Of a stretch of DNA of 64,000 nt, positions 1 to 64,000 are shown piece by piece. Where the stretch lies: the NCBI RefSeq assembly GCF_041886205.1, contig NZ_CP169029.1, one strand, 5' to 3'. The number at the start of each line of letters is the position of its first letter. Positions within the stretch are counted from its first letter, which is position 1. Source of the DNA: Escherichia coli. Its GTDB lineage: Bacteria; Pseudomonadota; Gammaproteobacteria; Enterobacterales; Enterobacteriaceae. The translations under genes were made by a program, and so were the position numbers. The notes beneath the pieces are model-generated. The model worked only from the letters and a program-made list of their open reading frames with translations. It was not told where the DNA came from and ran no database searches.

Positions 1-4126
<4,126 letters not shown>

Positions 4127-4289
4127 TTAAACGGCTTAACAAAAATCCAGTAATATGGATTAAAAAGCAGACTAAACCCCAAATATTTCTTATGTTTTAC
4201 TTTAGACCTATTCACGGTGGTTATTGTGTGCAAATACGCCTCTTGTTACAACCTTAACCCCAATGACCGATTTTCGGGAGAGCGACACC

Positions 4290-4931
4290 ATGAGTTTATT
4301 TGATAAAAAGCATCTGGTTTCCCCCGCCGATGCCCTGCCTGGACGTAACACCCCGATGCCCGTAGCCACGCTGCATGCGGTCAACGGTCACTCAATGACC
4401 AATGTACCTGACGGAATGGAGATTGCCATTTTTGCGATGGGTTGTTTCTGGGGTGTGGAGCGTCTGTTCTGGCAGTTACCCGGCGTTTACAGCACCGCCG
4501 CAGGCTATACCGGCGGCTATACGCCAAAAAATCCGACTTATCGGGAAGTGTGCTCCGGTGATACGGGTCATGCCGAAGCGGTACGCATTGTTTACGATCC
4601 TTCCGTCATCAGCTATGAGCAGTTGCTACAGGTATTTTGGGAGAATCACGATCCCGCCCAGGGAATGCGTCAGGGCAATGACCACGGCACGCAGTATCGT
4701 TCAGCGATTTATCCGCTGACCCCAGAACAGGATGCCGCAGCTCGCGCCAGTCTGGAACGTTTTCAGGCGGCGATGCTTGCCGCCGATGACGATCGTCGCA
4801 TCACCACGGAAATCGCTAACGCCACACCGTTTTATTATGCCGAAGATGACCACCAGCAATATCTGCATAAAAACCCGTATGGTTACTGTGGAATTGGCGG
4901 AATTGGCGTCTGTCTGCCGCCGGAAGCATAG
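4290..4931 (+). CDS. msrA: peptide methionine sulfoxide reductase MsrA
   Basis: ORF 4224..4931, start taken at internal ATG ([24 protein letters not shown]); GCFWG motif present. Confidence 0.93.
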
Positions 4932-4978
4932 CGTTACGGGTACAAATGTAGATTGTCGATAAAGTGCTATTTGTCTAT

Positions 4979-5079
4979 GCCGGATGCGGCGTAAACGCCT
5001 TACCAGGCCTACAAAATCGTCCAAATTCAATATATTGCATGGACTGCGTAGGCGGCCTGATCGGCATAGCGCATCAGGC
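4979..5079. repeat. REP/BIME-type extragenic palindromes (two inverted REP units)
   Basis: tgccggatgcggcgtaaacgccttaccaggcctac followed by inverted gtaggcggcctgatcggcatagcgcatcaggca. Confidence 0.7.
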
Positions 5080-5256
5080 AGTTTTGCATTTATTAGCAGC
5101 CTGAATTTTAACCCTCTGGCGGCTTTACAGTACCTTACGCTATACTAGCCACTGAAAATGCCGGTTCACTTTCTTCGAATCGGCTTTCAATGTGTATTTC
5201 ACACAAATTAATCAACTTCCCCTTCCGAGGATCTGGCCTGAAAGGTCGGATAAGAT

Positions 5257-6603
5257 ATGTTAAACAGTATTTTAGTCATACTCTGCTTGATCGCTGTAAG
5301 TGCGTTCTTCTCGATGTCCGAGATCTCACTTGCCGCCTCACGCAAAATCAAACTTAAACTGCTGGCTGATGAAGGCAATATAAATGCCCAACGCGTTCTG
5401 AATATGCAGGAAAATCCCGGCATGTTCTTTACCGTGGTCCAAATCGGTCTGAACGCAGTGGCGATTCTCGGCGGTATCGTCGGTGATGCGGCATTTTCTC
5501 CAGCTTTTCACAGCCTGTTCTCCCGCTATATGTCGGCAGAGCTCTCTGAGCAACTGAGCTTTATTCTCTCTTTCTCGTGTTAGTGACTGGCATGTTTATC
5601 CTGTTTGCGGATTTAACCCCGAAACGCATCGGTATGATTGCGCCAGAAGCTGTGGCTTTGCGTATCATCAACCCGATGCGCTTCTGCCTGTACGTTTGCA
5701 CCCCGCTGGTGTGGTTCTTCAACGGCCTGGCGAACATGATCTTCCGTATTTTCAAACTGCCAATGGTACGTAAAGATGACATCACTTCTGATGACATCTA
5801 CGCGGTAGTGGAAGCCGGTGCGCTGGCGGGCGTGTTACGTAAACAGGAACACGAGCTGATTGAAAACGTCTTTGAGCTGGAATCCCGAACCGTTCCGTCT
5901 TCAATGACACCGCGTGAAAACGTGATTTGGTTTGATCTCCACGAAGATGAGCAAAGTCTGAAGAATAAGGTGGCGGAACATCCGCACTCTAAGTTCCTCG
6001 TCTGTAATGAAGATATTGACCACATCATCGGCTATGTCGATTCTAAAGACCTGCTGAACCGCGTGCTGGCTAACCAAAGCCTGGCACTGAACAGCGGCGT
6101 ACCAAATTCGCAACACGCTGATTGTGCCGGATACGTTAACCCTTTCAGAGGCGTTGGAAAGTTTTAAAACCGCAGGTGAAGACTTCGCGGTGATCATGAA
6201 CGAGTACGCGCTGGTGGTGGGGATCATCACCCTCAACGACGTGATGACCACGCTGATGGGCGATCTGGTCGGTCAGGGTCTGGAAGAGCAGATTGTCGCC
6301 CGTGATGAGAACTCATGGCTGATTGACGGCGGCACTCCGATTGACGACGTCATGCGCGTGCTGGATATTGACGAGTTCCCGCAGTCGGGCAACTACGAAA
6401 CCATCGGCGGCTTTATGATGTTTATGCTGCGTAAGATCCCGAAACGCACCGATTCGGTGAAATTCGCCGGCTACAAATTTGAAGTGGTGGATATCGATAA
6501 CTACCGCATCGACCAGCTGCTGGTGACCCGGATCGACAGCAAGGCCACCGCCCTTTCGCCAAAACTGCCTGACGCTAAAGATAAAGAAGAAAGCGTCGCG
6601 TAA
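5257..6603 (+). pseudogene. ytfL: ytfL (UPF0053/CNNM-type inner membrane protein, CBS + CorC domains); two frame breaks (near 5576-5580 and near 6100-6125)
   Basis: Three consecutive plus-strand ORFs 5257..5583, 5577..6167, 6124..6603 in frames 1,0,1; tandem GT duplication tcgtgtta at first junction. Confidence 0.8.
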
Positions 6604-6618
6604 CCCCCAGAAACATCA

Positions 6619-6641
6619 ACGGCTCCTGAATCAGGAGCCGT
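6619..6641. terminator. Bidirectional intrinsic terminator hairpin between convergent ytfL and ytfK
   Basis: Perfect 11-bp inverted repeat acggctcctga / tcaggagccgt. Confidence 0.6.
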
Positions 6642-6664
6642 CTTATTACTGCATAGCACTTTGG

Positions 6665-6871
6665 TTAAGCCATCTCTGTTTGCAGACGCATAACCTGACG
6701 GTTAACTTCGGACATCACTGACAAATGCAGCTTATCCTTCACTTTTGGGATAAGAATCTTACCCTTATCAAATTCAAAAGCGCCAACGTCCTTGATGTAT
6801 AACCGTCCACGGAACAGGATCTTTACGTACTTCGCCACCTGAAGTGGGTTGTACCGTTGGAAAATTTTCAT
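6665..6871 (-). CDS. ytfK: YtfK (DUF1107 small protein, 68 aa)
   Basis: ORF 6665..6937, start at internal Met [16 protein letters not shown]. Confidence 0.85.
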
Positions 6872-7198
6872 TGTTATCTCCTGCTGAGTATTACGCCTGT
6901 GCGGTGCCACAATCGGCCCAACTATTATGAGGCGCAAATTTTAATGCTTAGTGACTATAGACTATCCGGGCAATGTTTCCACCGCGTATAACTTTTTTTA
7001 CCTAAAGGTTACAATTATTCAGAATTATCTTTTTACCGAAGCGCGGTCTTCAGTATAAGCATTCATTTTTCATATGATTTGTGCGCTTGACCGCAAACTG
7101 GCATCACACTTGCGGGAAATTCGATAAATAGCACATATTATGATTAAAACTCAGACCCAAGTGGTCGGATCACCTGCATATCATAAGAAGGAAACACC

Positions 7199-7754
7199 AT
7201 GACCCTACGCAAGATTCTGGTACTCACCTGCCTGCTGTTGCCGATGATGGCTTCCGCACATCAGTTCGAAACCGGTCAGCGAGTGCCGCCGATTGGCATT
7301 ACCGATCGTGGCGAGTTGGTGCTTGATAAAGATCAGTTTAGCTACAAAACCTGGAACAGCGCGCAGTTAGTGGGAAAAGTGCGAGTACTGCAACATATTG
7401 CTGGTCGCACCTCTGCAAAAGAGAAAAACGCGACGCTGATTGAAGCGATTAAATCAGCGAAGTTACCGCACGATCGTTACCAGACCACCACCATTGTTAA
7501 CACCGACGACGCAATTCCGGGTTCCGGCATGTTTGTGCGCAGCAGTCTGGAGAGTAATAAAAAGCTTTATCCCTGGTCGCAGTTTATTGTCGATAGCAAT
7601 GGCGTCGCGCGCGGTGCCTGGCAGCTGGATGAAGAAAGTTCCGCTGTGTAGTGGTGCTGGATAAGGATGGTCGCGTGCAATGGGCCAAAGACGGGGCGCT
7701 CACTCAGGAAGAGGTGCAGCAAGTGATGGACCTGCTGCAAAAGTTGCTCAAATA
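7199..7754 (+). pseudogene. ytfJ: ytfJ (periplasmic YtfJ-family protein) with frameshift near 7645-7650
   Basis: ORF 7199..7651 ends ...EESSAV then continues VVLDKDGRVQWAKDG... in another frame to 7754; extra TG (ctgtgtag) at junction. Confidence 0.8.
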
Positions 7755-7817
7755 ATGGCAACAACATAGAGTCTGCAAAAATAATATTCCCCTGTCGATA
7801 CCTATGGGATAGGGGAA

Positions 7818-8757
7818 TTAAGTGTATGAGTTCTTACGCCGAACTAATACTGGTAACGCTAGTTGCTCTTTTTTAAACGCCTCAATGGTAGATTTATATT
7901 TCTCGCAAATCTCCTCTTCGGTAATATCACTATCTACCGCCAGATTCGCACTTACTATCGCATCCACTTGTTCGGCTAATTCCACTTGTTGGCAACCTGC
8001 ATTAACCAGAAAATTATAAATAAGAGAGTAATCTTCATCCTCCAAAACAACAAAGGAACCATTACGAAAACGTTCATCCCCTCCATAGATTGTAAGTACA
8101 GAGCCCAAAGATTCTATGACTATGGCAAAATTATCATCAATTATTTTTTCGTAAATAAATATACCATCCATCGCATTCTTTAATTCCACCTCCTGGTATT
8201 TGGAGTTCAAATTTACCCCGTTTTAATTTGCTTACTATATCCTCCAATAAGGCATAACCTAAAGACACGTCACCAAACGCCTGGCGAATATAACCTTTAA
8301 TCCTTTTCGGTATGTCAGACTGTTTTTTCGGTATGTCAGACTGTTTTTTCTGTAAAATATCCCAGGCATACAATCTTCTGTTTTGTTCTAACGGAAACTC
8401 GCGGTTTTTGAAATCCATGAATGAGTTATACTCATTTATTGTTATGGGAATTTCTTCGTATTCAAACCCACTGCCTCGCAATGTCATTGTATATTCGGCA
8501 CCGTTATCTTTAAGGCTGAAACTGATAAGAAACTTATCCATGGCGTTAACAGTTTCATTTTTTGATGAAAGTACCTGATAACTATTTTTATCAATCTGAG
8601 TTGCGCAACGAAAGAACTCCCTCAAAGTTAAGAGGCTATCATAATTCGAAACCCAATCTTTTTCCCTCCTAAATGCATGCTGAATATTATTAAAAAATTG
8701 TTTGAATGTGTTTTTGTATGCGATGATTTTACAAATAACTCCACCGCACCAATAAAA
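7818..8757 (-). pseudogene. ytfI: ytfI-like hypothetical protein, reading frame broken (overlap 8137-8210; no in-frame start found at 5' end)
   Basis: Minus-strand ORFs 7818..8210 and 8137..8625 overlap in different frames; low-GC, AT-rich; 5' limit approximate. Confidence 0.55.
8306..8347 (-). repeat. Perfect 21-bp tandem duplication inside ytfI-like ORF (encodes KKQSDIP x2)
   Basis: ttcggtatgtcagactgtttt repeated twice head-to-tail. Confidence 0.9.
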
Positions 8758-8994
8758 TTATTGTGTCTGATCCTGGGTAACATATGGCCACCTTATTTTA
8801 TTTGGTTATTTTATGTCGCCATTAAATATCTCATTATAGAAGTAAACTATCAAAAAACGCTCATTATTAAAATGTAACTTATTAGCAATTGAATTTTTGC
8901 ACTTTAAATACAATCTCTTTTTATTTATAACTTTTTAGGTTGGGAGAAATCAGGATGGCAGAATCAGGAAATACACTGTTTCTGCCATCTGAAT

Positions 8995-9742
8995 TTAGTA
9001 AATAGACACTCTGAACCCCGGATTCAGGAACGACTCGCGCGGAGTGTAATCCAGCGGTTTACCCTGCCAGTCGTGAACGTGCGCTCCGGCAGCTGCAGCC
9101 ACAGCATGTCCAGCGGCGGTGTCCCAAATATTCGTTGGTCCGAAGCGCGGGTACAGCTGCGCCTGTCCTTCCGCCACCACCAGGCAGAATTTCAGCGAAG
9201 AGCCGATGGACGTGGTCTGATGTTCGCCAAGCTGTTGCAGATACTCTTTCAGCTCCGCATCTGCATGGGAACGGCTGATAACCACCAGCGGCGGGCGCGC
9301 ATCGCGGACCTGAATCTGCTTGCGCACACCGCACTCTTCTTTCCAGGCTTTACCTTCTGCCGCGCTGTACATTACGTTCATTACCGGCGCATACACCACA
9401 CCTAAAATCGGTTTGCCGTGATCGATGAGCGCAATGTTAACGGTGAATTCGCCATTACGTTTAATAAACTCTTTAGTACCATCCAGCGGGTCTACCAGCC
9501 AGTAACGCTGCCAGTGCTGACGGACTTCCCAACCGGGAGGATCTTCTTCAGAAAGGACCGGAATATCCGGTGTCAGCGTACGTAAACCGTCCATGATAAC
9601 GGTGTGTGCGGCAATATCCGCTGCCGTTACCGGAGAATTGTCCGCTTTGCTGACGACGTCCATCGGTTTCGCCCCGTCGTAGACCTACCTGCATAATGGC
9701 ATCGCCTGCATTCCGTGCAAGCTGGCATACTTGATCTAACAT
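8995..9742 (-). pseudogene. cysQ: cysQ (3'(2'),5'-bisphosphate nucleotidase) with 4-bp tandem duplication frameshift after codon 19
   Basis: ORF 9548..9742 MLDQVCQLARNAGDAIMQV then frame change; main body 8995..9663; minus-strand AGGTAGGT (plus 9683-9690). Confidence 0.85.
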
Positions 9743-9931
9743 TTCTCCACCTCGTCTCTGTGAGCGGTGTTAACTTATTGTTTTACTTATACCCTATCGT
9801 TAATGAATGCGCCAACTGTGATAGTGTCATCATTTTCAAAGCGTAAAATTGTGGCATTCTTCACTGTTCTATAAGTAAGACGTTTATTCTCCCTTTTCTT
9901 TCGTATTCCCGATGATAAAAGGATGTCCCTG

Positions 9932-11882
9932 ATGATTAAGTTTAGCGCAACGCTCCTGGCCACGCTGATTGCCGCCAGTGTGAATGCAGCGACGGTCGAT
10001 CTGCGTATCATGGAAACCACTGATCTGCATAGCAACATGATGGATTTCGATTATTACAAAGACACCGCCACGGAAAAATTCGGACTGGTACGTACGGCAA
10101 GCCTGATTAACGATGCCCGCAATGAAGTGAAAAACAGCGTACTGGTCGATAACGGCGATTTGATTCAGGGGAGTCCACTGGCCGATTACATGTCGGCGGC
10201 GAAAGGATTAAAAGCAGGTGATGTTCATCCGGTTTATAAGGCGCTGAATACGCTGGATTACACGGTCGGTACACTCGGCAATCATGAATTTAACTACGGT
10301 CTGGATTACCTGAAAAATGCGCTGGCGGGAGCGAAATTCCCTTATGTAAATGCCAACGTCATTGACGCCAGAACCAAACAGCCAATGTTTACACCGTATT
10401 TAATTAAAGATACCGAAGTGGTCGATAAAGACGGAAAAAAACAGACGCTGAAGATTGGCTATATTGGCGTCGTGCCGCCGCAAATCATGGGCTGGGATAA
10501 AGCTAATTTATCCGGAAAAGTGACGGTGAATGATATTACCGAAACCGTGCGCAAATACGTGCCTGAAATGCGCGAGAAAGGTACCGATGTCGTTGTCGTT
10601 CTGGCGCATTCCGGGCTATCTGCCGATCCGTATAAAGTGATGGCGGAAAACTCAGTTTATTACCTCAGTGAAATTCCTGGCGTTAACGCCATTATGTTTG
10701 GCCATATGCTCACGCCGTTTTCCCAGGTAAAGATTTTGCTGATATCGAAGGGGCTGATATCGCGAAAGGCACGCTGAATGGTGTTCCGGCGGTAATGCCG
10801 GGCATGTGGGGCGATCATCTTGGGGTGGTCGACTTACAACTCAGTAATAACAGCGGTAAATGGCAGGTGACGCAGGCGAAAGCGGAAGCACGGCCGATTT
10901 ACGACATCGCCAATAAAAAATCCCTCGCGGCGGAAGACAGCAAGCTGGTAGAAACACTCAAAGCCGATCACGATGCCACACGCCAGTTCGTCAGCAAGCC
11001 AATCGGTAAATCCGCCGACAATATGTATAGCTATCTGGCGCTGGTGCAGGACGATCCGACCGTGCAGGTGGTGAACAACGCGCAAAAAGCGTATGTCGAG
11101 CATTACATTCAGGGCGATCCGGATCTGGCAAAACTGCCGGTGCTTTCAGCTGCTGCACCGTTTAAAGTTGGTGGTCGCAAAAATGATCCGGCAAGCTATG
11201 TGGAGGTGGAAAAAAGGCCAGTTGACCTTCCGTAATGCCGACGATCTTTATCTCTACCCCAATACGCTGATTGTGGTGAAAGCCAGCGGTAAAGAGGTGA
11301 AAGAGTAGCTGGAGTGCTCCGCCGGACAGTTTAACCAGATTGATCCTGACAACACGAAACCACAGTCACTCATCAACTGGGATGGTTTCCGCACCTATAA
11401 CTTTGATGTGATTGATGGTGTGAATTATCAGATTGATGTTACCCAGCCTGCCCGTTATGACGGCGAGTGCCAGATGGTTAATGCCAATGCGGAAAGGATT
11501 AAGAACCTGACCTTTAATGGCAAGCCGATTGATCCGAACGCCATGTTCCTGGTTGCCACCAATAACTATCGCGCTTACGGCGGCAAATTTGCCGGTACGG
11601 GCGACAGCCATATCGCTTTTGCTTCACCGGATGAGAACCGCTCGGTGCTGGCAGCGTGGATTGCTGATGAGTCGAAACGTGCGGGGGAAATTCACCCGGC
11701 GGCAGATAACAACTGGCGTTTTAGCACCGATAGCTGGCGATAAGAAACTGGATATCCGTTTCGAAACCTCTCCATCAGATAAAGCCGCGGCGTTTATTAA
11801 AGAGAAAGGGCAATATCCGATGAATAAAGTCGCGACCGATGATATCGGGTTTGCGATTTATCAGGTGGATTTGAGTAAGTAA
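9932..11882 (+). pseudogene. cpdB: cpdB (2',3'-cyclic-nucleotide 2'-phosphodiesterase/3'-nucleotidase) with about 3 frame breaks
   Basis: ORF fragments 9923..10777, 10795..11235, 11408..11743, 11517..11882 in frames 2,1,2,0; AT duplication catat at 10703-10707 at first junction. Confidence 0.85.
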
Positions 11883-11899
11883 TACACTTCTTTTTCGGC

Positions 11900-12003
11900 C
11901 TATAAATCATCAACCGCATCCGGCACTTTTGTCGGATGCGATGCTGGCGCATCTTATCCGCCCTACAAGTCATGAACCGTAGGCCGGATAAGCGCAGCCG
12001 GCA
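11900..12003. repeat. REP/BIME-type palindromic repeats between cpdB and ytfH
   Basis: cggatgcgatgctggcgcatcttatccgccctac ... gtaggccggataagcgcagccggc. Confidence 0.65.
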
Positions 12004-12004
12004 G

Positions 12005-12385
12005 TTATGCCGCACGTTCATCCCGCACCGCCAACACCTCGGGCAAATTCAACTCAATCCAGTCCGCCAGTGCAGCAACCTTTTCGCTCACCTGCTCGCC
12101 CAGCGGCGTGAGGCTATATTCCACATGCGGCGGCACCACCGGATACGCGATACGGTTAAGAAAACCATCCTGTTCTAACGCCTGTAACGACTGCGCAAGC
12201 ATCTTTTCACTCACCCCACCGATTTTGCGCCGCAGGTCGCTAAAGCGATGAGTACCTTCGCGTAGCGCCACCAGAATCAACACCCCCCAACGGCTGGTGA
12301 CGTGTTTCAACACCTCGCGCGACGGGCACTGTTCCGCAAAGAGATTACCCTCTTTCAGTTGTTGTGACAGGCTAACCTGACTCAT
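12005..12385 (-). CDS. ytfH: HxlR-family transcriptional regulator YtfH
   Basis: ORF 12005..12496, start at internal Met MSQVSLSQQLKEGNLFAEQCPSREVL (126 aa). Confidence 0.85.
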   Translation of the reverse strand: MSQVSLSQQLKEGNLFAEQCPSREVLKHVTSRWGVLILVALREGTHRFSDLRRKIGGVSEKMLAQSLQALEQDGFLNRIAYPVVPPHVEYSLTPLGEQVSEKVAALADWIELNLPEVLAVRDERAA

Positions 12386-12473
12386 TTCATACTTACCTTT
12401 TTGTACGTACTTACTAAAAGTAAGTTTAGGTGTTAGCGTATTTAAACACAAGACAAAACGATGGAGACTTCCC

Positions 12474-13334
12474 ATGATCGCTATTACTGGTGCCACTGGC
12501 CAACTTGGTCACTATGTTATTAAATCCTTGATGAAAACGGTTCCTGCCAGCCAAATAGTGGCTATCGTTCGTAATCCGGCAAAAGCCCAGGCACTGACAG
12601 CACAAGGCATTACCGTGCGTCAGGCTGACTACGGCGATGAAGCCGCACTGACATCTGCACTTCAGGGAGTGGAAAAACTACTGCTGATCTCTTCCAGCGA
12701 AGTGGGTCAACGTGCCCCGCAGCATCGTAATGTTATTAATGCCGCAAAGACGGCTGGCGTGAAATTTATCGCTTATACCAGTCTGCTTCACGCGGATAAA
12801 TCTCCGCTCGGCCTCGCCGATGAGCACATCGAGACGGAGAAAATGTTGGCTGATTCTGGCATCGTTTACACCCTGCTGCGCAACGGCTGGTACACCGAAA
12901 ACTATCTCGCCAGCGCCCCGGCAGCACTGGAGCACGGCGTATTTATCGGTGCCGCGGGCGATGGCAAAATTGCCTCGGCAACGCGGGCAGATTATGCGGC
13001 AGCTGCGGCACGCGTGATTAGCGAAGCCGGTCACGAAGGCAAGGTTTACGAGCTGGCGGGCGATAGTGCCTGGACGTTGACACAGTTAGCGGCAGAGCTG
13101 ACCAAACAGAGCGGCAAACAGGTTACCTATCAAAATCTGAGCGAAACCGATTTCGCTGCGGCGCTGAAAAGCGTTGGCCTGCCTGACGGACTGGCGGATA
13201 TACTGGCGGATTCTGACGTTGGCGCATCGAAAGGCGGTCTGTTTGATGACAGCAAAACGCTGAGCAAATTGATTGGCCGCCCAACGACAACGTTAGCCGA
13301 AAGCGTAAGCCATCTTTTTAATGTTAATAAATAG
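12474..13334 (+). CDS. qorB: NAD(P)H:quinone oxidoreductase QorB (YtfG), NmrA-like
   Basis: 286-aa ORF MIAITGATGQLGHYVIKSL, Rossmann GxxGxxG. Confidence 0.9.
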   Translation: MIAITGATGQLGHYVIKSLMKTVPASQIVAIVRNPAKAQALTAQGITVRQADYGDEAALTSALQGVEKLLLISSSEVGQRAPQHRNVINAAKTAGVKFIAYTSLLHADKSPLGLADEHIETEKMLADSGIVYTLLRNGWYTENYLASAPAALEHGVFIGAAGDGKIASATRADYAAAAARVISEAGHEGKVYELAGDSAWTLTQLAAELTKQSGKQVTYQNLSETDFAAALKSVGLPDGLADILADSDVGASKGGLFDDSKTLSKLIGRPTTTLAESVSHLFNVNK

Positions 13335-13442
13335 TTAATTAAAGTGGCATCCTCCCGCATCCTCTCTGATAATGACGGGATGCCGGGAGCAATCATGTCT
13401 GCTTCCTGAACGTTTCTTCTGACAGACCAATGGATGCCAGTA

Positions 13443-14408
13443 ATGATTAGCGGCGTGCTGTACGCCCTGTTAGCAGGGTTGATGTGGGGGCTTATTTTTG
13501 TCGGGCCGTTGATCGTGCCGGAATACCCGGCGATGTTGCAGTCGATGGGGCGTTATCTGGCGTTAGGGTTAATTGCGCTACCCATTGCCTGGCTGGGACG
13601 CGTGCGTCTGCGTCAGTTGGCGCGTCGCGACTGGCTTACCGCCTTGATGCTCACTATGATGGGCAACCTCATCTATTACTTCTGCCTTGCCAGTGCCATT
13701 CAACGTACTGGCGCGCCTGTTTCTACGATGATTATTGGCACCCTGCCGGTGGTCATTCCTGTCTTTGCCAATCTGCTTTATAGCCAGCGCGACGGCAAAC
13801 TCGCGTGGGGAAAACTCGCCCCGGCACTGATTTGTATTGGCATCGGCCTGGCGTGTGTGAATATTGCTGAGTTAAACCACGGACTCCCCGATTTTGACTG
13901 GGCACGTTATACCTCTGGCATCGTGCTAGCGTTAGTTTCCGTGGTCTGCTGGGCATGGTATGCCCTGCGCAACGCCCGCTGGCTGCGGGAAAATCCCGAC
14001 AAACATCCGATGATGTGGGCGACGGCGCAGGCGCTGGTCACGCTGCCGGTTTCTCTCATCGGCTATCTCGTCGCCTGTTACTGGCTGAATATACAAACGC
14101 CGGACTTCTCCTTACCTTTTGGCCCCCGTCCGCTGGTGTTTATTAGTCTGATGGTTGCGATAGCCGTGCTTTGCTCATGGGTTGGCGCACTCTGCTGGAA
14201 CGTCGCCAGCCAGCGATTACCGACAGTGATTCTCGGGCCGCTGATCGTTTTCGAAACACTGGCAGGTTTGCTGTACACCTTTTTGATACGCCAGCAAATG
14301 CCGCCGCTGATGACGCTGAGCGGTATCGCGCTGTTAGTGGTTGGCGTGGTCATTGCAGTCAGAGCAAAACCGGAAAAGCCTTTAACTGAATCTGTCTCAG
14401 AAAGTTGA
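13443..14408 (+). CDS. ytfF: EamA/DMT-family inner membrane transporter YtfF
   Basis: ORF 13434..14408, multi-TM hydrophobic protein; start choice uncertain by 3 codons. Confidence 0.8.
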   Translation: MISGVLYALLAGLMWGLIFVGPLIVPEYPAMLQSMGRYLALGLIALPIAWLGRVRLRQLARRDWLTALMLTMMGNLIYYFCLASAIQRTGAPVSTMIIGTLPVVIPVFANLLYSQRDGKLAWGKLAPALICIGIGLACVNIAELNHGLPDFDWARYTSGIVLALVSVVCWAWYALRNARWLRENPDKHPMMWATAQALVTLPVSLIGYLVACYWLNIQTPDFSLPFGPRPLVFISLMVAIAVLCSWVGALCWNVASQRLPTVILGPLIVFETLAGLLYTFLIRQQMPPLMTLSGIALLVVGVVIAVRAKPEKPLTESVSES

Positions 14409-14466
14409 CATACTGGCAGTGAGTTAAATAAGCCTCTGCTACGTAAGGGTTATAGCATTTGCCTTA

Positions 14467-14489
14467 AAGATGCATTTAAAATACATCTT
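14467..14489 (+). promoter_or_regulatory. NsrR operator (11-1-11 inverted repeat) in ytfE promoter
   Basis: AAGATGCATTTAAAATACATCTT, near-perfect palindrome about 27 bp upstream of ytfE start; matches known NsrR site. Confidence 0.8.
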
Positions 14490-14515
14490 ATCTTATTAAG
14501 AATGAGGTATCAGCT

Positions 14516-15178
14516 ATGGCTTATCGCGACCAACCTTTAGGTGAACTGGCGCTCTCTATCCCTCGCGCTTCGGCTCTGTTTCGTAAATATGATATGGATT
14601 ACTGCTGCGGCGGTAAGCAAACGCTGGCGCGTGCGGCGGCACGTAAAGAACTGGATGTTGAGGTCATTGAAGCTGAGCTGGCAAAGCTTGCTGAACAACC
14701 GATTGAGAAAGACTGGCGTAGCGCCCCGCTGGCAGAAATCATCGACCATATCATCGTGCGCTACCACGATCGTCACCGCGAGCAACTGCCGGAGCTGATC
14801 CTGCAAGCGACTAAAGTCGAGCGCGTTCACGCCGACAAACCGAGCGTGCCAAAAGGGCTGACAAAATACCTGACCATGCTGCATGAAGAGCTTTCCAGCC
14901 ACATGATGAAAGAAGAGCAGATCCTCTTCCCGATGATCAAACAAGGCATGGGCAGCCAGGCAATGGGGCCAATCAGCGTAATGGAAAGCGAGCACGATGA
15001 AGCGGGCGAACTGCTGGAAGTGATCAAACACACTACCAATAACGTCACACCGCCGCCAGAAGCCTGCACCACCTGGAAAGCGATGTATAACGGCATTAAT
15101 GAACTGATTGATGACCTGATGGATCACATCAGTCTGGAAAACAATGTACTGTTCCCACGCGCGCTGGCGGGTGAGTAA
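14516..15178 (+). CDS. ytfE: iron-sulfur cluster repair di-iron protein YtfE (RIC)
   Basis: 220-aa [36 protein letters not shown]. Confidence 0.93.
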
Positions 15179-15185
15179 TCTAAAA

Positions 15186-15210
15186 GCTGGATGGCATTGC
15201 GCCATCCAGC
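15186..15210. terminator. Bidirectional terminator hairpin between convergent ytfE and cycA
   Basis: gctggatggc attgc gccatccagc, 10-bp stem. Confidence 0.55.
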
Positions 15211-15222
15211 ATGATAATGCGG

Positions 15223-16635
15223 TTATTTCCGCAGTTCAGCAGCCCGCTTCTTACCAATAAACAACCAGCCCAGCCCCAGTGCGATAAACCACAGCGGGGT
15301 GACCAACAGCGCCTGGCGAGTGTCATCTTCCAGTGTCAGCAACACGACCACGAACACAAAGAACGCCATACATACCCAGCACATCAGCTTGCCGAGCGGC
15401 ATCTTGTAGATCGACTTCTCATGCAGATGAGGACGCTGTTTGCGGTAAACCAGGTACGAGCAAAGGATAATCGTCCAGACGAACATAAACAGAATCGCGG
15501 AAACGGTTGTAATCATCGTGAACGCGCCAATCACGCTAGGATTCACATACAGCATCACCACGCCACCGAGCAGGCAGATGCAGGAGAAGGTCAGCCCTTT
15601 CGCTGGTACTGCGCGCTTAGAAAGTTTAGCGAACGCTTTCGGTGCCACACCTTCCTGCGCCAGACCAAACAGCATACGGCTGGTAGAGAAGACGCCGCTG
15701 TTAGCGGAAGACGCCGCAGAGGTCAGCACCACAAAGTTGATCACGCTTGCGGCAGCAGGCAGCCCTACCAACACGAACAGTTCAACAAACGGGCTTTTCT
15801 CCGGGACTACCGAACTCCACGGCGTCACGGACATAATCACAATCAGCGCGAAGACGTAGAACATAATGATACGGATCGGAATGGAGTTAATCGCGCGTGG
15901 CAGTGATTTCTCCGGATCTTTGGTTTCCGCAGCTGTTGTACCTACCAGCTCAATCCCCACGAAAGCGAAAACCGCTATCTGGAATCCGGCAAAGAAGCCA
16001 CTTAAACCTTTCGGGAACCAGCCGCCGTCATTCCACAAATGCGCGAATGACGCTTCCACACCGGTCGGTGACTGAAAGTGCATCGCCACCATGACCAGGC
16101 CGACGACAATCAGCGACACGATGGCGACGATTTTGATCATCGCAAACCAGAACTCCATCTCACCGAACATTTTCACGGTGGCAAGGTTGAGCGTCAACAG
16201 CAGCACTATCACCGCCAGCGAGGCGACCCAGTCGGAGAGATCGGGGAACCAGAACTGAGCATAAGCAGTGATCGCCACCACGTCTGCCATACCGGTTACA
16301 ACCCAGCAGAACCAGTAAGTCCAGCCGGTGAAATATCCTGCCCACGGCCCGAGTAAATCGGAAGCGAAGTCACTAAAAGATTTGTATTCCAGATTCGAAA
16401 GCAGCAATTCCCCCATTGCCCGCATCACGAAAAAGAGCATAAAACCGATGATCATATAAACGAAAATGATCGACGGCCCGGCAAGGCTAATCGTTTTGCC
16501 AGACCCCATAAACAACCCCGTACCAATGGCACCGCCAATGGCAATAAGCTGAATATGTCGGTTTGTGAGATTGCGCCGTAGCGACTGTTCAGCCGGAGCC
16601 TGATCATCGGCAACGACTTTTACCTGATCTACCAT
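15223..16635 (-). CDS. cycA: D-serine/D-alanine/glycine:H+ symporter CycA
   Basis: 470-aa ORF, APC-family permease. Confidence 0.93.
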   Translation of the reverse strand: MVDQVKVVADDQAPAEQSLRRNLTNRHIQLIAIGGAIGTGLFMGSGKTISLAGPSIIFVYMIIGFMLFFVMRAMGELLLSNLEYKSFSDFASDLLGPWAGYFTGWTYWFCWVVTGMADVVAITAYAQFWFPDLSDWVASLAVIVLLLTLNLATVKMFGEMEFWFAMIKIVAIVSLIVVGLVMVAMHFQSPTGVEASFAHLWNDGGWFPKGLSGFFAGFQIAVFAFVGIELVGTTAAETKDPEKSLPRAINSIPIRIIMFYVFALIVIMSVTPWSSVVPEKSPFVELFVLVGLPAAASVINFVVLTSAASSANSGVFSTSRMLFGLAQEGVAPKAFAKLSKRAVPAKGLTFSCICLLGGVVMLYVNPSVIGAFTMITTVSAILFMFVWTIILCSYLVYRKQRPHLHEKSIYKMPLGKLMCWVCMAFFVFVVVLLTLEDDTRQALLVTPLWFIALGLGWLFIGKKRAAELRK

Positions 16636-16943
16636 GTTTTTTTCTTCCTGTACCTGTCTGTGTTGTTCAGGCTCTACGGCCTTTAGTCAGTCTATGATAC
16701 GACGAATCTGTATCGGGACTCATCGATATTAGGTAACAATACGCGGGATGAATACTAAGATTTAGATCTAATGTTAATTTTATGTTTAAAGTGAGTGTCA
16801 TATCACGGTGATAACGCGAAACAGCTCACAAAAATACACGCTTACGGGGTCTTTGCAACACAAAATAGCGCCGTTTGGCAAACTGAAGGGTTTATTGCTG
16901 AATGCCTGCTCCCCTCTGGTTCGAGGGGAACAGAATGCGCTGC

Positions 16944-17564
16944 TTAGAGGATTTCCAGCAGTTCGACTTCAAACACCAGGGTGCTGAACGGAGGGATGGA
17001 TGCGCCTGCGCCGCGCTCGCCATATGCCAGTTCCTGCGGGATAGTCAGTTCCCATTTAGAACCTACCGGCATCAGAGTCAGTGCTTCAATCCAGCCAGGG
17101 ATCACGCCATTAACCGGGAATTCAGCGGGTTCACCACGAGCAACGGAGCTGTCAAACACGGTGCCGTCGATCAGTTTACCGGTGTAATGAACACGAACGC
17201 GGTCAGTACGTGCCGGAATTGCGCCTTCACCCTGGTTGATCACGCGGAATTGCAGGCCAGATTCGGTGCTGTTCACACCTTCTTTTTTGGCATTTTCTTC
17301 AAGATATTTCACACCTTCGGCAGCCATCGCCTGGAAACGCTGACGACGAACGGCATCGGCGCGTTCGTGGATTTCACGCAGCGCGCGATGCACCACATCA
17401 ACCGGAACAGCCGGATGTTTGCTTTCCAGCGCATCTGCAATACCAGCCACCAGCGCCTCCGGCAGCAGCCCTTGCAGGCCAGATTCACTCAGTTGTTGGC
17501 CTACCTGTAAACCAATGCCGTAGCTTGCTTGCGCTTCGATGGTGTCAAAAGTTGGGGTGGTCAT
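16944..17564 (-). CDS. fklB: FKBP-type peptidyl-prolyl cis-trans isomerase FklB
   Basis: ORF 16944..17615, start at internal Met [18 protein letters not shown] (206 aa). Confidence 0.9.
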
Positions 17565-17782
17565 CGTATTTCCTTTCTTAGGGTATAAAAGTAGCGGGCA
17601 GCATATCAGCCACACTTCTTTGGGTAAAACTTTGTCGCAGGAATGATGACAAATCCCGGGGAAAAAGAAACAATAGCAATATCCCGTATGAATATAATAA
17701 AGGCGGGTTTACCACGGACATCATAGCGTTAGCTTATTCATAGGCTATGATTGAGGAACAAGACGCGGAGCAGGAGGAAACC

Positions 17783-18421
17783 ATGCCCGGGCGCTTTGAA
17801 CTAAAACCAACCCTGGAGAAAGTCTGGCACGCGCCGGACAATTTTCGCTTCATGGACCCGCTGCCGCCGATGCATCGTCGGGGGATCATTATTGCCGCCA
17901 TTATATTGGTGGTCGGATTTCTGCTTCCATCTGATGATACGCCCAACGCGCCGGTGGTGACGCGTGAAGCGCAGTTAGATATTCAGTCGCAATCACAACC
18001 GCCGACAGAAGAACAGCTGCGGGCGCAATTAGTCACACCACAAAATGATCCTGATCAGGTGGCTCCGGTCGCTCCAGAACCTATACAGGAAGGCCAGCCA
18101 GAAGAACAGCCGCAAACTACCCAAACACAACCATTCCAGCCAGATAGCGGAATTGATAATCAATGGCGCTCTTACCGTGTCGAACCCGGTAAAACGATGG
18201 CGCAGCTGTTCCGCGACCACGGACTGCCCGCTACCGATGTCTATGCAATGGCGCAGGTAGAAGGCGCGGGTAAGCCGCTGAGTAATTTGCAAAACGGGCA
18301 AATGGTGAAAATCCGCCAGAACGCCAGCGGCGTGGTGACGGGCTTAACCATTGATACGGGGAATAATCAACAGGTCCTGTTCACCCGCCAGCCGGATGGC
18401 AGTTTTATTCGTGCGCGGTAG
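17783..18421 (+). CDS. ytfB: OapA/LysM-domain protein YtfB
   Basis: ORF 17747..18421, start at [23 protein letters not shown]; proline/glutamine-rich linker. Confidence 0.88.
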
Positions 18422-18522
18422 ATGAAGGGTCAACCAAAAGCCAGCTAAGGATTGTCTCTTTGATGACCTTACGTCTGGCTTCCAGTGCCTGGGGGGAAAC
18501 CATACTGATATGTTGACATCCT

Positions 18523-18542
18523 CCACGCCCTGAAGGACGTGG
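18523..18542 (-). repeat. Right-end subterminal hairpin of IS200/IS605 element (13 nt downstream of tnpB stop); candidate omega-RNA / TnpA recognition structure
   Basis: Top strand CCACGTCC-TTCA-GGGCGTGG, 8-bp stem with one G-T wobble. Confidence 0.6.
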
Positions 18543-18555
18543 ATCCCTGCTACGT

Positions 18556-19764
18556 TCAGGCTGTCGCCTGAATCATTTCGGTGGGTTCCTGCTTCAACGA
18601 GCGGCCTGACTGCACCATCTCTCCACAGGCAAGAACGGCGTGCCCCGCCGCTAAAATGTTACGAGCGCCATTTACATCGGCGTTCGCTGTATATCCACAT
18701 GCCTGGCATCTGAATTTACTTTGTGACAGGCGATTTTCTTTCGCTGTATGACCACAGCACGCGCATCGCTGGCTTGTGTACGCTGGCGGAACAGCAAGCA
18801 CCTGACCGCCACGCCAGAGCTGCTTGTACTCAAGCTGGCGGCGCATTTCATACCAGCCCTGATCCAGTATCGTACGGTTTAAACCTGATTTTGCCCGGAC
18901 ATTGCGACCCGGCTGGCTGACCGTACCCGCTGCTGACTTTGACATGTTGCTGACCTTCAAATCCTCAATGACTATCATTGCGTGGTTTTTGCTGACGGTC
19001 GTTGTGACTTTGTGAAGGTAGTCCCTGCGGATATTTGCGATACGGGAATGCAGTCGCTGTATTTTGCGTTCCTGCTTCTGCCAGTTATTGCTGAATTTGA
19101 CCTTGCGGCTTAACTGTCGCTGAAGTCTCGCCAGCTTCTTCTGGTTTTTCTGAAAACTGTTTACAGGCTCAAAGACTGTGCCATCTGACAGCGTGGCGAG
19201 TTTAGCCACGCCAGCATCCAGCCCGACCATTGATGCTGAAGGGTGAACCGGAGTTGATACTTCACTTTCTGTCTGAATACTGATGTACCACTTACCGCAG
19301 GACTGGCTGACAGTGACATTTTTCACAACTCCCGTGACCTGACGGCTATTCCGGTAGCGCATCCAGCCCAGTTTCGGCAGAAAAATACGGCTGTTTTCCT
19401 GATCGAGCTTAACGCCCTGCGGGTAGCGGAATGCATCATTCTGTCCCCGCTTTTTGAATCGGGGAAAAGCAGCCCGCTTCTGGAAGAAGTTTTTGTAAGC
19501 CCGCTCAAGGTCTTTCAGTGACTGTTGCAATGGCTGTGACGGGGCATCTTTAAGCCATTGCGTTTCAGTGGCATTTTTCCACTCAACCAGCCAGGAAGCC
19601 ATTTTTCCGTAAGGGATGTATTTATTACCGGCCTCATGATTCTCATTCTGACGTGCCAGAGCACGATTGAAAACGAAACGACATGCGCCTGCGAAGCGCC
19701 TCATTTCACGCTCCTGTTGACCACCGGGTCTTAACTGGAATTTAAATGCCTGTAGTCGTTTCAC
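18556..19764 (-). CDS. tnpB: TnpB (IS605 OrfB) RuvC-like RNA-guided endonuclease, 402 aa, apparent GTG start
   Basis: RuvC-I D in [10 protein letters not shown], RuvC-II E in [11 protein letters not shown], zinc finger CACCGH...CQACGY, RuvC-III D in ADVNGARNI. Confidence 0.85.
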
Positions 19765-19771
19765 AGGCCAA

Positions 19772-20386
19772 ATGATACTTTGGTCTGTGAAAAAAGAAAC
19801 CGATATCCGGCGTGGAAGGCATTGTGTTTTCCTGATGCATGTTCACCTGGTCTTTGTCACCAAATACCGACGCCAGATTTTTGACCATGACGCGACAGAA
19901 AAACTACGCACTTACTTTTCAAAGGTATGTGCTGATTTTGAAGCTGAACTGGTTGAAATGGATGGCGAACCAGATCACGTCCATTTGTTAATTAACTATC
20001 CTCCCAAACTGGCGATATCCAGTCTGGTAAACAGCCTCAAAGGCGTATCGGGTAGGTTACTGCGACGAGATCGACCAGATATTGCAGTCAGGTATTACTA
20101 CAAAGGCGTTTTGTGGAGTCCTGGCTATTTTGCCAGTAGCTGCGGAGGTGCGCCAATATCCGCCATCCGTCAATACATTGAACAACAGCAAACACCTGGT
20201 CAGGTGGAAAACCGCGCCGTATATCCCCGCCCTGAAGGACGGGGTTTTACGGCGCACCGGATAAACCAGGCCAAGCGTATGCTGGTTGATCCAATAATAT
20301 CCCCCAAGCGCAGCAATATTAATATTCACCTGCAATGGGTCGATATCTGGCTTAAAAATATTGTGTTTCTTTCCTTCATCCAATAA
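19772..20386 (+). CDS. tnpA: TnpA, IS200-type HUH Y1 transposase; ORF lacks a stop inside the predicted element and reads through the left end
   Basis: KYRR motif, HUH motif DHVHLLI, C-terminal Tyr in AIRQYIEQQ; start ATG only 7 bp from divergent tnpB start; functional protein probably ends near 20230-20260. Confidence 0.75.
20225..20244 (-). repeat. Left-end subterminal hairpin of IS200/IS605 element
   Basis: Top strand CCCCGTCC-TTCA-GGGCGGGG; shares loop and 12-nt core with right-end hairpin. Confidence 0.6.
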
Positions 20387-20604
20387 GGATTCCATTAACT
20401 GCAAGTGCGCATGGTTAATTTCTAAGAGACGCTGTGATTTTGCATAATGCACACCTTTACTTTGATTTTCACTATGCACAATTTTTAAAAACCACGGGTT
20501 AGCAATATAATAATCCCATGTAAAATCAATAATTTTCTCAATGGCTTTTTGTGGCTGGTTAACCAGATGATTAACAAACGCACCGATACCGACAGCGTAG
20601 AATA
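20245..20604 (-). pseudogene. ytfA: ytfA remnant: C-terminal portion of a possible TetR-like regulator, no N-terminal HTH or start; 3' end runs into the IS element
   Basis: Open frame ...[77 protein letters not shown]... preceded by stop; continues antisense through tnpA 3' region. Confidence 0.5.
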
Positions 20605-21037
20605 ATTACATACCGCACAACAAGAATGTATGGTGTAAGGCGTGGAAGTCATTTTCTTCCCGGGTGCATCGTTATATCCGTGATGAGCGATTTTTGATAT
20701 TAATATCTTTCACCATCCGCTATTTTTACTACTTCAGAAAACAAACTTATTTTTATTAATATCGATTCTTTTTCTGTAAGCATTTAACTACGATATTTAT
20801 AAAAACATTAAACAGGTAACATTACAATGACATTACCAACGACTATTTATTCATTTCGTGCATATTTACCTCGTTTTTCGTCCACCGACAAACCAGTAAA
20901 ATTAAAATTTCATGAATATGCCCGTGCTACATTACTGCCAAATCGTGGAAGAGATCATAATTGCGATGGCAGACGTACTGTTGTGAACCGCCCCGGGAAT
21001 CCTGGAGACTAAACTTCCTGAGAAAGAGGTAAACAGG

Positions 21038-21364
21038 ATGACTAAAAATACTCGTTTTTCCCCCGAAGTCCGTCAACGGGCAGTCCGTATGGTTCTGGAA
21101 AGTCAGAGCGAATATGACTCACAATGGGCGACAATTTGTTCCATTGCTCCAAAGATTGGCTGTACGCCGGAGACTCTGCGTGTCTGGGTTCGCCAGCATG
21201 AGCGGGATACCGGGGGCGGTGATGGAGGGCTCACCACCGCTGAACGTCAGCGTCTGAAAGAGCTGGAACGTGAAAATCGTGAACTGCGCCGCAGTAACGA
21301 TATCCTTCGCCAGGCTTCCGCTTATTTTGCGAAGGCGGAGTTCGACCGCCTCTGGAAAAAATGA
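21038..21364 (+). CDS. IS629 OrfA (HTH transposase subunit, 108 aa)
   Basis: [31 protein letters not shown]...; leucine-zipper-like C-terminus. Confidence 0.9.
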
Positions 21365-22251
21365 TGCCACTGCTGGATAAGCTGCGTGAGCAGTACGGGG
21401 TCGGACCGCTATGCAGCGAACTGCATATTGCCCCGTCAACGTATTACCACTGTCAGCAACAGCGACATCATCCGGATAAACGCAGTGCCCGTGCGCAGCG
21501 CGATGACTGGCTGAAGAAAGAGATACAGCGCGTATACGATGAAAATCACAAGGTATACGGTGTGCGTAAAGTCTGGCGTCAGTTGTTACGGGAAGGTATC
21601 AGAGTGGCCAGATGCACTGTGGCACGTCTCATGGCGGTTATGGGACTTGCCGGTGTTCTCCGGGGTAAAAAGGTCCGTACGACCATCAGCCGGAAAGCCG
21701 TTGCCGCAGGCGACCGCGTAAACCGTCAGTTCGTGGCAGAACGACCTGACCAGCTGTGGGTGGCTGATTTTACTTACGTCAGCACATGGCGGGGCTTCGT
21801 CTATGTGGCGTTCATCATTGATGTGTTTGCCGGATACATCGTGGGGTGGCGGGTCTCATCGTCCATGGAAACGACATTCGTGCTGGATGCACTGGAGCAG
21901 GCGTTATGGGCCCGTCGACCGTCCGGCACGGTCCATCACAGTGATAAAGGTTCTCAGTATGTATCGCTGGCCTACACACAGCGGCTTAAGGAAGCCGGAT
22001 TACTGGCATCAACAGGAAGTACAGGCGACTCGTATGACAACGCGATGGCGGAGAGCATCAATGGTCTTTACAAAGCGGAGGTAATACACCGTAAGAGCTG
22101 GAAAAACCGTGCAGAAGTGGAACTGGCCACACTCACGTGGGTGGACTGGTATAACAATCGACGATTGCTGGAAAGGCTGGGCCATACTCCTCCGGCAGAA
22201 GCAGAAAAAGCTTATTATGCTTCCATCGGAAACGATGATCTGGCAGCCTGA
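21361..22251 (+). CDS. IS629 OrfB (DDE integrase/transposase catalytic subunit, 296 aa); overlaps orfA, typical -1 frameshift arrangement
   Basis: rve-type core ...[49 protein letters not shown]...[11 protein letters not shown]...[15 protein letters not shown]. Confidence 0.9.
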
Positions 22252-22954
22252 GTTCACAGATAAAACACTCTCCAGGAAACCCGGGGCGGTTCAGTTGAGA
22301 TCCACAAACTAGATCTCTCAGACTGGCAAGCATTCAATAAACTAGCGATGGCGTGTAATGCTTACGATGGAATAACAATGAATGGTGATAATTCTTTTGG
22401 ATGGAACCATGAAGCTACATTAGATAATATTCACGCCCAGAAATACAATAAAGCTTACGCGGGTGCGAGGTTAACCGCAGAACTGAAATATTTATTGCAA
22501 GATGTCGAATCCTTCGAACCCAACAGTAAATACACAATACATGAGGTTGTTTTGGGACCTGGTTATGGTACTCCAGATTATACCGGCCAAACGATAGGAT
22601 ACGTTGTAACCCTTCCTGCCCAAATGCCTAATTGCTGGTCATCTGAACTACCAACAATCGATCTTTATATCGACCAACTTCGCACTGTTACAGGCGTTTC
22701 TAATGCCCTCGGATTCATCATTGCTGCATTGCTAAACGCGTATTCTGATTTACCCCATGATTTGAAAATTGGTCTACGTTCCTTATCAAATTCAGCAGCA
22801 ATCTACTCGGGTTTGGGTTTCGAGCGAGTGCCGCAGGACCGAGACATAAGGAGTGATCGTATGCATCTAACGCCAGCAAACCATCCTGACTTATGGACAC
22901 AAGAGAATGGTGAATGGATCTACTTGCGAAACTAATACCTGACGAAAAATAGAA

Positions 22955-22986
22955 AGCAAAACGCCGACCAATGGTCGGCGTTTTTA
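22955..22986. terminator. Bidirectional intrinsic terminator between convergent yjfZ and rplI
   Basis: cgccgacc aat ggtcggcg hairpin flanked by A-run upstream and T-run downstream. Confidence 0.7.
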
Positions 22987-23005
22987 CGTCTCGTTGAATA
23001 ACGAA

Positions 23006-23467
<462 letters not shown>

Positions 23468-23496
23468 TCAAAGTCGTATTAATGGACCGTGACCGA

Positions 23497-24043
<547 letters not shown>

Positions 24044-24049
24044 CAGAAA

Positions 24050-24463
<414 letters not shown>

Positions 24464-24771
24464 TTATTCAGCCTCCTGTCTGGGTCAGCCGAATCCCGGG
24501 GAGGCAAGGAACGTGTTAAAGGTCGGCTGAAAAATGACGCGTTATAGTACTTGTATGCCCCGCTAAACTCAAGGGCAGCCGACAAATAAATCTCATCTTT
24601 CGCTCAAAAGAACTAACTCGCTGATTTGAAGTTCATCACATTCCGTCACAGTGTTTTTTCGAACAACTGCATCAGAAATGGTCACCATCAACTTCTTTAT
24701 CATTGATTAAAATTAAATCAGAAGATCATCACAGAGGAGAGCACACAAAGTCAGCCGTCGAGGAGGTATCT

Positions 24772-25047
24772 ATGTTCAGTCGAGTTTTAGCCCTTCTGGC
24801 TGTGCTTTTGCTAAGTGCAAATACATGGGCAGCCATTGAAATTAATAACCACCAGGCCAGAAACATGGATGATGTGCAAAGCTTAGGCGTGATTTATATC
24901 AATCATAATTTCGCCACTGAAAGCGAAGCACGTCAGGCATTAAATGAAGAGACAGATGCGCAGGGCGCAACGTACTACCACGTAATTCTGATGCGGGAAC
25001 CGGGGAGTAACGGCAATATGCACGCCAGCGCGGATATTTATCGCTAG
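24772..25047 (+). CDS. yjfY: YjfY (DUF1471/YdgH-BhsA-McbA family small periplasmic protein, 91 aa)
   Basis: ORF 24703..25047, start at MFSRVLALLAVLLLSANTWA signal peptide. Confidence 0.85.
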   Translation: MFSRVLALLAVLLLSANTWAAIEINNHQARNMDDVQSLGVIYINHNFATESEARQALNEETDAQGATYYHVILMREPGSNGNMHASADIYR

Positions 25048-25087
25048 CACCAGGTATAACCAACGAAACATTGCCATAGTTTGCTTT

Positions 25088-25111
25088 GCCCCCTTCGCAG
25101 GGGGCTTTTTT
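25088..25111 (+). terminator. Rho-independent terminator downstream of yjfY
   Basis: gccccc ttcgca gggggc hairpin followed by tttttt. Confidence 0.8.
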
Positions 25112-25121
25112 ATACGGTTAT

Positions 25122-25673
25122 TCACCGAATTGCGACTTCCGGATCTGGCTCATGAGTAATGCGATTACGTAAGTCGCGGCGCATAATCTCTATTATCCAG
25201 AACCAGAAAATATGCCCCAGGATTTCAGACGCATATTCGTCAAAAGGCAATTGAGTGAGCGGCGGCGTTAAATTCAGCGCCGGGCAAAATATACCGTGGA
25301 CTGCCACTGTCACAATAAGCCCTGCTAATATCCCCTGCCATAATTTCACTTTCGGGAAAATTTCCGCGACAACACAATACCCTATCGCAAAAACCAGTGA
25401 GAAGATGATATGCGTCACCATCACCGGGTTGATAATATGTTCCGAGAATGTGTACACAGTTTGGGTTGGGTTGATACCTAAATAATCTCGTAGAAAGATA
25501 TACGGCGGGTTAAATTCATCGCGACCACCGGAAAATGTGCGCGGTGGCAAGGGGACTTCCGCTCCCCATTTAACAAATGCTGAAATAATTCCTGAAAGTA
25601 CACCCACAAGTAACGCAACGCCATAGCGGCGACGCTGCGGATCCGTTCTGACAAACAATCCTTTGATAGCCAT
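25122..25673 (-). CDS. hypothetical inner membrane protein, YagU/DUF1440-like (183 aa, 3-4 predicted TM helices); not recalled at this position in K-12
   Basis: [47 protein letters not shown]...; hydrophobic segments; family assignment from memory only. Confidence 0.55.
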
Positions 25674-25767
25674 AAAGCACCTGATGTTGATGATTTTATT
25701 AACTGGAGAGGCCCCGGAATCAGACCAATTACATCCCGCAGGAGGTAATAATTCCGGGGCGCACTGC

Positions 25768-26454
25768 TTACTTCTGCCCGTAATAGGCGTTAGGACCGTG
25801 CTTACGCATGAAGTGTTTATTCATGAGGAAGCTGTCGATGTGATTCAGTTGTGGGTTAATACTGCGCGCAATCCACGCCATTTTCGCCACTTCTTCCATC
25901 ACTACCGCGTTATGCACCGCATCGTGAGCATCTTTCCCCCAGGCGAACGGCCCGTGCTGATACACCACAATCCCCGGCGTATGCAGCGGCTCGGCGTCAC
26001 CCAGCGTTTCGATAATCACTTTGCCGGTGTTCAGTTCATACTCGCCCTGCACCTCTTCTTCGCTTAATCCGCGCGTACACGGGATGTCGCCAAAGAAGTA
26101 GTCGGCGTGCGTAGTGCCTAACGCCGGGATCGCCAGCCCCGCCTGCGCCCATGCGGTAGCATGAGTGGAGTGGGTATGGACAATGCCGCCAAGCGACGAG
26201 TAACGACGGTAGAGTTCGAGATGCGTCGCGGTGTCGGAAGATGGGCGATACTCCCCTTCCACCACCCTGCCGCTCATATCAACCACCACCATATCGTCTG
26301 CTTTCATGGTTTCGTAGGCAACGCCGCTGGGCTTGATCACCACCAGCCCGCGTTCGCGGTCGATGGCGCTGACATTGCCCCAGGTAAAGGTCACCAGCCC
26401 GTAGCGCGGCAGATCCATGTTGGCTTCAAATACCTGCTGTTTCAGCTTTTGCAT
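25768..26454 (-). CDS. ulaF: L-ribulose-5-phosphate 4-epimerase UlaF
   Basis: ORF 25768..26502, start at [21 protein letters not shown] (228 aa). Confidence 0.92.
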
Positions 26455-27308
26455 TATGCCGCCTCCACCATGCCAGCTTTGGCCATGCGCGCTTTCACCC
26501 AATCACGCGCTTTCGCCACTTCCGCCGCCGGGTCTTCCGCCGTTTCGCTCCACATCTCAATCAGGTACGGCCCGCAATAGCCACTCTGCTTGAGCGTTTC
26601 GAAGCAACGTTCGAAATCCACCACACCTTCGCCAAACGGCACGTTTTTGAAGACGCCCGGTTTGGTGTCTTTCACATGCACCGCGACGATATGCCCGATT
26701 CCGGCCTGCAACTCCATCTGTACGTCGTTGTCCCACGCCGACAGGTTGCCGATATCCGGGTAGAGCTGGAACCACGGGTTGTTGAGATAGTGCGCGTAAC
26801 CCAGCGCCTTGCTGATGGAGTTCATCAACGGATAATCCATGATCTCCATCGCCAGCGTCACCTGCGCGCGGCTCGCCATCTCAACGCTCTCTTTCAGGCC
26901 GTCACGGAAACGACGACGCGTTTCGTTATTGGCTTCCTGATAGTAAACGTCATAACCCGCCAGCTGGATCACGCGAATGCCAACGTCCTGGGCGAACTGG
27001 ATGGCTTTACGCATAATCTCCAGCCCCTGCGCCCGCACCGCGTCATCTTCGCTGCCCAACGGAAAACGACGATGGGCAGAAAGGCACATGGACGGCACAC
27101 GCACGCCGGTTTCAACAATCGCATTCACCAGCGCCAGACGCTGCTCGCGGCTCCAGTCGAGGCGCGAAAGGCGCTCGTCCGTTTCATCTACCGACATCTC
27201 GACAAAATCAAAGCCCAACGTTTTTGCCAGTTGCAGGCGTTCCAGCCAGCACTCCCCGGCGGGGAGCGCTTTTTCATAGATGCCAAGCGGGATTTGTTTG
27301 GACAACAT
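26454..27308 (-). CDS. ulaE: L-ribulose-5-phosphate 3-epimerase UlaE
   Basis: 284-aa [28 protein letters not shown]. Confidence 0.92.
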
Positions 27309-27317
27309 ATCCGCTCC

Positions 27318-27968
27318 TTAGCCCCACAGTTCAGCGATGGAACGTTTGAACTGACGTGCGGCTTCCACCGGAGAAGCGGCATCACGGATACTACGGCCCG
27401 CGATAAAGACGTGAATCGGAATACCCTTGAACAGCGGCAGATCTTCCAGCGCCAGGCCTCCGGTGACGGTGACTTTGAAGCCCATATCGGAAAGACGTTT
27501 GATCGCGGTGATGTCCGCTTCGCCCCACGCCACGCCTGCGGCCTGCGCGTCACGGCTGCGGTGATAAACCACCTGCTGAATACCTGCGTCGCGCCACTGT
27601 TGCGCCTGTTCCCAGGTCCAGTAACCGGTCAGTTCGATCTGCACGTCGCCGTTAAACTCTTTTGCCACGTCCAGCGCACCTTTGGCGGTGTTGATATCCG
27701 CACAGCAAATTACGGTCACCCAGTCAGCATTGGCTTCGAAGCACATACGAGAAAGAATTTTGCCCGCATCGGCAATTTTGGCGTCTGCCAGCACGATTTT
27801 GTGCGGGTAAAGCGCTTTCAGATCGCGAACCGCACGCACGCCTTCGCCCACGCACAGAATGGTGCCCACTTCGATAATGTCAACTTCTTCGGCAATCAGG
27901 CGAGTGGTTTCGTAGGCGCTATCCATAGTCTGGTTGTCCAGCGCGACTTGCAACATCGGTAATGACAT
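27318..27968 (-). CDS. ulaD: 3-keto-L-gulonate-6-phosphate decarboxylase UlaD
   Basis: ORF 27318..28121, start at [30 protein letters not shown] (216 aa). Confidence 0.92.
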
Positions 27969-27981
27969 CTTCAATTCCTTC

Positions 27982-28446
27982 TTAAGCTGCCGCGTTGGTG
28001 CGGTCAATGAGATCCAGTACTTCCTGCTCGGTACGGCAGGCACGTAAACGGTCGAAATTTTCTTCATCTTCAAACAGGTTGACGATCTGCATGATGCCCA
28101 CTTCCTGGTGCGTGTTGGCATCGACCGCCGCCATGGTGATGAGGATATCCACCGGGTCGTTATCTTCGTGGTTGAACTCCAGCGGCTTTTTCAGCGTCAC
28201 CAGCGCAAAACCGGTTTTCTTAACGCCCTCTTCCGGGCGACCGTGCGGCATTGCCAGGCCTGGTGCGAGCACAAAGTACGGACCATGCTGTTCAACCGCA
28301 TCCAGAATCGCCTGGTAGTAACGCGGCTCGACAACATCCGCCGCCACCAGCAGGTCAACGCCGATTTTTACTGCGTCCTGCCATGTCTCAGCTTCAGCCT
28401 GCAGGCGGATGGATTTATTCTCCGCCAGCGAATCACGTAATTTCAT
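27982..28446 (-). CDS. ulaC: ascorbate PTS EIIA component UlaC
   Basis: 154-aa [29 protein letters not shown]. Confidence 0.92.
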
Positions 28447-28455
28447 GGCGCGTCC

Positions 28456-28761
28456 TTACTTCACATCCTGCGGGAAATGCGCTTTGATCACTTCCAGCAG
28501 TTTCGGGCCAAAATCGGCAGGAGAGAGCATATTGCGCACGCCAACCACGTATTTGTTGCCGGTCACGGTGATTTCGCCCGCAATGTGCGTAGAAGCGATG
28601 ATGATATCCGCGCCGCTCAACTCGCTTTTGTATTCGCCAACCGCGCAGCTATTTACCGTGTGGTCAATGTTTGATTGGGTTAAAAACTGGTCCACTTTCA
28701 TCTTCATGATCATGGAACTGCCTTGTCCGTTGCCACACACAGCCAGAATACGTACGGTCAT
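28456..28761 (-). CDS. ulaB: ascorbate PTS EIIB component UlaB
   Basis: ORF 28456..28767, start at [20 protein letters not shown] (101 aa). Confidence 0.92.
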
Positions 28762-28776
28762 AATCAAAACTCCTTA

Positions 28777-30528
<1,752 letters not shown>

Positions 30529-31593
30529 ATGAGTAAAGTGAAAAGTATCACCCGTGAATCCTGGATCCTGAGCACTTTCCCGGAGTGGGGTAGCTGGTTG
30601 AATGAAGAAATTGAACAAGAACAGGTCGCTTCTGGCACATTTGCGATGTGGTGGCTTGGCTGCACCGGGATCTGGTTAAAATCGGAAGGTGGCACCAACG
30701 TTTGCGTGGATTTCTGGTGCGGCACTGGCAAACAAAGTCACGGTAACCCGTTAATGAAACAGGGTCACCAGATGCAGCGCATGGCTGGCGTGAAAAAACT
30801 GCAGCCAAACCTGCGCACCACCCCGTTTGTTCTTGATCCGTTTGCGATTCGCCAGATCGACGCGGTACTGGCGACTCACGATCACAACGATCATATCGAC
30901 GTTAACGTTGCTGCTGCCGTGATGCAGAACTGTGCTGATGACGTACCGTTCATTGGACCGAAAACCTGTGTGGATTTGTGGATTGGCTGGGGCGTACCGA
31001 AAGAGCGTTGCATCGTGGTCAAACCGGGCGATGTAGTAAAAGTGAAAGACATTGAAATTCATGCGCTTGACGCTTTCGACCGTACTGCACTGATCACCCT
31101 GCCTGCCGATCAAAAAGCGGCTGGCGTACTGCCAGATGGCATGGACGATCGCGCGGTGAACTACCTGTTCAAAACGCCTGGCGGCTCCCTGTATCACAGC
31201 GGCGACTCCCACTACTCTAACTATTATGCGAAGCACGGTAACGAACATCAGATCGACGTGGCTTTAGGTTCATACGGCGAAAACCCGCGCGGTATCACCG
31301 ACAAAATGACCAGCGCCGATATGCTGCGTATGGGTGAAGCCCTGAATGCGAAAGTGGTTATCCCGTTCCACCACGATATCTGGTCAAACTTCCAGGCCGA
31401 TCCGCAAGAGATCCGCGTGCTGTGGGAGATGAAAAAAGATCGTCTGAAGTATGGCTTCAAGCCGTTTATCTGGCAGGTTGGCGGCAAATTTACCTGGCCG
31501 CTGGATAAAGACAACTTCGAGTACCACTATCCGCGCGGTTTCGATGATTGCTTCACTATTGAACCGGATCTGCCGTTCAAGTCATTCCTGTAA
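30529..31593 (+). CDS. ulaG: L-ascorbate-6-phosphate lactonase UlaG (metallo-beta-lactamase fold)
   Basis: ORF 30523..31593, [23 protein letters not shown]; HxHxDH motif [10 protein letters not shown]. Confidence 0.92.
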
Positions 31594-31700
31594 TCTATCG
31601 TTTATACCGGATAGCGTGGAGTAGTTCGCGCTATCCGGCGTAGTATTTCCTGGCTATTTCAAATATCATCTAAAAAAATCAAATTTTATCGGAATAGCTC

Positions 31701-32456
31701 ATGACTGAAGCACAAAGACATCAAATCCTCCTGGAAATGCTCGCACAATTGGGCTTTGTGACCGTTGAGAAAGTCGTTGAGCGTCTGGGAATTTCGCCTG
31801 CCACTGCGCGACGCGATATCAATAAACTTGACGAAAGCGGCAAACTGAAAAAGGTGCGCAATGGCGCAGAAGCTATTACCCAACAGCGCCCGCGCTGGAC
31901 GCCGATGAATCTGCATCAGGCGCAGAATCACGATGAAAAAGTACGTATTGCTAAAGCGGCCTCGCAGCTGGTTAATCCGGGCGAAAGCGTAGTCATCAAC
32001 TGCGGCTCCACCGCGTTTCTGCTTGGGCGGGAAATGTGTGGCAAGCCAGTGCAAATCATCACTAATTATCTACCGCTGGCAAATTACCTGATCGATCAAG
32101 AACATGACAGCGTGATCATTATGGGTGGACAGTACAACAAAAGTCAGTCCATCACTTTAAGCCCGCAGGGCAGCGAAAACAGTCTCTATGCCGGGCACTG
32201 GATGTTTACCAGCGGAAAAGGGCTGACCGCAGAAGGGTTGTATAAAACCGATATGCTGACAGCAATGGCAGAGCAGAAGATGCTGAGCGTGGTAGGGAAA
32301 CTGGTGGTACTGGTTGATAGCAGTAAGATTGGCGAACGCGCGGGAATGCTTTTTAGCCGTGCCGATCAAATCGATATGCTTATCACCGGCAAAAATGCTA
32401 ACCCGGAAATCCTGCAACAACTGGAAGCGCAAGGGGTCAGCATTCTGCGTGTTTAA
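31701..32456 (+). CDS. ulaR: DeoR-family repressor UlaR
   Basis: 251-aa [47 protein letters not shown]. Confidence 0.92.
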
Positions 32457-33202
32457 AGATGCTGGCGGAAAAATGTCACGGCAGCATCTAACGCCTCAGG
32501 CGTAATGCGGTGACGCACGCCTGGCTGCCATGAACAGGTTAGCAGTTTATCCCGTCCCGTCTCGCTTAAGGCCTGCTGCAAACGTAGTGATTCGTCGGCA
32601 GGCACAACGTCATCGTCGAGGCCATGCCACAGCAGTAGAGGTCTGTCACCAAGTTGTTCCAGGTGGTTTGTCGCTTCCCACTCTGCCAGCGGCGCGACAA
32701 TGTTATTGAATTCATTCTGCTGTGCTGCCGTTTCAGGTATCAGCGGTGGAAACAGTGAACGGGCGAGCGATGTAAAATAGCCCGATCCCATCATGCTGGC
32801 GGTACATTTCACCGTGGGGTGGCGAGCGGTAATTCCCAGTGCCGTCATCGCGCCCATCGACGCGCCACCGACTGCCAGACGGTCATCAAGCAGCCAGTTT
32901 TCTTCGGCTATTGCCGCACGTAAAGTACTGAATTCCTGCATACTTTGTAGCAAGATTTGCCAGAATTGATTTAACCGCCGCGCTGCGTCACCACTAAAAC
33001 GGCTACCGTGATCGGGCGCATCCGGCATGATCACCCGCAAACCAGCCTGCGCCAGCGCAACGGCAAAATAGCTATACACCAGACTGGATGAAGTAAAGCC
33101 GTGATAAAAAATTACGCACGGTAACGGGGTATCTTTTTGCCCGACAGGATAAGCATGAAGAACGGGAATATCTGCCAGCTCGCGTGATTCTATTTCAATC
33201 AT
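32453..33202 (-). CDS. yjfP: esterase YjfP (alpha/beta hydrolase)
   Basis: 249-aa ORF, GASMG nucleophile elbow. Confidence 0.88.
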
Positions 33203-33383
33203 CTGTCTCTCCTTTTTGTCTGGTATGACATGAAGAAATCCTTAGCACAAGTTTCTGCTGGCGGTATTAGTTCATAATGTTGAGATGTGGGTTACGCTTT
33301 CGTCACGTTTTCATTCAAAAATCGCGTACCAGGTAACAATTCGGGAACATTCCCCCAAAGTTAAATTAATAAGGCACTACACT

Positions 33384-33713
33384 ATGGTTAGCAGGAAACG
33401 TAATAGCGTTATTTACCGGTTTGCCAGTTTATTATTGGTGTTGATGTTAAGTGCCTGTAGCGCACTGCAAGGTACGCCACAGCCAGCACCGCCAGTAACG
33501 GACCATCCGCAAGAGATTCGCCGCGACCAGACGCAAGGGTTACAGCGAATAGGTAGCGTAAGCACGATGGTTCGGGGTTCTCCGGATGACGCATTAGCAG
33601 AAATCAGAGCGAAAGCTGTCGCTGCAAAAGCTGATTATTACGTTGTCGTCATGGTGGACGAAACCATCGTGACAGGACAGTGGTATTCACAAGCCATTTT
33701 GTACCGTAAATAA
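33384..33713 (+). CDS. bsmA: biofilm stress and motility lipoprotein BsmA (YjfO)
   Basis: ORF 33285..33713, start at MVSRKRNSVIYRFASLLLVLMLSACSA lipobox. Confidence 0.85.
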   Translation: MVSRKRNSVIYRFASLLLVLMLSACSALQGTPQPAPPVTDHPQEIRRDQTQGLQRIGSVSTMVRGSPDDALAEIRAKAVAAKADYYVVVMVDETIVTGQWYSQAILYRK

Positions 33714-33861
33714 ATCAGACAACTTACATAGTCAGCTTTACATTGCTTTGCGTCCCTATGCGTTTACCTGTGCACAATAAATTACCGGCTGGAAGCCTGG
33801 GCGTTTATTACCGCGATGGAATGCCCTGCAACATGTGGGGAAACGAAAAATGGAGCTGACG

Positions 33862-34137
33862 ATGAAACAATTACTTGCCTCACCCTCGCTGCAATTAGTG
33901 ACTTATCCTGCGAGCGCCACGGCACAGTCTGCAGAATTCGCCAGTGCTGACTGCGTGACGGGCCTGAATGAAATAGGTCAGATCTCAGTTAGCAATATTT
34001 CAGGGGATCCGCAGGACGTGGAACGTATCGTGGCGTTAAAGGCCGATGAACAAGGTGCGTCATGGTACCGCATTATTACCATGTACGAAGACCAGCAGCC
34101 TGATAACTGGCGCGTGCAGGCGATACTGTATGCGTGA
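33862..34137 (+). CDS. yjfN: YjfN (DUF1471 small periplasmic protein)
   Basis: ORF 33835..34137, start at MKQLLASPSLQLVTYPASATAQSA. Confidence 0.85.
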   Translation: MKQLLASPSLQLVTYPASATAQSAEFASADCVTGLNEIGQISVSNISGDPQDVERIVALKADEQGASWYRIITMYEDQQPDNWRVQAILYA

Positions 34138-34160
34138 GTGTCATCTACAGCAAATGAACA

Positions 34161-34195
34161 ATGCCGGATGCGGCGCGAGCGCCTTGTCCGGCCTA
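34161..34195. repeat. REP element
   Basis: tgccggatgcggcgcgagcgccttgtccggcctac. Confidence 0.7.
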
Positions 34196-34253
34196 CAATT
34201 TTCACATATTTCATTGAGTTAATCGAAACCAGCGTCGCATCAGTCGTATACGC

Positions 34254-35879
34254 TTACACACACACTCCCCCCGTCGCCCGCAGCAATAAATCATTCTGGA
34301 TCTGCTCTGACAACCGTACGCCGCCGCGCGTATCTAACATCACCTGACACCACGCCTGCGCCATTGGCGGAGAGGCATATTTCAACATTTGCGCACCGCA
34401 GCCCAGCAGGAATAGCTGATGAGTAATCTCTCGCCCCAGTTCTTCAGCTGGCTTACGCAGCTGCTGCTGTAAACGACGAACCGCGCGATCAAAATAGCGA
34501 TCCTGCCCTTTCACTTCCACAAATGCTTCCGACAATAAGTCGTATACGCCCGCTTGCTTATTGAGAACGCGCAGCACATCCAGGCACATAATGTTGCCGG
34601 AACCTTCCCAAATACTGTTTACCGGCATCTCCCGGTAAAGCCGCGGCAGCTCGCTCTCCTCGCAATAACCAATGCCGCCCAGCACCTCCATCGCTTCGGC
34701 CACAAACGGCATACCTCGTTTGCAGATCACAAATTTTGCCGCAGGTGTAAATAAACGCGCCCACAGAGCTTCTTTGGCATCGGCGCGCCGGTCCCACGCT
34801 CGCGCAAGACGAAACAGCAACGCCGTTTGCCCTTCAAGCTGAAGTGCCATGCGACTTAAGACATGACGCATAAGGGGCTGTTGGATCAATGGATTACCAA
34901 AAACATGGCGTTGATGTGCATGATAAATCGCCAGCGAAAATGCACGGCGCATCATGGCATGGCTACCCAGGGCGCAATCAAAACGCGTCATCCCCCCCAT
35001 TTTCAGGATCAGACGAATTCCTTCCCCTTCCTGCCCCAATAACCAGCCAATGGCATCCTGAAACTCCACTTCACAACTGGCGTTAGAGCGATTACCCAGC
35101 TTATCTTTCAGCCGTTCGAGGCGAATCGCGTTGCGTTGCCCGTCAGGCAAAAAGCGCGGCACAAAAAAGCAGGACAAACCGCCCGCGGTCTGCGCCAGCA
35201 CCAGATGCGCATCGCTTTGCGGAACCGAGAAAAACCATTTATGCCCCACCAGCCGATAAGAGCCATCCTCCAGACGCTCTGCGCGGGTGGTGTTGCTCAT
35301 GACATCGGAACCGCCCTGCTTTTCCGTCATTCCCATGCCAATCAACAAACCGCGTTTTTGCCCACCTGGCAATAAGTGAGAATCGTAGCGATCGCTCAAC
35401 AGCGGCGTGGTCCAGTCCTGAAACGGCGTGGGTAACATCTGTAACAACAATGGCGTGGCGGCAAAGGTCATCGTTATTGGACATAACGACCCCGCCTCAA
35501 CCTGTGCGTGCAACATAAAACGCGCCGCGCGCGCCACAAATGCGCCGGAGCGAGCGTCTTCTTCCCAGGCAAGATTGTGCACCCGATTGGTACATAGCGC
35601 CTGCATCAGCAGGTGCCAGGCGGGGTGAAAACGCACATCGTCCAGACGGCGTCCTTGCGCATCGTAGCGCAATAATTCGGGCGGATTCACATTCGCCAGC
35701 CGCCCCAGTTCAAGGGATTCAGCCGTTCCTAACTGCTGACCAATACTGGCTAGAAAATCGCTATCCCAGCCAGCTCCTTCACGCGTTACCGCTTCGCAAA
35801 GCGCGCCATCAGACAGGTATAAGTTGCTGTTATTTAATGGTATAGGTTGATTAAAAACGGTGTGAGTTTGCCAGTGCAC
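34254..35879 (-). CDS. aidB: adaptive-response acyl-CoA dehydrogenase-like protein AidB (apparent GTG start)
   Basis: ORF 34254..35897; VHWQTHTVFNQPIPLNNSNLYLSDGALCEAV... 541 aa from GTG. Confidence 0.9.
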   Translation of the reverse strand: MHWQTHTVFNQPIPLNNSNLYLSDGALCEAVTREGAGWDSDFLASIGQQLGTAESLELGRLANVNPPELLRYDAQGRRLDDVRFHPAWHLLMQALCTNRVHNLAWEEDARSGAFVARAARFMLHAQVEAGSLCPITMTFAATPLLLQMLPTPFQDWTTPLLSDRYDSHLLPGGQKRGLLIGMGMTEKQGGSDVMSNTTRAERLEDGSYRLVGHKWFFSVPQSDAHLVLAQTAGGLSCFFVPRFLPDGQRNAIRLERLKDKLGNRSNASCEVEFQDAIGWLLGQEGEGIRLILKMGGMTRFDCALGSHAMMRRAFSLAIYHAHQRHVFGNPLIQQPLMRHVLSRMALQLEGQTALLFRLARAWDRRADAKEALWARLFTPAAKFVICKRGMPFVAEAMEVLGGIGYCEESELPRLYREMPVNSIWEGSGNIMCLDVLRVLNKQAGVYDLLSEAFVEVKGQDRYFDRAVRRLQQQLRKPAEELGREITHQLFLLGCGAQMLKYASPPMAQAWCQVMLDTRGGVRLSEQIQNDLLLRATGGVCV

Positions 35880-35962
35880 TGTGTCTCCCTCCATCAATGG
35901 CAGTCACCATTAGTATGGTCACTGCCATGGATTCATGACAGAAAGAGATTGCTAAAACATTC

Positions 35963-37126
35963 TTATCCAGCAATGTAATGCGGAACGAAACGTGAGCTGT
36001 CTTTGGTGATCAGCGTGTTATCTTCACGGATCCCCATTCCGCACGCTTCATCATCGACAATCCAGCTACCGATGAGTGTGTAGCTATCGCCAAATCGCGG
36101 CAGAGGTTGAAACGCCTGGTAGATCATCGGTTCATCGGCGTAATCACCATCAGCGTGGTCAACGACGTTATTCTGACCGTCGAAAATGGTGACGTTGCCG
36201 CCTTCGCGCGAGTAGATCGGTTTACGCACATAGCTTTCGCCAGCGGCAATCTGCGATTTTTCACCCTCAAACCAGGATGCAAGAAGGTTAGGATGACCAG
36301 GAAAGAAGCGCCAAAGCAGCGGCATTAGCCCTTTATTACTCAAGATACTTTTCCATAACGGCTCCACCCATTGCTCGCGACGCTTGCGCAGCAGCGGACC
36401 GTTATCGTCACGCATCATCCACTCCAGCGGATACAGCTTAAATGCACGCTGGATGACATTATCATCAAGATCGGTCAGTACGCCGCCGACGCCCAAACCG
36501 AGATCTTCAATGTAGATAAACCGCGACTCCTGCCCTGCCTGCTGGGCGCAGTCCTGCAAGTACAGCACGGTGCTCCTGTCTTCATCGGTGTCCTGACAGC
36601 AGCAAAAATAAAACGGTTCCCGACTGTAAAGCTCACTAAAGCGCGAAATCAGGCGTTCCTGAATGGCATTGTACTGATCGGCATCACGCGGAATAATGCC
36701 GCTGCGCCGGGCATCCTCCAGCCACAACCACTGGAAATAAGCCGACTCATACAACGAGGTCGGCGTATCAGCGTTGTACTCCAGCAACTTAACCGGTGCA
36801 TTGCCACACCAGGCAAAATCCATACGGCCATACAGCGAAGGATCGCGTGCGCGCCAGCTTTCGGCGATCACATCCCAGTACAACGACGGGATCGCCAGTT
36901 GCGTCAGGATCTCTTCGTCTTTAACCGCGCGATCCACCACCTCAAGACACATCTGATGCAGTTCCGCAGTCGGTTTTTCGATCTGCTCTTCAATCTGGCG
37001 CAGAGTAAAACGGTAAGCCCGACTCTCGTCCCAATAGATTTCATTGTCGATGATATGAAAGTCGAAACCGTTGTCAGCGGCGATTTGGTCCAGATCCCGC
37101 CGCACAGGAACGTTGTGTCTCAGCAT
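35963..37126 (-). CDS. yjfC: YjfC, glutathionylspermidine synthase-like ATP-grasp protein
   Basis: ORF 35963..37141, MLRHNVPVRRDLDQIAADNGFDFHIID (387 aa). Confidence 0.88.
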   Translation of the reverse strand: MLRHNVPVRRDLDQIAADNGFDFHIIDNEIYWDESRAYRFTLRQIEEQIEKPTAELHQMCLEVVDRAVKDEEILTQLAIPSLYWDVIAESWRARDPSLYGRMDFAWCGNAPVKLLEYNADTPTSLYESAYFQWLWLEDARRSGIIPRDADQYNAIQERLISRFSELYSREPFYFCCCQDTDEDRSTVLYLQDCAQQAGQESRFIYIEDLGLGVGGVLTDLDDNVIQRAFKLYPLEWMMRDDNGPLLRKRREQWVEPLWKSILSNKGLMPLLWRFFPGHPNLLASWFEGEKSQIAAGESYVRKPIYSREGGNVTIFDGQNNVVDHADGDYADEPMIYQAFQPLPRFGDSYTLIGSWIVDDEACGMGIREDNTLITKDSSRFVPHYIAG

Positions 37127-37128
37127 GA

Positions 37129-37767
37129 TTAGCCTCCCCAATGCCCACGGGCGCTGGAAGAACGACCATAGCCGCCGCGCGAAACGGTCGACGCTTTTCT
37201 GGTGGTAAAGCCGCCTGAAGAGTAAGACTCTTTTTTGCCAGAACCGGAGCGCCAGGAGTAATCACCAGAAGTGTTGCGCCAGACGGGGCGCGAAGCAAAA
37301 GAGGAACCGCCGCTGTTATAAACAAACTGCTCATCGCGATCTTTACGAATAACCCGGCTTAACAAAAATCCAGAAACGACCGGGATCCAACTCTGTTCAA
37401 CGTTGTCGTAGTAACAATTTTCATACTTAGACTGACAATTCTGCTGAGTCATATTCTTCGGAACATCGGCATAAAATGCTGCTTTGGCGTTGTTCCAGCC
37501 ACGCGCGCAAATGTCGGCATTATTACCGTCATCAATACAATCCTGCACAGTCGAGTAAAACGTTCCGTCGCCGTCGTTATCGACATCGCTACTTTCACTC
37601 CATCCTTTGACTATTAAAAAAGCGGCACCGCCCATTAGCGCCAACGTTAAGTATTTTTGTGCGTAGCGATTGCGACGCGGTTCAAAAGGATTATTCGGTC
37701 TACCAATGCGACTGATCGCTCCGTGACCAATTTTACTGTTATTTCTTGATTTGCGTTTTCTGGCCAT
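37129..37767 (-). CDS. yjfM: YjfM (DUF1190 protein)
   Basis: 212-aa ORF MARKRKSRNNSKIGHGAISRIGRPNNPFEP. Confidence 0.85.
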   Translation of the reverse strand: MARKRKSRNNSKIGHGAISRIGRPNNPFEPRRNRYAQKYLTLALMGGAAFLIVKGWSESSDVDNDGDGTFYSTVQDCIDDGNNADICARGWNNAKAAFYADVPKNMTQQNCQSKYENCYYDNVEQSWIPVVSGFLLSRVIRKDRDEQFVYNSGGSSFASRPVWRNTSGDYSWRSGSGKKESYSSGGFTTRKASTVSRGGYGRSSSARGHWGG

Positions 37768-37776
37768 GATCGTCCA

Positions 37777-38175
37777 TTACCATGTCATACAAGCTGCGTT
37801 AAAAATACCGCCAGCCAGCGCGGCGGTTCCCATAAACATTCCTGCTGCGGTATTGTGATTAATAATTTTTTCGCTTAATGCGGGCATATAAAGTCTGACA
37901 CCAGCAAAAACGAGTAACTGAATCACCAGTGCAATCCCGCCCCAGGCGAAATAGTCTGGAATACTCACCGCATTGATTGCCGCACTGGATAAGGGGATCA
38001 CGTAACCCAACAATGTACCGCTGAATGCTAGTGACGCCGCGGTATTATTGTTTTTGATTAATTGCCATTCGTTGTGCGGTGTAATTTTGGAGTAGATAAA
38101 CAGAAAAATAATCACCATAGCCACGCCAATAAAAAAATAGGCGCTAAAGGCAAGAAGTGAATCCAGTATATGCAT
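37777..38175 (-). CDS. yjfL: YjfL (DUF350 inner membrane protein)
   Basis: ORF 37777..38256, start at MHILDSLLAFSAYFFIGVAMVIIFLFIYSK (132 aa). Confidence 0.85.
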   Translation of the reverse strand: MHILDSLLAFSAYFFIGVAMVIIFLFIYSKITPHNEWQLIKNNNTAASLAFSGTLLGYVIPLSSAAINAVSIPDYFAWGGIALVIQLLVFAGVRLYMPALSEKIINHNTAAGMFMGTAALAGGIFNAACMTW

Positions 38176-38192
38176 TGTAAACGTCCTTGTAA

Positions 38193-38852
38193 TTAACCAA
38201 TAATATGAAGTGATGTCAGCGGAATATCGACACCCAACGCGCGCGAAAATAACCACTCTGGCTCGCCGAGATCGTTAAAAGATTCCTCACCATTTAACAG
38301 CAAATATTCGTAAGTATCTTCGGTCACTTGCCGCTGGTAGCCCATGGTAAAATTATGGACCTCCCATTTGGCATGGTTTTGATTTTCTACTTTTTCCAGC
38401 ATGTAGACGGGTTCGATATTTCCCGGTTCTTCGCTGTTAAAAAATCGCTGCCAGCGTTTTCCCTGCCAGTTTAAGGTCATTGCCCCCATCGCTTTAGCGT
38501 TGATCGCCTCGCGCCAGTGACTCTCTTTACTGATACCGTAGCTCTCTTCATAGACAAAGAGCTTGATATCATCAATGTCATCAATATTTTCGCCGCCGGT
38601 GGTATTGATTTGCAGAAACTCATCGCCTGAAGTGTAGTAGCGGAAAATCTGGCTACCGCCGCCCAGATCGATGCGACTGACAGCGGCTACCGTAAATTCC
38701 TCACCCGGCAGCGCAATCAGCAATTCATCTTCCAGCAAACGAAACGCTAACGTGTCAAGCGTAAAGCCACTATTGAGATGAAGTCCCAGCGGACCGCGAG
38801 CGATAGCAGGCTTATTATCCTTGCCAAACAGACGCTGGAAAAAACCAGACAT
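38193..38852 (-). CDS. yjfK: YjfK (DUF2491 protein)
   Basis: 219-aa ORF MSGFFQRLFGKDNKPAIARGPLGLHLNSGFTLD. Confidence 0.85.
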   Translation of the reverse strand: MSGFFQRLFGKDNKPAIARGPLGLHLNSGFTLDTLAFRLLEDELLIALPGEEFTVAAVSRIDLGGGSQIFRYYTSGDEFLQINTTGGENIDDIDDIKLFVYEESYGISKESHWREAINAKAMGAMTLNWQGKRWQRFFNSEEPGNIEPVYMLEKVENQNHAKWEVHNFTMGYQRQVTEDTYEYLLLNGEESFNDLGEPEWLFSRALGVDIPLTSLHIIG

Positions 38853-38902
38853 ATTTTATCCTTAAAATAGTTGCCAGCCTTGCAGTGAGGCTGGCAAAAA
38901 AA

Positions 38903-39601
38903 TTACTCGCCCTGTTGGCGTTGCAGTCTTGCTAATACATCCTGGGCGCTACTTTTATTGCTACCGCCAATTCCGGCTTCCGCCAGCTTTTCGTCAAGGT
39001 CGCGACCGTCTGCGACTTTCTCCAACTGTGCGGCAGCATCCAGGCGAGCCTGACGTTCGGCCTGACGCGTTTGCAGGCGTTTTAAGGATTCTGCCGCTGT
39101 CGAAACGCTGGAAGATGCGCCAACGGTAGAGGTTGTTACAGCCTGTTGTGCACGCTGCATGGCTTCAGTGGCTTTAACGACTTCCATTTGCTGCTCAAAC
39201 TGAGCGATACGCTGCGCTGTCGCTGTAACTGCTTTTTCCACGCCATCACGGGAGACTTCCAGATTCGACAACACTTGCTCTTCAGCGGTAATGAGATTCT
39301 CAAGGCGCGCGATTTCTTCAGCAACTTCGTTAATCAACGACGGATTAACGTTCTTGCTTAACGCTTCCAGCGCACGGGCTTCCAGACTGGCTTTGCGCTC
39401 ACGTAAATCTTTCAGCTTATCGTGACTTAATTTCACCCGCGCCAGCAGATCAACGCGAGATTTTCCGGCTTTATCGAGTTCAGCTTTAGCGTCACGAATA
39501 TGCTGTTCCAGCATGCGCACGCCCTGGGTTTCTTCAATGGATTCTTCCGCCTGGGAGATAAACGATTTCCCCAGCGTAAATAAACTTTTTAAAATTCCCA
39601 T
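38903..39601 (-). CDS. yjfJ: YjfJ, PspA/IM30-family coiled-coil protein
   Basis: 232-aa ORF MGILKSLFTLGKSFISQAEESIEETQGVRMLEQHIRDAKAELDKAGKS. Confidence 0.88.
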   Translation of the reverse strand: MGILKSLFTLGKSFISQAEESIEETQGVRMLEQHIRDAKAELDKAGKSRVDLLARVKLSHDKLKDLRERKASLEARALEALSKNVNPSLINEVAEEIARLENLITAEEQVLSNLEVSRDGVEKAVTATAQRIAQFEQQMEVVKATEAMQRAQQAVTTSTVGASSSVSTAAESLKRLQTRQAERQARLDAAAQLEKVADGRDLDEKLAEAGIGGSNKSSAQDVLARLQRQQGE

Positions 39602-39619
39602 AAATACCCGTCCTTGTAA

Positions 39620-40021
39620 TTAGTGTGAATATTCTTCTGTAATTTCAGCCAGATCCAATGCGTTATCTACCAGCGAGGTTATCTCAAGCAGGATATCTTC
39701 AAGAGAAGATTTAAGCGATAACGCCCCGAAAACAATGTAATACTCTTCCTGTTGTACGCTGGAGATCCCTACCGATGACAACGGCATCATCTTCTGATTT
39801 CTTAATAAGAAGGTATTAAATTCATCTGGATTGCTGATACTACTCACCGGACAAATAAAGGTTTCGATAATCATTTGGCGGGAAGTAAAAAGAATATTGA
39901 TTTGCAAATCGCCATAATCATTCATTTTAATAATTAATGCGTTCTCGCTATTTGTTACATCAATATTTTGTTCAGGTACAGTTTGCAGCGCTGTCGCTAG
40001 CGCCAACGGATTCCATGTCAT
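39620..40021 (-). CDS. yjfI: YjfI (DUF2170 protein)
   Basis: 133-aa ORF MTWNPLALATALQTVPEQNIDVTNSENALIIKMNDYGDLQINILF. Confidence 0.85.
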   Translation of the reverse strand: MTWNPLALATALQTVPEQNIDVTNSENALIIKMNDYGDLQINILFTSRQMIIETFICPVSSISNPDEFNTFLLRNQKMMPLSSVGISSVQQEEYYIVFGALSLKSSLEDILLEITSLVDNALDLAEITEEYSH

Positions 40022-40100
40022 ATATTATTCCATATAGATTAAGTTTAAATATTAATAAAATGAATATTTGCAATACGTAATTATCTTACCAGCTATAGAC

Positions 40101-40127
40101 AAAAAAAAACCATCCAAATCTGGATGG
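40101..40127 (-). terminator. Rho-independent terminator downstream of rlmB
   Basis: ccatcca aatc tggatgg hairpin followed on minus strand by T9. Confidence 0.8.
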
Positions 40128-40147
40128 CTTTTCATAATTCTGAGAAA

Positions 40148-40879
40148 TTAGCTGCGCTGGCGCACCGCTTCAAATAAGCAAATTCCGGTCGCAACCGAAA
40201 CGTTCAGGGAAGAAACGCTTCCAGCCATCGGGATGCTGATCAACTCATCGCAATGTTCACGAGTCAGGCGACGCATACCTTCACCTTCCGCACCCATCAC
40301 CAGCGCCAGGCGTCCGGTCATTTTGCTCTGATAGAGTGTATGATCCGCCTCGCCTGCCGTACCGACGATCCAGATATTCTCTTCCTGCAACATACGCATG
40401 GTGCGCGCAAGGTTAGTCACCCGAATCAGCGGAACGCTTTCTGCCGCGCCGCAGGCTACTTTTTTCGCCGTAGCGTTGAGCTGTGCGGAGCGATCTTTCG
40501 GCACAATCACCGCATGAACGCCTGCGGCGTCCGCACTACGCAGGCACGCGCCGAGGTTGTGCGGATCGGTTACGCCGTCGAGGATCAGCAGGAACGGTTG
40601 ATCGAGCGAAGCGATCAGATCCGGCAGATCGTTTTCCTGATACTGACGTCCTGGCTTCACGCGGGCGATAATGCCCTGATGCACGGCACCGTCGCTTTTC
40701 TCGTCGAGATATTGGCGGTTTGCCAACTGGATAACCACGCCCTGAGACTCAAGGGCGTGAATCAGCGGTAACAGACGTTTATCTTCACGGCCTTTTAAAA
40801 TAAAGACTTCCTGAAAACGTTCAGGGGCGCGCTCCAGCAGGGCCTGCACTGCGTGGATGCCGTAAATCATTTCGCTCAT
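40148..40879 (-). CDS. rlmB: 23S rRNA (guanosine2251-2'-O)-methyltransferase RlmB
   Basis: 243-aa [33 protein letters not shown], SpoU methylase. Confidence 0.92.
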
Positions 40880-40903
40880 TAATGTACTCGTTGTTTACGT
40901 TTT

Positions 40904-41002
40904 GCCTGATGCACTACGTTTATCCGGCCTACATGATCTCTGCAATATATTGAATTTGCGTGATTATGTAGGCCGGATAAGGCGTTCACGCCGCATCCGG
41001 CA
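40904..41002. repeat. REP/BIME palindromic repeat pair between rlmB and rnr
   Basis: gcctgatgcactacgtttatccggcctac ... gtaggccggataaggcgttcacgccgcatccggca. Confidence 0.7.
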
Positions 41003-41058
41003 TGAACAAAGCGCATTTTGTCAGCAATCTAACCCTCTTCTTTTAAAGAGGGTATTGA

Positions 41059-43500
41059 TCACTCTGCCACTTTTTTCTTCGCCGCACGCTTCGCTTTGGT
41101 CGCTGCAGCTATTTTCTGCGTTTTCGCCGATGGCTTTTTCGCTTTTCTCGCGTCTTTCTTCGCCGCTTTCGGCTTCGTTTTTTTCTCACCGCGGAAGGCG
41201 CTGTCTGGCTCAAAGTTTACCTTTTTACCGACCTGACGACGCTTGCCGCCTTTTTTACCTGCATCGCCTTTTTTCGCTTTCTCGCGCGCCGTTTTACCGA
41301 CGTTGCGCGGTGCGCGTTCGCTGGAGATCAGGCTAAAGTCGATTTTGCGCTCGTCCATATTAACCGCTTCGACGCGAACTTCCACGCGATCGCCCAGGCG
41401 ATAAGTCTGGCCGCTGGATTCCCCCATCAGGCGTTGCCCCACCTGGTCAAAGCGATAGTAGTCATTGTCCAGCGAAGAGACATGGACCAGACCATCAATG
41501 AACAAGTCGTCCAGACGGACGAAGAAGCCAAAGCCAGTGACGCTGGAAATTACGCCTTTAAAGACGTTACCTACCTGGTCGAGCATGAAGTCACACTTCA
41601 GCCAGTCAGCCACATCGCGCGTTGCTTCGTCGGCACGACGTTCCGCCATCGAACAGTGCTGACCCAGTTGCAGCATCTCTTCCATCGAATAATGGTAGCC
41701 GCCGGTTTCAGTGGTGTTGCCCTGATGCCCCTGCTCTTTCGCCAGCAGATATTTAATGGCGCGGTGCAGCGTCAGGTCTGGATAACGACGAATCGGCGAA
41801 GTAAAGTGCGCATAGGACTGCAATGCCAGGCCAAAGTGACCACGGTTTTCTGGATCGTAAATCGCCTGTTTCATCGAGCGCAGCAGCATGGTTTGCAGCA
41901 TTTCTGCATCAGGACGATCGGCAACCGACTCCAGCAGCTCCGCGTAGTCACGCGGTTCCGGCTTGTTACCGCCCGGCAGTTCCAGCCCCAGCTCCGCCAG
42001 CACTGAACGGAAAGAGGTAATCGCTTCGGTGCTCGGCTTGTCGTGAATACGGAACAGTGCCGGTTCTTTCGCTTTCTCAACGAAACGCGCCGCCGAGATA
42101 TTCGCCAGAATCATGCACTCTTCAATTAATTTGTGCGCGTCGTTACGCTGAGTCTGTTCGATACGTTCAATACGGCGTTCAGCGTTGAAAATGAACTTCG
42201 CTTCTTCGCTCTCAAATGAGATCCCACCGCGTTCTTCACGGGCTTTATCCAGCACTTTATAGAGGTTATGCAACTCTTCGAGATGCTTAACCAGCGGGGC
42301 GTACTGCTCGCGCAGATCCTGATCGCCCTGCAGAATATGCCAGACTTTGGTGTAGGTCAGACGCGCGTGAGAGCTCATCACCGCTTCGTAGAATTTGTAG
42401 CCCGTCAGGCGGCCTTTCGACGAAACCGTCATCTCGCACACCATACACAGGCGGTCTACCTGCGGGTTGAGCGAACACAGGCCGTTAGAGAGCACTTCCG
42501 GCAGCATCGGGATAACCTGCGAAGGGAAGTACACCGACGTGCCACGGTTACGCGCTTCTCTGTCCAGCGGCGTTGACGGACGCACATAGTAGCTGACGTC
42601 GGCAATCGCGACCCATAAACGCCAGCCGCCGCCGCGTTTTTTCTCGCAGTAAACTGCATCGTCAAAGTCACGGGCGTCTTCGCCATCAATGGTGACCAGC
42701 GGTAAATAGCGCAGATCAACACGGCCCGCTTTTGCTTCTTCCGGCACTTCTTCTTTCAGCCCGGCAACCTGTTGCTCAACAGCCTGCGGCCAGATGTACG
42801 GAATTTCATGGGTACGCAGAGCGATATCAACCGCCATGCCGGTGCCCATATTGTCGCCCAGCACTTCGACGATTTTACCCACCGCTTTGGTGCGGCGAGT
42901 CGGACGCTGAGTCAGTTCGACTACGACCACAAAGCCCATCCGCGCGCCCATGATCTGATCGGGCGGGATTAAGATATCGAAGCTCAGACGGCTGTCGTCA
43001 GGAACCACAAAGCCGACGCCCGCTTCGGTAAAGTAGCGACCAACAATCTGGCTGGTTTTTGGCACCAGTACGCGGACAATACGCGCTTCACGACGACCTT
43101 TACGGTCAGCACCCAGCGGCTGAGCCAGCACCTGATCGCCATGAATGCAGGTTTTCATCTGCTCGCTGGAGAGATACAAATCATCTTTACGCCCTTCAAC
43201 CCGTAGAAAGCCGTAGCCATCACGGTGGCCAATAACGGTACCTTTCACCAGGTCGAGGCGTTCCGGCAGCGCATAGCACTGACGACGAGTGAAGACCAGT
43301 TGACCATCGCGCTCCATCGCGCGCAGGCGGCGACGCAGGCCTTCAAGCTGCTCTTCGCCTTCAATGTGCAGTTCTACCGCCAGCTCATCACGGCTGGCCG
43401 GTTTTTCACGTTTGGTTAAATGTTCGAGGATAAATTCCCGACTAGGGATGGGATTCGCGTATTTTTCAGCTTCGCGTTCCTGGAAAGGATCTTGTGACAT
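41059..43500 (-). CDS. rnr: ribonuclease R
   Basis: ORF 41059..43542, start at [28 protein letters not shown] (813 aa); lysine-rich C-terminal tail. Confidence 0.93.
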
Positions 43501-43538
43501 CTCGGTTCCTCCGTTGTCATCTCTGATGAAGATTTTCG

Positions 43539-43964
43539 TCACTCCACCAGCAATAATTTATAAAGCGGTTGATTCTCTTCAACCAAATCGGCAAGCGTGT
43601 AGTTATCCAGTTCCGTAAGAAAACTTTGCACGGCCTTAGAAAGTGCCTGTTTCAACCTACAGGCAGGTGTAATGTGGCAAAACTCACTGCTGCAATTCAC
43701 CAGCGATAAGGGCTCCAGCTCGCGCACCACATCACCAATACGTATCGCACTCGCCGGTTTACCCAGGCGAATGCCGCCATTTTTTCCACGAACAGCAGTC
43801 ACGTAGCCGGCACGACTAAGTTGATTGATTATTTTGACCATATGATTACGGGAGACGCCGTAGACGTCAGTCACTTCAGAAATACTGGTCATCCGCCCTT
43901 CTGGCAATGACGCCATGTAGATCAGCGCACGTAATCCGTAATCAGTGAAACTCGTTAACTGCAC
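43539..43964 (-). CDS. nsrR: nitric-oxide-sensing Rrf2-family repressor NsrR
   Basis: 141-aa [58 protein letters not shown]. Confidence 0.93.
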
Positions 43965-44168
43965 ATCAACCTCAAAAGGGAAATCGGGAAAAAATACATT
44001 TATATTGATGATAAACCAGCCACAAGCTGTGTCGCTAATTTATTTCAGTTCGGGGAAGGAAAAAAGCGAGGATTTAACACTGTGTCGGATAGCGTAATGG
44101 CTTACCCGACACAGCAATGTATCACACTGTTCGCCCGGCAGGCAAAATATCTGCCAGGCGTACCAGAA

Positions 44169-45470
<1,302 letters not shown>

Positions 45471-45570
45471 TCAAAATCACCGTTTGCTTAAAAATGGATT
45501 CTACCATCGCTTTTTCAGAGTTACAGCACTTTTTGCACTCAAAAATGACCTCGATCAGTCTGTTTTTTGT

Positions 45571-45768
45571 TCAGCCAATCGTTTTCCTCAACATGTAGTA
45601 GACCACAACGCCCGCAACCACAAGTCCACCGCCAAAACGACGTAAAATATTATCGGGCAAATTGGTCATCGCAGAGATCATCTTCTTCCATGCCTTCGGG
45701 TAAAGCATCGGCCCTAAACCTTCCAGTACCAAAACCAGGGCAAGCGCCAGCCAGATTGTCGAATTCAT
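45571..45768 (-). CDS. yjeT: YjeT (DUF2065 small membrane protein)
   Basis: 65-aa ORF MNSTIWLALALVLVLEGLGPMLYPKAWKKM. Confidence 0.8.
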   Translation of the reverse strand: MNSTIWLALALVLVLEGLGPMLYPKAWKKMISAMTNLPDNILRRFGGGLVVAGVVVYYMLRKTIG

Positions 45769-45782
45769 TCATTATCCTTATA

Positions 45783-45820
45783 GAAAAAGAAAACCACCGA
45801 CATCCCTGAGGATGCGGTGG
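45783..45820 (-). terminator. Rho-independent terminator downstream of hflC
   Basis: Minus strand gccaccgcatcc tcag ggatgtcggtggt followed by tttctttttct. Confidence 0.7.
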
Positions 45821-45849
45821 CTTTATTGACCTGTACCGCAGTCGTTATA

Positions 45850-46854
45850 TTAACGCGTTGCGGAAGTCGGCGTCTTCATGTAGCGGAAGAAATCGCTATC
45901 CGGGCTCATGACCATCACGTCCTGATTGCCAGAGAAGCTGTTCTCATAAGCACGCAGGCTACGGATGAATGCGTAGAAGTCCGGATCTTTACTGAATGCA
46001 TCAGCAAACAGTTTGGCTGCTTCGGCATCGCCTTCACCACGCATGATGCGGCCCTGACGCTCAGCTTCTGCCAGCGTTCTGGTCACTTCATAGTCGGCAG
46101 TCGCGCGCAGTTTTTCCGCTTCTTCCTGACCTTGTGAACGGTGACGACGCGCTACCGCTTCACGCTCGGCGCGCATACGGTTGTAGATCGCTTCAGACAC
46201 TTCGGTCGGCAGGTTGATCTGCTTGATACGCACATCGACAACTTCAATACCCAGCGCCGCCATACTGTTCGGGTTGATGACCGGAACTTTGCCCTTCGTC
46301 TCAGCCGTTACGCGCTCTGCCGCTTCGGCAATGGCGTTATCTGCCGCCGGGGTAGTAACTTCATCTTCTGTACCCGCAGAACCGGAGTTCAGCGCGTCAC
46401 GTACTTCGAGGGTCAGACGACCACGGGAATCGGTGACGATATCTTTCACGTCCAGACGACCAATTTCAGAACGCAGACGGTCAGAGAACTTACGTTTCAA
46501 CAGCACTTCCGCTTGCGAAATGTCGCCACCACCCGTTGCCAGGTAGTAACGGCTGAAATCGCTGATGCGCCATTTGATGTAAGAGTCGACGATCAGGTCT
46601 TTCTTCTCTTTGGTCACAAAGCGGTCGGCCTGGTTGTCCATGGTCTGAATACGTGCGTCGAGCATTTTCACCGTTTCAATGAACGGTATCTTGAAATGCA
46701 GACCCGGCTCATAAACCAGAGGTTTGTTGTCATCGTCACGCAGTACCTTACCAAAACGCAGCGTAATACCGCGCTCACCTTCTTTGACGACAAAGACAGA
46801 CATGTAAAGCACTACCAGCACGATGATGATAATCGCGATAACTGACTTACGCAT
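45850..46854 (-). CDS. hflC: HflC, FtsH protease modulator
   Basis: 334-aa ORF MRKSVIAIIIIVLVVLYMSVFVVKEGERGI. Confidence 0.95.
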   Translation of the reverse strand: MRKSVIAIIIIVLVVLYMSVFVVKEGERGITLRFGKVLRDDDNKPLVYEPGLHFKIPFIETVKMLDARIQTMDNQADRFVTKEKKDLIVDSYIKWRISDFSRYYLATGGGDISQAEVLLKRKFSDRLRSEIGRLDVKDIVTDSRGRLTLEVRDALNSGSAGTEDEVTTPAADNAIAEAAERVTAETKGKVPVINPNSMAALGIEVVDVRIKQINLPTEVSEAIYNRMRAEREAVARRHRSQGQEEAEKLRATADYEVTRTLAEAERQGRIMRGEGDAEAAKLFADAFSKDPDFYAFIRSLRAYENSFSGNQDVMVMSPDSDFFRYMKTPTSATR

Positions 46855-46856
46855 CG

Positions 46857-48116
46857 TTATTCCCCCTGACGCTGGTAGTCGTTACGCTGCGCGTTGGCGC
46901 GGCGTTGGTCCATAATATCGCCCTGACTGGTGGACGACGTGTTGCTTGCTCCACTGGTTGTGGAGGAAGAGGCTGGCGGCAGACGCAGCAGATTGCTGGC
47001 ACCGTTATCGCTCTTCGCCGCAGGGGCGTTACCACCTTTCAGCATCTGGTCTAACGGCAGAACCATCAGGTTGCCACCTTTATCGTTAACCAGCACTTTG
47101 CGGGTGTTACCCAACACTTTTTCCATCGTCTCGATATACAGACGCTCGCGAGTAATTTCCGGCGCGGCTTTATATTCCGGCAGAAGTTTAGCAAAGCGCG
47201 CCACTTCACCCTGAGCTTCCAGGATGGTCTGGGCCTTGTACGCACGCGCCTCTTCGAGGATACGTTGCGCCTGACCGTTCGCACGCGGCTGAACTTCGTT
47301 GGTATACGCTTCTGCTTCACGAATGTATTGCTGTTCGTTTTCACGCGCGGCAATCGCATCGTCAAACGCCGCTTTTACTTCTTCCGGCGGACGAGCAGCC
47401 TGGAAGTTGACGTCCAGCAGCGTGATACCCATGTCATACGGACGAATCGTCTCTTCCAGTTCGCGCTGAGTATCGCTACGAATCACGGTACGACCTTCCG
47501 TCAGAATGCGGTCCATGGTGTATTTACCGATAACTCCACGCAGGGCGCTGTCGGTAGCCTGACGCAGGCTGTCATCCGGGCTGGTCACGCTATACAGATA
47601 TTTTTCCGGATTGGTGACGCGGTACTGCACGTTCATCTCAACGCGCACTACGTTCTCGTCCGACGTCAGCATCACACCAGAAGCGGCCAGTTCACGCACG
47701 GCTTCCACGTTCACCGGTTTGACTTCGTCGATAAACGTCGGTTTCCAGTTCAGACCCGGCTCAACCAGATGGCTGAATTTACCAAAGCGTGTTACCACGC
47801 CGCGTTCGGCTTCTTTAATGGTATAGAAACCACTGGCCGCCCAGATAATGACAATCGCTGCCGCTGCGATGGTAACGACACGACCGCCAAGCTGCGGGCG
47901 CGGGCCTTGCGATGAACTGCCACCGCCAGATCCGGTGCCTTTACCGCCGCCCAGACCACCGAGCTTTTTACTCAGTTTGCGGAAGATATCATCTAAATCA
48001 GGTGGCCCTTGATCGCGACCGCCTTTGTTTCCATTTCCCTCAGAGTTGCCGCCAGGTTTGCTGCTTCCCCACGGGTCGCGGTCTTGTCCGTTATTACCGG
48101 GCTGATTCCACGCCAT
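46857..48116 (-). CDS. hflK: HflK, FtsH protease modulator
   Basis: 419-aa ORF MAWNQPGNNGQDRDPWGSSKPGGNSEGNGNKGGRDQGPPDLDDIFRKL. Confidence 0.95.
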   Translation of the reverse strand: MAWNQPGNNGQDRDPWGSSKPGGNSEGNGNKGGRDQGPPDLDDIFRKLSKKLGGLGGGKGTGSGGGSSSQGPRPQLGGRVVTIAAAAIVIIWAASGFYTIKEAERGVVTRFGKFSHLVEPGLNWKPTFIDEVKPVNVEAVRELAASGVMLTSDENVVRVEMNVQYRVTNPEKYLYSVTSPDDSLRQATDSALRGVIGKYTMDRILTEGRTVIRSDTQRELEETIRPYDMGITLLDVNFQAARPPEEVKAAFDDAIAARENEQQYIREAEAYTNEVQPRANGQAQRILEEARAYKAQTILEAQGEVARFAKLLPEYKAAPEITRERLYIETMEKVLGNTRKVLVNDKGGNLMVLPLDQMLKGGNAPAAKSDNGASNLLRLPPASSSTTSGASNTSSTSQGDIMDQRRANAQRNDYQRQGE

Positions 48117-48201
48117 GTTTGTGCTCCATATTTGTTATGCGGTGATCCCTGTTGTCTTTCGACGCCAGAGGATATGACTCCACGCTTCAGACGCTACGCC
48201 G

Positions 48202-49482
48202 TTAGATCAGGTAATCGATCAACGCCGGTTCTTGTTTACAGAGGCGACGCCAGTCAACGATCGGCATACGAACTTGCAGACTTACGCTGCCGTCCTCCTC
48301 CATCCACTCTTTTTCTATTGCCTGAAGCTGATAAAAACGACTTCTCAGACGCCCTTCCTGCGGTGGCAGACGCAATGTATGCTGCGCCACCTCGCCGGAA
48401 AGCCGCTCCGTCAAAGCCTGAAAAAGCTGTGGTATCCCCGCTCCGGTCTGTGCGGAAAGCCAGACACGGATCGGTTTGTTCTCTTCGTCCCGATCAATAC
48501 GCGGTTCGAAATCTTCCAGCATATCGATCTTGTTCATCACCAGCAGGGTTGGGATCTCGTGAGCGTCGATCTCTTCAAGAACCGTATTCACCGCTTCGAT
48601 GTTTTCTTGTACACGCACATCCGCCGCATCAATGACATGCAGCAGTAATGTGGCTTGCCGCGTCTCTTGTAACGTGGCTTTAAATGCTGCCACCAGATCG
48701 TGCGGCAGGTGGCGAATAAACCCTACGGTATCTGCAAGTACGGTTTCACCGACATCTGCAACGTCAATACGCCGCAACGTCGGGTCGAGAGTGGCAAACA
48801 ACTGGTCTGCCGCGTAGACCCGCGCTTCGGTGATGCGATTGAAAAGGGTAGATTTACCGGCGTTGGTATATCCCACCAGCGAAACAGTAGGAACGTCGGC
48901 TTTGATACGCGATTGCCGCCCCTGCTCACGCTGCTTTTCAACTCTTTCCAGGCGTGACTGTATCTGCACGATGCGATTACGCAACAAACGACGGTCGGTT
49001 TCGAGCTGGGTTTCACCCGGACCACGCAAACCTATCCCGCCTTTCTGTCTTTCAAGGTGGGTCCAGCCACGCACCAGGCGCGTAGCCAGATGGCGCAGCT
49101 GCGCCAGCTCAACCTGCAACTTACCCTCATGGGTACGCGCACGTTGGGCGAAAATATCTAAAATAAGGCCGGTGCGGTCGATAACACGACACTCGCACAA
49201 ACGCTCCAGGTTACGCTCCTGCGCCGGGCTCAGGGCATGGTCAAAAAGAACGACCGAAGCTCCCGTCGCTTTTACGGCTTCCGCAATTTCAACTGCTTTA
49301 CCTTCACCTACAAAATACTTCGGGTGCGGCGCTTTACGGCTACCGGTAATCACCTGCAATGCTTCGACACCGGCGGAAGAGACCAGAGATTCAAACTCCT
49401 GGAGGTCTTCCATATCTTTGTCTTGCGTAAAATAGATGTGTACCAGTACCGCCTGCTCACCAGCATCATAACGGTCAAACAA
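48202..49482 (-). CDS. hflX: GTPase HflX
   Basis: 426-aa [33 protein letters not shown]; G-domain GYTNAGKST. Confidence 0.95.
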
Positions 49483-49557
49483 GCGTATAACCCTCTAAAT
49501 AGATCAGCGGGGAACGCAGGATCGCTGGCTCCCCGTGTAAAAAAACAGCCCGAAACC

Positions 49558-49878
<321 letters not shown>

Positions 49879-49951
49879 TTATATGCTTATTTGTACTTTG
49901 AACCTTTCGATTCTGAAAAAATTGCGCACGATACGTCTCAATTGTACACAT

Positions 49952-50902
49952 TCAGCCTGCGATAGCACCAACAACCTGTAATACTTCGTCACGCGCCTGT
50001 TCTGGTTTTTCACTGTCAAGCCAGTGAACCCCTTCCCAACCACGCAGCCAGGTTATCTGCCGCTTCGCCAACTGTCTCGTGGCGCAAATACCTCGATAAA
50101 CCATTTCATCGTATGAGATTTCGCCTTCAAGGTAAGACCACATCTGGCGATAACCCACGCAACGAATGGAAGGCAAGTCCGTATGCAAATCTCCTCGGGC
50201 AAAAAGCGCCCGGACTTCTGCTTCAAAACCTGAAGCCAACATCTGATGAAAACGCTGCTCAATGCGTTGATGGAGCAGTTCACGGCTCGCCGGGGCGATG
50301 GCGAACTGATGCACCTGATACGGTAGAGCGTCTCCTGACGTTTGCGTCAGTTCCGTTAAAGTTTTACCCGAAATGAAAAAAACTTCCAGTGCCCGGGAAA
50401 GCCTTTGTGGATCATTTGGATGAATCCTTGCTGCCGCAACCGGATCGATCTCCTGAAGTTGACGATGCAATGACTCCCAACCTTGCTCTGCCGCCTGTTG
50501 CTCAATTCTGGCCCGTACTTCCGGGTCTGCCGACGGTAGCGGCGACAACCCTTCCAGCAATGCCTTGAAATACAACATCGTACCGCCCACTAACAGTGGG
50601 ATCCGCCCCGCCGCGGTGATATCGGCCATTTCCGCCAGCGCATCGCGGCGAAAATCAGCAGCCGAGTAAGCCTGCGACGGATCGCGAATATCCAGCAATC
50701 GGTGCGGCGCGGCGAGTAACTCTTCAGCGTTCGGCTTCGCCGTCCCGATATCCATCCCTTTGTAAATAAGGGCAGAATCAACGCTTATCAACTCTACTGG
50801 TAAAATTTTACGCAGCTCAATGGCTAACGCCGTTTTACCGGAGGCCGTCGGCCCCATCAAAAAAATCGCCTTAGGCAGGCTCGCCTTACTGATATCACTC
50901 AT
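49952..50902 (-). CDS. miaA: tRNA dimethylallyltransferase MiaA
   Basis: 316-aa [35 protein letters not shown]. Confidence 0.95.
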
Positions 50903-52742
50903 CTTTCAGGGCTTTTATCGCCGGATGTAAATCAACAGATTGTAACAGACCACCCGGCGGCGTTTTCACAAGTTGCGGACATAACCGTTCCACGTCCGCC
51001 AGCAGGGTTATGGCCTGTGCCATTGACCACTGCGCATGTTCGCTCATCAGATTTCGTGCAATCCACTGCGCAATATTGCCAGGTTCGAATACGGACTGCT
51101 TCGCCAGGTAGCCTATCAGTTCAGGAATCAAGATTTGTAAATTTTGTTGGCGTAAGGGTAAAGGCACGGCCCTGATGGTCACATGCTGCGCATCGGACTG
51201 AAATTCAATACCCAATTCCGCCAGGGCAGACTGCGCTTTTTCTAATGCCGATTTTTCTTCGCCAGAAACTTTTAGCCGCAACGGAATCAGCAACGGCTGG
51301 GCGCAAACGGGCGCTTCACCCGGCGTCAATTGTGCCTGACGCAGCCAACGTTCTGCCACTGGCAAGGCTAAAAGTGAAATGTTGCCGTCGCGCTCCAGCA
51401 ACGCACAGTCGGAATGGACGATAGTCAGTACCCGACCAAAACTCTGACTGTTCGCCGCAAGTGCAGGTTCCTGCGGTTCTGGCGCTTTTGGTTTTTGCAT
51501 CGGCGCGGGCGTTTGCAAAAGCTGGCGATACACTTCACCTTGCTGTTTCTGGTAACCTGGCTGCGCATTCGGCCAGGGGGCAGCCGGACGACTGCCTGAT
51601 GCTGGCGCAGGAGTGTAGCGCGGAGCTACTGGCTCACAAACTGCCGGTTCAGCAAAGTGATTGCGCCCCGCCGCCACGCGGTTTTCCGGAATGGTACGCG
51701 GTGCAGGTTGTGGTTCATCGTCCAGCGGTAGCGGCGTTTCCAGTTGCTGTTGTAGCACGCTCAGCACGCCCTGATAGATAAAGTCATGCACCAGACGCGA
51801 CTGATGGAAACGCACTTCGTGTTTGGCGGGGTGTACGTTGACGTCCACCTGATGCGGGTCGATCTCCAGATACAACACAAACGCCGGTTGTTGATCGGCC
51901 CCCAGTTTGTCTTCACAGGCCTGGCGGATCGCATGATTGATCAGGCGATCGCGCATCATGCGACCATTCACGTAGCAATACTGAATTTCTGCCAGGGCGG
52001 GCGTGGTGTGATTCGGATCGGCCACCCAGCCGCGCAGCGTGAGATCGCCGTGTTGCCATTCAATCGCCAGCGCTTGTTCGAGAAAAGCGGTGCCACAAAT
52101 CGCGCCTAAGCGCCGTTCTTTTTGCCCGCCTTCCGGCACCGCGCGGTACTGGCGTACGATTTTGCCGTTATGCGACAGGTTGATCGTGACGTCGAAACGC
52201 GCCAGTGCGATGCGGCGGATGATTTCATCGATATGGTTAAATTCGGTTTTCTCGGTGCGCAGGAATTTGCGCCGCGCCGGGGTGTTGTAGAACAGGTCCA
52301 GTACCTCCAGCGTCGTTCCCACCGGATGCGCCGCCGGTTTAACCGTCACGTCCATATCGCGCCCTTCGGCATAGGCCTGCCAGGCTTCCTGCTGTTCTGC
52401 GGTGCGTGAAGTGAGCGTCAGGCGGGAAACCGAACTGATACTCGCCAGCGCCTCACCGCGAAAGCCCAGGCTGATAATGGCTTCGAGATCGTCCAGAGAG
52501 GCGATTTTACTGGTGGCATGACGAGCCAGCGCCAGCGCCAGCTCATCTTTTTTGATACCGCAGCCGTTATCACGAATGCGGATAAGTTTCGCCCCACCGC
52601 GTTCGATATCAATATCGATACGCGTCGCACCTGCATCGAGGCTGTTTTCCACCAGTTCTTTGACTACCGACGCAGGTCGCTCGACCACCTCACCTGCGGC
52701 AATCTGGTTCGCCAGTTGTGGCGGTAAGACCTGAATTGGCAT
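50895..52742 (-). CDS. mutL: DNA mismatch repair protein MutL
   Basis: ORF 50895..52745, [50 protein letters not shown]. Confidence 0.95.
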
Positions 52743-52751
52743 CAATCGTCC

Positions 52752-54089
52752 TTAGTTTGGCAGCGTGCGATCTGGCGTCGTCACCGTACTGGCCGTTTGT
52801 GCCGTTGCCCCCTGCGGCGCAGATTGCATCGGATGCGCAAGGAAATAATTGCGCAGGCCTTTGTAAATGGCTTCTGCCAGCTGTTGTTGGTAATCGTCGC
52901 TCGCCAGCAAACGTTCTTCGCTGTTGTTGCTGATAAAACCGGTTTCGACCAGTACTGATGGGATATCCGGCGAACGCAGAACGCCAAGGCTGGCATGTTC
53001 TGGCCGACGTTTATGTATTTCGCCAATGCGTTGCAACTGACTGATCATACTGGTCGCTACATCATACCCTACCCGCTGGGAATGACCGAACTGTAAATCC
53101 AGCACCGCCTGGCTTAAATAGGGGTCAGACTGACTGTTCGCCAGCACATCACCCGCCCCGCCCAGCAGCTCCGACTGTTTCTCGTGCTGCTCCAGCCAGC
53201 TGGCCATTTCGCTGTTGGCGCGACGGTTAGAGAGCACCCATACAGAAGCGCCAGTCGCACTGCGGTTCGGTGCGGCATCAGCGTGAATCGACACGAGGAA
53301 ATTGGCGTTTTGCTTACGTGCCACATCGCTGCGCCCCATCACCGAGATAAAGTAATCACCGTCACGGGTTAAAACGCCCTTAAACATCGGATCGTCATTG
53401 AGCAAAGTACGCAATTTACGCGCGATGGCGATGGTGACATTTTTCTCCCGCGTACCGCCGGGGCCGATAGCGCCAGGGTCCTGACCGCCGTGTCCGGCAT
53501 CAATAGCGATGATAATTTTATCGCCAGTGTTAGCCGTCGCGCGCGCAGCCGGTCGCGTTACCGTATTACTGCTGATAACACCCGTAGTGCGGTTACTTTC
53601 CGTTTTAAACGGATTGCGCGCCGGTTCGCTGACGCGCGGTGCGACAACCGTAGGCGTTTCAACGCGTTTCGCAACCACAGGCGGCGGAGGAGGCGGTGGC
53701 GGCGCATCGGCGTTAATCGTAAAGACGACAGTGTAATTGCTGCCATTCTGCCGCTTCACCGCTTCGGTTTTACCATTTTCGGTAAGATCGACCACCAGCC
53801 GTAGCGTTTGTGCATCTTTAGGCGTTCCGGAGCGAATCGCCTTCACCAGATTATTACCGCTGAACAACAACGGCAGTCCCTGAATCACGCCCGTTTGTTT
53901 GATATCGAGCGCCACGGTGCGTTTGCTTTGATGGCTAAACGCATAATCAGGATCGCCAATAAAACTCAACGTTATCCGCGCCTGTTGATTACCGTTAGAA
54001 ACCTGAATATCAGAGAGCGTCGCGGCACCCACCTGCGCGCACAGCAGCAGCAACGTCGCTACCAACCAATTTCTGATGCGATACATCAT
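52752..54089 (-). CDS. amiB: N-acetylmuramoyl-L-alanine amidase AmiB
   Basis: ORF 52752..54104, start at [23 protein letters not shown] (445 aa); poly-Pro linker. Confidence 0.93.
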
Positions 54090-54107
54090 CCCGCCACCTT
54101 TCAAAGG

Positions 54108-56086
<1,979 letters not shown>

Positions 56087-56088
<2 letters not shown>

Positions 56089-57226
56089 GTCAGAGCCCCT
56101 CGATCTCAATCAGTTAGCGCAAAAAATTAAACAGTGGGGGCTGGAACTGGGCTTTCAGCAGGTAGGTATTACCGATACCGATCTCAGCGAGTCCGAGCCC
56201 AAACTGCAAGCATGGCTGGACAAACAATACCACGGCGAAATGGACTGGATGGCACGTCACGGTATGCTGCGCGCTCGCCCTCATGAGTTATTGCCCGGTA
56301 CGCTGCGCGTGATCAGCGTGCGGATGAATTACCTTCCTGCTAACGCCGCATTTGCCAGCACGCTGAAAAACCCCAAACTCGGCTATGTTAGCCGTTATGC
56401 GCTGGGCCGTGACTATCACAAACTTCTGCGCAACCGACTCAAAAAGCTGGGCGAGATGATTCAGCAACATTGTGTTTCGCTGAATTTTAGACCGTTTGTC
56501 GATTCTGCGCCTATTCTCGAGTGCCCGTTAGCTGAAAAAGCTGGGCTCGGCTGGACAGGTAAGCACTCACTTATCCTCAATCGCGAGGCCGGTTCGTTCT
56601 TCTTTTTAGGCGAATTGCTGGTCGATATTCCGCTGCCCGTGGATCAACCAGTCGAGGAAGGATGCGGTAAATGCGTGGCCTGTATGACTATTTGCCCGAC
56701 CGGTGCCATCGTCGAGCCATATACCGTCGATGCTCGCCGCTGTATCTCTTATCTCACCATCGAACTTGAAGGGGCGATCCCGGAAGAGTTGCGACCGTTA
56801 ATGGGAAACCGTATTTACGGTTGCGATGACTGCCAGCTTATCTGCCCGTGGAATCGCTATTCACAACTCACCACAGAAGAGGATTTCAGCCCGCGTAAGC
56901 CGCTACACGCACCGGAACTCATTGAGTTATTCGCCTGGAGCGAAGAGAAGTTTTTAAAAGTCACGGAAGGATCGGCGATTCGTCGTATTGGTCACCTGCG
57001 TTGGCTGCGTAATATCGCCGTAGCATTAGGCAATGCCCCTTGGGATGAAACGATTTTGACAGCGCTGGAAAGTCGTAAAGGTGAGCACCCACTTCTCGAT
57101 GAGCACATAGCGTGGGCGATTGCGCAGCAAATAGAGAGACGAAATGCGTGCATAGTCGAAGTGCAATTGCCGAAAAAACAGCGTCTGGTTCGGGTGATTG
57201 AAAAAGGGTTACCGCGTGACGCCTGA
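56087..57226 (+). CDS. queG: epoxyqueuosine reductase QueG
   Basis: ORF 55979..57226, start at MSEPLDLNQLAQKIKQWGLELGFQQVGITD (379 aa); 4Fe-4S Cys motifs CGKCVACMTICP and CDDCQLICP. Confidence 0.9.
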
Positions 57227-57495
57227 TTCATCCACAGCTTGTGAATAAAAATAAAAACGCATTGCAATTCAAGACGAATAAAATCGTCAAGTGATCGACT
57301 CGACAAAACGGAATCTTAATTTTTAACTTATCTATCAATAGGTTAAAAAAATACTATTCACCGTGCGAAGTTTCTTTGAAATTAAGATTACAGCCTGAGG
57401 CTGTGGATAACTCTGTTTACAAGAGTTTGTCAGAGACAACAAAAACCAGCAATAACGCATCGCGTCGCTGTGGATATTTTATTGAGAGAAGAATT

Positions 57496-57571
<76 letters not shown>

Positions 57572-57606
57572 TTGGGTGGTCTGTGCCTTACAGCACTTTC
57601 AAATTT

Positions 57607-57682
<76 letters not shown>

Positions 57683-57718
57683 TTGGGTGGTCTGTGCTTT
57701 GTAGCACTTTTCAAATTT

Positions 57719-57794
<76 letters not shown>

Positions 57795-57851
57795 GTACTA
57801 CTTAATTTTGCTTTCGTAATTTTCGCATTTCTGCGTCGTTACGGGAGGCGC

Positions 57852-57879
57852 ATTATACGAGAAATCTTTCCCTCTGCAA
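57852..57879 (-). promoter_or_regulatory. Candidate sigma70 promoter for the glyVXY tRNA operon
   Basis: Minus-strand TTGCAG -35 (plus 57874-57879), ~16-nt spacer, TATAAT -10 (plus 57852-57857), GC-rich discriminator GCGCCTCCC, upstream A/T tract. Confidence 0.45.
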
Positions 57880-58004
57880 CCCCCCTAAAAAATTTTTTTT
57901 GAGTTTTTATCTCAAGTGCTGAAATTATCAGCAAGACGTTCAATTTAGCGTCAAAATCACGCCGCCGCAAGTGGATTCCGGCGCTTACGTGACCAGCAAA
58001 AATT

Positions 58005-58550
58005 TTACAGCTTGATAAAATGCTCGCGGTAGTAAGCCAGCTCCGCCACCGATTCACGGATATCATCCATCGCCTGATGCGTCCCCTGCTTGGTAAAACC
58101 ATCCAGAATTTCCGGCTTCCAGCGGCGCGCCAGCTCTTTCAGGGTGCTGACATCGAGATAACGGTAGTGGAAGTAGGCTTCCAGCTCCGGCATGTATTTA
58201 AACAGGAAACGACGGTCCTGTCCGATGCTGTTACCGCAAATCGGCGATTTTCCCGCAGGCACCCACTGTTTTAAGAATTCGAGCGTTGCCAGTTCAGCTT
58301 CCCGATCGCCCATCGTGCTCGCTTTCACGCGCTCTACCAGCCCGCTGGCGGTATGGGTGCGCACGTTCCAGTCATCCATCAGCGCCAGCTGTTCATCGGA
58401 CTGGTGTACTGCAATGGTCGGCCCTTCTGCCAGAATATTCAGGTTGGCATCGGTCACCAGCGTGGCAATCTCAATAATGCGATCGCGCTCGGGATCCAGA
58501 CCGGTCATCTCAAGATCGATCCAAATCAGGTTGTTTTCATTGGCACTCAT
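58005..58550 (-). CDS. orn: oligoribonuclease Orn
   Basis: ORF 58005..58694, start at [29 protein letters not shown] (181 aa). Confidence 0.93.
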
Positions 58551-58644
58551 GCTATTTTCCACCCATTCACAGTGACTATATTGATCCACAATTGCGTGTA
58601 TCATAGATGTTTTGCCCATCAGGGGCGACCAGGAGTCTGTACGA

Positions 58645-59697
58645 TTGAGTAAAAATAAACTCTCCAAAGGCCAGCAGCGCCGCGTGAACGCCAATCACCA
58701 GCGTCGTCTTAAAACGTCTAAGGAGAAGCCCGACTACGACGACAATCTGTTTGGCGAGCCTGATGAAGGTATCGTCATCAGCCGCTTTGGTATGCACGCT
58801 GATGTGGAATCCGCCGATGGCGACGTTCACCGCTGCAATATTCGCCGTACCATCCGTTCGCTGGTGACCGGCGACCGCGTAGTCTGGCGTCCGGGTAAAC
58901 CGGCGGCGGAAGGCGTAAATGTCAAAGGGATCGTGGAAGCGGTGCATGAGCGCACCTCGGTGTTGACGCGTCCGGATTTCTACGACGGCGTGAAACCTAT
59001 TGCCGCCAACATCGACCAGATTGTCATTGTCTCCGCCATTTTGCCGGAGCTGTCGCTCAATATTATCGACCGTTACCTGGTGGCCTGCGAAACCTTGCAG
59101 ATTGAGCCGATTATTGTGCTCAACAAGATAGACCTGCTGGACGACGAAGGCATGGCGTTCGTCAACGAACAGATGGATATCTACCGCAATATCGGTTATC
59201 GCGTATTGATGGTTTCCAGCCATACTCAGGATGGGCTGAAACCGCTGGAAGAGGCGTTGACCGGGCGCATCAGCATTTTTGCCGGCCAGTCTGGCGTCGG
59301 CAAATCCAGCCTGCTGAACGCGTTGCTGGGGCTGCAAAAAGAGATCCTGACCAACGATGTCTCTGACAACTCGGGGCTTGGTCAGCACACCACGACCGCC
59401 GCTCGGCTGTATCACTTCCCGCACGGCGGTGATGTGATTGATTCCCCTGGTGTGCGTGAGTTCGGCCTCTGGCACCTGGAGCCGGAACAAATCACTCAGG
59501 GCTTTGTCGAATTCCATGACTATTTAGGTCTGTGTAAATATCGCGATTGCAAACACGATACCGATCCGGGCTGCGCTATCCGGGAAGCGGTTGAGGAAGG
59601 GAAAATCGCGGAAACCCGTTTCGAAAACTATCACCGTATTCTGGAAAGCATGGCGCAGGTAAAAACGCGTAAAAACTTTTCTGATACGGATGACTGA
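58645..59697 (+). CDS. rsgA: ribosome small-subunit biogenesis GTPase RsgA (apparent TTG start)
   Basis: ORF 58612..59697; [23 protein letters not shown]; G-motifs [10 protein letters not shown]; zinc-finger Cys [14 protein letters not shown]. Confidence 0.9.
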
Positions 59698-59793
59698 CAA
59701 TTAAGCTAACCGTCGTTAGAATCGTCCCCTTTTTTTCAGGATCCGGCATGTAGGCCGGATCAGGAACGACAAAACAATGGCCTGGAGGCTACC

Positions 59794-60762
59794 TTGTTAA
59801 ATTCATTTAAACTTTCGCTACAGTACATTCTGCCGAAACTATGGCTTACTCGCCTGGCGGGTTGGGGCGCAAGCAAGCGGGCAGGATGGCTGACAAAACT
59901 GGTTATCGATCTGTTCGTTAAATACTACAAGGTCGACATGAAAGAGGCGCAAAAGCCGGACACCGCCAGCTACCGCACCTTTAACGAATTCTTTGTCCGT
60001 CCGCTGCGTGACGAAGTACGCCCAATCGATACCGATCCAAATGTCCTGGTCATGCCTGCCGATGGCGTTATCAGCCAGTTGGGTAAAATCGAAGAAGATA
60101 AAATCCTGCAAGCCAAAGGCCACAACTACAGCCTCGAAGCCCTGCTGGCAGGCAACTATCTGATGGCGGACCTGTTCCGCAACGGTACGTTTGTGACCAC
60201 TTACCTCTCCCCGCGTGACTACCACCGCGTACACATGCCGTGCAACGGTATTCTGCGTGAAATGATCTACGTGCCGGGCGATCTCTTCTCCGTTAACCAT
60301 CTCACTGCTCAGAACGTGCCGAATCTGTTTGCCCGTAACGAACGCGTGATCTGCCTGTTCGATACCGAATTTGGCCCAATGGCGCAGATTCTGGTCGGTG
60401 CGACGATTGTAGGCAGCATTGAGACGGTCTGGGCGGGCACCATTACGCCGCCGCGCGAAGGCATCATCAAACGCTGGACCTGGCCTGCCGGGGAAAACGA
60501 CGGTTCTGTGGCGCTGCTGAAAGGCCAGGAAATGGGTCGCTTTAAACTCGGTTCCACCGTTATCAACCTGTTTGCACCGGGTAAAGTGAATCTGGTTGAG
60601 CAACTGGAAAGCCTGTCTGTCACGAAAATTGGCCAGCCGCTGGCAGTATCTACCGAAACCTTTGTTACGCCAGACGCTGAACCGGCCCCGCTTCCTGCTG
60701 AAGAGATCGAAGCAGAACACGACGCCAGCCCATTGGTTGACGACAAAAAAGACCAGGTCTAA
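59794..60762 (+). CDS. psd: phosphatidylserine decarboxylase proenzyme Psd
   Basis: 322-aa [36 protein letters not shown]; LGST self-cleavage motif ([11 protein letters not shown]). Confidence 0.95.
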
Positions 60763-60783
60763 TCCATCAAAGGAAACGCTGAC

Positions 60784-63700
60784 GTGCGCCTGATTATCAC
60801 TTTTCTGATGGCCTGGTGCCTCAGTTGGGGGGCGTACGCCGCGACGGCCCCCGATAGCAAACAAATCACTCAGGAACTGGAGCAGGCAAAAGCGGCGAAA
60901 CCCGCACAGCCGGAAGTCGTAGAGGCGCTCCAGTCTGCCTTAAATGCGCTTGAGGAACGAAAAGGTTCCCTTGAGCGCATCAAACAATATCAGCAAGTTA
61001 TCGATAATTATCCGAAACTCTCCGCTACTCTGCGCGCACAATTAAACAACATGCGTGACGAGCCGCGCAGCGTGTCGCCGGGAATGTCTACCGACGCGCT
61101 GAATCAGGAAATTCTCCAGGTCAGCAGCCAGTTGCTGGATAAAAGCCGTCAGGCCCAGCAAGAGCAGGAGCGCGCCCGCGAGATTGCCGATTCGCTGAAT
61201 CAACTGCCGCAACAGCAAACCGACGCCCGCCGTCAGTTAAATGAGATCGAGCGCCGCCTGGGAACGCTTACCGGCAATACTCCGCTCAATCAGGCACAAA
61301 ATTTCGCGTTGCAGTCTGACTCCGCACGCCTGAAAGCGCTCGTTGATGAACTGGAACTGGCGCAGCTGTCTGCCAATAACCGTCAGGAATTAGCGCGCTT
61401 ACGCTCAGAGCTGGCGGAAAAAGAGAGCCAGCAACTGGATGCGTATTTGCAGGCCTTACGTAATCAGTTGAACAGCCAACGTCAGCTTGAGGCGGAGCGG
61501 GCGCTGGAAAGTACCGAATTGCTGGCAGAAAACAGCGCCGATTTGCCGAAAGACATCGTCGCGCAATTCAAAATTAACCGCGAACTATCGGCGGCACTGA
61601 ATCAACAGGCGCAGCGGATGGATCTCGTTGCCTCGCAACAGCGCCAGGCCACCAGCCAGACGTTACAGGTTCGGCAGGCGCTGAATACGCTGCGTGAACA
61701 GTCGCAATGGCTGGGATCGTCCAACCTGCTCGGCGAAGCGTTGCGGGCGCAGGTGGCACGGCTGCCGGAAATGCCGAAACCACAACAGCTTGATACCGAA
61801 ATGGCGCAGTTGCGTGTGCAACGGTTACGTTATGAGGATCTGCTTAATAAACAGCCGCTGCTACGGCAAATTCATCAGGCCGACGGTCAGCCGCTGACCG
61901 CCGAGCAAAACCGTATTCTGGAAGCACAACTACGCACTCAGCGTGAGTTGCTGAACTCATTGTTGCAGGGTGGCGACACGCTACTATTGGAACTGACCAA
62001 GCTGAAAGTCTCCAACGGGCAACTGGAGGATGCGCTGAAAGAGGTGAACGAAGCAACGCACCGCTATCTGTTCTGGACCTCTGACGTGCGCCCGATGACC
62101 ATCGCCTGGCCGCTGGAAATCGCCCAGGATCTGCGTCGTCTCATTTCGCTGGACACCTTCAGTCAGTTGGGCAAAGCCAGTGTGATGATGCTGACCAGCA
62201 AAGAGACAATTTTGCCGCTGTTTGGCGCGTTGATTCTGGTCGGTTGCAGTATTTACTCGCGCCGCTATTTCACCCGTTTTCTTGAACGTTCGGCGGCGAA
62301 AGTCGGCAAAGTGACTCAGGATCACTTCTGGCTGACGTTGCGCACTCTTTTCTGGTCGATTCTCGTCGCGTCACCGCTGCCGGTGCTGTGGATGACGCTG
62401 GGTTACGGCTTGCGCGAGGCGTGGCCTTATCCGCTGGCGGTCGCGATTGGCGATGGCGTAACGGCCACCGTGCCGCTGCTGTGGGTAGTGATGATTTGCG
62501 CCACCTTTGCCCGCCCGAACGGCTTGTTTATCGCTCATTTTGGCTGGCCGCGCGAACGTGTTTCCCGTGGGATGCGCTACTACCTGATGAGCATCGGGCT
62601 TATTGTGCCGCTGATTATGGCGCTGATGATGTTCGATAACCTCGACGACCGTGAATTCTCCGGTTCGCTGGGACGGCTTTGCTTTATCCTCATTTGCGGT
62701 GCGCTGGCGGTGGTCACCCTCAGCCTGAAAAAGGCCGGGATCCCACTGTATCTCAACAAAGAGGGCAGCGGCGACAACATTACCAACCATATGCTGTGGA
62801 ACATGATGATTGGCGCGCCGTTGGTTGCCATTCTGGCGTCGGCTGTGGGTTATCTGGCAACGGCACAGGCGCTGTTAGCGAGGCTTGAAACCTCGGTTGC
62901 CATCTGGTTCCTGCTACTGGTGGTTTATCACGTTATCCGCCGCTGGATGCTGATCCAGCGCCGCAGGCTGGCGTTTGACCGGGCGAAGCATCGCCGGGCA
63001 GAGATGTTAGCGCAACGTGCGCGTGGCGAAGAGGAAGCGCATCATCACAGTAGCCCGGAAGGAGCAATTGAAGTCGATGAAAGCGAAGTCGATCTCGATG
63101 CCATCAGTGCGCAATCCTTGCGGCTGGTGCGCTCAATTTTGATGTTGATCGCCCTGCTTTCGGTCATTGTGCTGTGGTCAGAAATCCATTCCGCTTTCGG
63201 CTTCCTCGAAAATATTTCGTTGTGGGATGTCACTTCCACGGTACAGGGCGTGGAAAGTCTGGAGCCGATTACCCTCGGTGCGGTGCTGATTGCCATTCTG
63301 GTATTTATCATCACCACGCAGCTGGTGCGCAACCTGCCCGCGCTGCTGGAACTGGCGATTTTGCAGCACCTGGATTTAACGCCGGGTACGGGCTACGCCA
63401 TCACCACCATCACCAAATATCTGCTGATGCTGATTGGCGGGCTGGTCGGCTTCTCAATGATTGGTATTGAGTGGTCGAAATTGCAGTGGCTGGTTGCCGC
63501 GCTCGGTGTTGGTCTCGGTTTTGGTTTGCAGGAAATTTTCGCCAACTTTATCTCTGGCCTGATCATCCTGTTCGAAAAACCGATTCGCATTGGCGATACG
63601 GTAACGATCCGCGATCTTACTGGTAGCGTGACGAAAATTAATACCCGCGCAACCACCATCAGCGACTGGGACCGTAAAGAGATAATCGTGCCGAACAAGG

Positions 63701-64000
63701 CGTTTATTACCGAGCAGTTTATCAACTGGTCGCTCTCTGACTCGGTCACGCGCGTGGTGTTGACGATTCCGGCCCCTGCCGATGCCAACAGTGAAGAAGT
63801 GACGGAAATCCTGCTCACCGCAGCGCGTCGCTGCTCGCTGGTGATCGACAACCCGGCACCGGAAGTCTTCCTGGTGGATCTGCAACAGGGGATTCAGATT
63901 TTCGAGCTGCGTATTTACGCCGCTGAGATGGGTCACCGTATGCCGCTACGCCATGAGATCCACCAGCTAATTCTGGCAGGCTTCCATGCCCACGGTATCG
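60784..64000 (+). CDS. mscM: miniconductance mechanosensitive channel MscM (YjeP), 5' ~3.2 kb, continues beyond window end (GTG start)
   Basis: Frame 1 open from 60784 to window end with no terminated ORF in that frame in the track; VRLIITFLMAWCLSWGAYAATAPDSKQ signal, long coiled-coil Q/L-rich region, C-terminal MscS-like TM region. Confidence 0.85.
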   Translation, partial: MRLIITFLMAWCLSWGAYAATAPDSKQITQELEQAKAAKPAQPEVVEALQSALNALEERKGSLERIKQYQQVIDNYPKLSATLRAQLNNMRDEPRSVSPGMSTDALNQEILQVSSQLLDKSRQAQQEQERAREIADSLNQLPQQQTDARRQLNEIERRLGTLTGNTPLNQAQNFALQSDSARLKALVDELELAQLSANNRQELARLRSELAEKESQQLDAYLQALRNQLNSQRQLEAERALESTELLAENSADLPKDIVAQFKINRELSAALNQQAQRMDLVASQQRQATSQTLQVRQALNTLREQSQWLGSSNLLGEALRAQVARLPEMPKPQQLDTEMAQLRVQRLRYEDLLNKQPLLRQIHQADGQPLTAEQNRILEAQLRTQRELLNSLLQGGDTLLLELTKLKVSNGQLEDALKEVNEATHRYLFWTSDVRPMTIAWPLEIAQDLRRLISLDTFSQLGKASVMMLTSKETILPLFGALILVGCSIYSRRYFTRFLERSAAKVGKVTQDHFWLTLRTLFWSILVASPLPVLWMTLGYGLREAWPYPLAVAIGDGVTATVPLLWVVMICATFARPNGLFIAHFGWPRERVSRGMRYYLMSIGLIVPLIMALMMFDNLDDREFSGSLGRLCFILICGALAVVTLSLKKAGIPLYLNKEGSGDNITNHMLWNMMIGAPLVAILASAVGYLATAQALLARLETSVAIWFLLLVVYHVIRRWMLIQRRRLAFDRAKHRRAEMLAQRARGEEEAHHHSSPEGAIEVDESEVDLDAISAQSLRLVRSILMLIALLSVIVLWSEIHSAFGFLENISLWDVTSTVQGVESLEPITLGAVLIAILVFIITTQLVRNLPALLELAILQHLDLTPGTGYAITTITKYLLMLIGGLVGFSMIGIEWSKLQWLVAALGVGLGFGLQEIFANFISGLIILFEKPIRIGDTVTIRDLTGSVTKINTRATTISDWDRKEIIVPNKAFITEQFINWSLSDSVTRVVLTIPAPADANSEEVTEILLTAARRCSLVIDNPAPEVFLVDLQQGIQIFELRIYAAEMGHRMPLRHEIHQLILAGFHAHGI

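Follow-up and report, generated by a model that had tools for sequence, protein, structure and literature searches.

The ytfI-like gene in the 64-kb stretch of Escherichia coli DNA analysed here (the window) carries a perfect 21-bp tandem duplication. The reading that we hold to be very probable as a whole is that this is a genuine, inherited, in-frame duplication, a minority natural allele of ytfI (319 instead of 312 aa) that originated by slippage, is probably neutral and is unrelated to the insertions of 1-4 bp found in the same part of the window. The two copies of the 21-mer follow each other directly and match without a single mismatch (Table 1), and Tandem Repeats Finder agreed, calling an array at 8304-8354 with a period of 21, 2.4 copies, 96% matches and a score of 95; the surplus 0.4 copy comes from the TTTTC microhomology after copy 2. 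The only array in the window that outscored it, at 57494-57794, is imperfect (111-bp period, 2.7 copies, 97% matches) and corresponds to three adjacent tRNA-Gly genes annotated in strain D9, so that the preliminary description was right to call the 21-bp repeat the only long perfect tandem repeat in the window. By our own arithmetic, the expected number of perfect 21-bp tandem repeats arising by chance is 64000 x 4^-21, about 1.5e-8, and the repeat is therefore not a chance match. The minus-strand ORF 8137..8625 reads ...AWDILQKKQSDIPKKQSDIPKRIKGY... across the repeat, with the KKQSDIP heptapeptide doubled, and since 21 bp amount to 7 codons the repeat is in frame, as had also been described. 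The alignment does not distinguish which of the two copies is the extra one.

Table 1. Coordinates of the 21-bp duplication, of the surrounding ytfI features and of the periodic short insertions in the window.
Feature	Position	Strand	Remarks
ytfI-like gene	7818..8783	-	counterpart of the intact 960-nt, 319-aa CDS of D9 (WP_000937652.1)
Copy 1 of the 21-bp unit, ttcggtatgtcagactgtttt	8306..8326	-	downstream KKQSDIP
Copy 2 of the 21-bp unit, same as copy 1	8327..8347	-	upstream KKQSDIP
TTTTC microhomology, first	8304..8308		read from the sequence and the alignment
TTTTC microhomology, last	8346..8350		start of the partial third copy called by Tandem Repeats Finder
TAAA, 4-bp tandem duplication in ytfI	8152..8155		private to the window, frame-shifting; member of the periodic series
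CCT, 3-bp tandem duplication in ytfI	8665..8667		private to the window; next member of the series, 513 bp on
A6 run (T6 on the coding strand, codons NNFFNN)	8692..8697	-	7 in intact alleles
Periodic short insertions	213, 774, 1338, 2426, 2950, 3474, 3999, 4526, 5051, 5577, 6102, 7136, 7645, 8152, 8665, 9174, 9683, 10194, 10704, 11210, 11719		

The gene lies between ytfJ (plus strand) and cysQ (minus strand), convergent with ytfJ, and this ytfJ-ytfI-cysQ order is annotated alike in D9, 6EVA, K-12, VE-T9, GF4-3 and M217. DNA identity to K-12 was 93.4% over a 1.2-kb ytfJ-ytfI-cysQ query (100% query coverage) and 93.0% over the gene, and the D9-type YtfI protein is 94% identical to that of K-12. 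When the window's gene was assessed as an orthologue of K-12 b4215, its position and its full-length identity agreed with orthology, and its ORF was found not to be intact. K-12 ytfI (b4215; WP_000937655.1, "protein YtfI", 312 aa, uncharacterised) shares with the window the locus, the sequence of the 21-bp unit and the KKQSDIP motif, but it contains one unit and a single KKQSDIP, whereas the window allele has two units and, in this assembly, frameshift interruptions. The closest intact counterpart is WP_000937652.1, a 319-aa "hypothetical protein" annotated in D9, LHM10-1, ET201 and others, which combines the window's ytfI haplotype with two units; the intact 960-nt CDS of D9 encodes it as KKQSDIPKKQSDIP, and the annotated intact CDSs of LHM10-1 and ET201 encode the same protein. 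With two private insertions and a T-run frameshift discounted, no more than 2 substitutions separate the window's gene from that of D9 over 7700-9000. Unlike the intact WP_000937652.1, the window copy has gone from T7 to T6 in that run, as have 6EVA and wlxctx60, and harbours the two private, artefact-like insertions. As a result of the TAAA insertion and of the base missing from the A run, ytfI is split in the window into three ORF pieces of 51, 162 and 130 aa; the CCT insertion adds 3 bases and leaves the frame itself unshifted.

To follow the two-copy allele in other genomes, we used as query the 42-nt junction consisting of the two units only; one-copy alleles match it over no more than 24 consecutive bases, fewer than the 28-base seed of megablast. 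This junction matched 28 of the 5,426 complete E. coli genomes, always at 100%, and because two strains appear to have been deposited twice, about 26 distinct strains stand behind these records. The ytfI region itself was detected in 1,622 of the 5,426 genomes (megablast, 1.2-kb query) and the gene alone in 1,621 (blastn), which makes ytfI an accessory gene, missing from approximately 70% of the complete genomes; the two-copy allele thus accounts for about 1.7% of those that bear it. The exact two-copy 319-aa protein (WP_000937652.1) is found on 872 public contigs. In the alignment, the window, D9 and 6EVA have two copies and K-12, VE-T9, GF4-3 and M217 one, and a three-copy query returned no record covering at least 80% of it among the 5,426 complete genomes, in which only the one- and two-copy states were seen. 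Every other homologue cluster, all of them from Escherichia and Shigella, has one copy, which indicates that one copy is the ancestral state. The duplication is thus an ordinary minority allele, already present in public databases including RefSeq and common to a small lineage. With regard to the preliminary description, which had left undecided whether the repeat was strain-specific or ordinary, K-12 and most alleles do have a single copy, but an allele shared by 28 complete genomes and 872 contigs is not specific to one strain. Its suggestion of a naturally variable repeat holds insofar as one- and two-copy alleles exist, with a hint of one contraction (see below), but no three-copy allele accompanies them. 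In practical terms, the two-copy junction can serve as a simple marker for a small E. coli clade (28/5,426 complete genomes).

The 21-bp repeat shares the first 12 kb of the window with a second kind of tandem duplication, and the preliminary description had raised the possibility that it was a larger product of the same slippage process. A comparison with D9 brought out 21 insertions of 1-4 bp in the window, located between positions 213 and 11719; each is an exact tandem copy of the adjacent bases, and the other 52 kb have none of this kind. Their spacing is piecewise constant, at about 562 bp (213-1338), 525 bp (2426-6102) and 509 bp (7136-11719), and two gaps of double length in the series fit insertions of zero size. 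A common source, whether an assembly or polishing artefact or a burst of slippage specific to this strain, would account for the location of the 21-bp repeat in the same 12-kb segment and for its being likewise an exact tandem duplication. However, the repeat starts 154 bp after the nearest insertion (8152) and 359 bp before the next (8665), off the approximately 509-bp grid, and while the short insertions are private to the window, the two-copy allele turns up in 28 independently sequenced complete-genome records, those of wlxctx60, 6EVA and D9 among them, besides the 872 contigs encoding its protein. The genome of wlxctx60 is particularly informative here. Over 26000-46000 its identity to the window is about 100%, and over 1-20983 the two differ by the 21 insertions and 5 substitutions, and by nothing else; the strain of the window is a near-clone of wlxctx60 and 6EVA. 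This near-clone has the 21-bp duplication, as well as the T6 run, and lacks all 21 short insertions. The off-grid position of the repeat and its presence in a genome without the short insertions indicate that repeat and series are unrelated, and we regard a common source as extremely unlikely; this part of the preliminary description is not supported.

The regular spacing of the short insertions has no biological explanation and fits the action of a consensus program that splices fixed windows, so that the series is most likely an artefact; a draft made of raw reads and polished in windows of fixed size would be in keeping with the piecewise-constant scale. The default window of the program Racon is 500 bp. 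The paper describing it reports a consensus spliced from non-overlapping windows (PMC5411768). From this correspondence we infer that Racon may have generated the insertions; our literature search retrieved no paper on Racon window-boundary artefacts. According to their positions on the gene maps, the insertions interrupt tamB, tamA, msrA, paeA, ytfJ, ytfI, cysQ and cpdB, the broken ORFs having been listed directly for ytfJ, ytfI, cysQ and cpdB only. The two members of the series that fall in ytfI, TAAA and CCT, are likewise probably artefacts, separate from the 21-bp event. Setting the real polymorphism apart from this anomaly matters, given that the series falsely frameshifts at least 8 genes and makes the first 12 kb of the assembly unreliable; as a warning about data quality, it is more noteworthy than the 21-bp repeat.

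The remaining lesion in the window's ytfI, the 1-bp loss from the A run, shifts the frame near codon 30 and is common to the window, 6EVA, wlxctx60, VE-T9 and M217, the last four of which have ytfI annotated as frameshifted. Its occurrence in the near-clones implies that ytfI would probably be a pseudogene in this lineage even without the artefacts. Hence, with the artefactual insertions discounted, the gene had probably already been lost to a frameshift upstream of the repeat. The same loss is found on different haplotypes, those of 6EVA, wlxctx60 and VE-T9 as well as the M217 type, to which many genomes with 1173-bp matches belong; what recurs here is either a frameshift that arises naturally or an error of sequencing. 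Close to the start of the gene, position 8789 is tri-allelic, with C in the window and VE-T9, T in D9, 6EVA, wlxctx60 and GF4-3, and A in K-12 and M217; this site precedes the ytfI start codon by 6 nt, within a Shine-Dalgarno-like AAGGTGG.

As for the origin of the duplication, one-copy alleles read CC-TTTTC-GGTATGTCAGACTGTT-TTTTC-TG in the alignment, with TTTTC present twice, 21 bp apart, on either side of the unit, and the window allele has it three times, with the middle occurrence at 8325-8329. A unit bracketed by short direct repeats is a classical substrate for replication slippage (slipped-strand mispairing). Duplications and deletions between short direct repeats are familiar from lacI, and slipped-strand mispairing was reportedly treated by Levinson and Gutman in 1987. 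The ytfI repeat resembles the duplications ascribed to this process in being an exact head-to-tail copy of a unit bracketed by TTTTC, of which it would be a typical example. From this microhomology we infer slippage as the source. In the ancestral one-copy allele, with the 5-bp direct repeat on both sides of the unit, a nascent strand that had reached the end of the second TTTTC would have re-paired with the first, so that the intervening 21 bp were copied again. The duplication has since been inherited within one small E. coli lineage that includes the strain of the window.

That the event happened once is suggested by the local haplotype. Among the 28 two-copy records, 27 were at least 99.1% identical over the 1.2-kb query and have the D9-type haplotype; about 53 substitutions in 1.3 kb set it apart from that of K-12. 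An IS cuts short the remaining record, C9, so that the haplotype comparison covers the 27 others. Because the two-copy genomes with full-length matches (27 records) share one ytfI haplotype, a single origin of the allele is likely, as judged from this shared stretch. Multiple origins were also considered and found to be unsupported, with all 28 records alike across the 42-mer and the 27 full-length matches belonging to one haplotype.

Two one-copy genomes bear on the later history of the allele. GF4-3 has one copy, 5 substitutions across ytfI and strongly divergent flanks, and behaves as an outgroup. VE-T9, also with one copy, differs from the two-copy strains at only 4 private sites over approximately 12 kb around ytfI, shares with them an IS609 insertion in a TetR gene, has its right-hand haplotype in common with the two-copy LHM10-1, and has both T6 and 8789C in common with the window. 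This pattern suggests that VE-T9 may have undergone a secondary contraction from two copies to one, although recombination is evident in the region. The region is indeed a mosaic, in which VE-T9 and ET201 switch haplotypes block by block, and together with the divergent flanks and the 5 ytfI substitutions of GF4-3 these switches give some substance to a different history, namely that one copy is ancestral in VE-T9-like relatives and that the two-copy allele, gained once, spread horizontally by recombination. We consider this history possible but rather unlikely, since VE-T9 shows only 4 private sites over about 12 kb and agrees with the window at T6 and 8789C; moreover, it would alter the history of the duplication only, and not its nature.

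The GC content of ytfI is 30-39%, compared to about 50% in its flanks. In the literature the gene appears as an H-NS-bound, strain-specific insert, carried by K-12 but not by SE11 or SE15 (PMC4720273). Profile searches with YtfI against Pfam, NCBIfam and PDB were negative, and when 1.84 billion representatives were searched exhaustively with an HMM, only fragments of YtfI itself came back, and no remote homologue; its homologues are confined to Escherichia and Shigella. Two further matches, one to Cas6b in PADLOC (17.5 bits, about 40 residues, E=7e-4) and another to PHROG 3250 (E=2e-3), were short and weak and were taken as due to chance. An AlphaFold model of the 319-aa protein, built from an 11-sequence alignment, reached a mean pLDDT of 41 and a pTM of 0.28, too poor to place the repeat; this low-confidence model has a coil at 143-153 and a helix at 154-169 (pLDDT 23-28), with the repeat in the coil preceding the helix. 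Inactivated forms of the gene are frequent and comprise frameshifts, an internal stop and disruptions by IS1 or IS4-like elements. Judging from the match lengths, about 19 of the 28 two-copy records appear intact, 3 have the T6 frameshift, 5 are interrupted by IS1 and 1 is truncated by an IS4-like element. ytfI has been struck repeatedly by insertion sequences, with IS1 in at least 7 records and, in C9, a truncation by the IS4-like ISVsa5 accompanied by rearrangement. Taken together, ytfI is an accessory orphan, rich in AT and bound by H-NS, and is frequently found as a pseudogene.

The AT-rich, H-NS-bound, taxonomically restricted and often inactivated condition of the gene, together with the lineage frameshift upstream of the repeat, leads us to consider the duplication as probably selectively neutral. 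Conservation of the KKQSDIP segment across the (very shallow) YtfI family counts against neutrality. An opposite view would be that ytfI is a functional variable-number locus of the contingency type, in which heptapeptide copies are recurrently gained and lost under selection that tunes YtfI. The coexistence of one- and two-copy states would be expected from such a locus, as would the contraction suggested by the nesting of the one-copy VE-T9 among two-copy strains by its flanking haplotype, and the repeat does resemble the VNTRs used in MLVA and the contingency repeats of enterobacteria in being an intragenic tandem repeat whose copy number is polymorphic among strains. It is unlike those loci, however, in having only two states (1 or 2), an in-frame unit and a single haplotype for the two-copy alleles compared, and it is not hypervariable, since none of the 1,622 ytfI-bearing genomes had three copies. 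A unit of 7 codons stays in frame and cannot switch expression, and scans for promoters, terminators and Rfam families detected no promoter-like site, terminator-like site or Rfam family over the 21-bp repeat. Furthermore, the disruption of ytfI in many carriers (3 frameshifted, 5 IS1-interrupted and 1 IS-truncated) argues against selection on the protein. A contingency-type locus is accordingly very unlikely. More improbable still is a version in which the number of KKQSDIP heptapeptides acts as a reversible, selected length switch, gained once and lost in VE-T9, that would tune the spacing between the halves of the H-NS-silenced orphan YtfI. Under the preferred reading, that of a probably neutral duplication, the repeat matters little biologically, being an everyday indel polymorphism that slippage has left in an accessory gene still uncharacterised.

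Several other features of the window were noted in the course of the comparisons. Between cysQ and cpdB, the minus strand has a full-length match to the Rfam sRNA ES239 (157 bits) at 9809-9931. The annotations of 6EVA and wlxctx60 list cpdB (about 9923-11900, plus strand) as a pseudogene that has an internal stop; given this stop in the near-clones, a real cpdB nonsense mutation may exist in the lineage of the window alongside the artefactual frameshifts. At about 18500-20900, a TetR/AcrR regulator gene is interrupted by IS609, an element of the IS200/IS605 family that carries a TnpB gene; this insertion is common to D9, wlxctx60, LHM10-1, ET201 and VE-T9 and is not found in GF4-3. The tnpB gene of IS609 is annotated as frameshifted in D9 and as intact in wlxctx60, and the 11 bp (19685) and 6 bp (20629) that the window has in excess of D9 are also present in wlxctx60. 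A 1.3-kb element at 20984-22293, absent at this site in D9 and wlxctx60, contains two overlapping ORFs of 108 and 296 aa, which we take to be an IS3-family transposase pair. Finally, D9 lacks a segment of about 600 bp between ulaF and yjfY (25112-25714) that wlxctx60 has, with an annotated gene there for a YagU family protein.

Follow-up and report, generated by a model that had tools for sequence, protein, structure and literature searches.

In the 64,000-nt stretch of Escherichia coli chromosomal DNA that we analysed (hereafter the window), the 23-mer AAGATGCATTTAAAATACATCTT was read directly from the sequence at 14467-14489, between ytfF, which encodes an EamA transporter and ends at 14408, and ytfE (Table 1). 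The start of ytfE matches the RefSeq annotation, in which the product is named 'iron-sulfur cluster repair protein YtfE'. The encoded protein carries the Pfam domains ScdA_N (8.6e-21) and Hemerythrin (3.8e-28), which supports the identity that the original prediction had given to the gene downstream of the operator. The whole segment 13400-15300, annotated as ytfF, ytfE and cycA, is 100% identical to many complete E. coli genomes, that of the type strain ATCC 11775 among them.

The cognate regulator gene, nsrR, lies 29,050 nt beyond the end of the 23-mer and is followed by rnr (Table 1). The NsrR of the window has three cysteines, Cys91, Cys96 and Cys102, and its closest solved relatives are structures of Streptomyces coelicolor NsrR (5N07/7B0C, E = 1.5e-19). 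Thus, the regulator that had been placed at 43539-43964, about 29 kb away, indeed belongs to the Rrf2 family, and its best relative of solved structure is an NsrR. The relation of nsrR to rnr had been described as downstream, with a gap of about 38 bp. The gap stands, since exactly 38 nt separate the nsrR TGA from the rnr ATG, but the order does not: nsrR is upstream of rnr in transcription, because both genes are on the minus strand with nsrR first, and it is downstream only in window coordinates.

Table 1. Coordinates of the features at the ytfE and nsrR loci, as positions in the window.
Feature	Coordinates	Strand	Evidence
Candidate NarL/NarP 7-2-7 element TGCTACG-TA-AGGGTTA, centred at about -45 from the inferred start	14437..14452	+	alignment, consensus match
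NsrR operator, 11-1-11 inverted repeat AAGATGCATTT-A-AAATACATCTT	14467..14489	.	repeat finder, pattern scan, PWM
Probable ytfE -10 hexamer TAAAAT, at the palindrome centre	14477..14482	+	5-of-6 match to TATAAT
Probable ytfE transcription start, some 7-8 nt past the -10 hexamer	14490	+	flank conservation, ATG spacing
Shine-Dalgarno GAGGT of ytfE	14504..14508	+	GAGGTA block 8-12 nt before ATG, conserved in 42 aligned upstream regions
ytfE, di-iron hemerythrin-like protein, 220 aa	14516..15178	+	ORF, Pfam, RefSeq annotation
rnr (RNase R), 813 aa from ATG 43500	41059..43500	-	ORF; domains RNB, S1, CSD2, HTH_12
nsrR, Rrf2-family repressor, 141 aa, GTG start	43539..43964	-	ORF, Pfam Rrf2 1.1e-37

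By using a repeat finder, we resolved the 23-mer into two arms of 11 nt each (14467-14477 on the left and 14479-14489 on the right), which are 91% complementary and separated by a 1-nt spacer at 14478, with C14473 against A14483 as the single mismatch. Both the sequence and the repeat finder therefore confirm the 11-1-11 inverted repeat with one mismatch that had been predicted. The site lies 58 nt past the stop codon of ytfF, and 26 nt separate its end from the ytfE ATG at 14516, close to the distance of about 27 bp given beforehand. When we searched for 11-1-11 inverted repeats with at most one mismatch, five were found in the window against 0.8 expected, the other four being G+C-rich. A search with the idealised palindrome AAGATGCATTTNAAATGCATCTT, allowing up to three mismatches, gave one match in the 64 kb and none in 100 dinucleotide-preserving shuffles. 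Because five repeats share the same geometry, what distinguishes the operator is its NsrR-motif sequence, and not symmetry alone. Elsewhere in the window, a 23-nt imperfect inverted repeat, CCCCGACCTTGGCAAGGTCGTGC, is present in three copies (57526-57548, 57637-57659 and 57749-57771) at a spacing of about 111 nt; these copies are probably part of a tandem tRNA gene cluster, which by position would be glyVXY.

To score the site, we derived a symmetric weight matrix of 23 bp from the 11-1-11 NsrR sites published for E. coli CFT073 (Table 4, PMC5320621), of which 25 out of 27 were used after removal of ytfE and one duplicate. With this ytfE-omitted matrix the operator reached 30.45 of 31.29 bits, above every training site (the best of them, hcp, scored 26.5), a result that keeps some circularity, as the published sites were picked with a matrix to which ytfE had contributed and the omission of ytfE removes most of this effect, not all. 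The second-ranked 23-mer of the window scored 12.5 bits (window mean -23.8, SD 9.1), which leaves the ytfE operator 18 bits above anything else in the 64 kb. When half-sites were scored separately with an 11-bp matrix (maximum 15.54 bits), the arms took the first two places in the window, with 15.47 and 14.77 bits. The mismatch between C14473 and A14483 costs 0.7 bit in the 23-bp matrix, and it is this cheap because it falls at the degenerate y/r position of the motif gATGyAT-N5-ATrCATc. Such a scan had been proposed together with the original prediction, which was to be given up on a poor score or on a better site elsewhere; neither was found, and no other 23-mer of the window comes near the site in score. 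Likewise, the view that the window holds both a regulator and one of its best operators is upheld by the near-maximal score and by the cognate nsrR about 29 kb away.

No second full NsrR operator was detected in the 64-kb window with the 23-bp matrix. The suggestion to look for additional half-sites near nsrR and at the hfq-proximal promoters did not bear fruit, as the half-site scan returned nothing convincing there. First, a half-site-like 11-mer, AAAATACATTT (13.4 bits; TAAATGTATTT on the opposite strand, 11.8 bits), lies at 43991-44002, 27 nt upstream of the nsrR GTG. It overlaps an AT-rich, -10-like stretch, and nsrR is absent from the 49 promoter-associated ChIP-seq sites of CFT073 (Table 2, PMC5320621); on these two grounds we did not accept it as a finding. 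Second, the sole half-site match near hfq (50568-50578, 12.1 bits) falls within miaA at a distance of about 700 nt from hfq, and was rejected because chance alone should yield about 2.7 half-sites of 12 bits or more per window. A further pair of matches was noticed at 8870-8916, in the AT-rich cysQ-ytfI intergenic region, where a 14.2-bit half-site on the minus strand (AAGTTACATTT) accompanies a weak 12.4-bit 23-mer upstream of ytfI; this region is not among the published NsrR targets.

We also considered whether the site is mainly the target of Fur, FNR, IscR or a similar regulator. This would account for the de-repression of ytfE in fnr and fur mutants that is stated in a review. IscR, being a paralogue of NsrR, lends this idea some weight. 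In 14400-14520, the best matches are 10/19 for the Fur box, 6/10 for FNR, 6/10 for CRP, 14/25 for IscR type 1 and 6/9 for IscR type 2, against 22/22 for NsrR, and sites for Fur, FNR, CRP and IscR were rejected on these poor matches. Review literature moreover reports no recognised Fur or FNR site at ytfE and proposes that the effect of these regulators is indirect. We thus regard a site devoted mainly to another regulator as very improbable.

Comparison with the published ytfE operator, a further check that had been put forward, likewise favoured an NsrR operator, since the site is identical to that of K-12 and one base away from that of CFT073. In E. coli K-12 MG1655, the same 23-mer occurs with the same spacing to the ATG and in the same ytfF-ytfE order as in the window; over the 131 nt around it there are only three differences (TA in the window vs CG in K-12 at 14411-14412, and A vs T at 14457). 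The CFT073 site shares its locus, arms and spacing with that of the window and carries a G in place of A14483, which makes it a perfect palindrome. In CFT073, the ytfE site is the top-ranked 11-1-11 NsrR site genome-wide (PatSer score, ln P = -25.13; Table 4, PMC5320621) and lies under a ChIP-seq peak with a 9.65-fold enrichment and a summit 50 nt before the start codon; ytfE was up 69.6-fold in a CFT073 strain lacking three NO-detoxification genes and given nitrate, and it is listed as an earlier ChIP-chip target in K-12 (PMC5320621). The motif gATGyAT-N5-ATrCATc had been predicted upstream of dnrN/ytfE and found to be conserved in enterobacteria, with a personal communication cited for a role of the repeat in the repression of ytfE by NsrR (Rodionov et al. 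2005). Reviews also describe E. coli ytfE as repressed by NsrR, and a PytfE reporter strain that responds to an NO donor has been published.

In a scan for AAGATGYATTTNAAATRCATCTT over about 100,000 species, each represented by a single genome, we found at least 120 loci, distributed over Enterobacterales, Acinetobacter, Legionella, Methylobacter, Vibrio, Bacillaceae and others. The first open reading frame on each side of the site was classified at each locus, and some loci count in two gene classes. Among the 120 matches listed, 112 adjoin ytfE, a flavohaemoglobin, a truncated globin, nsrR or tehB, and 8 adjoin none of these five main classes. A flavohaemoglobin gene (Globin, FAD and NAD domains) is beside the site at 43 of the 120 loci, ytfE at 40, an Rrf2/NsrR gene, usually divergent, at 32, a truncated globin gene at 22 and tehB at 6; norB is near the site at one locus among the matches listed, and a hemerythrin gene at one further locus. 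As these foreign loci were selected by the pattern, the conservation of the operator among them is by construction, and the independent information lies in the neighbouring genes, the spacing, the central base and the flanks. The identities of the neighbouring genes are what one expects for the operator of an NO-sensing repressor. Moreover, in 42 aligned upstream regions, the position of the operator upstream of ytfE is fixed across genera of Enterobacterales whose flanks have diverged.

Several of these loci deserve mention on their own account. In Morganella, Photorhabdus and Proteus (five loci), the exact 23-mer stands 4-17 nt before a gene for a DUF1971-TehB methyltransferase; the standing of E. 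coli tehA as an NsrR target is disputed (PMC5320621). In Legionella and Methylobacter, at eight loci and others like them, the operator lies between a divergent nsrR and a gene for a group-I truncated globin (Bac_globin), which makes a compact sensor-plus-globin module using the enterobacterial consensus sequence. The hmp (flavohaemoglobin) operators share with that of ytfE the half-site AAGATGCATTT and the 11-1-11 layout; in many genomes they precede the start codon by 14-28 nt. The E. coli hmp site itself, TTGATGTATCTCAAATGCATCTT, is far less symmetrical than the ytfE site (20.5 vs 30.45 bits).

The distribution of the sequence also argues against its being an RNA hairpin that terminates or stabilises the ytfF transcript. 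The repeat does follow the ytfF stop codon at a distance of 58 nt and is itself followed by a T-rich stretch (ATCTTATT). However, the same sequence precedes hmp, globin genes and tehB, and many loci have no preceding co-directional gene; in addition, the stem would be almost all A-U. The terminator scan returned no terminator-like site in 14300-14600, and in both the minimum free energy and the centroid fold of 14455-14510 the arms are not paired with each other. An intrinsic (Rho-independent) terminator was rejected on the empty scan and the unpaired arms, and we give the hairpin reading next to no credence. As to a chance inverted repeat without any regulatory role, such as the AT-rich intergenic DNA of this region and the excess of repeats with this geometry (five vs 0.8 expected) might suggest, it can hardly be entertained given the absence of the NsrR palindrome from all 100 shuffles, the near-maximal matrix score, the spacing upstream of ytfE kept across genera with diverged flanks and the published ChIP-seq peak (PMC5320621), and it is effectively refuted by the conservation and ChIP data.

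Taken as an NsrR operator, the palindrome has a plausible place within the ytfE promoter. First, in a relaxed scan of the stretch between ytfF and ytfE, no hexamer but TAAAAT, at the centre of the palindrome, agreed with TATAAT at 5 of 6 positions, A2 and T6 included. Second, the central base (in the sense of the gene) is A in all 40 ytfE loci, which yields TAAAAT, and is A, T, C or G at the hmp, globin and nsrR loci. Third, the AT at 14490-14491, which lies outside the searched pattern, is kept in nearly all 42 aligned ytfE upstream regions. Fourth, the operator-to-ATG spacing of 26 nt was found in 28 of the 40 ytfE loci by crude ORF calls, and the remaining loci align with the same spacing. 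A -10 element within the palindrome is supported by this invariant central A, the conserved AT and the fixed spacing to the ATG. It is thus plausible that the operator overlaps the ytfE -10 element and, with a start at about 14490, extends from about -23 to -1. The overlap with a likely -10 region, as announced in the original prediction, consequently has a candidate in TAAAAT, the overlap being deduced from the sequence.

A consensus scan found no canonical sigma-70 promoter in 14300-14600, and the best -35 partner of TAAAAT has 2 of 6 matches only. A perfect TTGACA at 14405-14410 was rejected as the -35 element of ytfE, as it overlaps the ytfF stop and has no -10 element at 16-18 nt. A full-text literature search found no paper with a mapped ytfE transcription start. 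The genetics of the ytfE site is said to go back to a study by Bodenmiller and Spiro in 2006, which reportedly described an inverted repeat overlapping the -10 element at ytfE.

A second conserved block was seen upstream of the operator, at 14437-14452 (Table 1). In 40 of the 42 ytfE upstream regions it keeps its place relative to the operator (-28 to -30), while the surrounding sequence varies. Against the consensus TACYYMT-NN-AKRRGTA, a pair of inverted heptamers expected near -44.5, the block matches 10/14 positions in E. coli and 11-13/14 in most other genera, compared with a median of 9 for the best of 45 in random sequence; the E. coli score alone is not significant, because other 10-of-14 NarL/NarP matches occur near the block. 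The block resembles a NarL/NarP site and may be considered a predicted one. If it is such a site, the layout at ytfE would be comparable to that of the E. coli yeaR-yoaG promoter, which combines NarL activation with NsrR repression. At yeaR-yoaG, NarL reportedly binds near -43.5 and the NsrR site is said to overlap the core promoter, according to the work of Lin, Bledsoe and Stewart in 2007. Unlike at yeaR-yoaG, NarL/NarP binding at ytfE is a prediction only, with the E. coli block at 10/14. The resemblance re-observes an earlier prediction, in which NarQ/NarP control of dnrN (ytfE) was proposed for enterobacteria (Rodionov et al. 2005).

Further upstream, at about 45 nt from the NarL-like block, many ytfE loci outside Escherichia (six loci of Kluyvera, Citrobacter and Enterobacter, and similar ones) have TGTGA-N6-TCACA, a CRP-type site close to the consensus. 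Beyond it, several of these loci carry a divergent ORF of about 470-565 aa, a methyl-accepting chemotaxis gene where it was classified. E. coli is without this CRP-type site because ytfF occupies that place.

The 23-mer has the 11-1-11 layout, lies at the promoter of an NO-stress gene, has a cognate NsrR in the same genome and is conserved across species, as is characteristic of NsrR operators. Together with the published data, these observations leave us highly confident that 14467-14489 is the operator by which NsrR keeps the ytfE promoter off without NO. Repression would proceed as follows. NsrR would form a homodimer with an iron-sulfur cluster on Cys91, Cys96 and Cys102, and this dimer would sit on the 23-bp palindrome with one winged-helix domain per 11-bp arm. 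As the probable -10 hexamer (TAAAAT, 14477-14482) falls within the palindrome, which extends to the probable start at about 14490, the bound dimer would block open-complex formation by RNA polymerase, provided that the -10 element and the start have the positions proposed here. NO would then nitrosylate the NsrR cluster, DNA binding would be lost, and ytfE would be transcribed.

This scheme has a counterpart in S. coelicolor NsrR, which is known from published work to bind its operator as a homodimer and to lose this binding upon exposure to NO; a review likewise states that intact [4Fe-4S] NsrR represses and that nitrosylation relieves repression. The complex of S. coelicolor NsrR with its hmpA1 operator (PDB 7B0C) is that of a homologue (E = 1.5e-19) with the three cysteines conserved in both proteins. 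It resembles the repression proposed for ytfE in its palindromic operator, its homodimer and the abolition of binding by NO, and differs in that the protein is about 39% identical to E. coli NsrR and its operator is of the AACACGAATATCATCTACCAATT type. No structure of E. coli NsrR was found among the solved relatives.

The ytfE operator is already known and is without discovery value: it was predicted in 2005 and has been confirmed by ChIP in two E. coli strains. With the regulator and its best operator in one window, it is about as clean a positive control for motif scans as possible. For users of PytfE as an NO biosensor, as well as for comparison of strains, the frequencies of its operator alleles may be of use. 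Among 5,426 complete E. coli genomes, the A14483 allele of the window and K-12, an imperfect palindrome, is found in 4,167 (77%), and the G allele of CFT073, a perfect palindrome, in 959 (18%); the remaining genomes have other changes in the operator, for example AAGGTG in EPEC O127:H6. PytfE users may also note the invariant central A, which fits a -10 element embedded in the palindrome. For comparison of strains and species, it matters that the exact 23-mer reaches across phyla.

In one of the 5,426 genomes, that of E. coli 09A19CPO004B, the region is broken at about 14501, about 12 nt after the operator, so that the ytfE promoter and operator are parted from ytfE there; past the break, a nikR fragment, a rhsB fragment and blaCTX-M-15 follow. 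In addition, three E. coli matches to the ytfF-ytfE region, each with the A-allele operator, come from records annotated as plasmid and not as chromosome.

Finally, two speculative possibilities may be raised, which even jointly we consider a long shot. The weaker of them is that the half-site-like 11-mer at 43991-44002 might give a weak autoregulation of nsrR. The other is that the A/G polymorphism at 14483 might alter the occupancy of the operator by NsrR and thereby set lineage-specific NO thresholds for ytfE. Since YtfE itself makes NO from nitrite, according to a review, such an effect, if true, could move the set-point for the NsrR regulon as a whole.

Follow-up and report, generated by a model that had tools for sequence, protein, structure and literature searches.

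The minus strand of positions 18513-20260 in the window (the whole 64-kb stretch of Escherichia coli DNA analysed here) is in all probability a complete 1,748-bp copy of IS609, a chromosomal element of the IS200/IS605 family with a divergent tnpA/tnpB layout. Over all 1,748 bp it is 97.9% (~98%) identical to the feature annotated as 'insertion sequence:IS609' in K-12 MG1655 (NC_000913.3, 1503161-1504908), a 1,748-bp mobile element that lies between ydcL and ydcO and carries insQ, the gene of a 'putative RNA-guided DNA endonuclease InsQ'. A megablast search with positions 18400-20500 as query in a set of 5,426 complete genomes of E. coli returned 100% matches, in which RefSeq names the two products 'RNA-guided endonuclease InsQ/TnpB family protein' and 'IS200/IS605-like element IS609 family transposase'. 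The element, which the initial annotation of this DNA had assigned to the IS200/IS605 family, is not unusual: it is IS609, which is found elsewhere in K-12 as insQ and annotated by RefSeq, and the same insertion recurs in ~32% of complete E. coli genomes (1,743 and 1,744 of 5,426 for the two junctions with junction-spanning queries, O157:H7 and O55:H7 included). The object is already known: IS609 and its TnpB (InsQ) are listed by ISfinder, EcoCyc/K-12 and RefSeq, and in relatives TnpB has an established role as an RNA-guided nuclease.

The insertion in ytfA

The limits of the element were set from the K-12 empty site, the ends of K-12 IS609 and nine copies at eight distinct sites, which corrected the span first proposed, 18490-20270, to 18513-20260. 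The divergent tnpA/tnpB pair was found where it had been placed, both in the ORF listing and on reading the sequence, and its assignment to the IS200/IS605 family was borne out by the NCBIfam models guided_TnpB (NF040570; 390 bits versus a cutoff of 100) and transpos_IS200 (NF033573; 146 bits versus a cutoff of 55, over profile positions 2-126 of 126), together with the Pfam domains HTH_OrfB_IS605, OrfB_IS605 and a Cas12f1-like TNB zinc-ribbon domain in TnpB. No second IS609 copy was found within the 64-kb window.

The pair had been located between ytfB and ytfA, a position that did not survive comparison with K-12 and with the RefSeq annotation of strain C9, which is identical to the window across 15400-20983. 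The insertion is not intergenic but lies inside ytfA, a TetR/AcrR-family pseudogene that IS609 splits into two fragments (Table 1), annotated in C9 as pieces of one pseudogene on either side of the element; in K-12 MG1655 ytfA (b4205) is uninterrupted. The further claim that K-12 lacks the element at this place held, the comparison revealing a clean empty site. In a first junction alignment the window and the K-12 empty site had seemed to differ by a 2-bp mismatch, which resolved into a single C/T substitution in the flank once the ends of K-12 IS609 were taken into account.

Read along its top strand, the element starts with CCGGTGCG... immediately 3' of TTAT and terminates in ...GGATGTCAA. 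Among eight independent sites the 5' flank is TTAT in seven and TTAC in the remaining one, and the 3' flanks of copies at different sites are unrelated. There is no target-site duplication, the empty site consisting of the left flank (TTAT) and the right flank with nothing doubled, which is the insertion rule of the IS200/IS605 family, 3' of a fixed short sequence and without duplication. Both ends carry an imperfect hairpin of the form CCxCGTCC-TTCA-GGGCGxGG in direct, not inverted, orientation; the two lie in a 21-nt direct repeat (18522-18542 and 20224-20244, 90% identical), each copy of which is itself a hairpin, so that the element shows the direct subterminal imperfect hairpins without terminal inverted repeats that are characteristic of the family. 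TTAT, TCAA, the direct hairpins and the lack of a duplication are the defining features of IS200/IS605 elements.

Table 1. Features of the IS609 copy in ytfA and of its flanks, in window coordinates
Feature	Position	Strand	Remarks
IS609 element	18513..20260	-	Left end 20260, right end 18513; top strand is the minus strand of the window
tnpB (insQ-like)	18556..19764	-	GTG start, 402 aa, no interruptions
tnpA ORF (Y1 HUH transposase)	19772..20386	+	ATG 19772; complete catalytic domain; no stop inside the element
Divergent start region	19759..19792	.	14-nt inverted repeat spanning both start codons; -10-like hexamer
Target / transposon-adjacent motif 5'-TTAT-3'	20261..20264	-	Adjoins the left end on its 5' side
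Left-end hairpin, core CCCCGTCC-TTCA-GGGCGGGG at 20225-20244 in an extended stem	20214..20255	-	Same orientation as the right-end hairpin (direct repeat)
Right-end subterminal imperfect hairpin CCACGTCC-TTCA-GGGCGTGG	18523..18542	-	TCAA cleavage site at 18516-18513, 10 nt further on
Predicted omega RNA scaffold	18513..18690	-	Overlaps tnpB at its 3' end and extends as far as the final right-end base; upstream limit approximate
Predicted 16-nt guide CATATCAGTATGGTTT	18497..18512	-	Right-end flank, within the ytfA C-terminal fragment
ytfA C-terminal fragment	18405..18512	-	RefSeq annotation of identical strain C9; ytfA contiguous in K-12
ytfA N-terminal fragment	20285..20506	-	RefSeq annotation of identical strain C9; ytfA contiguous in K-12

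Another insertion sequence lies close by in the window, a 1,310-bp IS3-family element at 20984-22293 that is inserted in yjfZ and has two ORFs of 108 and 296 aa. It is absent from the otherwise identical strain C9, and its junction recurs in none of the complete E. coli genomes of the collection. From its OrfA sequence we take it to be IS629/IS1203-like.

Coding capacity and predicted guide RNA

All the motifs that had been read in TnpB were located: GLDAGV (D183), VIEDLK (E267), ADVNGARNI (D363) and the zinc finger CACC...CQAC (C334/C337, C353/C356). Alignment to ISDra2 TnpB, the check suggested at the time, equates D183/E267/D363 with D191/E278/D361 and keeps both CxxC pairs; in a phmmer comparison with PDB sequences, TnpB residues 3-376 align with ISDra2 TnpB (8BF8, 8EXA, 8H1J) at E = 8e-56, the IS609 protein having an insertion of 15 residues just after the catalytic Glu. 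The tnpB gene of the ytfA copy looks functional on these grounds, and the proposal that it is a 'functional programmable nuclease' is an inference drawn from sequence. In the accessible portion of one study (PMC12781874) an IS609-type TnpB is among nine purified proteins, and no notable activity is reported for it there; apart from this, the literature on IS609, InsQ and ydcM yielded no experiment on the activity of E. coli IS609 TnpB.

TnpA had been read as retaining the HUH motif and a C-terminal tyrosine, and its catalytic domain is complete. The HUH motif H69-V70-H71 (DHVHLL) and Y135 (RQYIEQ) are present, and the protein aligns with solved IS200-family TnpA structures through the tyrosine helix with HUH and Tyr in place. 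The stop codon, on the other hand, is lost by a single-base change at 20201-20203 (CAG here versus TAG in the O157:H7 element, which occupies the same position in ytfA), so that translation would read through to 204 aa instead of 143, the 61 added codons crossing the left-end hairpin and then ytfA in antisense, as far as 20386. RefSeq treats 19772-20197 as a pseudogene 'missing C-terminus', and the intact annotated tnpA genes of relatives end in ...QQQTPS or ...QQQTPG directly before the stop. Since the stop-loss adds 61 unrelated residues after the helix of the catalytic tyrosine, the mobility of the ytfA copy is doubtful; the read-through TnpA might still work or might not. The same stop-loss is common to other chromosomal copies, which add internal stops or frameshifts and are flagged by RefSeq as pseudogenes, tnpA being broken in those at yedK-ybcM, yeaQ-DUF1869 and ydcL-ydcO.

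Outside the chromosome, conjugative plasmids of Klebsiella, Escherichia and Salmonella widely carry IS609-like elements that are 80-94% identical and have an intact tnpA, and such elements occur even on a Xylella fastidiosa plasmid. Klebsiella plasmids also harbour many fragments made up of the right end only, with no annotated gene there.

The start codons of the two genes had been placed 7 bp apart, which is true of the longest ORFs (ATG 19772 and GTG 19764-19762); a distance of 22 bp is more likely. In relatives with intact tnpA the position of ATG 19772 reads ATT and the gene starts at codon 6, which is ATG in them and GTG 19787 in the window, this GTG being the likely true start of tnpA. 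The minus strand bears a -10-like hexamer, TATCAT, at 19777-19772, 7 nt upstream of the tnpB GTG; it reads TATAAT in the relatives of 80-94% identity, and its complement creates the apparent tnpA start at ATG 19772. The proposal that the promoters are forced to lie inside each other's coding sequence is weakened by this conserved -10-like hexamer in the gap between the likely true starts. A sigma-70 consensus scan and a looser scan of 19660-19880 found no convincing promoter for tnpA or tnpB; by eye, a weak TTGACC-N18-TTTAAA candidate was noticed on the plus strand at 19715-19744. No obvious ribosome-binding site precedes the GTG of tnpB. The hexamer and the inverted repeat might point to a control region common to both genes and to a tnpB transcript that is nearly leaderless, which we put forward as a conjecture because the consensus scans called no promoter.

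The position of the guide was taken from the IS200/IS605 TnpB model (PMC8612924, PMC10055086). The stretch that opens inside the tnpB 3' end and closes with the right end gave no Rfam match at the gathering score; the best matches below it fell on the tnpB strand in this same stretch, where a TnpB guide RNA would be expected, to HgcC (18500-18623, E = 0.006), RAGATH-18 (18586-18629, E = 0.007) and sot0042 (18522-18683, E = 0.15). The sot and HgcC RNAs are presumably TnpB-associated. RAGATH-18-derived RNAs are described as guide RNAs of IS607 TnpBs in the accessible part of a further report (PMC11061315). We aligned 11 right ends of 76-100% identity from E. coli, Klebsiella, Salmonella, Pantoea, Tatumella and Xylella, and conservation among them stops exactly at GTCAA, the sequence being random directly after. 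Their RNAalifold consensus comprises 49 pairs, of which few are broken and 4 show compensatory changes, and the single-sequence fold has a z-score of -2.5. This structured and conserved region would fit a guide (omega) RNA, which we regard as supported, not proven, because some of the conservation of the right end must also serve recognition of the DNA hairpin by TnpA.

Proposed retention, tnpA decay and polymorphism at ytfA

In relatives, TnpB is an RNA-guided nuclease whose guide comes from the right-end flank and whose motif adjoins the left end (PMC8612924), and cleavage of the donor joint promotes retention of the element (PMC10055086). IS609 entered the ytfA pseudogene just 3' of TTAT and without target duplication, and by analogy with IS608 and ISDra2 it would move as single-stranded DNA, its top strand being excised and inserted. 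TnpA, a Y1 HUH enzyme, would recognise both subterminal hairpins and cut 3' of TTAT at the left end and 3' of TCAA at the right end. TnpB would be loaded with a guide RNA whose transcription starts in the 3' end of tnpB, passes across the right end and takes in ~16 nt of the flank. Excision would leave a rejoined site, TTAT followed by CATATCAG..., that is the exact predicted target of TnpB; cleavage of this site would trigger recombinational repair from an element-bearing sister copy, by which the element would be retained. In the ytfA copy the TnpB half of this machinery looks competent and the TnpA half doubtful, and for this copy identity, limits, target motif, catalytic residues, distribution and the tnpA lesion were observed, while we infer expression of the guide RNA, nuclease activity and the role in retention.

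The distribution of the insertion bears on how far such a cycle may operate at ytfA. Position 18510, which is guide position 3 and lies 3 bp outside the right end, is polymorphic for C and T. With genomes that are not independent samples, the element is present with T (CATATC...) in 945 and with C (CACATC...) in 800, and the site is empty with T, the exact sequence that precise excision would leave, in 1,862 and empty with C, the K-12 form, in 1,209; the query for the empty T form was a synthetic 36-mer in which the left flank up to TTAT was joined straight to the right flank. Reading the O157:H7 copy and others directly likewise shows that occupied sites bear either C or T. We had considered the K-12 C variant as a TnpB-escape allele limited to empty sites, an idea that was abandoned as C and T both occur with and without the element. 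All four combinations of presence and C/T are common, so that at least one event must have been repeated, be it a recurrent transition, precise excision or re-insertion. For the most part the ytfA insertion behaves as an old, vertically inherited polymorphism.

Chromosomal copies look to have tnpB under constraint while tnpA decays. Pairwise Nei-Gojobori estimates, which rest on 10-15 substitutions per class in related sequences, gave dN/dS of 0.20-0.26 for tnpB among chromosomal copies and 0.08-0.15 to the plasmid relatives, and of ~0.7-1.5, with very few substitutions, for tnpA among chromosomal copies. The main competitor of this view holds that both genes are idle now and that tnpB is intact merely for want of decay time. 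It draws on the damage to tnpA in every chromosomal copy examined except that of O157:H7, on the yeaQ copy of E. coli A1, in which a stop interrupts tnpB at codon 4, on the promoter scans described above and on K-12 mutation-accumulation lines, in which IS609 made no new insertions (PMC5009759). Yet a full-length tnpB was seen in 10 of the 12 copies inspected, which occupy several sites and belong to lineages 8-13 amino acids apart, the dN/dS of tnpB reflects a synonymous excess over neutrality in the same elements whose tnpA is near 1, and conservation of the non-coding right end exceeds that of synonymous sites. We consider such an inert fossil unlikely, if by no means far-fetched.

Because tnpB appears constrained during the decay of tnpA and all four ytfA combinations are common, one may ask whether the native IS609 TnpB is an active homing-type nuclease that still maintains, spreads or shapes the ytfA polymorphism, re-insertion then amounting to homing after DNA transfer. 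We judge such ongoing shaping of the polymorphism rather unlikely. The apparent persistence of tnpB constraint after tnpA decay could also suggest that the host has co-opted the chromosomal TnpB, say for RNA-guided regulation or for defence, instead of its serving the transposon, and other TnpBs are documented to have been domesticated into nuclease-dead regulators, in the accessible portion of one report (PMC10705468). The known domesticated forms, however, have lost RuvC residues, all three of which are kept here; tnpB still sits within an intact transposon with both ends present, its predicted guide would match nothing but its own empty site, and the different insertion sites have no conserved associated host gene in common. 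Co-option is, in our opinion, highly improbable.

As a discovery the ytfA copy carries little weight, IS609 and the role of TnpB in its relatives being already known. Its value is practical: the exact ends, the TTAT motif, the predicted guide and the single-base stop-loss of tnpA are now described for it, and the site, a natural presence/absence polymorphism over thousands of E. coli genomes, could offer a convenient native system in which to test TnpB-driven retention of transposons in E. coli.

IS609 beside related systems

The closest comparisons are with other IS609 copies. That of K-12 (insQ/b1432, yncK/b4578) shares with the ytfA copy its length, its ends, the TTAT 5' flank and a 402-aa TnpB, but it is inserted at ydcL-ydcO instead of ytfA, and codon 96 of its tnpA is a further, internal stop, whereas the window copy has the stop-loss only. 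The O157:H7 copy (e.g. strain Z1723; tnpA WP_000604943.1) has the identical insertion point and orientation and also an intact 402-aa TnpB, from which the window protein differs at 13 residues; unlike the window copy, it has kept the tnpA stop TAG (143 aa) and carries C, not T, at guide position 3.

Further afield, ISDra2 of Deinococcus radiodurans is the experimentally characterised TnpA/TnpB paradigm (PMC8612924), with which IS609 TnpB is compared here by sequence. Both elements belong to the same family, conserve the D/E/D residues and the zinc finger, and follow a like logic of left-flank motif and, as predicted for IS609, right-flank guide; in ISDra2, however, the genes are co-directional and the motif is TTGAT, whereas in IS609 the genes are divergent and the motif is TTAT. 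IS608 of Helicobacter pylori serves as the structural model for TnpA (PDB 2A6M, 2VHG), the Y1 HUH TnpA match having E = 3.5e-19. The two elements differ in their target, in left-end spacing (16 nt in IS609 versus 19 in IS608) and in the divergent arrangement of tnpA and tnpB in IS609. The tetranucleotide target of IS608 is TTAC in place of TTAT, and its right end closes, as that of IS609 does, in TCAA 10 nt past the foot of the hairpin.

Follow-up and report, generated by a model that had tools for sequence, protein, structure and literature searches.

Besides IS609 itself, the closest described relatives of the locus analysed here include IS608 of Helicobacter pylori, for the ends of the element, and ISDra2 of Deinococcus radiodurans, for TnpB and its guide RNA. 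IS608 is the source of the guide-tetranucleotide rule, in which a tetranucleotide 5' of the hairpin feet matches the cleavage site (AAAG with TTAC); its TCAA right cleavage site lies 10 nt from the right-end hairpin IP_R, and its left cleavage site lies 19 nt from the foot (PMC3201880). In ISDra2, the RNA overlaps the 3' end of tnpB and stops at the right end (RE) of the element, the flanking DNA supplies the guide, and the TAM (TTGAT) is the transposon's own target motif. For IS609, PMC12781874 describes a purified and assayed pair of IS609-type scaffold and TnpB with the TAM TTAT (Table S2), and this TnpB was not the most active of nine candidates in trans-cleavage. A collinear ωRNA scaffold of the IS609 type has been published, as has TTAT as its TAM, and the right end described below is an ordinary system of this previously described kind.

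The new analysis concerns a further copy of this element, found in a 64-kb stretch of Escherichia coli DNA (64,000 nt of contig NZ_CP169029.1, in full referred to as the window). Its two subterminal hairpins fit TnpA sites, and the right end very probably also encodes a TnpB guide-RNA scaffold whose guide is taken from the flank. The element and its two genes lie as follows.

18513-20260, minus strand: IS609 element, 1748 bp, delimited by an empty-site comparison and five other copies
18556-19764, minus strand: tnpB, 402 aa, GTG start, intact, assigned from NF040570, structures and residues
19772-20386, plus strand: tnpA (Y1 HUH transposase), complete in its core, with an ORF that reads through LE into the flank

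The top strand of the element is the minus strand of the window, with the left end (LE) at high and RE at low coordinate. Its span is set by sequence comparison with the empty site of ATCC 25922 and recurs exactly in five other E. coli copies, each within unrelated flanks; the RE junction, for which the sequence-only reading had proposed such a comparison, maps to 18513, a 1-nt G ambiguity being settled by the conserved TCAA end. Both hairpins lie within the mapped junctions. On the tnpB-sense strand the order is TTAT, LE, RE-TCAA, and insertion took place 3' of TTAT without duplication of the target, the empty ...GGTTTAT/CACATCAG... corresponding to the occupied ...GGTTTAT/CCGG...GTCAA/CATATCAG... 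(slashes mark junctions). The disrupted gene is a TetR-family gene (ytfA locus) adjoining ytfB, and its 3' remnant overlaps the end of ytfB convergently.

Judged by its sequence, the element is IS609, a member of the IS200/IS605 family that is IS605-type in organisation and has divergent tnpA and tnpB. Specifically, it combines a Y1 HUH TnpA, same-strand subterminal palindromes at both ends, a lack of terminal inverted repeats and insertion 3' of a tetranucleotide that is not duplicated. Near-identity to IS609 is evident from a 100%-identical record, in which PGAP labels tnpA 'IS200/IS605-like element IS609 family transposase', and from a K-12-lineage copy (NEB10-beta) that is ~98% identical across 18513-20260. 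The K-12 copy of IS609 (insQ/ydcM next to ydcO) is the same element at a different insertion site, and its predicted guide is therefore different. The 64-kb window contains no second RE end or RNA copy. Across the species, the insertion adjoining ytfB is found at one and the same site in roughly one third of complete E. coli genomes (~1700), and 3239 of 5426 genomes (~60%) carry the empty allele.

The two genes differ in their state of preservation. TnpB matches NF040570 (guided_TnpB) at 390 bits against a cut-off of 100, and it is homologous to ISDra2 TnpB over residues 3-376 (structures 8bf8/8exa/8h1j, E 8e-56), with the same catalytic and zinc-binding motifs: the RuvC-like triad D183, E267 and D363 and the CxxC pairs C334/C337 and C353/C356. 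The gene is intact in all six E. coli copies examined, and dN/dS ranges from 0.07 to 0.36 overall (0.2-0.36 within E. coli, 0.07-0.10 to other genera). TnpA likewise matches its profile (NF033573, transpos_IS200, 147 bits against a cut-off of 55, positions 2-126 of 126) and retains the motifs HVHLL and YIEQQ, with the stop codon that follows ...QQQTPG in relatives lost; PGAP flags the gene as a pseudogene. Defects in tnpA extend to all six E. coli copies, as stop loss in the window, in contrast to the premature stop of K-12-type copies, with premature stops or a frameshift in four copies and truncation in the plasmid copy L007. Given the stop loss here and the premature stops elsewhere, the element may no longer be able to carry out the transposition half of its cycle.

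The ends of the element carry the following features.

18522-18543, minus strand: RE subterminal hairpin (IP_R), at the same time the 3'-most stem-loop (H5) of the ωRNA scaffold; 9 bp, UUCA loop
20225-20244, minus strand: LE subterminal hairpin (IP_L), nested within a longer imperfect palindrome
18513-18516, minus strand: RE cleavage site TCAA, which forms the final 4 nt of the element and ends 10 nt 3' of the foot of the hairpin
20261-20264, minus strand: TTAT target or left cleavage site and predicted TAM, outside the element and directly 5' of LE
20245-20248, minus strand: putative left guide tetranucleotide G_L (AAAA), directly 5' of the LE hairpin foot, by analogy with IS608

The sequence-only reading had started from two related 20-nt hairpins with a TTCA loop, and both are where it placed them, on the minus strand. 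The RE hairpin, CCACGTCC-TTCA-GGGCGTGG (18523-18542, minus strand), begins, as that reading had it, 13 nt past the last base of the tnpB stop codon (18556-18558), and the LE hairpin is CCCCGTCC-TTCA-GGGCGGGG (20225-20244, minus strand). Both stems are 8 bp long and include one G-T(U) wobble, and the RE stem can be extended to 9 bp (18522-18543). With up to two mismatches, the pattern CCNCGTCCTTCAGGGCGNGG occurs only at these two places in the 64-kb window and in none of 100 dinucleotide-preserving shuffles; folded as single strands, both do better than their shuffles (z = -2.6 for RE and -3.5 for LE). The pair forms a direct repeat on the minus strand, 16 nt inside the left and 10 nt inside the right junction. 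The second hairpin is present in other copies as well as in relatives from other genera, and where relatives retain LE, its hairpin lies 1731-1733 nt upstream of the RE end; some E. coli copies have mismatches in one or the other hairpin.

The hairpins had been taken for the subterminal pattern that TnpA recognises, and their position inside the element and IS608-like geometry support this. Like IS608, IS609 is inserted 3' of a tetranucleotide without duplication, and its right cleavage site, TCAA, likewise lies 10 nt from the foot of the hairpin. The sequence GAGGATGTCAA is kept at the end of ~45 related loci, after which the sequences are unrelated, and (T/C)TTAT precedes LE in all E. coli copies that retain it (the window and four others), with a different flank each time; the empty site keeps a single TTAT. 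In place of the AAAG/TTAC match of IS608, IS609 has a putative AAAA/TTAT match: among relatives, AAAA occurs with a TTAT flank (in the E. coli copies and at least 8 further loci) and AAAG with a TTAC flank (4 loci, all of these loci being related and representing few independent events), and the two exceptions to this rule are both decayed copies. Differences from IS608 concern the left cleavage site (TTAT, 16 nt from the foot, versus TTAC, 19 nt), the orientation of the genes and the LE hairpin, which in IS609 sits inside a longer imperfect palindrome with 20-nt arms (20214-20233 and 20236-20255).

Because each hairpin lies just past a coding end (13 nt after the tnpB stop and ~30 nt after the tnpA stop position of relatives), the right one could alternatively be a terminator or mRNA-stabilising 3' stem-loop for tnpB, and the left one likewise for tnpA. 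However, neither stem is followed by a U-run and a terminator scan called neither, which led to the rejection of the terminator reading; furthermore, the hairpins share one orientation whereas the genes are divergent, so that the G-U pairs would be A-C in a tnpA transcript, and the conserved sequence continues to the fixed end GAGGATGTCAA. The probability of this explanation is close to negligible. A second alternative accepts the hairpins as single-stranded DNA recognition sites for TnpA and assigns the right end no guide-RNA role. The presence of two hairpins, their distances from TTAT and TCAA and the correlation of AAAA/TTAT versus AAAG/TTAC all fit the requirements of TnpA. Yet TnpA requires no more than the cleavage site, the hairpin and the 4 nt on its 5' side, and the conserved structure at the right end extends well beyond these.

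18513-18661, minus strand: conserved ωRNA scaffold core, 149 nt, defined by RNAalifold, pair counts and a covariance model; its 5' end may lie further upstream
18655-18659 with 18516-18520, minus strand: long-range pairing
18635-18651, minus strand: helix H1
18625-18629 with 18588-18592, minus strand: helix H2
18600-18620, minus strand: helix H3
18552-18576, minus strand: helix H4, which contains the tnpB stop codon
18522-18543, minus strand: helix H5, the RE hairpin

Together, the five helices and the long-range pairing comprise 41 pairs in 6 helices, as aligned over 33 relatives. In this alignment 94.8% of cells pair, where slid controls reach 40-51%; compensatory changes on both sides occur in 22 pairs, versus 5-13 for slid controls; none of 500 shuffles reaches any of the pairing measures. 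In H5, compensatory changes affect 6 of 9 pairs. The candidate long-range pairing varies on one side only, with no compensatory change, and is weakly supported by the alignment. Two pairs predicted by RNAalifold (131/182 and 132/181, joining CC to GG) were left out, as covariation gives them no support, and an alternative H2, whose 5' strand would pair with the second GCAGG (at 18546-18550), was not preferred, since the RAGATH-18 consensus favours the first.

The covariation involves synonymous codon positions of tnpB (at columns 59/65, GC in 16 and AU in 16). Synonymous divergence in codons 356-402 is 2-4 times lower than in the rest of tnpB in six more diverged comparisons, and within each of the four closest E. 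coli pairs these codons show just 0-1 synonymous differences. Many of the pairs are G-U and would be A-C on the opposite strand; as such, the structure is strand-specific. A covariance model built without Escherichia sequences matches 18513-18661 on the minus strand over its full length (166.4 bits, E 4.5e-52), which is its sole full match in the 64-kb window. The window copy scores as high on this model as any relative, with no helix disrupted, and the LE hairpin gives a weak match (12.3 bits) to the RE-hairpin positions of the model. The stretch is, moreover, collinear with the published IS609 ωRNA scaffold, at 82% identity. The RE hairpin and the 3' end of tnpB had been put forward as the region encoding the ωRNA, and both this collinearity and a covarying structure that includes the last ~100 nt of tnpB support the proposal. 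Four helices beyond the hairpin, reaching ~100 nt into the tnpB coding region, covarying at synonymous sites and collinear with experimentally used TnpB ωRNA scaffolds, render a role confined to TnpA binding highly improbable.

The reading of the right end as a TnpB guide-RNA scaffold is further in line with its likeness to ISDra2. Both RNAs overlap the tnpB 3' end and end at RE, and a shared 3' module, GA(A/G)UC-hairpin(UUUA/UUCA)-GAG..UCAA, ends the published ISDra2, ISDge10, ISYmu1, ISTel2 and ISAba30 scaffolds; it takes the form GAAUC-hairpin(UUUA)-GAGGUUCAA in ISDra2 and GGAUC-hairpin(UUCA)-GAGGAUGUCAA in IS609. Compared with ISDra2, IS609 contains one more hairpin, H4, placed between the 3' strand of H2 and the terminal hairpin, its TAM is TTAT instead of TTGAT and its tnpA and tnpB are divergent.

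The structure prediction and covariance search that had been suggested as a check yielded a 166.4-bit model match together with Rfam matches that are all below threshold. At E <= 1, no Rfam family reaches its gathering score on the 18513-18661 stretch. The minus-strand matches are HgcC (RF00062, 24.6 bits, gathering 50), sot0042 (RF02656, 17.1 bits, gathering 88) and RAGATH-18 (RF03064, 29.5 bits, gathering 44.9), and with scores so far below gathering the right-end RNA is not a member of any of the three. According to PMC4615843, sotRNAs derive from tnpB 3' ends, and HgcC has a right-end-like UUCA tetraloop in common with them. RAGATH-18 is the core of IS607 TnpB guide RNAs (PMC11061315); its consensus CCUGUGGAG...CGAUGAAGCAGGAA corresponds to H2/H3 of the IS609 RNA, but RAGATH-18 RNAs lie outside coding sequence and accompany IS607 elements, whereas the IS609 scaffold overlaps tnpB.

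The guide is predicted in the host DNA directly beyond the scaffold.

18493-18512 (16-nt version 18497-18512), minus strand: predicted guide 5'-CAUAUCAGUAUGGUUUCCCC-3', in the host flank formed by the 3' remnant of the disrupted TetR-family gene

A guide of 16-20 nt would be expected from characterised TnpBs. The sequence-only reading had sought it in the minus-strand flank around 18430-18500, immediately downstream of ytfB. Its origin in copy-specific flank outside RE holds, and its position shifts to 18512 down to 18497 or 18493, because RE ends at 18513; this flank is not simply intergenic, being the TetR-family gene remnant that overlaps the end of ytfB. At the DNA level, the sequence directly 3' of GTCAA is unrelated in six E. 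coli copies and ~40 related loci, as would suit a copy-specific guide. The suggested search for a guide match beside the expected TAM returned the empty allele: in E. coli strain 120899, where the site is unoccupied, TTAT is followed by a 30/30 match to the flank. As in ISDra2, the flank would be the guide and the transposon's own target motif the TAM. The 64-kb window has no second guide match with up to 3 mismatches, no target was found in phages, and no match outside the ytfA locus was identified apart from a partial one on the 94-kb plasmid H49. The large 'plasmid' records that match the guide carry the ytfA locus and look chromosome-sized or misassigned.

The data are best explained by a model in which TnpA binds both hairpins as single-stranded DNA on the top (tnpB-sense) strand; its cuts would fall behind TTAT at the left end and behind TCAA at the right end. 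The right end and roughly the final 100 nt of tnpB coding sequence would yield the ωRNA (reRNA) scaffold, with transcription running past TCAA into host DNA so that the 16-20 nt from 18512 down to 18493 would form the guide. The TnpB-RNA complex would then recognise TTAT followed by a guide match (for this copy, TTAT plus CATATCAGTATGGTTTCCCC), which is the sequence restored by loss of the element or present in an allele that was never occupied. A TnpB cut at such an empty site would, in turn, favour retention or re-copying of the element. Transcription and processing of the ωRNA and DNA cleavage by the window copy are proposed here by analogy with characterised relatives. A scan of the minus strand within the 3' part of tnpB revealed no sigma-70-like promoter, so the RNA would need to be processed from tnpB mRNA or to start at an unrecognised promoter; TAACAT at 18656-18661 resembles a -10 box but was not counted as one, as it lacks a -35 partner and supplies the 5' strand of the long-range pairing.

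It is also conceivable, if distinctly improbable, that the right end, though truly that of IS609 and bearing a scaffold of ωRNA type, survives in this genome as an inactive relic whose RNA is either not produced or no longer used by TnpB, its conservation reflecting recent common descent. The tnpA defects in all six E. coli copies, the hairpin mismatches in some of them and the lack of a promoter-like site for the RNA would suit such a relic, and insertion at one site in so many genomes suggests little recent movement. The constraint on tnpB, intact in every copy examined, argues against it, as does the score of the window copy on an independently built covariance model. Furthermore, PMC4615843 reports RNA-seq transcripts overlapping the tnpB 3' end in E. 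coli K12, from a sister copy, which also counts in favour of the guide-RNA reading.

The main value of these results lies in correct annotation, that is, the exact ends of IS609, its TTAT target motif, the span of the scaffold, the guide and the disrupted TetR-family gene. E. coli offers a natural test bed, since the insertion is polymorphic and the predicted guide matches the empty allele perfectly. With a transposase that looks defective, a conserved TnpB and a polymorphic insertion, transposase-independent persistence of TnpB can be tested in a model organism. The defective tnpA and intact tnpB (dN/dS 0.2-0.36) of six copies, the undamaged scaffold, and an insertion shared by about one genome in three when some 60% have an empty allele open to cleavage raise the idea, speculative and on balance unlikely, that IS609 persists in E. 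coli as an element with a dead transposase and a live TnpB-ωRNA pair. If this were true, the pair would work without transposition, perhaps as an allele drive in which empty alleles arriving through recombination between strains are cut; another option is that the host has co-opted TnpB and its ωRNA for a different RNA-guided role.

The new comparative data place an IS609 element, with two divergent reading frames, at fixed limits in the window:

18513..20260, minus strand: IS609 element, 1748 bp, bounded by empty-site comparison
18556..19764, minus strand: tnpB, 402-aa open reading frame
19772-20386, plus strand: tnpA, Y1-transposase open reading frame, divergent from tnpB

Among 5426 complete E. 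coli genomes searched by megablast with 18300-20500, many contain the whole stretch. A 100%-identical record annotates it as 'RNA-guided endonuclease InsQ/TnpB' and 'IS200/IS605-like element IS609 family transposase', with ytfB and the two halves of a TetR/AcrR gene as neighbours. Copies elsewhere (by ydcO in K-12-lineage strains, yedK, a DUF3251 gene, a DUF1869 gene and on a plasmid) match the window only from 18510/18513 to 20265. On the tnpB-sense strand, the uninterrupted site of ATCC 25922 reads ...CCTGGTTTAT/CACATCAG... and the occupied site ...CCTGGTTTAT/CCGGTGCG ... GGATGTCAA/CATATCAG..., which sets the element at 18513..20260, without target duplication. The right end (RE) reads ...GGAGGATGTCAA in all five other E. 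coli copies, with unrelated sequence beyond it, and the left end (LE) is preceded by (T/C)TTAT in all four of them that keep it; a survey of TnpB elements detected TTAT most often as the LE cleavage motif and TCAA most often as the RE one (PMC9956272). About 0.8 kb past LE, an IS3-family element with orfA/orfB occupies 21038-22251 and includes a strong match (120 bits, 21319-21435) to the ALIL frameshifting pseudoknot (RF01497); in strain C9, 100% identical over 18300-20500, the annotation shows no transposase in the adjoining 1.5 kb.

Both ends carry the hairpins that the sequence-only reading had described, exactly as it gave them: CCACGTCC-TTCA-GGGCGTGG at RE (18523-18542, minus), starting 13 nt past the tnpB stop, and CCCCGTCC-TTCA-GGGCGGGG at LE (20225-20244, minus), both with the same TTCA loop on an 8-bp stem that includes one G-T wobble. 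A repeat finder reports the pair as a 21-nt direct repeat of 90% identity. The degenerate hairpin pattern, at up to two mismatches, occurs at these two sites only in 64 kb and in none of 100 shuffles, and single-strand folding beats shuffled controls (z -2.6 at RE, -3.5 at LE). The distance from hairpin foot to TTAT junction is 16 nt at LE, and that from foot to the end of TCAA is 10 nt at RE; given the element bounds and the copy comparison, both hairpins therefore lie inside the element. Relatives that retain tnpA and LE also have the second hairpin, 1731-1733 nt upstream of the RE end.

This geometry resembles that of IS608, in which the left subterminal hairpin has TTAC 19 nt to its 5' side, the right one has TCAA 10 nt to its 3' side, and each cleavage site is recognised by the 4 nt 5' of the hairpin foot (PMC3201880); the right spacing is 10 nt in both, whereas the left is 19 nt in IS608 and 16 nt here. 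AAAA precedes the LE hairpin where TTAT is the flanking sequence (the window copy, the other E. coli copies and related loci L010, L013, L014, L017, L018, L025 and L054), and AAAG where it is TTAC (L016, L019, L021 and L049), with two exceptions, L008 and L024, both visibly decayed. The pattern appears to fit the IS608 guide/cleavage-site rule, the related loci representing few independent events. The LE hairpin is also nested inside a longer imperfect palindrome (20-nt arms at 20214-20233 and 20236-20255), laid out over 20214-20255 as GCGCCGTA-AAA-hairpin-ATA-TACGGCGC. Its outer stem covaries in relatives (gcgcc/ggcgc versus gtgcc/ggcac), pairs perfectly in the window copy and has a G-A mismatch in other E. 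coli copies (TAAGGCGC); RE lacks such a stem.

The two proteins have fared differently. TnpB scores 390 bits against NF040570 (cut-off 100), aligns over residues 3-376 with the solved ISDra2 TnpB structures 8bf8, 8exa and 8h1j (E 8e-56), and keeps D183, E267, D363 and both CxxC pairs; its gene is intact in 6/6 E. coli copies examined, with dN/dS of 0.07-0.36 against other copies and genera. TnpA matches NF033573 across the whole profile, and PGAP calls its gene a pseudogene in the same number of copies (6/6). In relatives from other genera TnpA stops directly after ...YIEQQQTP(G/S); in the window this stop is lost (20195-20200) and the frame crosses LE into host DNA to 20386, adding ~60 codons, while four other E. 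coli copies stop prematurely after ...KGVSGR and the plasmid copy is truncated. The divergent starts, GTG of tnpB at 19764 and ATG of tnpA at 19772, are 7 bp apart. The tnpB start (19762-19764) is GTG in chromosomal E. coli copies and ATG in plasmid copy L007, Citrobacter copy L009 and the more distant relatives examined. At 19759-19792 both start codons are spanned by a 14-nt inverted repeat that is 93% complementary (TTTCACAGGCCAAA / TTTGGTCTGTGAAA); it may serve the two genes as a common regulatory site, or form a hairpin that controls translation.

Evidence for a guide-RNA scaffold comes from the right end of relatives. Scanning one genome per species with the TnpB protein gave 67 loci whose amino-acid identity is 30-95%, most of them in Enterobacterales and the rest in Neisseriaceae, Methylococcaceae and other groups; in about 45 of the 67, GAGGATGTCA(A/C) follows tnpB at a fixed distance, and all sequence beyond is unrelated. 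Across the last 170 nt of the element in the window and 32 distinct relatives, RNAalifold gave 38 pairs, 20 with compensatory changes. A structure of five helices and one long-range pairing, written in window coordinates and then counted, has standard pairs in 94.8% of cells (40-51% in controls with the 3' partner slid by 1-3 columns) and both-side changes in 22 of 41 pairs (5-13 in slid controls); none of 500 shuffles reached any of the five measures. The first three helices (H1, 18635-18651; H2, 18625-18629 with 18588-18592; H3, 18600-18620) lie entirely within the tnpB frame and covary at synonymous sites: GCG/GCA pairs with CAC/CAT, for instance, as GC in 16 cases and AU in 16, with one failure. 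G-U pairs are frequent, and they would turn into A-C if the other strand were read, so the constraint acts on the tnpB-sense strand. Support for the long-range pairing (18655-18659 with 18516-18520) is weak, as it is 98% paired but varies on one side only; the pairing resembles the pseudoknot adjoining the guide in the ISDra2 structure.

Synonymous divergence tells the same stretch apart. Specifically, in the six more diverged comparisons it is 2-4 times lower in tnpB codons 356-402 (18556-18700) than in the rest of the gene (e.g. 0.095 versus 0.350; 0.36-0.80 versus 1.24-1.59); there, the four closest E. coli pairs differ by only 0-1 synonymous changes, and several of the differences in 18556-18700 are compensatory within stems. 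These codons are a clear case of dual coding constraint. As an independent test, a covariance model built from 26 non-Escherichia relatives only found one full-length match in the window, at 18513-18661 on the minus strand (166.4 bits, E 4.5e-52), and one weak match in which its right-hairpin positions fall on the LE hairpin (12.3 bits, E 0.03). The other E. coli copies score 153-169 bits with this model, and a Photorhabdus/Klebsiella subgroup that is more divergent scores 94-109 bits. Rival readings, in which the structure is a relic, the hairpins serve TnpA only, or they are terminators, do not explain covariation in the coding region together with a fixed end and a variable flank.

The scaffold also connects to described RNAs. 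No Rfam family reached threshold on the right-end stretch; the only matches at E <= 1, all minus, were HgcC (24.6 bits), RAGATH-18 (29.5) and sot0042 (17.1). The sotRNAs are sense transcripts of tnpB 3' ends, share with HgcC a UUCA tetraloop like that at RE, and have been reported from E. coli K12 RNA-seq data (PMC4615843), and the guide RNAs of IS607 TnpBs have RAGATH-18 as their core (PMC11061315). A published 207-nt 'IS609 ωRNA scaffold' with target-adjacent motif (TAM) TTAT, from a metagenomic relative whose TnpB is 85% identical, aligns without gaps to 18513-18719 (minus, 82% identity), and a 3' module GA(A/G)UC-hairpin(UUUA/UUCA)-GAG..UCAA is common to the window and the ISDra2, ISDge10, ISYmu1, ISTel2 and ISAba30 scaffolds (PMC12781874, including Table S3).

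The guide should be the 16-20 nt directly after TCAA, 5'-CAUAUCAGUAUGGUUUCCCC-3', from 18512 down to 18493. The earlier placement in the flank outside RE thus holds, this flank being copy-specific, but its interval of 18430-18500 was too wide and overlaps the guide only partly; the DNA described as immediately downstream of ytfB is the remaining 3' portion of the interrupted TetR-family gene, convergently overlapping the ytfB end. The expected chromosomal target was found in the empty allele of strain 120899, where TTAT precedes a 30/30 match to the flank; the ATCC 25922 target has 2 mismatches in 20. There is no second guide match in the 64-kb window, and none was found in phages; among 'plasmid' sequences, those full-length matches that have annotated features map to the same TetR-family gene on very large records, and one 94-kb plasmid (H49) has a partial match. 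The unoccupied homing site is the only target identified, in agreement with the published account of what TnpB does. When 100 nt of each flank were joined to rebuild the empty site, 3239 of 5426 complete E. coli genomes proved to contain it without interruption; its halves match separately in most remaining matching genomes, as expected if occupied, these not being counted separately. The site is polymorphic, so the insertion is either old or spreads by recombination; apparent carriers include O157:H7 and O104:H4 strains.

Beyond the observed ends, target motif, strand-specific covarying structure, copy-specific flank, TAM-flanked guide match and TnpB motifs, it is inferred from characterised relatives that a guide RNA is made, presumably by processing of the tnpB transcript, since no promoter-like site for it was found. 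This RNA would bind TnpB, and the complex would cut TTAT-flanked targets. The interpretation of the sequence-only reading is supported, with corrected RE and guide coordinates. The system is already known, the insertion sequence being catalogued and its type of guide RNA published; some novelty lies only in the pattern of an apparently dead tnpA beside an apparently live tnpB and scaffold, at a site polymorphic across E. coli.

Follow-up and report, generated by a model that had tools for sequence, protein, structure and literature searches.

The mechanism by which IS200/IS605 elements transpose, and the way in which TnpB works with its omega RNA, are modelled on IS608 of H. pylori and ISDra2 of D. 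radiodurans. The targets of these two are TTAC for IS608, whose right end finishes in TCAA, and TTGAT for ISDra2. In a 64,000-nt stretch of Escherichia coli DNA (contig NZ_CP169029.1; hereafter, the window), the interval between ytfB and rplI carries IS609, which resembles both models in its Y1 HUH TnpA, its subterminal hairpins, its lack of inverted repeats and target duplication, and its insertion site 3' to a short, defined sequence; its right end finishes in TCAA, as in IS608. Unlike them, IS609 has the target TTAT, and it carries tnpA and tnpB in the divergent arrangement of IS605. The K-12 copy of IS609 (insP/insQ, next to ydcL) is 97.9% identical to that of the window over the full 1748 bp, and the two share divergent tnpA/tnpB genes, both end hairpins, the TTAT target, the ...TCAA right terminus and the CAG stop-loss allele. 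However, the window copy lies in ytfA and not by ydcL, its tnpA is free of the internal stop that K-12 has at codon 96, and its read-through tail comprises 41 flank codons, compared with five in K-12. IS609 occupies the identical site in ytfA, in the same orientation, in O157:H7 (e.g. PV15-279) and in C9, whose copy is 100% identical to ours. Unlike the window, O157:H7 keeps the TAG stop, with an intact 143-aa IS609 transposase annotated, and neither O157:H7 nor C9 has an IS629-type element in yjfZ.

That second element resembles the IS629/IS1203/IS3411 group of the IS3 family in its length (1310 bp), TGAACCGCCCCGGG terminal repeats, orfA/orfB organization, ALIL pseudoknot and 4-bp duplication, but it is only 96.3% identical to the O111 copy of IS1203. 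As for ytfA, the window shares the N-terminal 82-codon deletion of the K-12 pseudogene (b4205); however, the K-12 gene is an uninterrupted 402-bp remnant, while ours is also split by IS609 at codon ~181. In contrast, B2 strains have a full 648-bp ytfA (TetR/AcrR, WP_001298021.1) with a divergent operon, and the part retained in the window is 96% identical to it at the DNA level. The locus holds two well-known, ordinary and already annotated mobile elements in decayed DNA beside a ribosomal-protein operon, with no pointer to new biology. We consider it very probable that the ytfB-rplI interval is dispensable, decaying chromosome that has gathered mobile elements stepwise.

Boundaries of the two elements and the genes they interrupt

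We set the boundaries of IS609 by aligning copies from other loci and by an exactly matching empty site in ESC53083, which reads GGTTTAT and, across the insertion point, CATATCAG. The features of IS609 and of the ytfA region are as follows.

17783..18421, plus: ytfB (cell division protein), intact according to the ORF list and the RefSeq annotation of the 100%-identical C9 region
18405..18512, minus: ytfA C-terminal fragment, 108 bp, about the last 35 codons and the stop
18513..20260, minus (top strand of the element): IS609, IS200/IS605 family, 1748 bp, both ends intact; left end at 20260, right end at 18513, finishing ...GTCAA
18523..18542, minus: right-end subterminal imperfect palindrome CCACGCCCTGAAGGACGTGG, read from the sequence and present in all aligned copies
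20225..20244, minus: left-end subterminal palindrome CCCCGCCCTGAAGGACGGGG, inside the read-through portion of the tnpA frame
20261..20264, minus: target tetranucleotide 5'-TTAT-3', directly 5' of the left end, no target duplication
20261..20555, minus: ytfA middle fragment, codons ~83-180 of 215, part of TetR_C_29
20559..20661: relic of the 5' part of a 3-ketoacyl-ACP reductase gene, ~81% identity (blastn against E2348/69 loci L007 and L011)

Since pieces of ytfA flank IS609 on both sides, the element inserted in this gene, at codon ~181 and 3' of TTAT, without duplication. An ATAA flank recurs at five IS609 loci (ytfA, ydcL, yedK, yeaR and yidH), and the window copy is 97.5-100% identical to those elsewhere, a divergence resembling that of the flanks. 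Folded as single-stranded DNA, the right-end palindrome forms a 9-bp stem (z=-2.3) and the left-end palindrome an extended hairpin (z=-3.5). Excision at ytfA would leave a joint reading GGTTTATCATATCAG.

The annotations of C9 and O111 give the C-terminal fragment, whose 3' end overlaps the last 17 bp of the convergent ytfB, as a partial TetR/AcrR gene; E2348/69 and ESC53083, in which ytfA is intact, remain collinear with it as far as 18512. The middle fragment has neither a start codon nor a helix-turn-helix; it matches Pfam TetR_C_29 (E=7e-16) and is 96% identical to the intact E2348/69 gene, with homology ending at 20555. The TetR_N domain, located at residues 19-61 of the intact protein, is absent. 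The preliminary description was thus right that ytfA is degraded and lacks its start codon and DNA-binding region, but its remnant at 20245-20604 has to be redrawn: homology covers 20261-20555, the reductase relic lies at 20559-20661, and the second piece at 18405-18512 had been missed. In other strains this reductase gene is divergent to the intact ytfA; ytfA and the operon are both intact in E2348/69, ESC53083, E10 and S1-IND-02-A. Relative to the 215-aa B2 protein, an older deletion took 82 codons from the start of the gene, with the DNA-binding domain, and the adjoining six-gene operon, and the relic is its scar. Alignment with MG1655 likewise finds ytfA not intact in the window, with the N-terminal deletion as in K-12. 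Because IS-free K-12 shares the N-terminal and operon deletion, the decay of ytfA is not the work of insertion sequences alone, the loss of these parts being a separate and probably older event.

The second element starts 723 bp from the end of IS609 and splits yjfZ at codon 53.

20827..20983, plus: yjfZ 5' part, codons 1-52 plus 1 nt, collinear with MG1655 yjfZ
20980..20983: target-site duplication GTTG, left copy (junction compared with the MG1655 empty site ACTGTTGAGATCC)
20984..22293, plus: IS629-type IS3-family element, 1310 bp, bounded by the terminal inverted repeats
21038-21364 and 21361-22251: orfA and orfB of this element
21319-21435: -1 frameshift pseudoknot (Rfam ALIL, 120 bits)
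22294..22297: target-site duplication GTTG, right copy (junction comparison)
22298..22935, plus: yjfZ 3' part, largest remaining ORF 22348-22935 (195 aa)
22958..22984: GC-rich terminator-like hairpin between convergent yjfZ and rplI, 12-bp stem and T tract (terminator scan)

The element matches Pfam HTH_Tnp_1, HTH_21 and rve, and copies 100% identical to it, named just "IS3 family" in RefSeq, occur elsewhere on E. coli chromosomes and plasmids. The two yjfZ pieces (157 + 638 nt) add up to 795 nt, the full length of the K-12 gene in the MG1655 alignment, and match Pfam DUF2686 at profile positions 17-70 and 91-285 of 285 (E=1.5e-114 for the 3' part). The 5' ORF enters the left inverted repeat of the element, giving a 61-aa chimeric ORF that ends at 21012. 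We take yjfZ to be dispensable and non-essential, given its disruption here and the IS1 insertions found elsewhere; the hairpin at 22958..22984 is the boundary of the dispensable segment. As proposed in the preliminary description, two unrelated insertion sequences break up ytfA and yjfZ, and its spacing of 700 bp was close. The feature assignments across the interval are unambiguous cases of homology, with chance patterns excluded.

The coding capacity of IS609

19772..20386, plus: tnpA extended ORF, 204 aa, open throughout
20201..20203, plus: mutated tnpA stop, reading CAG where the Salmonella homologue and the ytfA-locus copy of O157:H7 read TAG
18556..19764, minus: tnpB/insQ, RNA-guided endonuclease, 402 aa, uninterrupted and divergent to tnpA
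18497..18690, minus: putative TnpB guide RNA (omega/reRNA), with a scaffold (18513-18690) over the tnpB 3' end and the right end

Residues 1-143 of the extended tnpA product constitute a complete Y1 HUH transposase (Pfam Y1_Tnp, E=8e-42, covering 1-121 of 121; NCBIfam transpos_IS200, covering 2-126 of 126), residues 144-163 are read-through inside the IS609 left end, and residues 164-204 are 41 flank codons from the ytfA antisense strand. Homologues terminate at ...QQQTPG, that is, at residue 143. From a DNA alignment to the Salmonella locus (L015), an allele table of 10 IS609 copies and allele counts in E. coli genomes, the read-through results from a single-base change of the normal stop from TAG to CAG, because of which the frame crosses the left-end hairpin and the antisense ytfA codons. 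The site is polymorphic, with CAG outnumbering TAG by ~4 to 1 among E. coli IS609 copies. We rejected a junction or truncation as the cause, since the normal stop is mutated and O157:H7 has TAG in the same insertion. The left end lies at 20260, not beyond 20390, so the frame does stay open past the element, as had been described, although for 41 rather than ~45 codons. The chimeric antisense-overlapping pair noted earlier is also present, formed by extended tnpA (19772..20386, plus) and the ytfA ORF at 20057..20479 (minus), the first 73 codons of which are ytfA-derived.

TnpB matches Pfam HTH_OrfB_IS605, OrfB_IS605 (E=2.5e-34) and Cas12f1-like_TNB as well as NCBIfam guided_TnpB (E=1e-116), and aligns over its full length with ISDra2 TnpB (8BF8, E=8e-56). 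Three acidic motifs align with those of its top hit, the AI-designed nuclease 9yyg, and probably correspond to the RuvC D/E/D residues of ISDra2. By analogy with ISDra2, the putative 16-nt guide would be CATATCAGTATGGTTT (18512 down to 18497), from the ytfA flank, and the putative TAM would be TTAT. The predicted RNA is structured (z=-2.8), and the right end matches the TnpB-associated Rfam families RAGATH-18 (29.5 bits), HgcC (24.6) and sot0042 (17.1), all below their gathering thresholds.

Two further readings of these genes have to be weighed. The chimeric frames, namely the 204-aa TnpA-ytfA(antisense) fusion and the 140-aa ytfA-IS(antisense) ORF, might be expressed with an acquired function, for example that of a weakened transposase or of a TetR C-domain fragment that binds a ligand. 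We regard this as highly improbable, even though the 204-aa ORF is open with the same length at the ytfA locus in C9, O111, STS63-2-E and Ecol_316, its protein clusters (P0008 and P0011) have thousands of members, and the CAG allele predominates. The size of the 204-aa cluster reflects clonal inheritance; the read-through tails are wholly unlike between loci because each is whichever flank comes next; the O111 copy has lost its ATG; the 140-aa ORF has an internal GTG start and no helix-turn-helix, and its native ytfA promoter region went with the deletion; and PGAP calls all these ORFs pseudogenes. It is somewhat less improbable, but still unlikely, that IS609 at ytfA is active and self-maintaining, with TnpA, even tailed, excising and inserting the element, and TnpB with its guide RNA cutting the empty TTAT-CATATCAG... 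joint and so restoring the copy, which would account for the third of E. coli that retain it. In favour are the two intact ends with their intact hairpins, an uninterrupted tnpB alignable throughout with ISDra2 TnpB, a complete Y1 domain, a tnpA free of internal stops at this locus (the copies examined at ydcL, yedK and yeaR have them), a right end that combines structure with weak TnpB-RNA-like matches, and a perfectly matching empty target in ESC53083. However, there is no sign of recent movement, the same few fixed loci being occupied across strains; the 61-aa extension directly follows the catalytic-Tyr helix and may impair TnpA; and vertical inheritance alone explains the distribution. 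Moreover, K-12 IS609, a copy with an internal stop, never transposed in mutation-accumulation lines (PMC5009759).

Distribution of the insertions and history of the interval

The IS609/ytfA junction is present in 1744 of the 5426 complete E. coli genomes (~32%), while the IS629/yjfZ junction occurs in none of them, and was found in one draft assembly, on a 930-bp contig. The IS609 insertion thus goes back to a single ancient event that about a third of E. coli have inherited, and only the IS629 insertion is recent and essentially confined to the window's strain; "pile-up", as the preliminary description put it, overstates this. Its suggested survey of other genomes does reveal independent insertions: in other lineages, the same 2.5 kb has received four IS1 elements, at window-equivalent positions 20763-20771 (AW1.7), 20781-20784 (CH459), 20791-20799 (51489) and 20872-20880 (STS63-2-E), and one IS1203, within the IS609 tnpB of 46 O111-type genomes.

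These insertions lend partial, moderate support to the hotspot suggested earlier. A genuine hotspot, in which the local DNA actively attracts transposition beyond mere tolerance, seems to us rather doubtful. The DNA leading up to yjfZ and inside its 5' end has a GC content of 0.34-0.38 compared with 0.52 for the whole window, is possibly curved or H-NS-bound, and lies beside a highly transcribed ribosomal operon; five independent insertions fall in ~220 bp (the four IS1 and the IS629-type element at 20980-20983), in addition to IS1203, and IS1 favours AT-rich targets. On the other hand, few genomes have such insertions (20 and 46 of 5426, and none for the IS629 site), the IS families and their target rules differ, the insertions are in IS-rich strains with 20-68 copies, and IS609, which contributes most, inserted once with TTAT as its sole target requirement and was then inherited. 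The accumulation looks like insertion tolerance in AT-rich, non-essential DNA.

In this stepwise decay of a dispensable interval, the starting point was the arrangement that B2 and many other strains retain, with an intact 215-aa TetR-family ytfA, a divergent six-gene catabolic/transport operon and then yjfZ; loss of ytfA codons 1-82 (with the helix-turn-helix) together with the operon produced the K-12-type arrangement. A single IS609 insertion, made through the single-strand pathway of the IS200/IS605 family at ytfA codon ~181, 3' of TTAT and without duplication, probably followed. We order these two events by distribution only: there are K-12-type sites that lack IS609, although these could also have arisen by precise excision. 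The tnpA stop changed from TAG to CAG in the window's lineage, the overlapping ORF pair being a passive by-product, and a recent IS629-type transposition into yjfZ codon 53, with its 4-bp duplication, is limited essentially to this strain. The insertions presumably persist because ytfA was already dead and yjfZ is non-essential, and the persistence of IS609 may be aided by its intact TnpB and putative right-end guide RNA, a pair that cuts the vacated donor site again in those relatives that have been characterised.

Layout and distribution of the insertions in the ytfB-rplI interval

We aligned the segment from ytfB (17783-18421, plus strand) to rplI (23006-23455, minus strand) to the genome of E. 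coli K-12 MG1655, and found that two insertions are the only breaks in the collinearity of the window with K-12. One is IS609, a member of the IS200/IS605 family, and the other is an IS3-family element of the IS629/IS1203 group, hereafter the IS629-type element. The preliminary description had placed two IS elements about 700 bp apart around a degraded ytfA, and this spacing is borne out, with 723 bp between them. The flanks in the window are 99.9% identical to those in E. coli C9, and a comparison of the window with itself revealed no other repeated IS. A Shigella origin was considered, since complete E. coli genomes lack the IS629 junction, and has no bearing on the conclusions.

Mobile elements of the interval and their genes (window positions)
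18513-20260, IS609 (IS200/IS605), 1748 bp, inserted inside ytfA
18556-19764, minus strand, tnpB/insQ of IS609, 402 aa
from 19772, plus strand, tnpA of IS609, divergent from tnpB, the two start codons lying 7 bp apart
20984-22293, IS3-family element of the IS629/IS1203 group, 1310 bp, terminal repeats beginning TGAACCGCCCCGGG
21038-21364, orfA of the IS629-type element (Pfam HTH_Tnp_1, HTH_21 and rve are found across orfA/orfB)
21361-22251, orfB of the IS629-type element, DDE/rve

The two insertions differ in their distribution. Of 5426 complete E. coli genomes, 1744 carry the left-end junction of IS609 with ytfA, among them the B1 strain IAI1, O157:H7 and O111:H8, and because of this distribution we consider IS609 in ytfA to be a single old inherited event. 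The K-12-type arrangement, with at least 80% of a 4.5-kb probe matching as one joined stretch, is seen in about 2180 genomes. Among the rest, genomes sampled at even spacing matched the probe either on the ytfB/ytfA side alone, which is the pattern of the operon-bearing loci examined (next section), or on the yjfZ-rpsF side alone. The junction of the IS629-type element with yjfZ was found in none of the 5426 complete genomes; the 61-aa chimeric ORF that spans it occurs in one 930-bp draft contig (GCA_012373595.2). Since copies at other E. coli sites match the element with 100% identity, its insertion is a recent, strain-specific hop. The IS629/yjfZ junction can thus serve as a near-unique strain marker, and the IS609/ytfA junction, together with the TAG/CAG allele of tnpA described below, as lineage markers.

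Every feature in the interval is of a known kind and largely annotated already in RefSeq. The annotation that is due is one ytfA pseudogene split by IS609 and a yjfZ split by the IS629-type element, and the two chimeric ORFs of 204 aa and 140 aa should not be called genes. The significance beyond this bookkeeping is little: only two points are mildly noteworthy, the polymorphic loss of the IS609 tnpA stop, with tnpB conserved, and the reconstructed decay of ytfA; both add modestly to what is known of how IS200/IS605 elements decay in E. coli.

Decay of ytfA and loss of the adjoining operon

IS609 sits inside ytfA and does not merely adjoin it. The RefSeq annotation of the identical region in C9, together with alignment to intact genes, identifies a C-terminal piece of 108 bp at 18405-18512 and a middle part at 20261-20555 on either side of the element. 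The convergent coding regions of ytfB and ytfA share 17 bp where their 3' ends meet (18405-18421). In B2 and many other strains, e.g., E2348/69, ytfA is intact and encodes a 215-aa TetR/AcrR regulator with a TetR_N domain at residues 19-61 and a TetR_C_29 domain at residues 83-201; a published listing already shows the gene in some E. coli and not in others (PMC6790063). It had been described as lacking its start codon and DNA-binding region in the window, and this is correct: homology to the intact gene ends at codon 83 in both the window and K-12, and the helix-turn-helix of TetR_N, residues 19-61 of the intact orthologue, is not found in the window ytfA. TetR_C_29 is matched only in part (profile positions 27-110) and is broken by IS609, and is a fragment rather than a functional domain.

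In the strains with an intact ytfA, the gene adjoins a divergent six-gene operon encoding a 3-ketoacyl-ACP reductase, a sugar-phosphate isomerase, an enoyl-CoA hydratase, a CoA transferase, an FAD oxidoreductase and an MFS transporter, of which YtfA is presumably the repressor; in some strains the operon is followed by yjfZ. The operon measures about 7.6 kb and lies between ytfA and yjfZ/rplI in many E. coli (e.g., 6249-15571 of L011, our comparison locus from E2348/69, and 1-5899 of another comparison locus, L014). E2348/69 itself carries an extra frameshifted hipBA-like pair and is without yjfZ. In the window, a 103-bp relic at 20559-20661 matches a stretch inside the 3-ketoacyl-ACP reductase gene with about 81% identity, and is followed by the upstream region of yjfZ. 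As this relic is only about 81% identical while the ytfA DNA flanking it is 96% identical, the sequences hint that the operon deletion may have arisen in, or come from, a divergent lineage.

Since K-12 and the window share the stop of homology at codon 83 followed by the reductase relic, an older deletion, and not the IS, removed the start codon and the DNA-binding domain of ytfA together with the operon, and IS609 would then have struck the remnant at about codon 181. The interval is thus an example of an orphaned regulator decaying once its operon is gone.

IS609 and the loss of its tnpA stop codon

We defined the ends of IS609 by alignment with its copies at ydcL (in K-12), yedK, yeaR and yidH. 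The common sequence starts with TTGACATCC at 18513 and ends with ...GCGCACCGG at 20260, and the right end terminates with ...GTCAA on the tnpB strand. TTAT always precedes the left end, at all five loci compared. An exact empty site, GGTTTAT/CATATCAG (the slash marking the point of insertion), exists in strain ESC53083, and the insertion was therefore clean, 3' of a fixed short sequence and with no target-site duplication. MG1655 and the B2 strains differ from this empty site solely by a synonymous CAT/CAC (His) SNP, which is also found beside the IS in O157:H7 and STS63-2-E. The exact site and the synonymous nature of the SNP rule out the possibility that the MG1655 site, with its 2-bp "GT" difference, is a scar of imprecise excision or of TnpB activity. 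An alternative placement, with TTATC as the target and the end of the element at 20259, was replaced by TTAT and 20260 on the basis of the empty site and the five loci. For the excision of IS609 from ytfA, the predicted joint is GGTTTATCATATCAG.

IS609 has no terminal inverted repeats, and instead carries two similar subterminal imperfect palindromes on the same strand, at 20225-20244 and 18523-18542, that fold as single-stranded DNA hairpins (z=-3.5 and z=-2.3, respectively). TnpA contains a complete Y1 HUH transposase domain (Pfam Y1_Tnp, 1-121 of 121, E=8e-42; NCBIfam transpos_IS200, 2-126 of 126), and the HVH motif and the tyrosine of RQYIEQQ are invariant in the alignment of its homologues. 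Its ends, TTAT target, clean empty site and hairpins thus give IS609 the defining features of the IS200/IS605 family. The transposase gene runs out of the element in the window copy and ends within it in O157:H7, which has the same insertion; a stop outside the element is a feature of decay and no ground for denying this membership. PGAP labels tnpA as "missing C-terminus" because the stop is absent; a truncated element is ruled out by the intact ends and the complete Y1 domain.

The 402-aa TnpB is of the RuvC type with a zinc ribbon (Pfam OrfB_IS605 and Cas12f1-like_TNB; NCBIfam guided_TnpB, E=1e-116), and it aligns over its full length with TnpB of ISDra2 (8BF8, E=8e-56). Three acidic motifs line up with those of a related AI-designed nuclease (9yyg) in the printed alignment, from which we infer that they are probably the RuvC catalytic residues. 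At the 3' end of tnpB and the right end of the element, the Rfam hits to RAGATH-18 (29.5 bits, the gathering score being 44.9), HgcC and sot0042 are sub-threshold, and the RNA folds somewhat better than shuffled sequences do (z=-2.8). Because of these sub-threshold hits and the modest z-score, a putative guide RNA (omega/reRNA) at the right end, with the ytfA flank CATATCAGTATGGTTT as the guide, is plausible but unproven. The MG1655 allele of this flank is CACATCAG..., and the putative guide occupies 18497-18512, with the ytfB stop about 75 bp upstream of it, and reads in the same sense as ytfA.

The 204-aa ORF (19772-20386, plus strand) contains the complete Y1 domain and runs on beyond it. 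In Salmonella, Proteus, Photorhabdus, Klebsiella and Yersinia, TnpA homologues of 83-87% identity all end with ...YIEQQQTPG, which is residue 143 of the window ORF. In the DNA alignment, the Salmonella copy reads GGT TAG where the window reads GGT CAG (20201-20203), so that the tnpA frame leaves IS609 through the loss of its stop by a single T-to-C change. Past this position, the frame continues for 20 codons through the left-end hairpin and for 41 codons antisense to ytfA, where a TAA ends it. The tail that the CAG allele adds to the transposase is specified in part by the left-end hairpin and in part by the host DNA beside the given insertion. On the minus strand, the ORF at 20057-20479 mirrors this, with 73 ytfA codons followed by antisense IS609. 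As the run-on tails at different loci are unrelated in sequence, the chimeric ORFs are best read as by-products.

All eight of the IS609 copies first examined read through the tnpA stop, and an exact-word search of E. coli genomes returned the CAG allele at 6620 places in 4198 genomes. TAG came up in the same search as well, at 1583 places in 1411 genomes, among them the ytfA insertion of O157:H7, which rules out a loss of the stop in all E. coli copies; CAG thus outnumbers TAG by about 4 to 1. O157:H7 strain PV15-279 has the identical insertion in ytfA with the TAG stop in place, and its 143-aa IS609 transposase is annotated without a flag. Comparison of loci L019, L021 and L020 with L004-L006 for the stop-codon polymorphism showed that the yeaR-locus and the ytfA-locus elements each occur with both alleles. 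The ten IS609 copies compared are mosaics, which suggests that gene conversion or recombination may take place between copies.

The excess of CAG, the presence of both alleles at the same loci and the mosaic copies might also be read as signs that the CAG allele is not neutral, having spread by gene conversion together with selection for an attenuated transposase that freezes the element while TnpB and the putative guide RNA stay intact. On this reading, which we consider very improbable, the host would be at the beginning of capturing TnpB.

Internal stops are present in tnpA of the ydcL, yedK and yeaR copies, and none is found in the ytfA copy. In O111:H8 strain 8B (comparison locus L001, 5086), the tnpA start codon reads ATA in place of ATG, and IS1203 interrupts tnpB, which shows further decay of the same IS609 insertion in another lineage.

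The IS629-type element and recurrent insertion near yjfZ

Both ends of the IS629-type element carry TGAACCGCCCCGGG..., and GTTG (4 bp) is duplicated relative to the empty site in MG1655. The orfA and orfB genes have the layout of a programmed -1 frameshift, as in the IS3 family, and an ALIL frameshift pseudoknot covers their overlap (Rfam, 120 bits). With an annotated IS1203 copy the element shares 96.3% identity; its first 100 bp are the same as those of a copy annotated as IS629 family in H76, and full copies 100% identical to it are labelled IS3 family only. The yjfZ qPCR primers of PMC11057252, checked for spanning the IS629 site, do not match the window even when 4 mismatches are allowed.

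The interval had also been suggested to be a local hotspot of mobile elements, and these 2.5 kb have indeed taken up insertions independently in other lineages. In 46 O111-type genomes, the IS609 tnpB contains IS1203, and IS1 has inserted at four positions within 120 bp, in a stretch of 34-38% GC upstream of and at the 5' end of yjfZ (window-equivalent sites 20763-20771, 20781-20784, 20791-20799 and 20872-20880, in three locus backgrounds). Counting the IS629-type site (20980-20983) with the four IS1 sites gives five events, each independent, in a span of about 220 bp; in all, four IS1, one IS1203, one IS629-type and one IS609 site are found in unrelated lineages. These independent insertions at distinct positions across lineages lend moderate support to the idea of an insertion hotspot. 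However, the events are rare and the host strains are rich in IS elements. IS1 is known to prefer AT-rich targets, and the pattern fits this preference combined with a lack of selection on a dead regulator and on a gene taken as dispensable. The arrangement that was first observed is confirmed, and its interpretation is partly supported. The four IS1 insertions, in unrelated strains (loci L012, L016, L017 and L018), are all in the same orientation.

A scan for promoters and terminators gave numbers near the shuffled expectation and was uninformative on read-through transcription. Upstream of the rpsF-priB-rpsR-rplI operon, the RpsF leader, a known autoregulatory element, is intact (24443-24527, minus strand; Rfam RF02893, 110 bits). 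Elsewhere in the window, a tandem array at 57494-57794 consists of 2.7 copies of a 111-bp period with 97% identity; its unit includes, on the minus strand, a tRNA-like sequence, and the array looks like the glyV-glyX-glyY tRNA-Gly cluster.

Follow-up and report, generated by a model that had tools for sequence, protein, structure and literature searches.

A full-length, apparently functional IS629 element in the yjfZ gene of Escherichia coli: a probable recent insertion

In the 64-kb stretch of Escherichia coli DNA analyzed here (the window), the yjfZ gene is interrupted by an insertion sequence (IS). The locus raises the question of which element is involved, how precisely it was incorporated, whether it could still be mobile, and what its presence may tell about the background of the host strain. 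Taken together, the evidence makes it very probable that a full-length, apparently functional IS629 has recently inserted into codon 53 of yjfZ, co-directionally with this gene, duplicating the sequence GTTG and inactivating yjfZ. This is an ordinary insertion of an already known element, and the analysis provides refinements only: the length of the duplication (4 bp) and the fact that IS629 is a poor indicator of lineage. A literature search found no mention of IS629 together with yjfZ.

Structure of the element and of its insertion site

The element is a complete IS629 (IS3 family) of 1310 bp, located at positions 20984–22293 (plus strand). IS3 family members are typically ~1.2–1.55 kb long and carry terminal inverted repeats with 5′-TG…CA-3′ ends. 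The element opens with TG and closes with CA; its 5′ end is TGAACCGCCCCGGG, and its 3′ end is the reverse complement of this sequence. The 14-mer occurs at exactly two sites in the 64-kb window, which are the two ends of the element, in inverted orientation. No additional IS629 copies were found within the window, where only this single copy is visible. The 25-bp left terminal inverted repeat (IRL, TGAACCGCCCCGGGAATCCTGGAGA; 20984–21008, plus strand) is complementary to the right one (IRR; 22269–22293, minus strand) at 23 of 25 positions, and a script comparison showed that the two differ only at positions 15–16 (AA versus TT). Inspection of the sequence and a script check confirmed the extent of the element given in a preliminary description of this DNA, and the imperfect 25-bp repeats reported there were likewise recovered.

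The IS divides yjfZ into two fragments. The 5′ fragment (20827–20983, plus strand) was recognized from the ORF list, a match to Pfam DUF2686 (E=5.7e-17) and alignment with K-12 yjfZ. It comprises codons 1–52 and, from codon 53, the initial base; the split previously placed after codon 52 was thus confirmed, with the cut lying one base into the next codon. The final four bases of this fragment constitute the left copy of the target-site duplication (GTTG, 20980–20983). The right copy (GTTG, 22294–22297) directly follows the element, and the presence of GTTG on both sides agrees with the initial observation. The 3′ fragment (22294–22935, plus strand) extends from the duplicated GTTG through the stop codon; it was delimited by alignment with K-12 and strain C9 and matches profile positions 91–285 of Pfam DUF2686 (E=1.5e-114).

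The empty site is found in yjfZ of K-12 (b4204; 795 bp, 264 aa), where it reads ...GACGTACTGTTGAGATCC... and contains one GTTG, and also in strain C9 (NZ_CP010129.1), again with one GTTG. The K-12 comparison confirmed both the point of insertion and a duplication of 4 bp. In silico removal of 1314 bp (the element and one GTTG) restored a 795-bp yjfZ ORF encoding 264 aa, i.e. of K-12 length, and no intact yjfZ ORF was restored by removal of 1310 or 1313 bp. The gene is therefore contiguous upon excision; the single reading frame foreseen in the preliminary description was obtained, and its size, given there as ~265 aa, is corrected to 264 aa. In its interrupted state, the truncated yjfZ frame runs into the IS and reaches a stop codon at 21010–21012, resulting in a predicted 61-aa product. 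The longest ORF left in the 3′ fragment starts with the ATG at 22348 and encodes 195 aa.

From the sequence alone, the junctions (GTTG–TG…CA–GTTG) may be parsed in two ways: as a 4-bp duplication around a 1310-bp element, or as a 3-bp duplication (TTG or GTT) around an element of 1311 bp. Duplications of 3 bp are common for IS629 and were found at three other copies (ATA, GAT, GTG). However, in five other copies with the same 1310-bp TG…CA ends, the adjoining base is G, A, T, G and A on the left side, and C, A, G, G and G on the right side. Since these outside bases are unrelated, the G next to the element does not belong to it. In addition, the alignments of the left and right flanks to C9 overlap by exactly 4 bp, and an annotated IS629 (LC567824) has a 4-bp duplication (CTGG), so that both lengths are represented among the copies fetched for comparison. 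A range of 3–4 bp has also been reported for IS629 target duplications (PMC3271280). Judged from these comparisons, the duplication is 4 bp long (GTTG) and surrounds a 1310-bp element; the 3-bp reading (TTG with a 1311-bp element), which had been offered earlier as an alternative, is rejected as extremely improbable.

The element lies in the same orientation as yjfZ. Since rplI, the gene located after yjfZ, is convergent to it, no polar effect on the neighbours is expected. A scan of the region 20600–23000 with promoter and terminator consensus sequences yielded nothing above the shuffled expectation. YjfZ, whose function is unknown, is a DUF2686 protein found exclusively in E. coli and Shigella (PMC11057252; Pfam). 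The insertion matters little beyond annotation, in which yjfZ deserves to be entered as a pseudogene, with IS629 as the interrupting element.

Coding capacity and predicted transposition mechanism

The element contains two overlapping ORFs, both on the plus strand. The first, orfA (21038–21364), encodes a 108-aa predicted helix-turn-helix DNA-binding/regulatory protein, which also forms the N-terminal part of the transposase (Pfam HTH_Tnp_1, E=7.4e-13). The second, orfB (21361–22251), is placed in the −1 frame and encodes a 296-aa protein with the catalytic domain, as indicated by matches to Pfam HTH_21, rve (97 bits) and rve_3 and by the positions of the catalytic motif. The ORF list confirmed that both are intact, as originally described, and that their overlap consists of the sequence ATGA (21361–21364).

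In the IS3 family, orfB is found in the −1 frame of orfA, with an A-rich slippery site in the overlap, and a lysine or arginine is located seven residues after the catalytic glutamate. A run of six adenines (A6; 21356–21361, plus strand) at the orfA/orfB overlap of the analyzed element was identified as the site of programmed −1 frameshifting, on the basis of the sequence, the open fused frame and the PGAP annotation of identical copies. In this IS3 subgroup, frameshifting is associated with an RNA structure, the ALIL pseudoknot (Rfam RF01497). Analysis with cmscan located it at 21319–21435 (plus strand), with 120.2 bits (gathering score: 50) and E=8.3e-32, over model positions 1–117 of 117. 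Joining orfA and orfB at the A6 run produced an open frame for a 404-aa OrfAB protein. This protein matched positions 1–369 of the 369-position profile NF033516 (NCBIfam IS3 family transposase, equivalog) with 365 bits, the cut-off being 160. The catalytic residues of OrfB are D136, D195 and E231 (with the 35-residue D–E spacing), followed by K238, which corresponds to the DD(35)E+K signature. The element thus shows the length, TG…CA ends, overlapping ORFs, slippery site, transposase model, DD(35)E motif, RNA structure and 3–4 bp duplication that define the IS3 family. No disabling mutations were identified in the element, and its coding and frameshift signals are all intact.

The steps of IS3 family transposition are established biology. 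For the analyzed element, translation of orfA alone would yield a DNA-binding regulator, and programmed −1 frameshifting at the A6 run, an event with which the ALIL pseudoknot is associated, would yield the 404-aa DDE transposase OrfAB. The transposase would bind the 25-bp terminal repeats, and transposition would proceed by the copy-out-paste-in route via a circular intermediate with abutted ends. Cutting of the target with a stagger of 3–4 bp, followed by repair, would generate the flanking duplication and, as a consequence, YjfZ would be lost. The function of OrfAB, generated by −1 frameshifting, as the transposase and the way in which the IS3 family moves, by copy-out-paste-in, have been described (bioRxiv 10.1101/2023.06.07.543989). 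Reduction of transposition or excision by OrfA and OrfB alone has also been reported.

The truncated yjfZ frame stops 26 nt before the start codon of orfA. Since the element is also co-directional with yjfZ, read-through from the yjfZ promoter, in transcription and translation, could raise transposase output. It might be supposed that this has turned the copy into an unusually active donor, responsible for the expansion of IS629 in a lineage belonging neither to EHEC nor to Shigella, or else that the loss of YjfZ was selected; both proposals are speculative and considered unlikely.

Relationship to known IS629 copies

Comparative analysis revealed that the 1310-bp sequence is 100% identical, from end to end, to dozens of copies on E. 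coli and Salmonella plasmids, and identical copies were also found in chromosome and phage records. Among them are the copies in AF017626.1 (phage 21-type integrase gene, E. coli EC38), plasmid pMB9081_1 (NZ_CP103541.1) and chromosome NZ_CM129861.1. In the two last-mentioned records the encoded transposase is WP_151327001.1, which PGAP describes as “IS3 family transposase, programmed frameshift”, accompanied by the ALIL pseudoknot. All three copies occupy other targets and are flanked by the 3-bp duplications mentioned above (ATA, GAT, GTG), in contrast to the 4 bp observed in yjfZ.

An element annotated as “insertion sequence:IS3 family IS629” is present in the Stx2a-converting phage Stx2_499 (LC567824.1, 51315–52624). 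Its alignment with the analyzed copy is ungapped, with 1304 of 1310 positions identical (99.5%) and six substitutions (element positions 81, 124, 285, 808, 857 and 887). Both elements are 1310 bp long, have identical ends and encode OrfA of 108 aa and OrfB of 296 aa. The phage copy sits elsewhere, in a phage regulatory gene, and its 4-bp duplication is annotated as CCAG, which reads CTGG on the strand of the window. A second reference copy is the IS629 of Shigella sonnei Ss046 plasmid pSS_046 (NC_007385.1, 33848–35157), which is also 1310 bp long, has the same ends and is 99.54% identical without gaps, with six substitutions (positions 124, 202, 285, 360, 808 and 1095). S. sonnei is the species of the original description of IS629 (PMC3271280). 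The flanks of the pSS_046 copy do not match (TTAA on one side and GTTG on the other). Since they differ, this copy has probably been rearranged, or has suffered a deletion alongside it, since its insertion, by an IS-mediated event.

Two elements are considered the same IS by ISfinder convention when they share at least 95% nucleotide identity. PGAP uses the description “IS3-like element IS1203 family transposase” for a copy on pO157 that shares only 96.2% identity with the analyzed element, and IS1203/IS1203v, the EHEC isoform of IS629, has the same family, size and organization. It could therefore be asked whether the element in yjfZ is an isoform (type IS1203 or IS3411) and not IS629 in the strict sense, which would be a difference in naming only, with the same mechanism. 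IS629 has sub-types that are 4–5% apart; IS1203 is regarded as an isoform (PMC3271280), and the two names are used interchangeably in the literature on excision (bioRxiv 10.1101/2023.06.07.543989). Against an isoform designation stand the 99.5% identity to both the annotated IS629 and the S. sonnei copy, as well as a 100% identical partial copy in H117, labeled “IS3-like element IS629 family transposase” by PGAP. It is thus very improbable that the isoform name would be the more appropriate one. The name IS629, assigned in the preliminary description, stands, with no substantial difference from IS629 revealed by the alignments; in place of the type sequence X51586, annotated copies and that of Shigella served as its references.

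In the search for yjfZ::IS629, some of the IS matches seemed to reach ~14 bp into the left flank. A target shared by several IS copies was considered and rejected: the flank matches are scattered and due to chance, the 3-bp duplications of these copies are different, and no target motif was inferred.

Distribution, age and genomic context of the insertion

The search of 5,426 complete RefSeq E. coli genomes revealed no place covering at least 80% of the yjfZ::IS629 query. Exact look-up of the 61-aa junction ORF identified one 930-bp contig of the draft assembly GCA_012373595.2. This contig corresponds to window positions 20108–21037, contains the same left junction and ends 54 bp inside the IS. 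Short-read assemblies typically break at repeats, as is the case here. No match to the left-junction 38-mer was found among GTDB species-representative genomes, and exact-protein look-up of the 195-aa C-terminal YjfZ ORF returned no record.

IS copies are a classic source of misassembly and, with the insertion seen in 0 of 5,426 complete genomes, misplacement of a repeat into yjfZ during assembly had to be considered. Such an artefact would hardly produce a 4-bp duplication that reproduces the empty-site sequence perfectly, nor an identical left junction, reaching 54 bp into the IS, on an independent NCBI draft contig, and it is regarded as extremely unlikely. Because the insertion is absent from the complete genomes and the same left junction occurs on the draft contig, it is real and limited to a very narrow lineage.

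The complete genome closest to this region is that of C9, whose flanks are 99.8–99.95% identical to the window. Relatives that lack the insertion are C9 (isolated from a cow), 6EVA (human) and wlxctx60 (bear); these are the isolates with the closest flanks, and the 2.8 kb immediately upstream of the site are identical in C9 and ~99.9% identical in the other two. The narrow lineage, combined with the complete identity to other copies, indicates that the insertion is recent. The copy also looks transposition-competent, as judged from its intactness and its identity to other copies. An old, fixed and inactive insertion was considered as an alternative. However, the element carries no disabling mutations, is 100% identical to widely dispersed copies, and is missing at this site even in relatives with flanks only 0.05–0.2% different, which makes this explanation very unlikely. 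The original view of a recent and potentially still mobile insertion is therefore supported as regards its age, and its mobility is made plausible by the intact signals and the identical copies. The case also shows a 100% conserved, apparently active variant of IS629 to be in wide circulation outside EHEC and Shigella.

The preliminary description had also taken IS629 as a hint of a Shigella or EHEC background. IS629 or its close relatives (including the IS1203 type) were found with at least 80% coverage of the element in 3,042 of the 5,426 complete E. coli genomes, the best match being at least 99% identical in 1,297 records. Because such copies are so frequent, and because the isolates with the nearest flanks came from a cow, a human and a bear, IS629 appears to be a weak pointer to this background. 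Shigella genomes are expected to be riddled with IS elements, a picture which the window does not present. It is colinear with K-12 over 64 kb (97.7–98.6% identity) and contains only three insertions relative to that genome: IS629, an IS609 remnant and a yagU-family gene.

The junction created by the insertion is a good strain- or clone-specific marker, being found in none of the 5,426 complete E. coli genomes and in one draft assembly. The yjfZ gene has itself been proposed as an E. coli/Shigella-specific marker for water-quality PCR (PMC11057252), for which the existence of IS-disrupted alleles is worth knowing. The “YjfZ” qPCR and Sanger primers and probe listed in that work (Table 1, Table A1) were compared with positions 20827–22935 of the window and with K-12 positions 4375001–4460000 (85 kb), and no match with up to 4 mismatches was found in either. 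As printed, these oligonucleotides may belong to another locus and, since none of the primers matches, no statement on failure of the assay is possible.

Approximately 0.7 kb upstream of IS629, a 1747-bp IS609 (IS200/IS605 family; 18513–20259) is located inside the TetR-family pseudogene ytfA. Its genes were transferred from the annotation of the 100% identical C9 sequence: tnpB, encoding an RNA-guided endonuclease (~18556–19764, minus strand), and tnpA (~19772–20197), which according to PGAP is missing its C-terminus. The tnpA frame of the window continues beyond the element, to position 20386. IS609 is absent from K-12 but occurs at the same site in 1,699 of the 5,426 complete E. coli genomes; since so many genomes share this site, its insertion, unlike that of IS629, is old. 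The region of ~600 bp between yjfY and ulaF (25112–25714) is also absent from K-12. The matching stretch of C9 contains a gene for a YagU family protein, which maps to ~25122–25673 on the minus strand of the window.

Comparison of C9 (NZ_CP010129.1) with window regions 6321–8686 and 37700–47636 revealed a rearrangement in C9, with copies of IS10-like (ISVsa5) and IS1 elements at its breakpoints. The window retains the K-12 gene order where C9 is rearranged, and C9 is thus the more IS-scrambled of the two in this part of the genome. Repeated self-matches in the K-12 comparison, at 57494–57794, were caused by a tandem triplet of tRNA-Gly(GCC) genes, which correspond to glyV, glyX and glyY of K-12.

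Follow-up and report, generated by a model that had tools for sequence, protein, structure and literature searches.

A YagU-family membrane-protein gene next to ulaF in Escherichia coli, likely an old resident of the ula locus that was lost from the K-12-type haplotype

In a 64,000-nucleotide stretch of Escherichia coli DNA, hereafter the window, we examined an open reading frame (ORF) that lies on the minus strand between yjfY and ulaF. The ORF starts with an ATG at position 25673 and ends with a stop codon at 25122-25124. The coding sequence, stop codon included, occupies 25122-25673 and encodes a 183-residue protein of the DUF1440/YagU family, an assignment based on the ORF, its match to Pfam PF07274 and RefSeq. 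An original prediction had described a 183-residue minus-strand ORF between these two genes with a particular N-terminus, and its coordinates matched ours exactly. The same-strand upstream neighbour is ulaF (25768-26454, minus strand), the gene for L-ribulose-5-phosphate 4-epimerase, as identified by NCBIfam PRK12348 (507 bits) and by the RefSeq annotation of an identical region. In K-12, ulaF is the final gene of the ulaABCDEF (sgaTBAHUE) operon. The convergent downstream neighbour is yjfY (24772-25047, plus strand), which encodes a DUF1471 or YdgH-BhsA-McbA-like periplasmic protein (Pfam PF07338, E = 5e-20; RefSeq). A terminator scan placed the intrinsic terminator of yjfY, a GC-rich hairpin followed by T6, at 25088-25111 on the plus strand. 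It is the sole hairpin downstream of the DUF1440 gene, whose stop codon lies 10 nt past the T-run, and the gene had indeed been predicted to sit just after this terminator. On the other side, a Shine-Dalgarno-like AGGTG (25678-25682, minus strand) was read from the sequence 4 nt before the ATG. A second RNA hairpin (25708-25764, minus strand), with perfect 10-nt arms at 25711-25720 and 25751-25760, follows right after the ulaF stop codon and precedes the DUF1440 gene.

The family relationship of the encoded protein was examined by profile and pairwise searches. The match to PF07274 (DUF1440) scored 153.2 bits (E = 5e-45) against a gathering cut-off of 34.7 bits, with residues 29-163 covering profile positions 1-135 of 135. 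BLASTP against K-12 YagU (b0287), from which the family was founded, gave 56% identity and 71% positives (E = 5e-81) with one 21-residue gap. The resemblance to the YagU/DUF1440 family that had been guessed at is borne out by these two results. A search of the NCBIfam models with the 183-residue protein returned no match; for weaker family relationships, Pfam at E ≤ 10 returned only noise and the PADLOC defence models returned nothing. The DUF1440 family itself is small, with 263 representative clusters at E ≤ 1e-3 among 1.84 billion. All the sequence criteria that we applied identify the ula-linked gene as a DUF1440/YagU gene. It is also an ordinary and already annotated member of that family. 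RefSeq names the product of the identical gene in strain ECO13 "YagU family protein" (WP_000985137.1), and the exact window protein has been deposited many times as a DUF1440 domain-containing or YagU family protein of E. coli. Both RefSeq and UniRef already catalogue the gene. Carriers retain the canonical yagU as well, with two matching places per record, and because they hold both genes the ula-linked gene is a paralog of yagU and not an allele of it.

The two paralogs share full-length similarity, the same Pfam family and a predicted four-helix inner-membrane architecture. They have in common a conserved sequence motif, a His in transmembrane helix (TM) 2, another in TM3, an S-E pair in TM4 and a C-terminal motif. 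They differ in size, with 183 residues for the ula-linked protein and 204 for K-12 YagU, and a stretch of about 21 residues in the first periplasmic loop of YagU, which contains both Cys, has no counterpart in the shorter protein. Their loci differ too, the ula-linked gene standing at the end of the ula operon and K-12 yagU beside paoABC/ecp. An AlphaFold2 model built on a 46-sequence alignment showed a four-TM bundle (pLDDT 89.3, pTM 0.85) with helices at residues 17-38, 83-105, 107-132 and 144-173, and with a short helix and a beta-hairpin in the loop at 39-82. No solved structural relative of this model was found. Positive charges cluster at the N-terminus (5 Lys/Arg in the first 16 residues), in the TM2-TM3 turn and in the C-terminal RRDLRNR, and this distribution would place both termini in the cytoplasm. 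The four long helices and the charged N-terminus agree with the hydrophobic helices and basic N-terminus that had been noticed earlier. In the 46-sequence alignment, which reaches down to 25% identity, P44, G114, G118, H126 and E150 are invariant across the family, the near-invariant residues include K35, E39, H88 and S149, and the window protein has the consensus residue at all nine columns. K35, E39, H88, H126, S149 and E150 lie, by sequence position, no more than about six residues from the periplasmic ends of the helices. These conserved polar residues, placed by sequence position only, may form a single periplasm-facing site.

We explored the possibility that the ORF was a decaying remnant or a chance reading frame that is not expressed. 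The region upstream shows no promoter-like site and most E. coli manage without the gene, as might be expected of a remnant. However, the annotated CDS was intact in all 603 sampled carriers, with no pseudogene flags among the matches listed, and the ratio dN/dS was 0.02-0.10 in comparisons with orthologs out to Hafnia, which contradicts decay. ulaF gave values in the same range. The full-length Pfam match and the confident structure prediction likewise speak against a remnant, which we consider highly improbable. Judged by the full-length DUF1440 match and the low dN/dS, the ORF is no chance frame. It is a genuine gene that is selectively maintained.

The distribution of the gene within E. 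coli was determined next to its absence from K-12. In the K-12 derivative C600, ulaF and yjfY are convergent and adjoining with a spacer of 129 nt, and the gene is absent, just as the original prediction had stated. Pairwise alignment to C600 delimited a presence/absence segment of 589 bp (25112-25700), which comprises the CDS, the 10 nt after its stop codon and a 27-nt leader with the ribosome-binding site. K-12 and the window are identical through the yjfY terminator up to position 25111, so that this terminator forms the left border of the indel, and C600 has TTGAAAAAC (9 nt) in place of the segment. We found the segment in 603 (about 11%) of 5,426 complete E. coli genomes, among them 55989 and O104:H4, and the carriers fell into two allele groups, one at least 99% and the other about 98% identical to the window. 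A K-12-type empty junction was found at full length in 4,820 complete genomes (about 89%). The same empty junction is shared by K-12, NCTC 86, ATCC 11775 and AW1.7 and occurs also in O157 Sakai, EC958 and ECOR29. The comparison of the ulaF-yjfY interval across E. coli genomes, as had been suggested, thus yielded 603 filled and 4,820 empty sites with one type of empty junction. The locus is accordingly polymorphic in E. coli, with two cleanly separated states and only one kind of junction.

The order of ulaF and a DUF1440 gene recurs in other genera. A scan of GTDB species representatives turned up close orthologs, 72-98% identical, in many Enterobacterales. In E. whittamii, Pseudocitrobacter faecalis, two Hafnia species and two Budvicia species, the ortholog is immediately preceded by ulaD-E-F in the same orientation. 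Single-protein look-ups added a locus labelled S. enterica, a 4.44-Mb chromosome resembling S. bongori, whose DUF1440 protein clusters with S. bongori, and Pseudescherichia, in all of which ulaA-F are followed by the DUF1440 gene. The short-form orthologs from Salmonella enterica, S. bongori, Pseudocitrobacter, Pseudescherichia, Hafnia and Budvicia are 76-90% identical, are 183-187 residues long and stand directly after ulaF on the same strand, whereas their downstream neighbour varies among yjfY, an MFS transporter and others. For the Salmonella YjfY allele, which is very common at 22,718 index blocks, eight distinct contexts were sampled, and the gene was found in all of them; YjfY clusters at 90% identity merge all Escherichia. 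Compared with the ulaABCDEF operon of K-12, which as experimentally defined excludes a DUF1440 gene, the gene lies just beyond ulaF in the same orientation and is linked to the operon in several genera. Most orthologs are located away from ula, in Citrobacter, Klebsiella, Raoultella, Serratia, Providencia, Rahnella and Vibrio, so the linkage is not obligatory. The Citrobacter ortholog, for example, has a symporter and a gene for a MetC-like lyase 240 nt upstream. When the neighbourhoods of 53 ortholog loci were clustered, no recurrent partner other than ula emerged, and the other contexts were heterogeneous.

These distributions allow two histories of the locus. The original prediction had spoken of a small accessory insertion. 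That the gene is accessory in E. coli is confirmed by its presence in 603 of 5,426 genomes, but that it was inserted is not supported, given the ulaF-DUF1440 order in other genera, the co-divergence of the gene with its flanks and the lack of marks of mobility. Since these same three observations favour an old resident, we consider it likely, from sequence comparison, that the gene has long stood at the end of the ula locus and was deleted in the K-12-type haplotype. Most likely, one deletion of about 590 bp would have given rise to that haplotype, which is held by about 89% of E. coli. Among E. coli, about 11% of complete genomes would have kept the gene, as would Salmonella, E. whittamii, Pseudocitrobacter, Pseudescherichia, Hafnia and Budvicia. 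The alternative is that the gene was gained by a small insertion into, or introgressed at, an ancestrally empty ulaF-yjfY spacer and was spread by recombination in the flanks. The low frequency of carriers among complete E. coli genomes (11%) is in line with such a gain, as is the occurrence of empty yjfY-ulaF junctions with a K-12-like layout of two hairpins in Citrobacter freundii-type and Enterobacter loci. Furthermore, among GTDB representatives the gene was found in E. whittamii and in no other Escherichia species nor in the S. enterica representative. Since the gene is missing from these other representatives and the Citrobacter and Enterobacter junctions are empty, ancestral presence requires several losses. 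No credible remnant of the gene was detected in the empty junctions of K-12, Citrobacter and Enterobacter, where tblastn gave only short matches without significance, the best of them in an Enterobacter spacer at E = 0.016. Against an insertion stands the occupation of the identical site in Salmonella, Pseudocitrobacter, Pseudescherichia, Hafnia and Budvicia. Moreover, the borders at 25112 and 25700 are free of repeats, direct as well as inverted, and of any IS, integrase or tRNA; the repeats found elsewhere were short and at chance level. The 589-bp segment has no other ORF with a mobile-element function.

Sequence divergence bears on the same question. Compared with E. whittamii, identity was 93.3% for the gene, 94.3% for ulaF and 94.2% for yjfY, with dS of 0.31 for the gene and 0.26 for ulaF. 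The corresponding identities for S. enterica were 78.6%, 83.3% and 81.2%. No donor-type discordance between the gene and its flanks was seen relative to either species and dS was comparable; as the divergence of the gene from both equals that of the flanks, no recent donor is evident. The GC content of the gene (about 0.46) is below that of the ula genes (about 0.58), as might be expected of an acquired gene, but the adjoining yjfY is equally low. In a neighbour-joining tree of the short-form proteins, the members were mostly coherent by bacterial family, with the ula-linked ones in two separate parts, and a gene tree that largely tracks bacterial families argues against an insertion. Between the carrier alleles of the window and 55989, dS was 0.023 for the gene but 0.159 for ulaF and 0.092 for yjfY. 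This low value for the gene suggests that the presence haplotype moved by recombination within E. coli, and it would also fit a single haplotype that spread recently in the species. On balance we regard an insertion into an empty spacer as unlikely, and loss of an old resident as the preferred history. The linkage itself could have spread horizontally, since the ula operon as such moves between genera: ulaC-F of Pseudocitrobacter are 93-95.5% identical to those of E. coli, compared with about 72-74% for yjfY and the DUF1440 gene.

Two further attempts to trace the event were set aside. A deletion by T-run microhomology was simulated on the 55989 allele; the length of the K-12 junction was matched, but by eye only some 15 of 23 positions were identical, and we take this as suggestive and not as evidence. 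A recombination island around the gene was sought as well. The window differs from both K-12 and 55989 by about 2% along all 64 kb, with the ula region only slightly more divergent, and no import tract was delimited; the gene thus does not lie in a separate block of imported DNA.

To gain insights into how the gene might be expressed, we examined the interval between ulaF and its ATG. RNAalifold on nine sequences gave 17 pairs in the ulaF hairpin, 8 of them with compensatory changes, and the hairpin is kept in Escherichia, Salmonella and Pseudocitrobacter. Its arms read CTGCGG/CCGCAG in the gene-less haplotype and CCCCGG/CCGGGG in the haplotype with the gene, and these compensatory differences indicate that the two haplotypes are old. 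The tail of the hairpin in the window, CCUCUCCAGUU, has no U-run, whereas the tail reads GUUUUUC in E. coli lacking the gene, and Pseudocitrobacter has U8. The proposed deletion would have put the ulaF hairpin beside a U-run. The arrangement varies among the ula-linked loci. The E. coli and E. whittamii carriers have no U-run, whereas the locus labelled S. enterica has a hairpin with a moderately U-rich tail and Pseudocitrobacter combines the hairpin with U8 and a leader of 140 nt. Hafnia and Pseudescherichia, in contrast, have no hairpin, and the gene begins 22-27 nt after ulaF with a good ribosome-binding site; orthologs with such a gap have GGGTGG, AAGGAAGG or AAGGAGGG at the Shine-Dalgarno place. 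In the window, the ulaF hairpin is probably not a full terminator but serves as a leaky or stabilising structure.

Neither a sigma-70-like site nor a CpxR box (GTAAA-N5-GTAAA, at most 2 mismatches) was found between ulaF and the ATG. A single CpxR-like match occurs close by, in the 3' end of the gene, and counts across the window were near chance. The lack of both a recognisable promoter and a U-run behind the hairpin points to read-through from the ula promoter. Whether the gene is indeed transcribed with the ula operon in this way is, in our estimate, evenly balanced. If so, and this is the simplest interpretation, it would be a distal ula operon gene whose expression is attenuated by the hairpin in Escherichia. 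The U8 in Pseudocitrobacter, which makes the hairpin a real terminator there, argues against obligatory co-transcription. The regulation also appears to differ from that of K-12 yagU, since no motif resembling a CpxR box lies upstream. K-12 yagU is monocistronic, is strongly induced by external but not by cytoplasmic acidification (PMC2270276) and has a CpxR ChIP-exo peak (PMC7657598), and is accordingly an acid-induced CpxR target, whereas no promoter or CpxR-like box was detected for the ula-linked gene. Regulation by CpxR is a trait of this one member of the family and does not define the family.

Two models of function were weighed. One proposes a YagU-like protection against acid or of the envelope, coupled to the fermentation of an acidic sugar. 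It draws on analogy with K-12 yagU, whose mutant survived at pH 2 at 19% compared with 70%, a roughly threefold reduction (PMC1626474), and we put it forward tentatively, as a possible role. The main rival to it is a dedicated role in ascorbate utilisation. In that model, the protein would be a seventh ascorbate component ("UlaH") and not a general acid-stress protein; it might pair with the UlaA permease in the membrane, or face the periplasm as an enzyme or exporter for ascorbate, dehydroascorbate or a toxic by-product. Adjacency to ulaF on the same strand is kept across three Enterobacterales families. In Hafnia and Pseudescherichia the two genes are just 22-27 nt apart, with a ribosome-binding site, and no promoter of its own was found for the DUF1440 gene. 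The invariant His and Glu inside the membrane helices and selection as strong as that on ulaF would also suit such a component. Yet K-12 grows on ascorbate with ulaA-G alone, and ula lacks a gene at this site in 89% of E. coli and in Citrobacter and Enterobacter. To our knowledge, no enzymatic or transport step of the known ascorbate pathway is missing for the gene to fill. Most orthologs are in unrelated contexts and the nearest characterised relative has an acid-resistance phenotype that is unrelated to ascorbate (PMC1626474). We consider a dedicated ascorbate component rather unlikely and retain the acid or envelope role as the favoured model. Taken as a whole, the explanation that we find best, and moderately probable, is that an old short-form paralog of YagU at the 3' end of ula was lost in the K-12 haplotype, may be expressed by read-through and may serve in acid or envelope protection.

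A bolder proposal can be derived from the same data. The Ula system of Enterobacterales may ancestrally have consisted of seven linked genes, of which K-12 would have a truncated version. The lost DUF1440 protein, with its putative periplasm-facing His/Glu/Lys site, might then act in ascorbate fermentation, for instance as a sensor or buffer of periplasmic acid, or in the handling of ascorbate or dehydroascorbate at the membrane. We hold this to be doubtful. If true, the orphan YagU family would for the first time have a physiological context.

In the literature searched, yagU appeared only in transcriptomics and acid-resistance papers and DUF1440 only in incidental mentions. No paper among those searched joined ulaF and yjfY, and neither the ula linkage nor the probable loss in K-12 was found mentioned. 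The finding as originally written is already known, and the linkage and the probable loss add useful context but do not amount to a discovery. They imply that, at a well-studied operon, the K-12 reference probably represents a derived, deleted state. They also imply that the ula locus of Salmonella and of E. coli of the O104:H4/55989 type, among others, contains an extra conserved membrane-protein gene that has gone unexamined in work on K-12. The DUF1440 family has no known mechanism and is known so far only from an acid-resistance phenotype. The ula linkage is the only recurrent genomic context that we found for its short-form subgroup, and this context points to ascorbate, anaerobiosis and acid. 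A DUF1440 protein was also predictive of the rate of milk acidification in a machine-learning study of Lactococcus lactis (PMC7959382), a weak and correlative hint toward a role in acid.

The L-ascorbate operon and the genes next to it were compared between the E. coli window and Pseudocitrobacter faecalis. The DNA of ulaC to ulaF was 93–95.5% identical between the two (window 25768–28446; L006, the P. faecalis locus, about 2500–4860). The adjoining yjfY (window 24772–25047, plus strand) was 71.6% identical and the DUF1440 gene (window 25122–25673, minus strand) 74.2%, and the farther flanks of ula were about 74–81% identical. The values for yjfY, the DUF1440 gene and the farther flanks are normal for divergence between genera. 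The ula operon itself looks like it was replaced fairly recently between Pseudocitrobacter and E. coli by homologous recombination.

Variation at the locus within E. coli was examined over window 25122–28446. For ulaC, identity of the window to K-12 was 92.7%; the dS of ulaF between the window and strain 55989 was 0.159. The DUF1440 gene was nearly identical in these same two carriers, the window and 55989, with a dS of 0.023. The ula genes are unusually polymorphic among E. coli, and their combination with a near-identical DUF1440 gene in two carriers suggests that recombination has made this region a mosaic. Strain STK78-E (L003, 4157–5100) has wholly lost ulaB to ulaF; its yjfY overlaps a ulaA pseudogene (PTS IIC) that is truncated and misses the C-terminus, and ulaG and ulaR are retained.

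An RNA hairpin lies immediately 3' of the ulaF stop codon (window 25708–25764, minus strand). It is kept in Escherichia, Salmonella and Pseudocitrobacter, with compensatory changes at 8 of the 17 pairs. Two compensated stem positions distinguish the E. coli haplotype that lacks the DUF1440 gene from the one that bears it, and a U-run follows the stem in the former but not in the latter.

Citrobacter spp. (L007–L011 and L053; about 2300–5560) carry a DUF1440 ortholog, about 82% identical, away from the ula locus, and their yjfY–ulaF site is empty. The ortholog is located 240 nt 3' of two genes, one resembling a cation:dicarboxylate/amino-acid symporter and the other a MetC-like PLP-dependent lyase, both labelled from reading the sequences rather than from family searches. 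The yjfY–ulaF junction is also empty in four loci labelled Salmonella enterica (L076–L079), which have the YjfY allele P0399 and, between rpsF and yjfY, a gene of the TauE family. This layout is shared with Citrobacter freundii (L080–L082); the Salmonella-labelled loci represent either a Citrobacter-like version of the region in some Salmonella or mislabelled records.

The DUF1440 gene of the window was also compared with K-12 yagU (L004, 2976–3590). In the long-form YagU proteins of K-12, Klebsiella and Pasteurellaceae, the first periplasmic loop has about 20–30 extra residues including two cysteines, which may constitute a disulfide-stabilised module. This insertion is missing from all of the ula-linked short forms and divides two subfamilies.

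Two insertion sequences missing from K-12 are situated upstream of rplI, in the region of a TetR pseudogene and yjfZ. The IS609-like IS200/IS605-type unit (window 18556–20386), with tnpA and tnpB/InsQ, is also found in 55989; the other is an IS1203-like IS3-family element (about 20990–22290). The stretch holding both is covered to at least 80% in only 4 complete genomes. Strain H32 (NZ_CP184262.1) is the best match to window 24600–26600, with 100% identity in two pieces over 3.2 kb, and has an IS5-like ISKpn26 element within the matching 2-kb interval.
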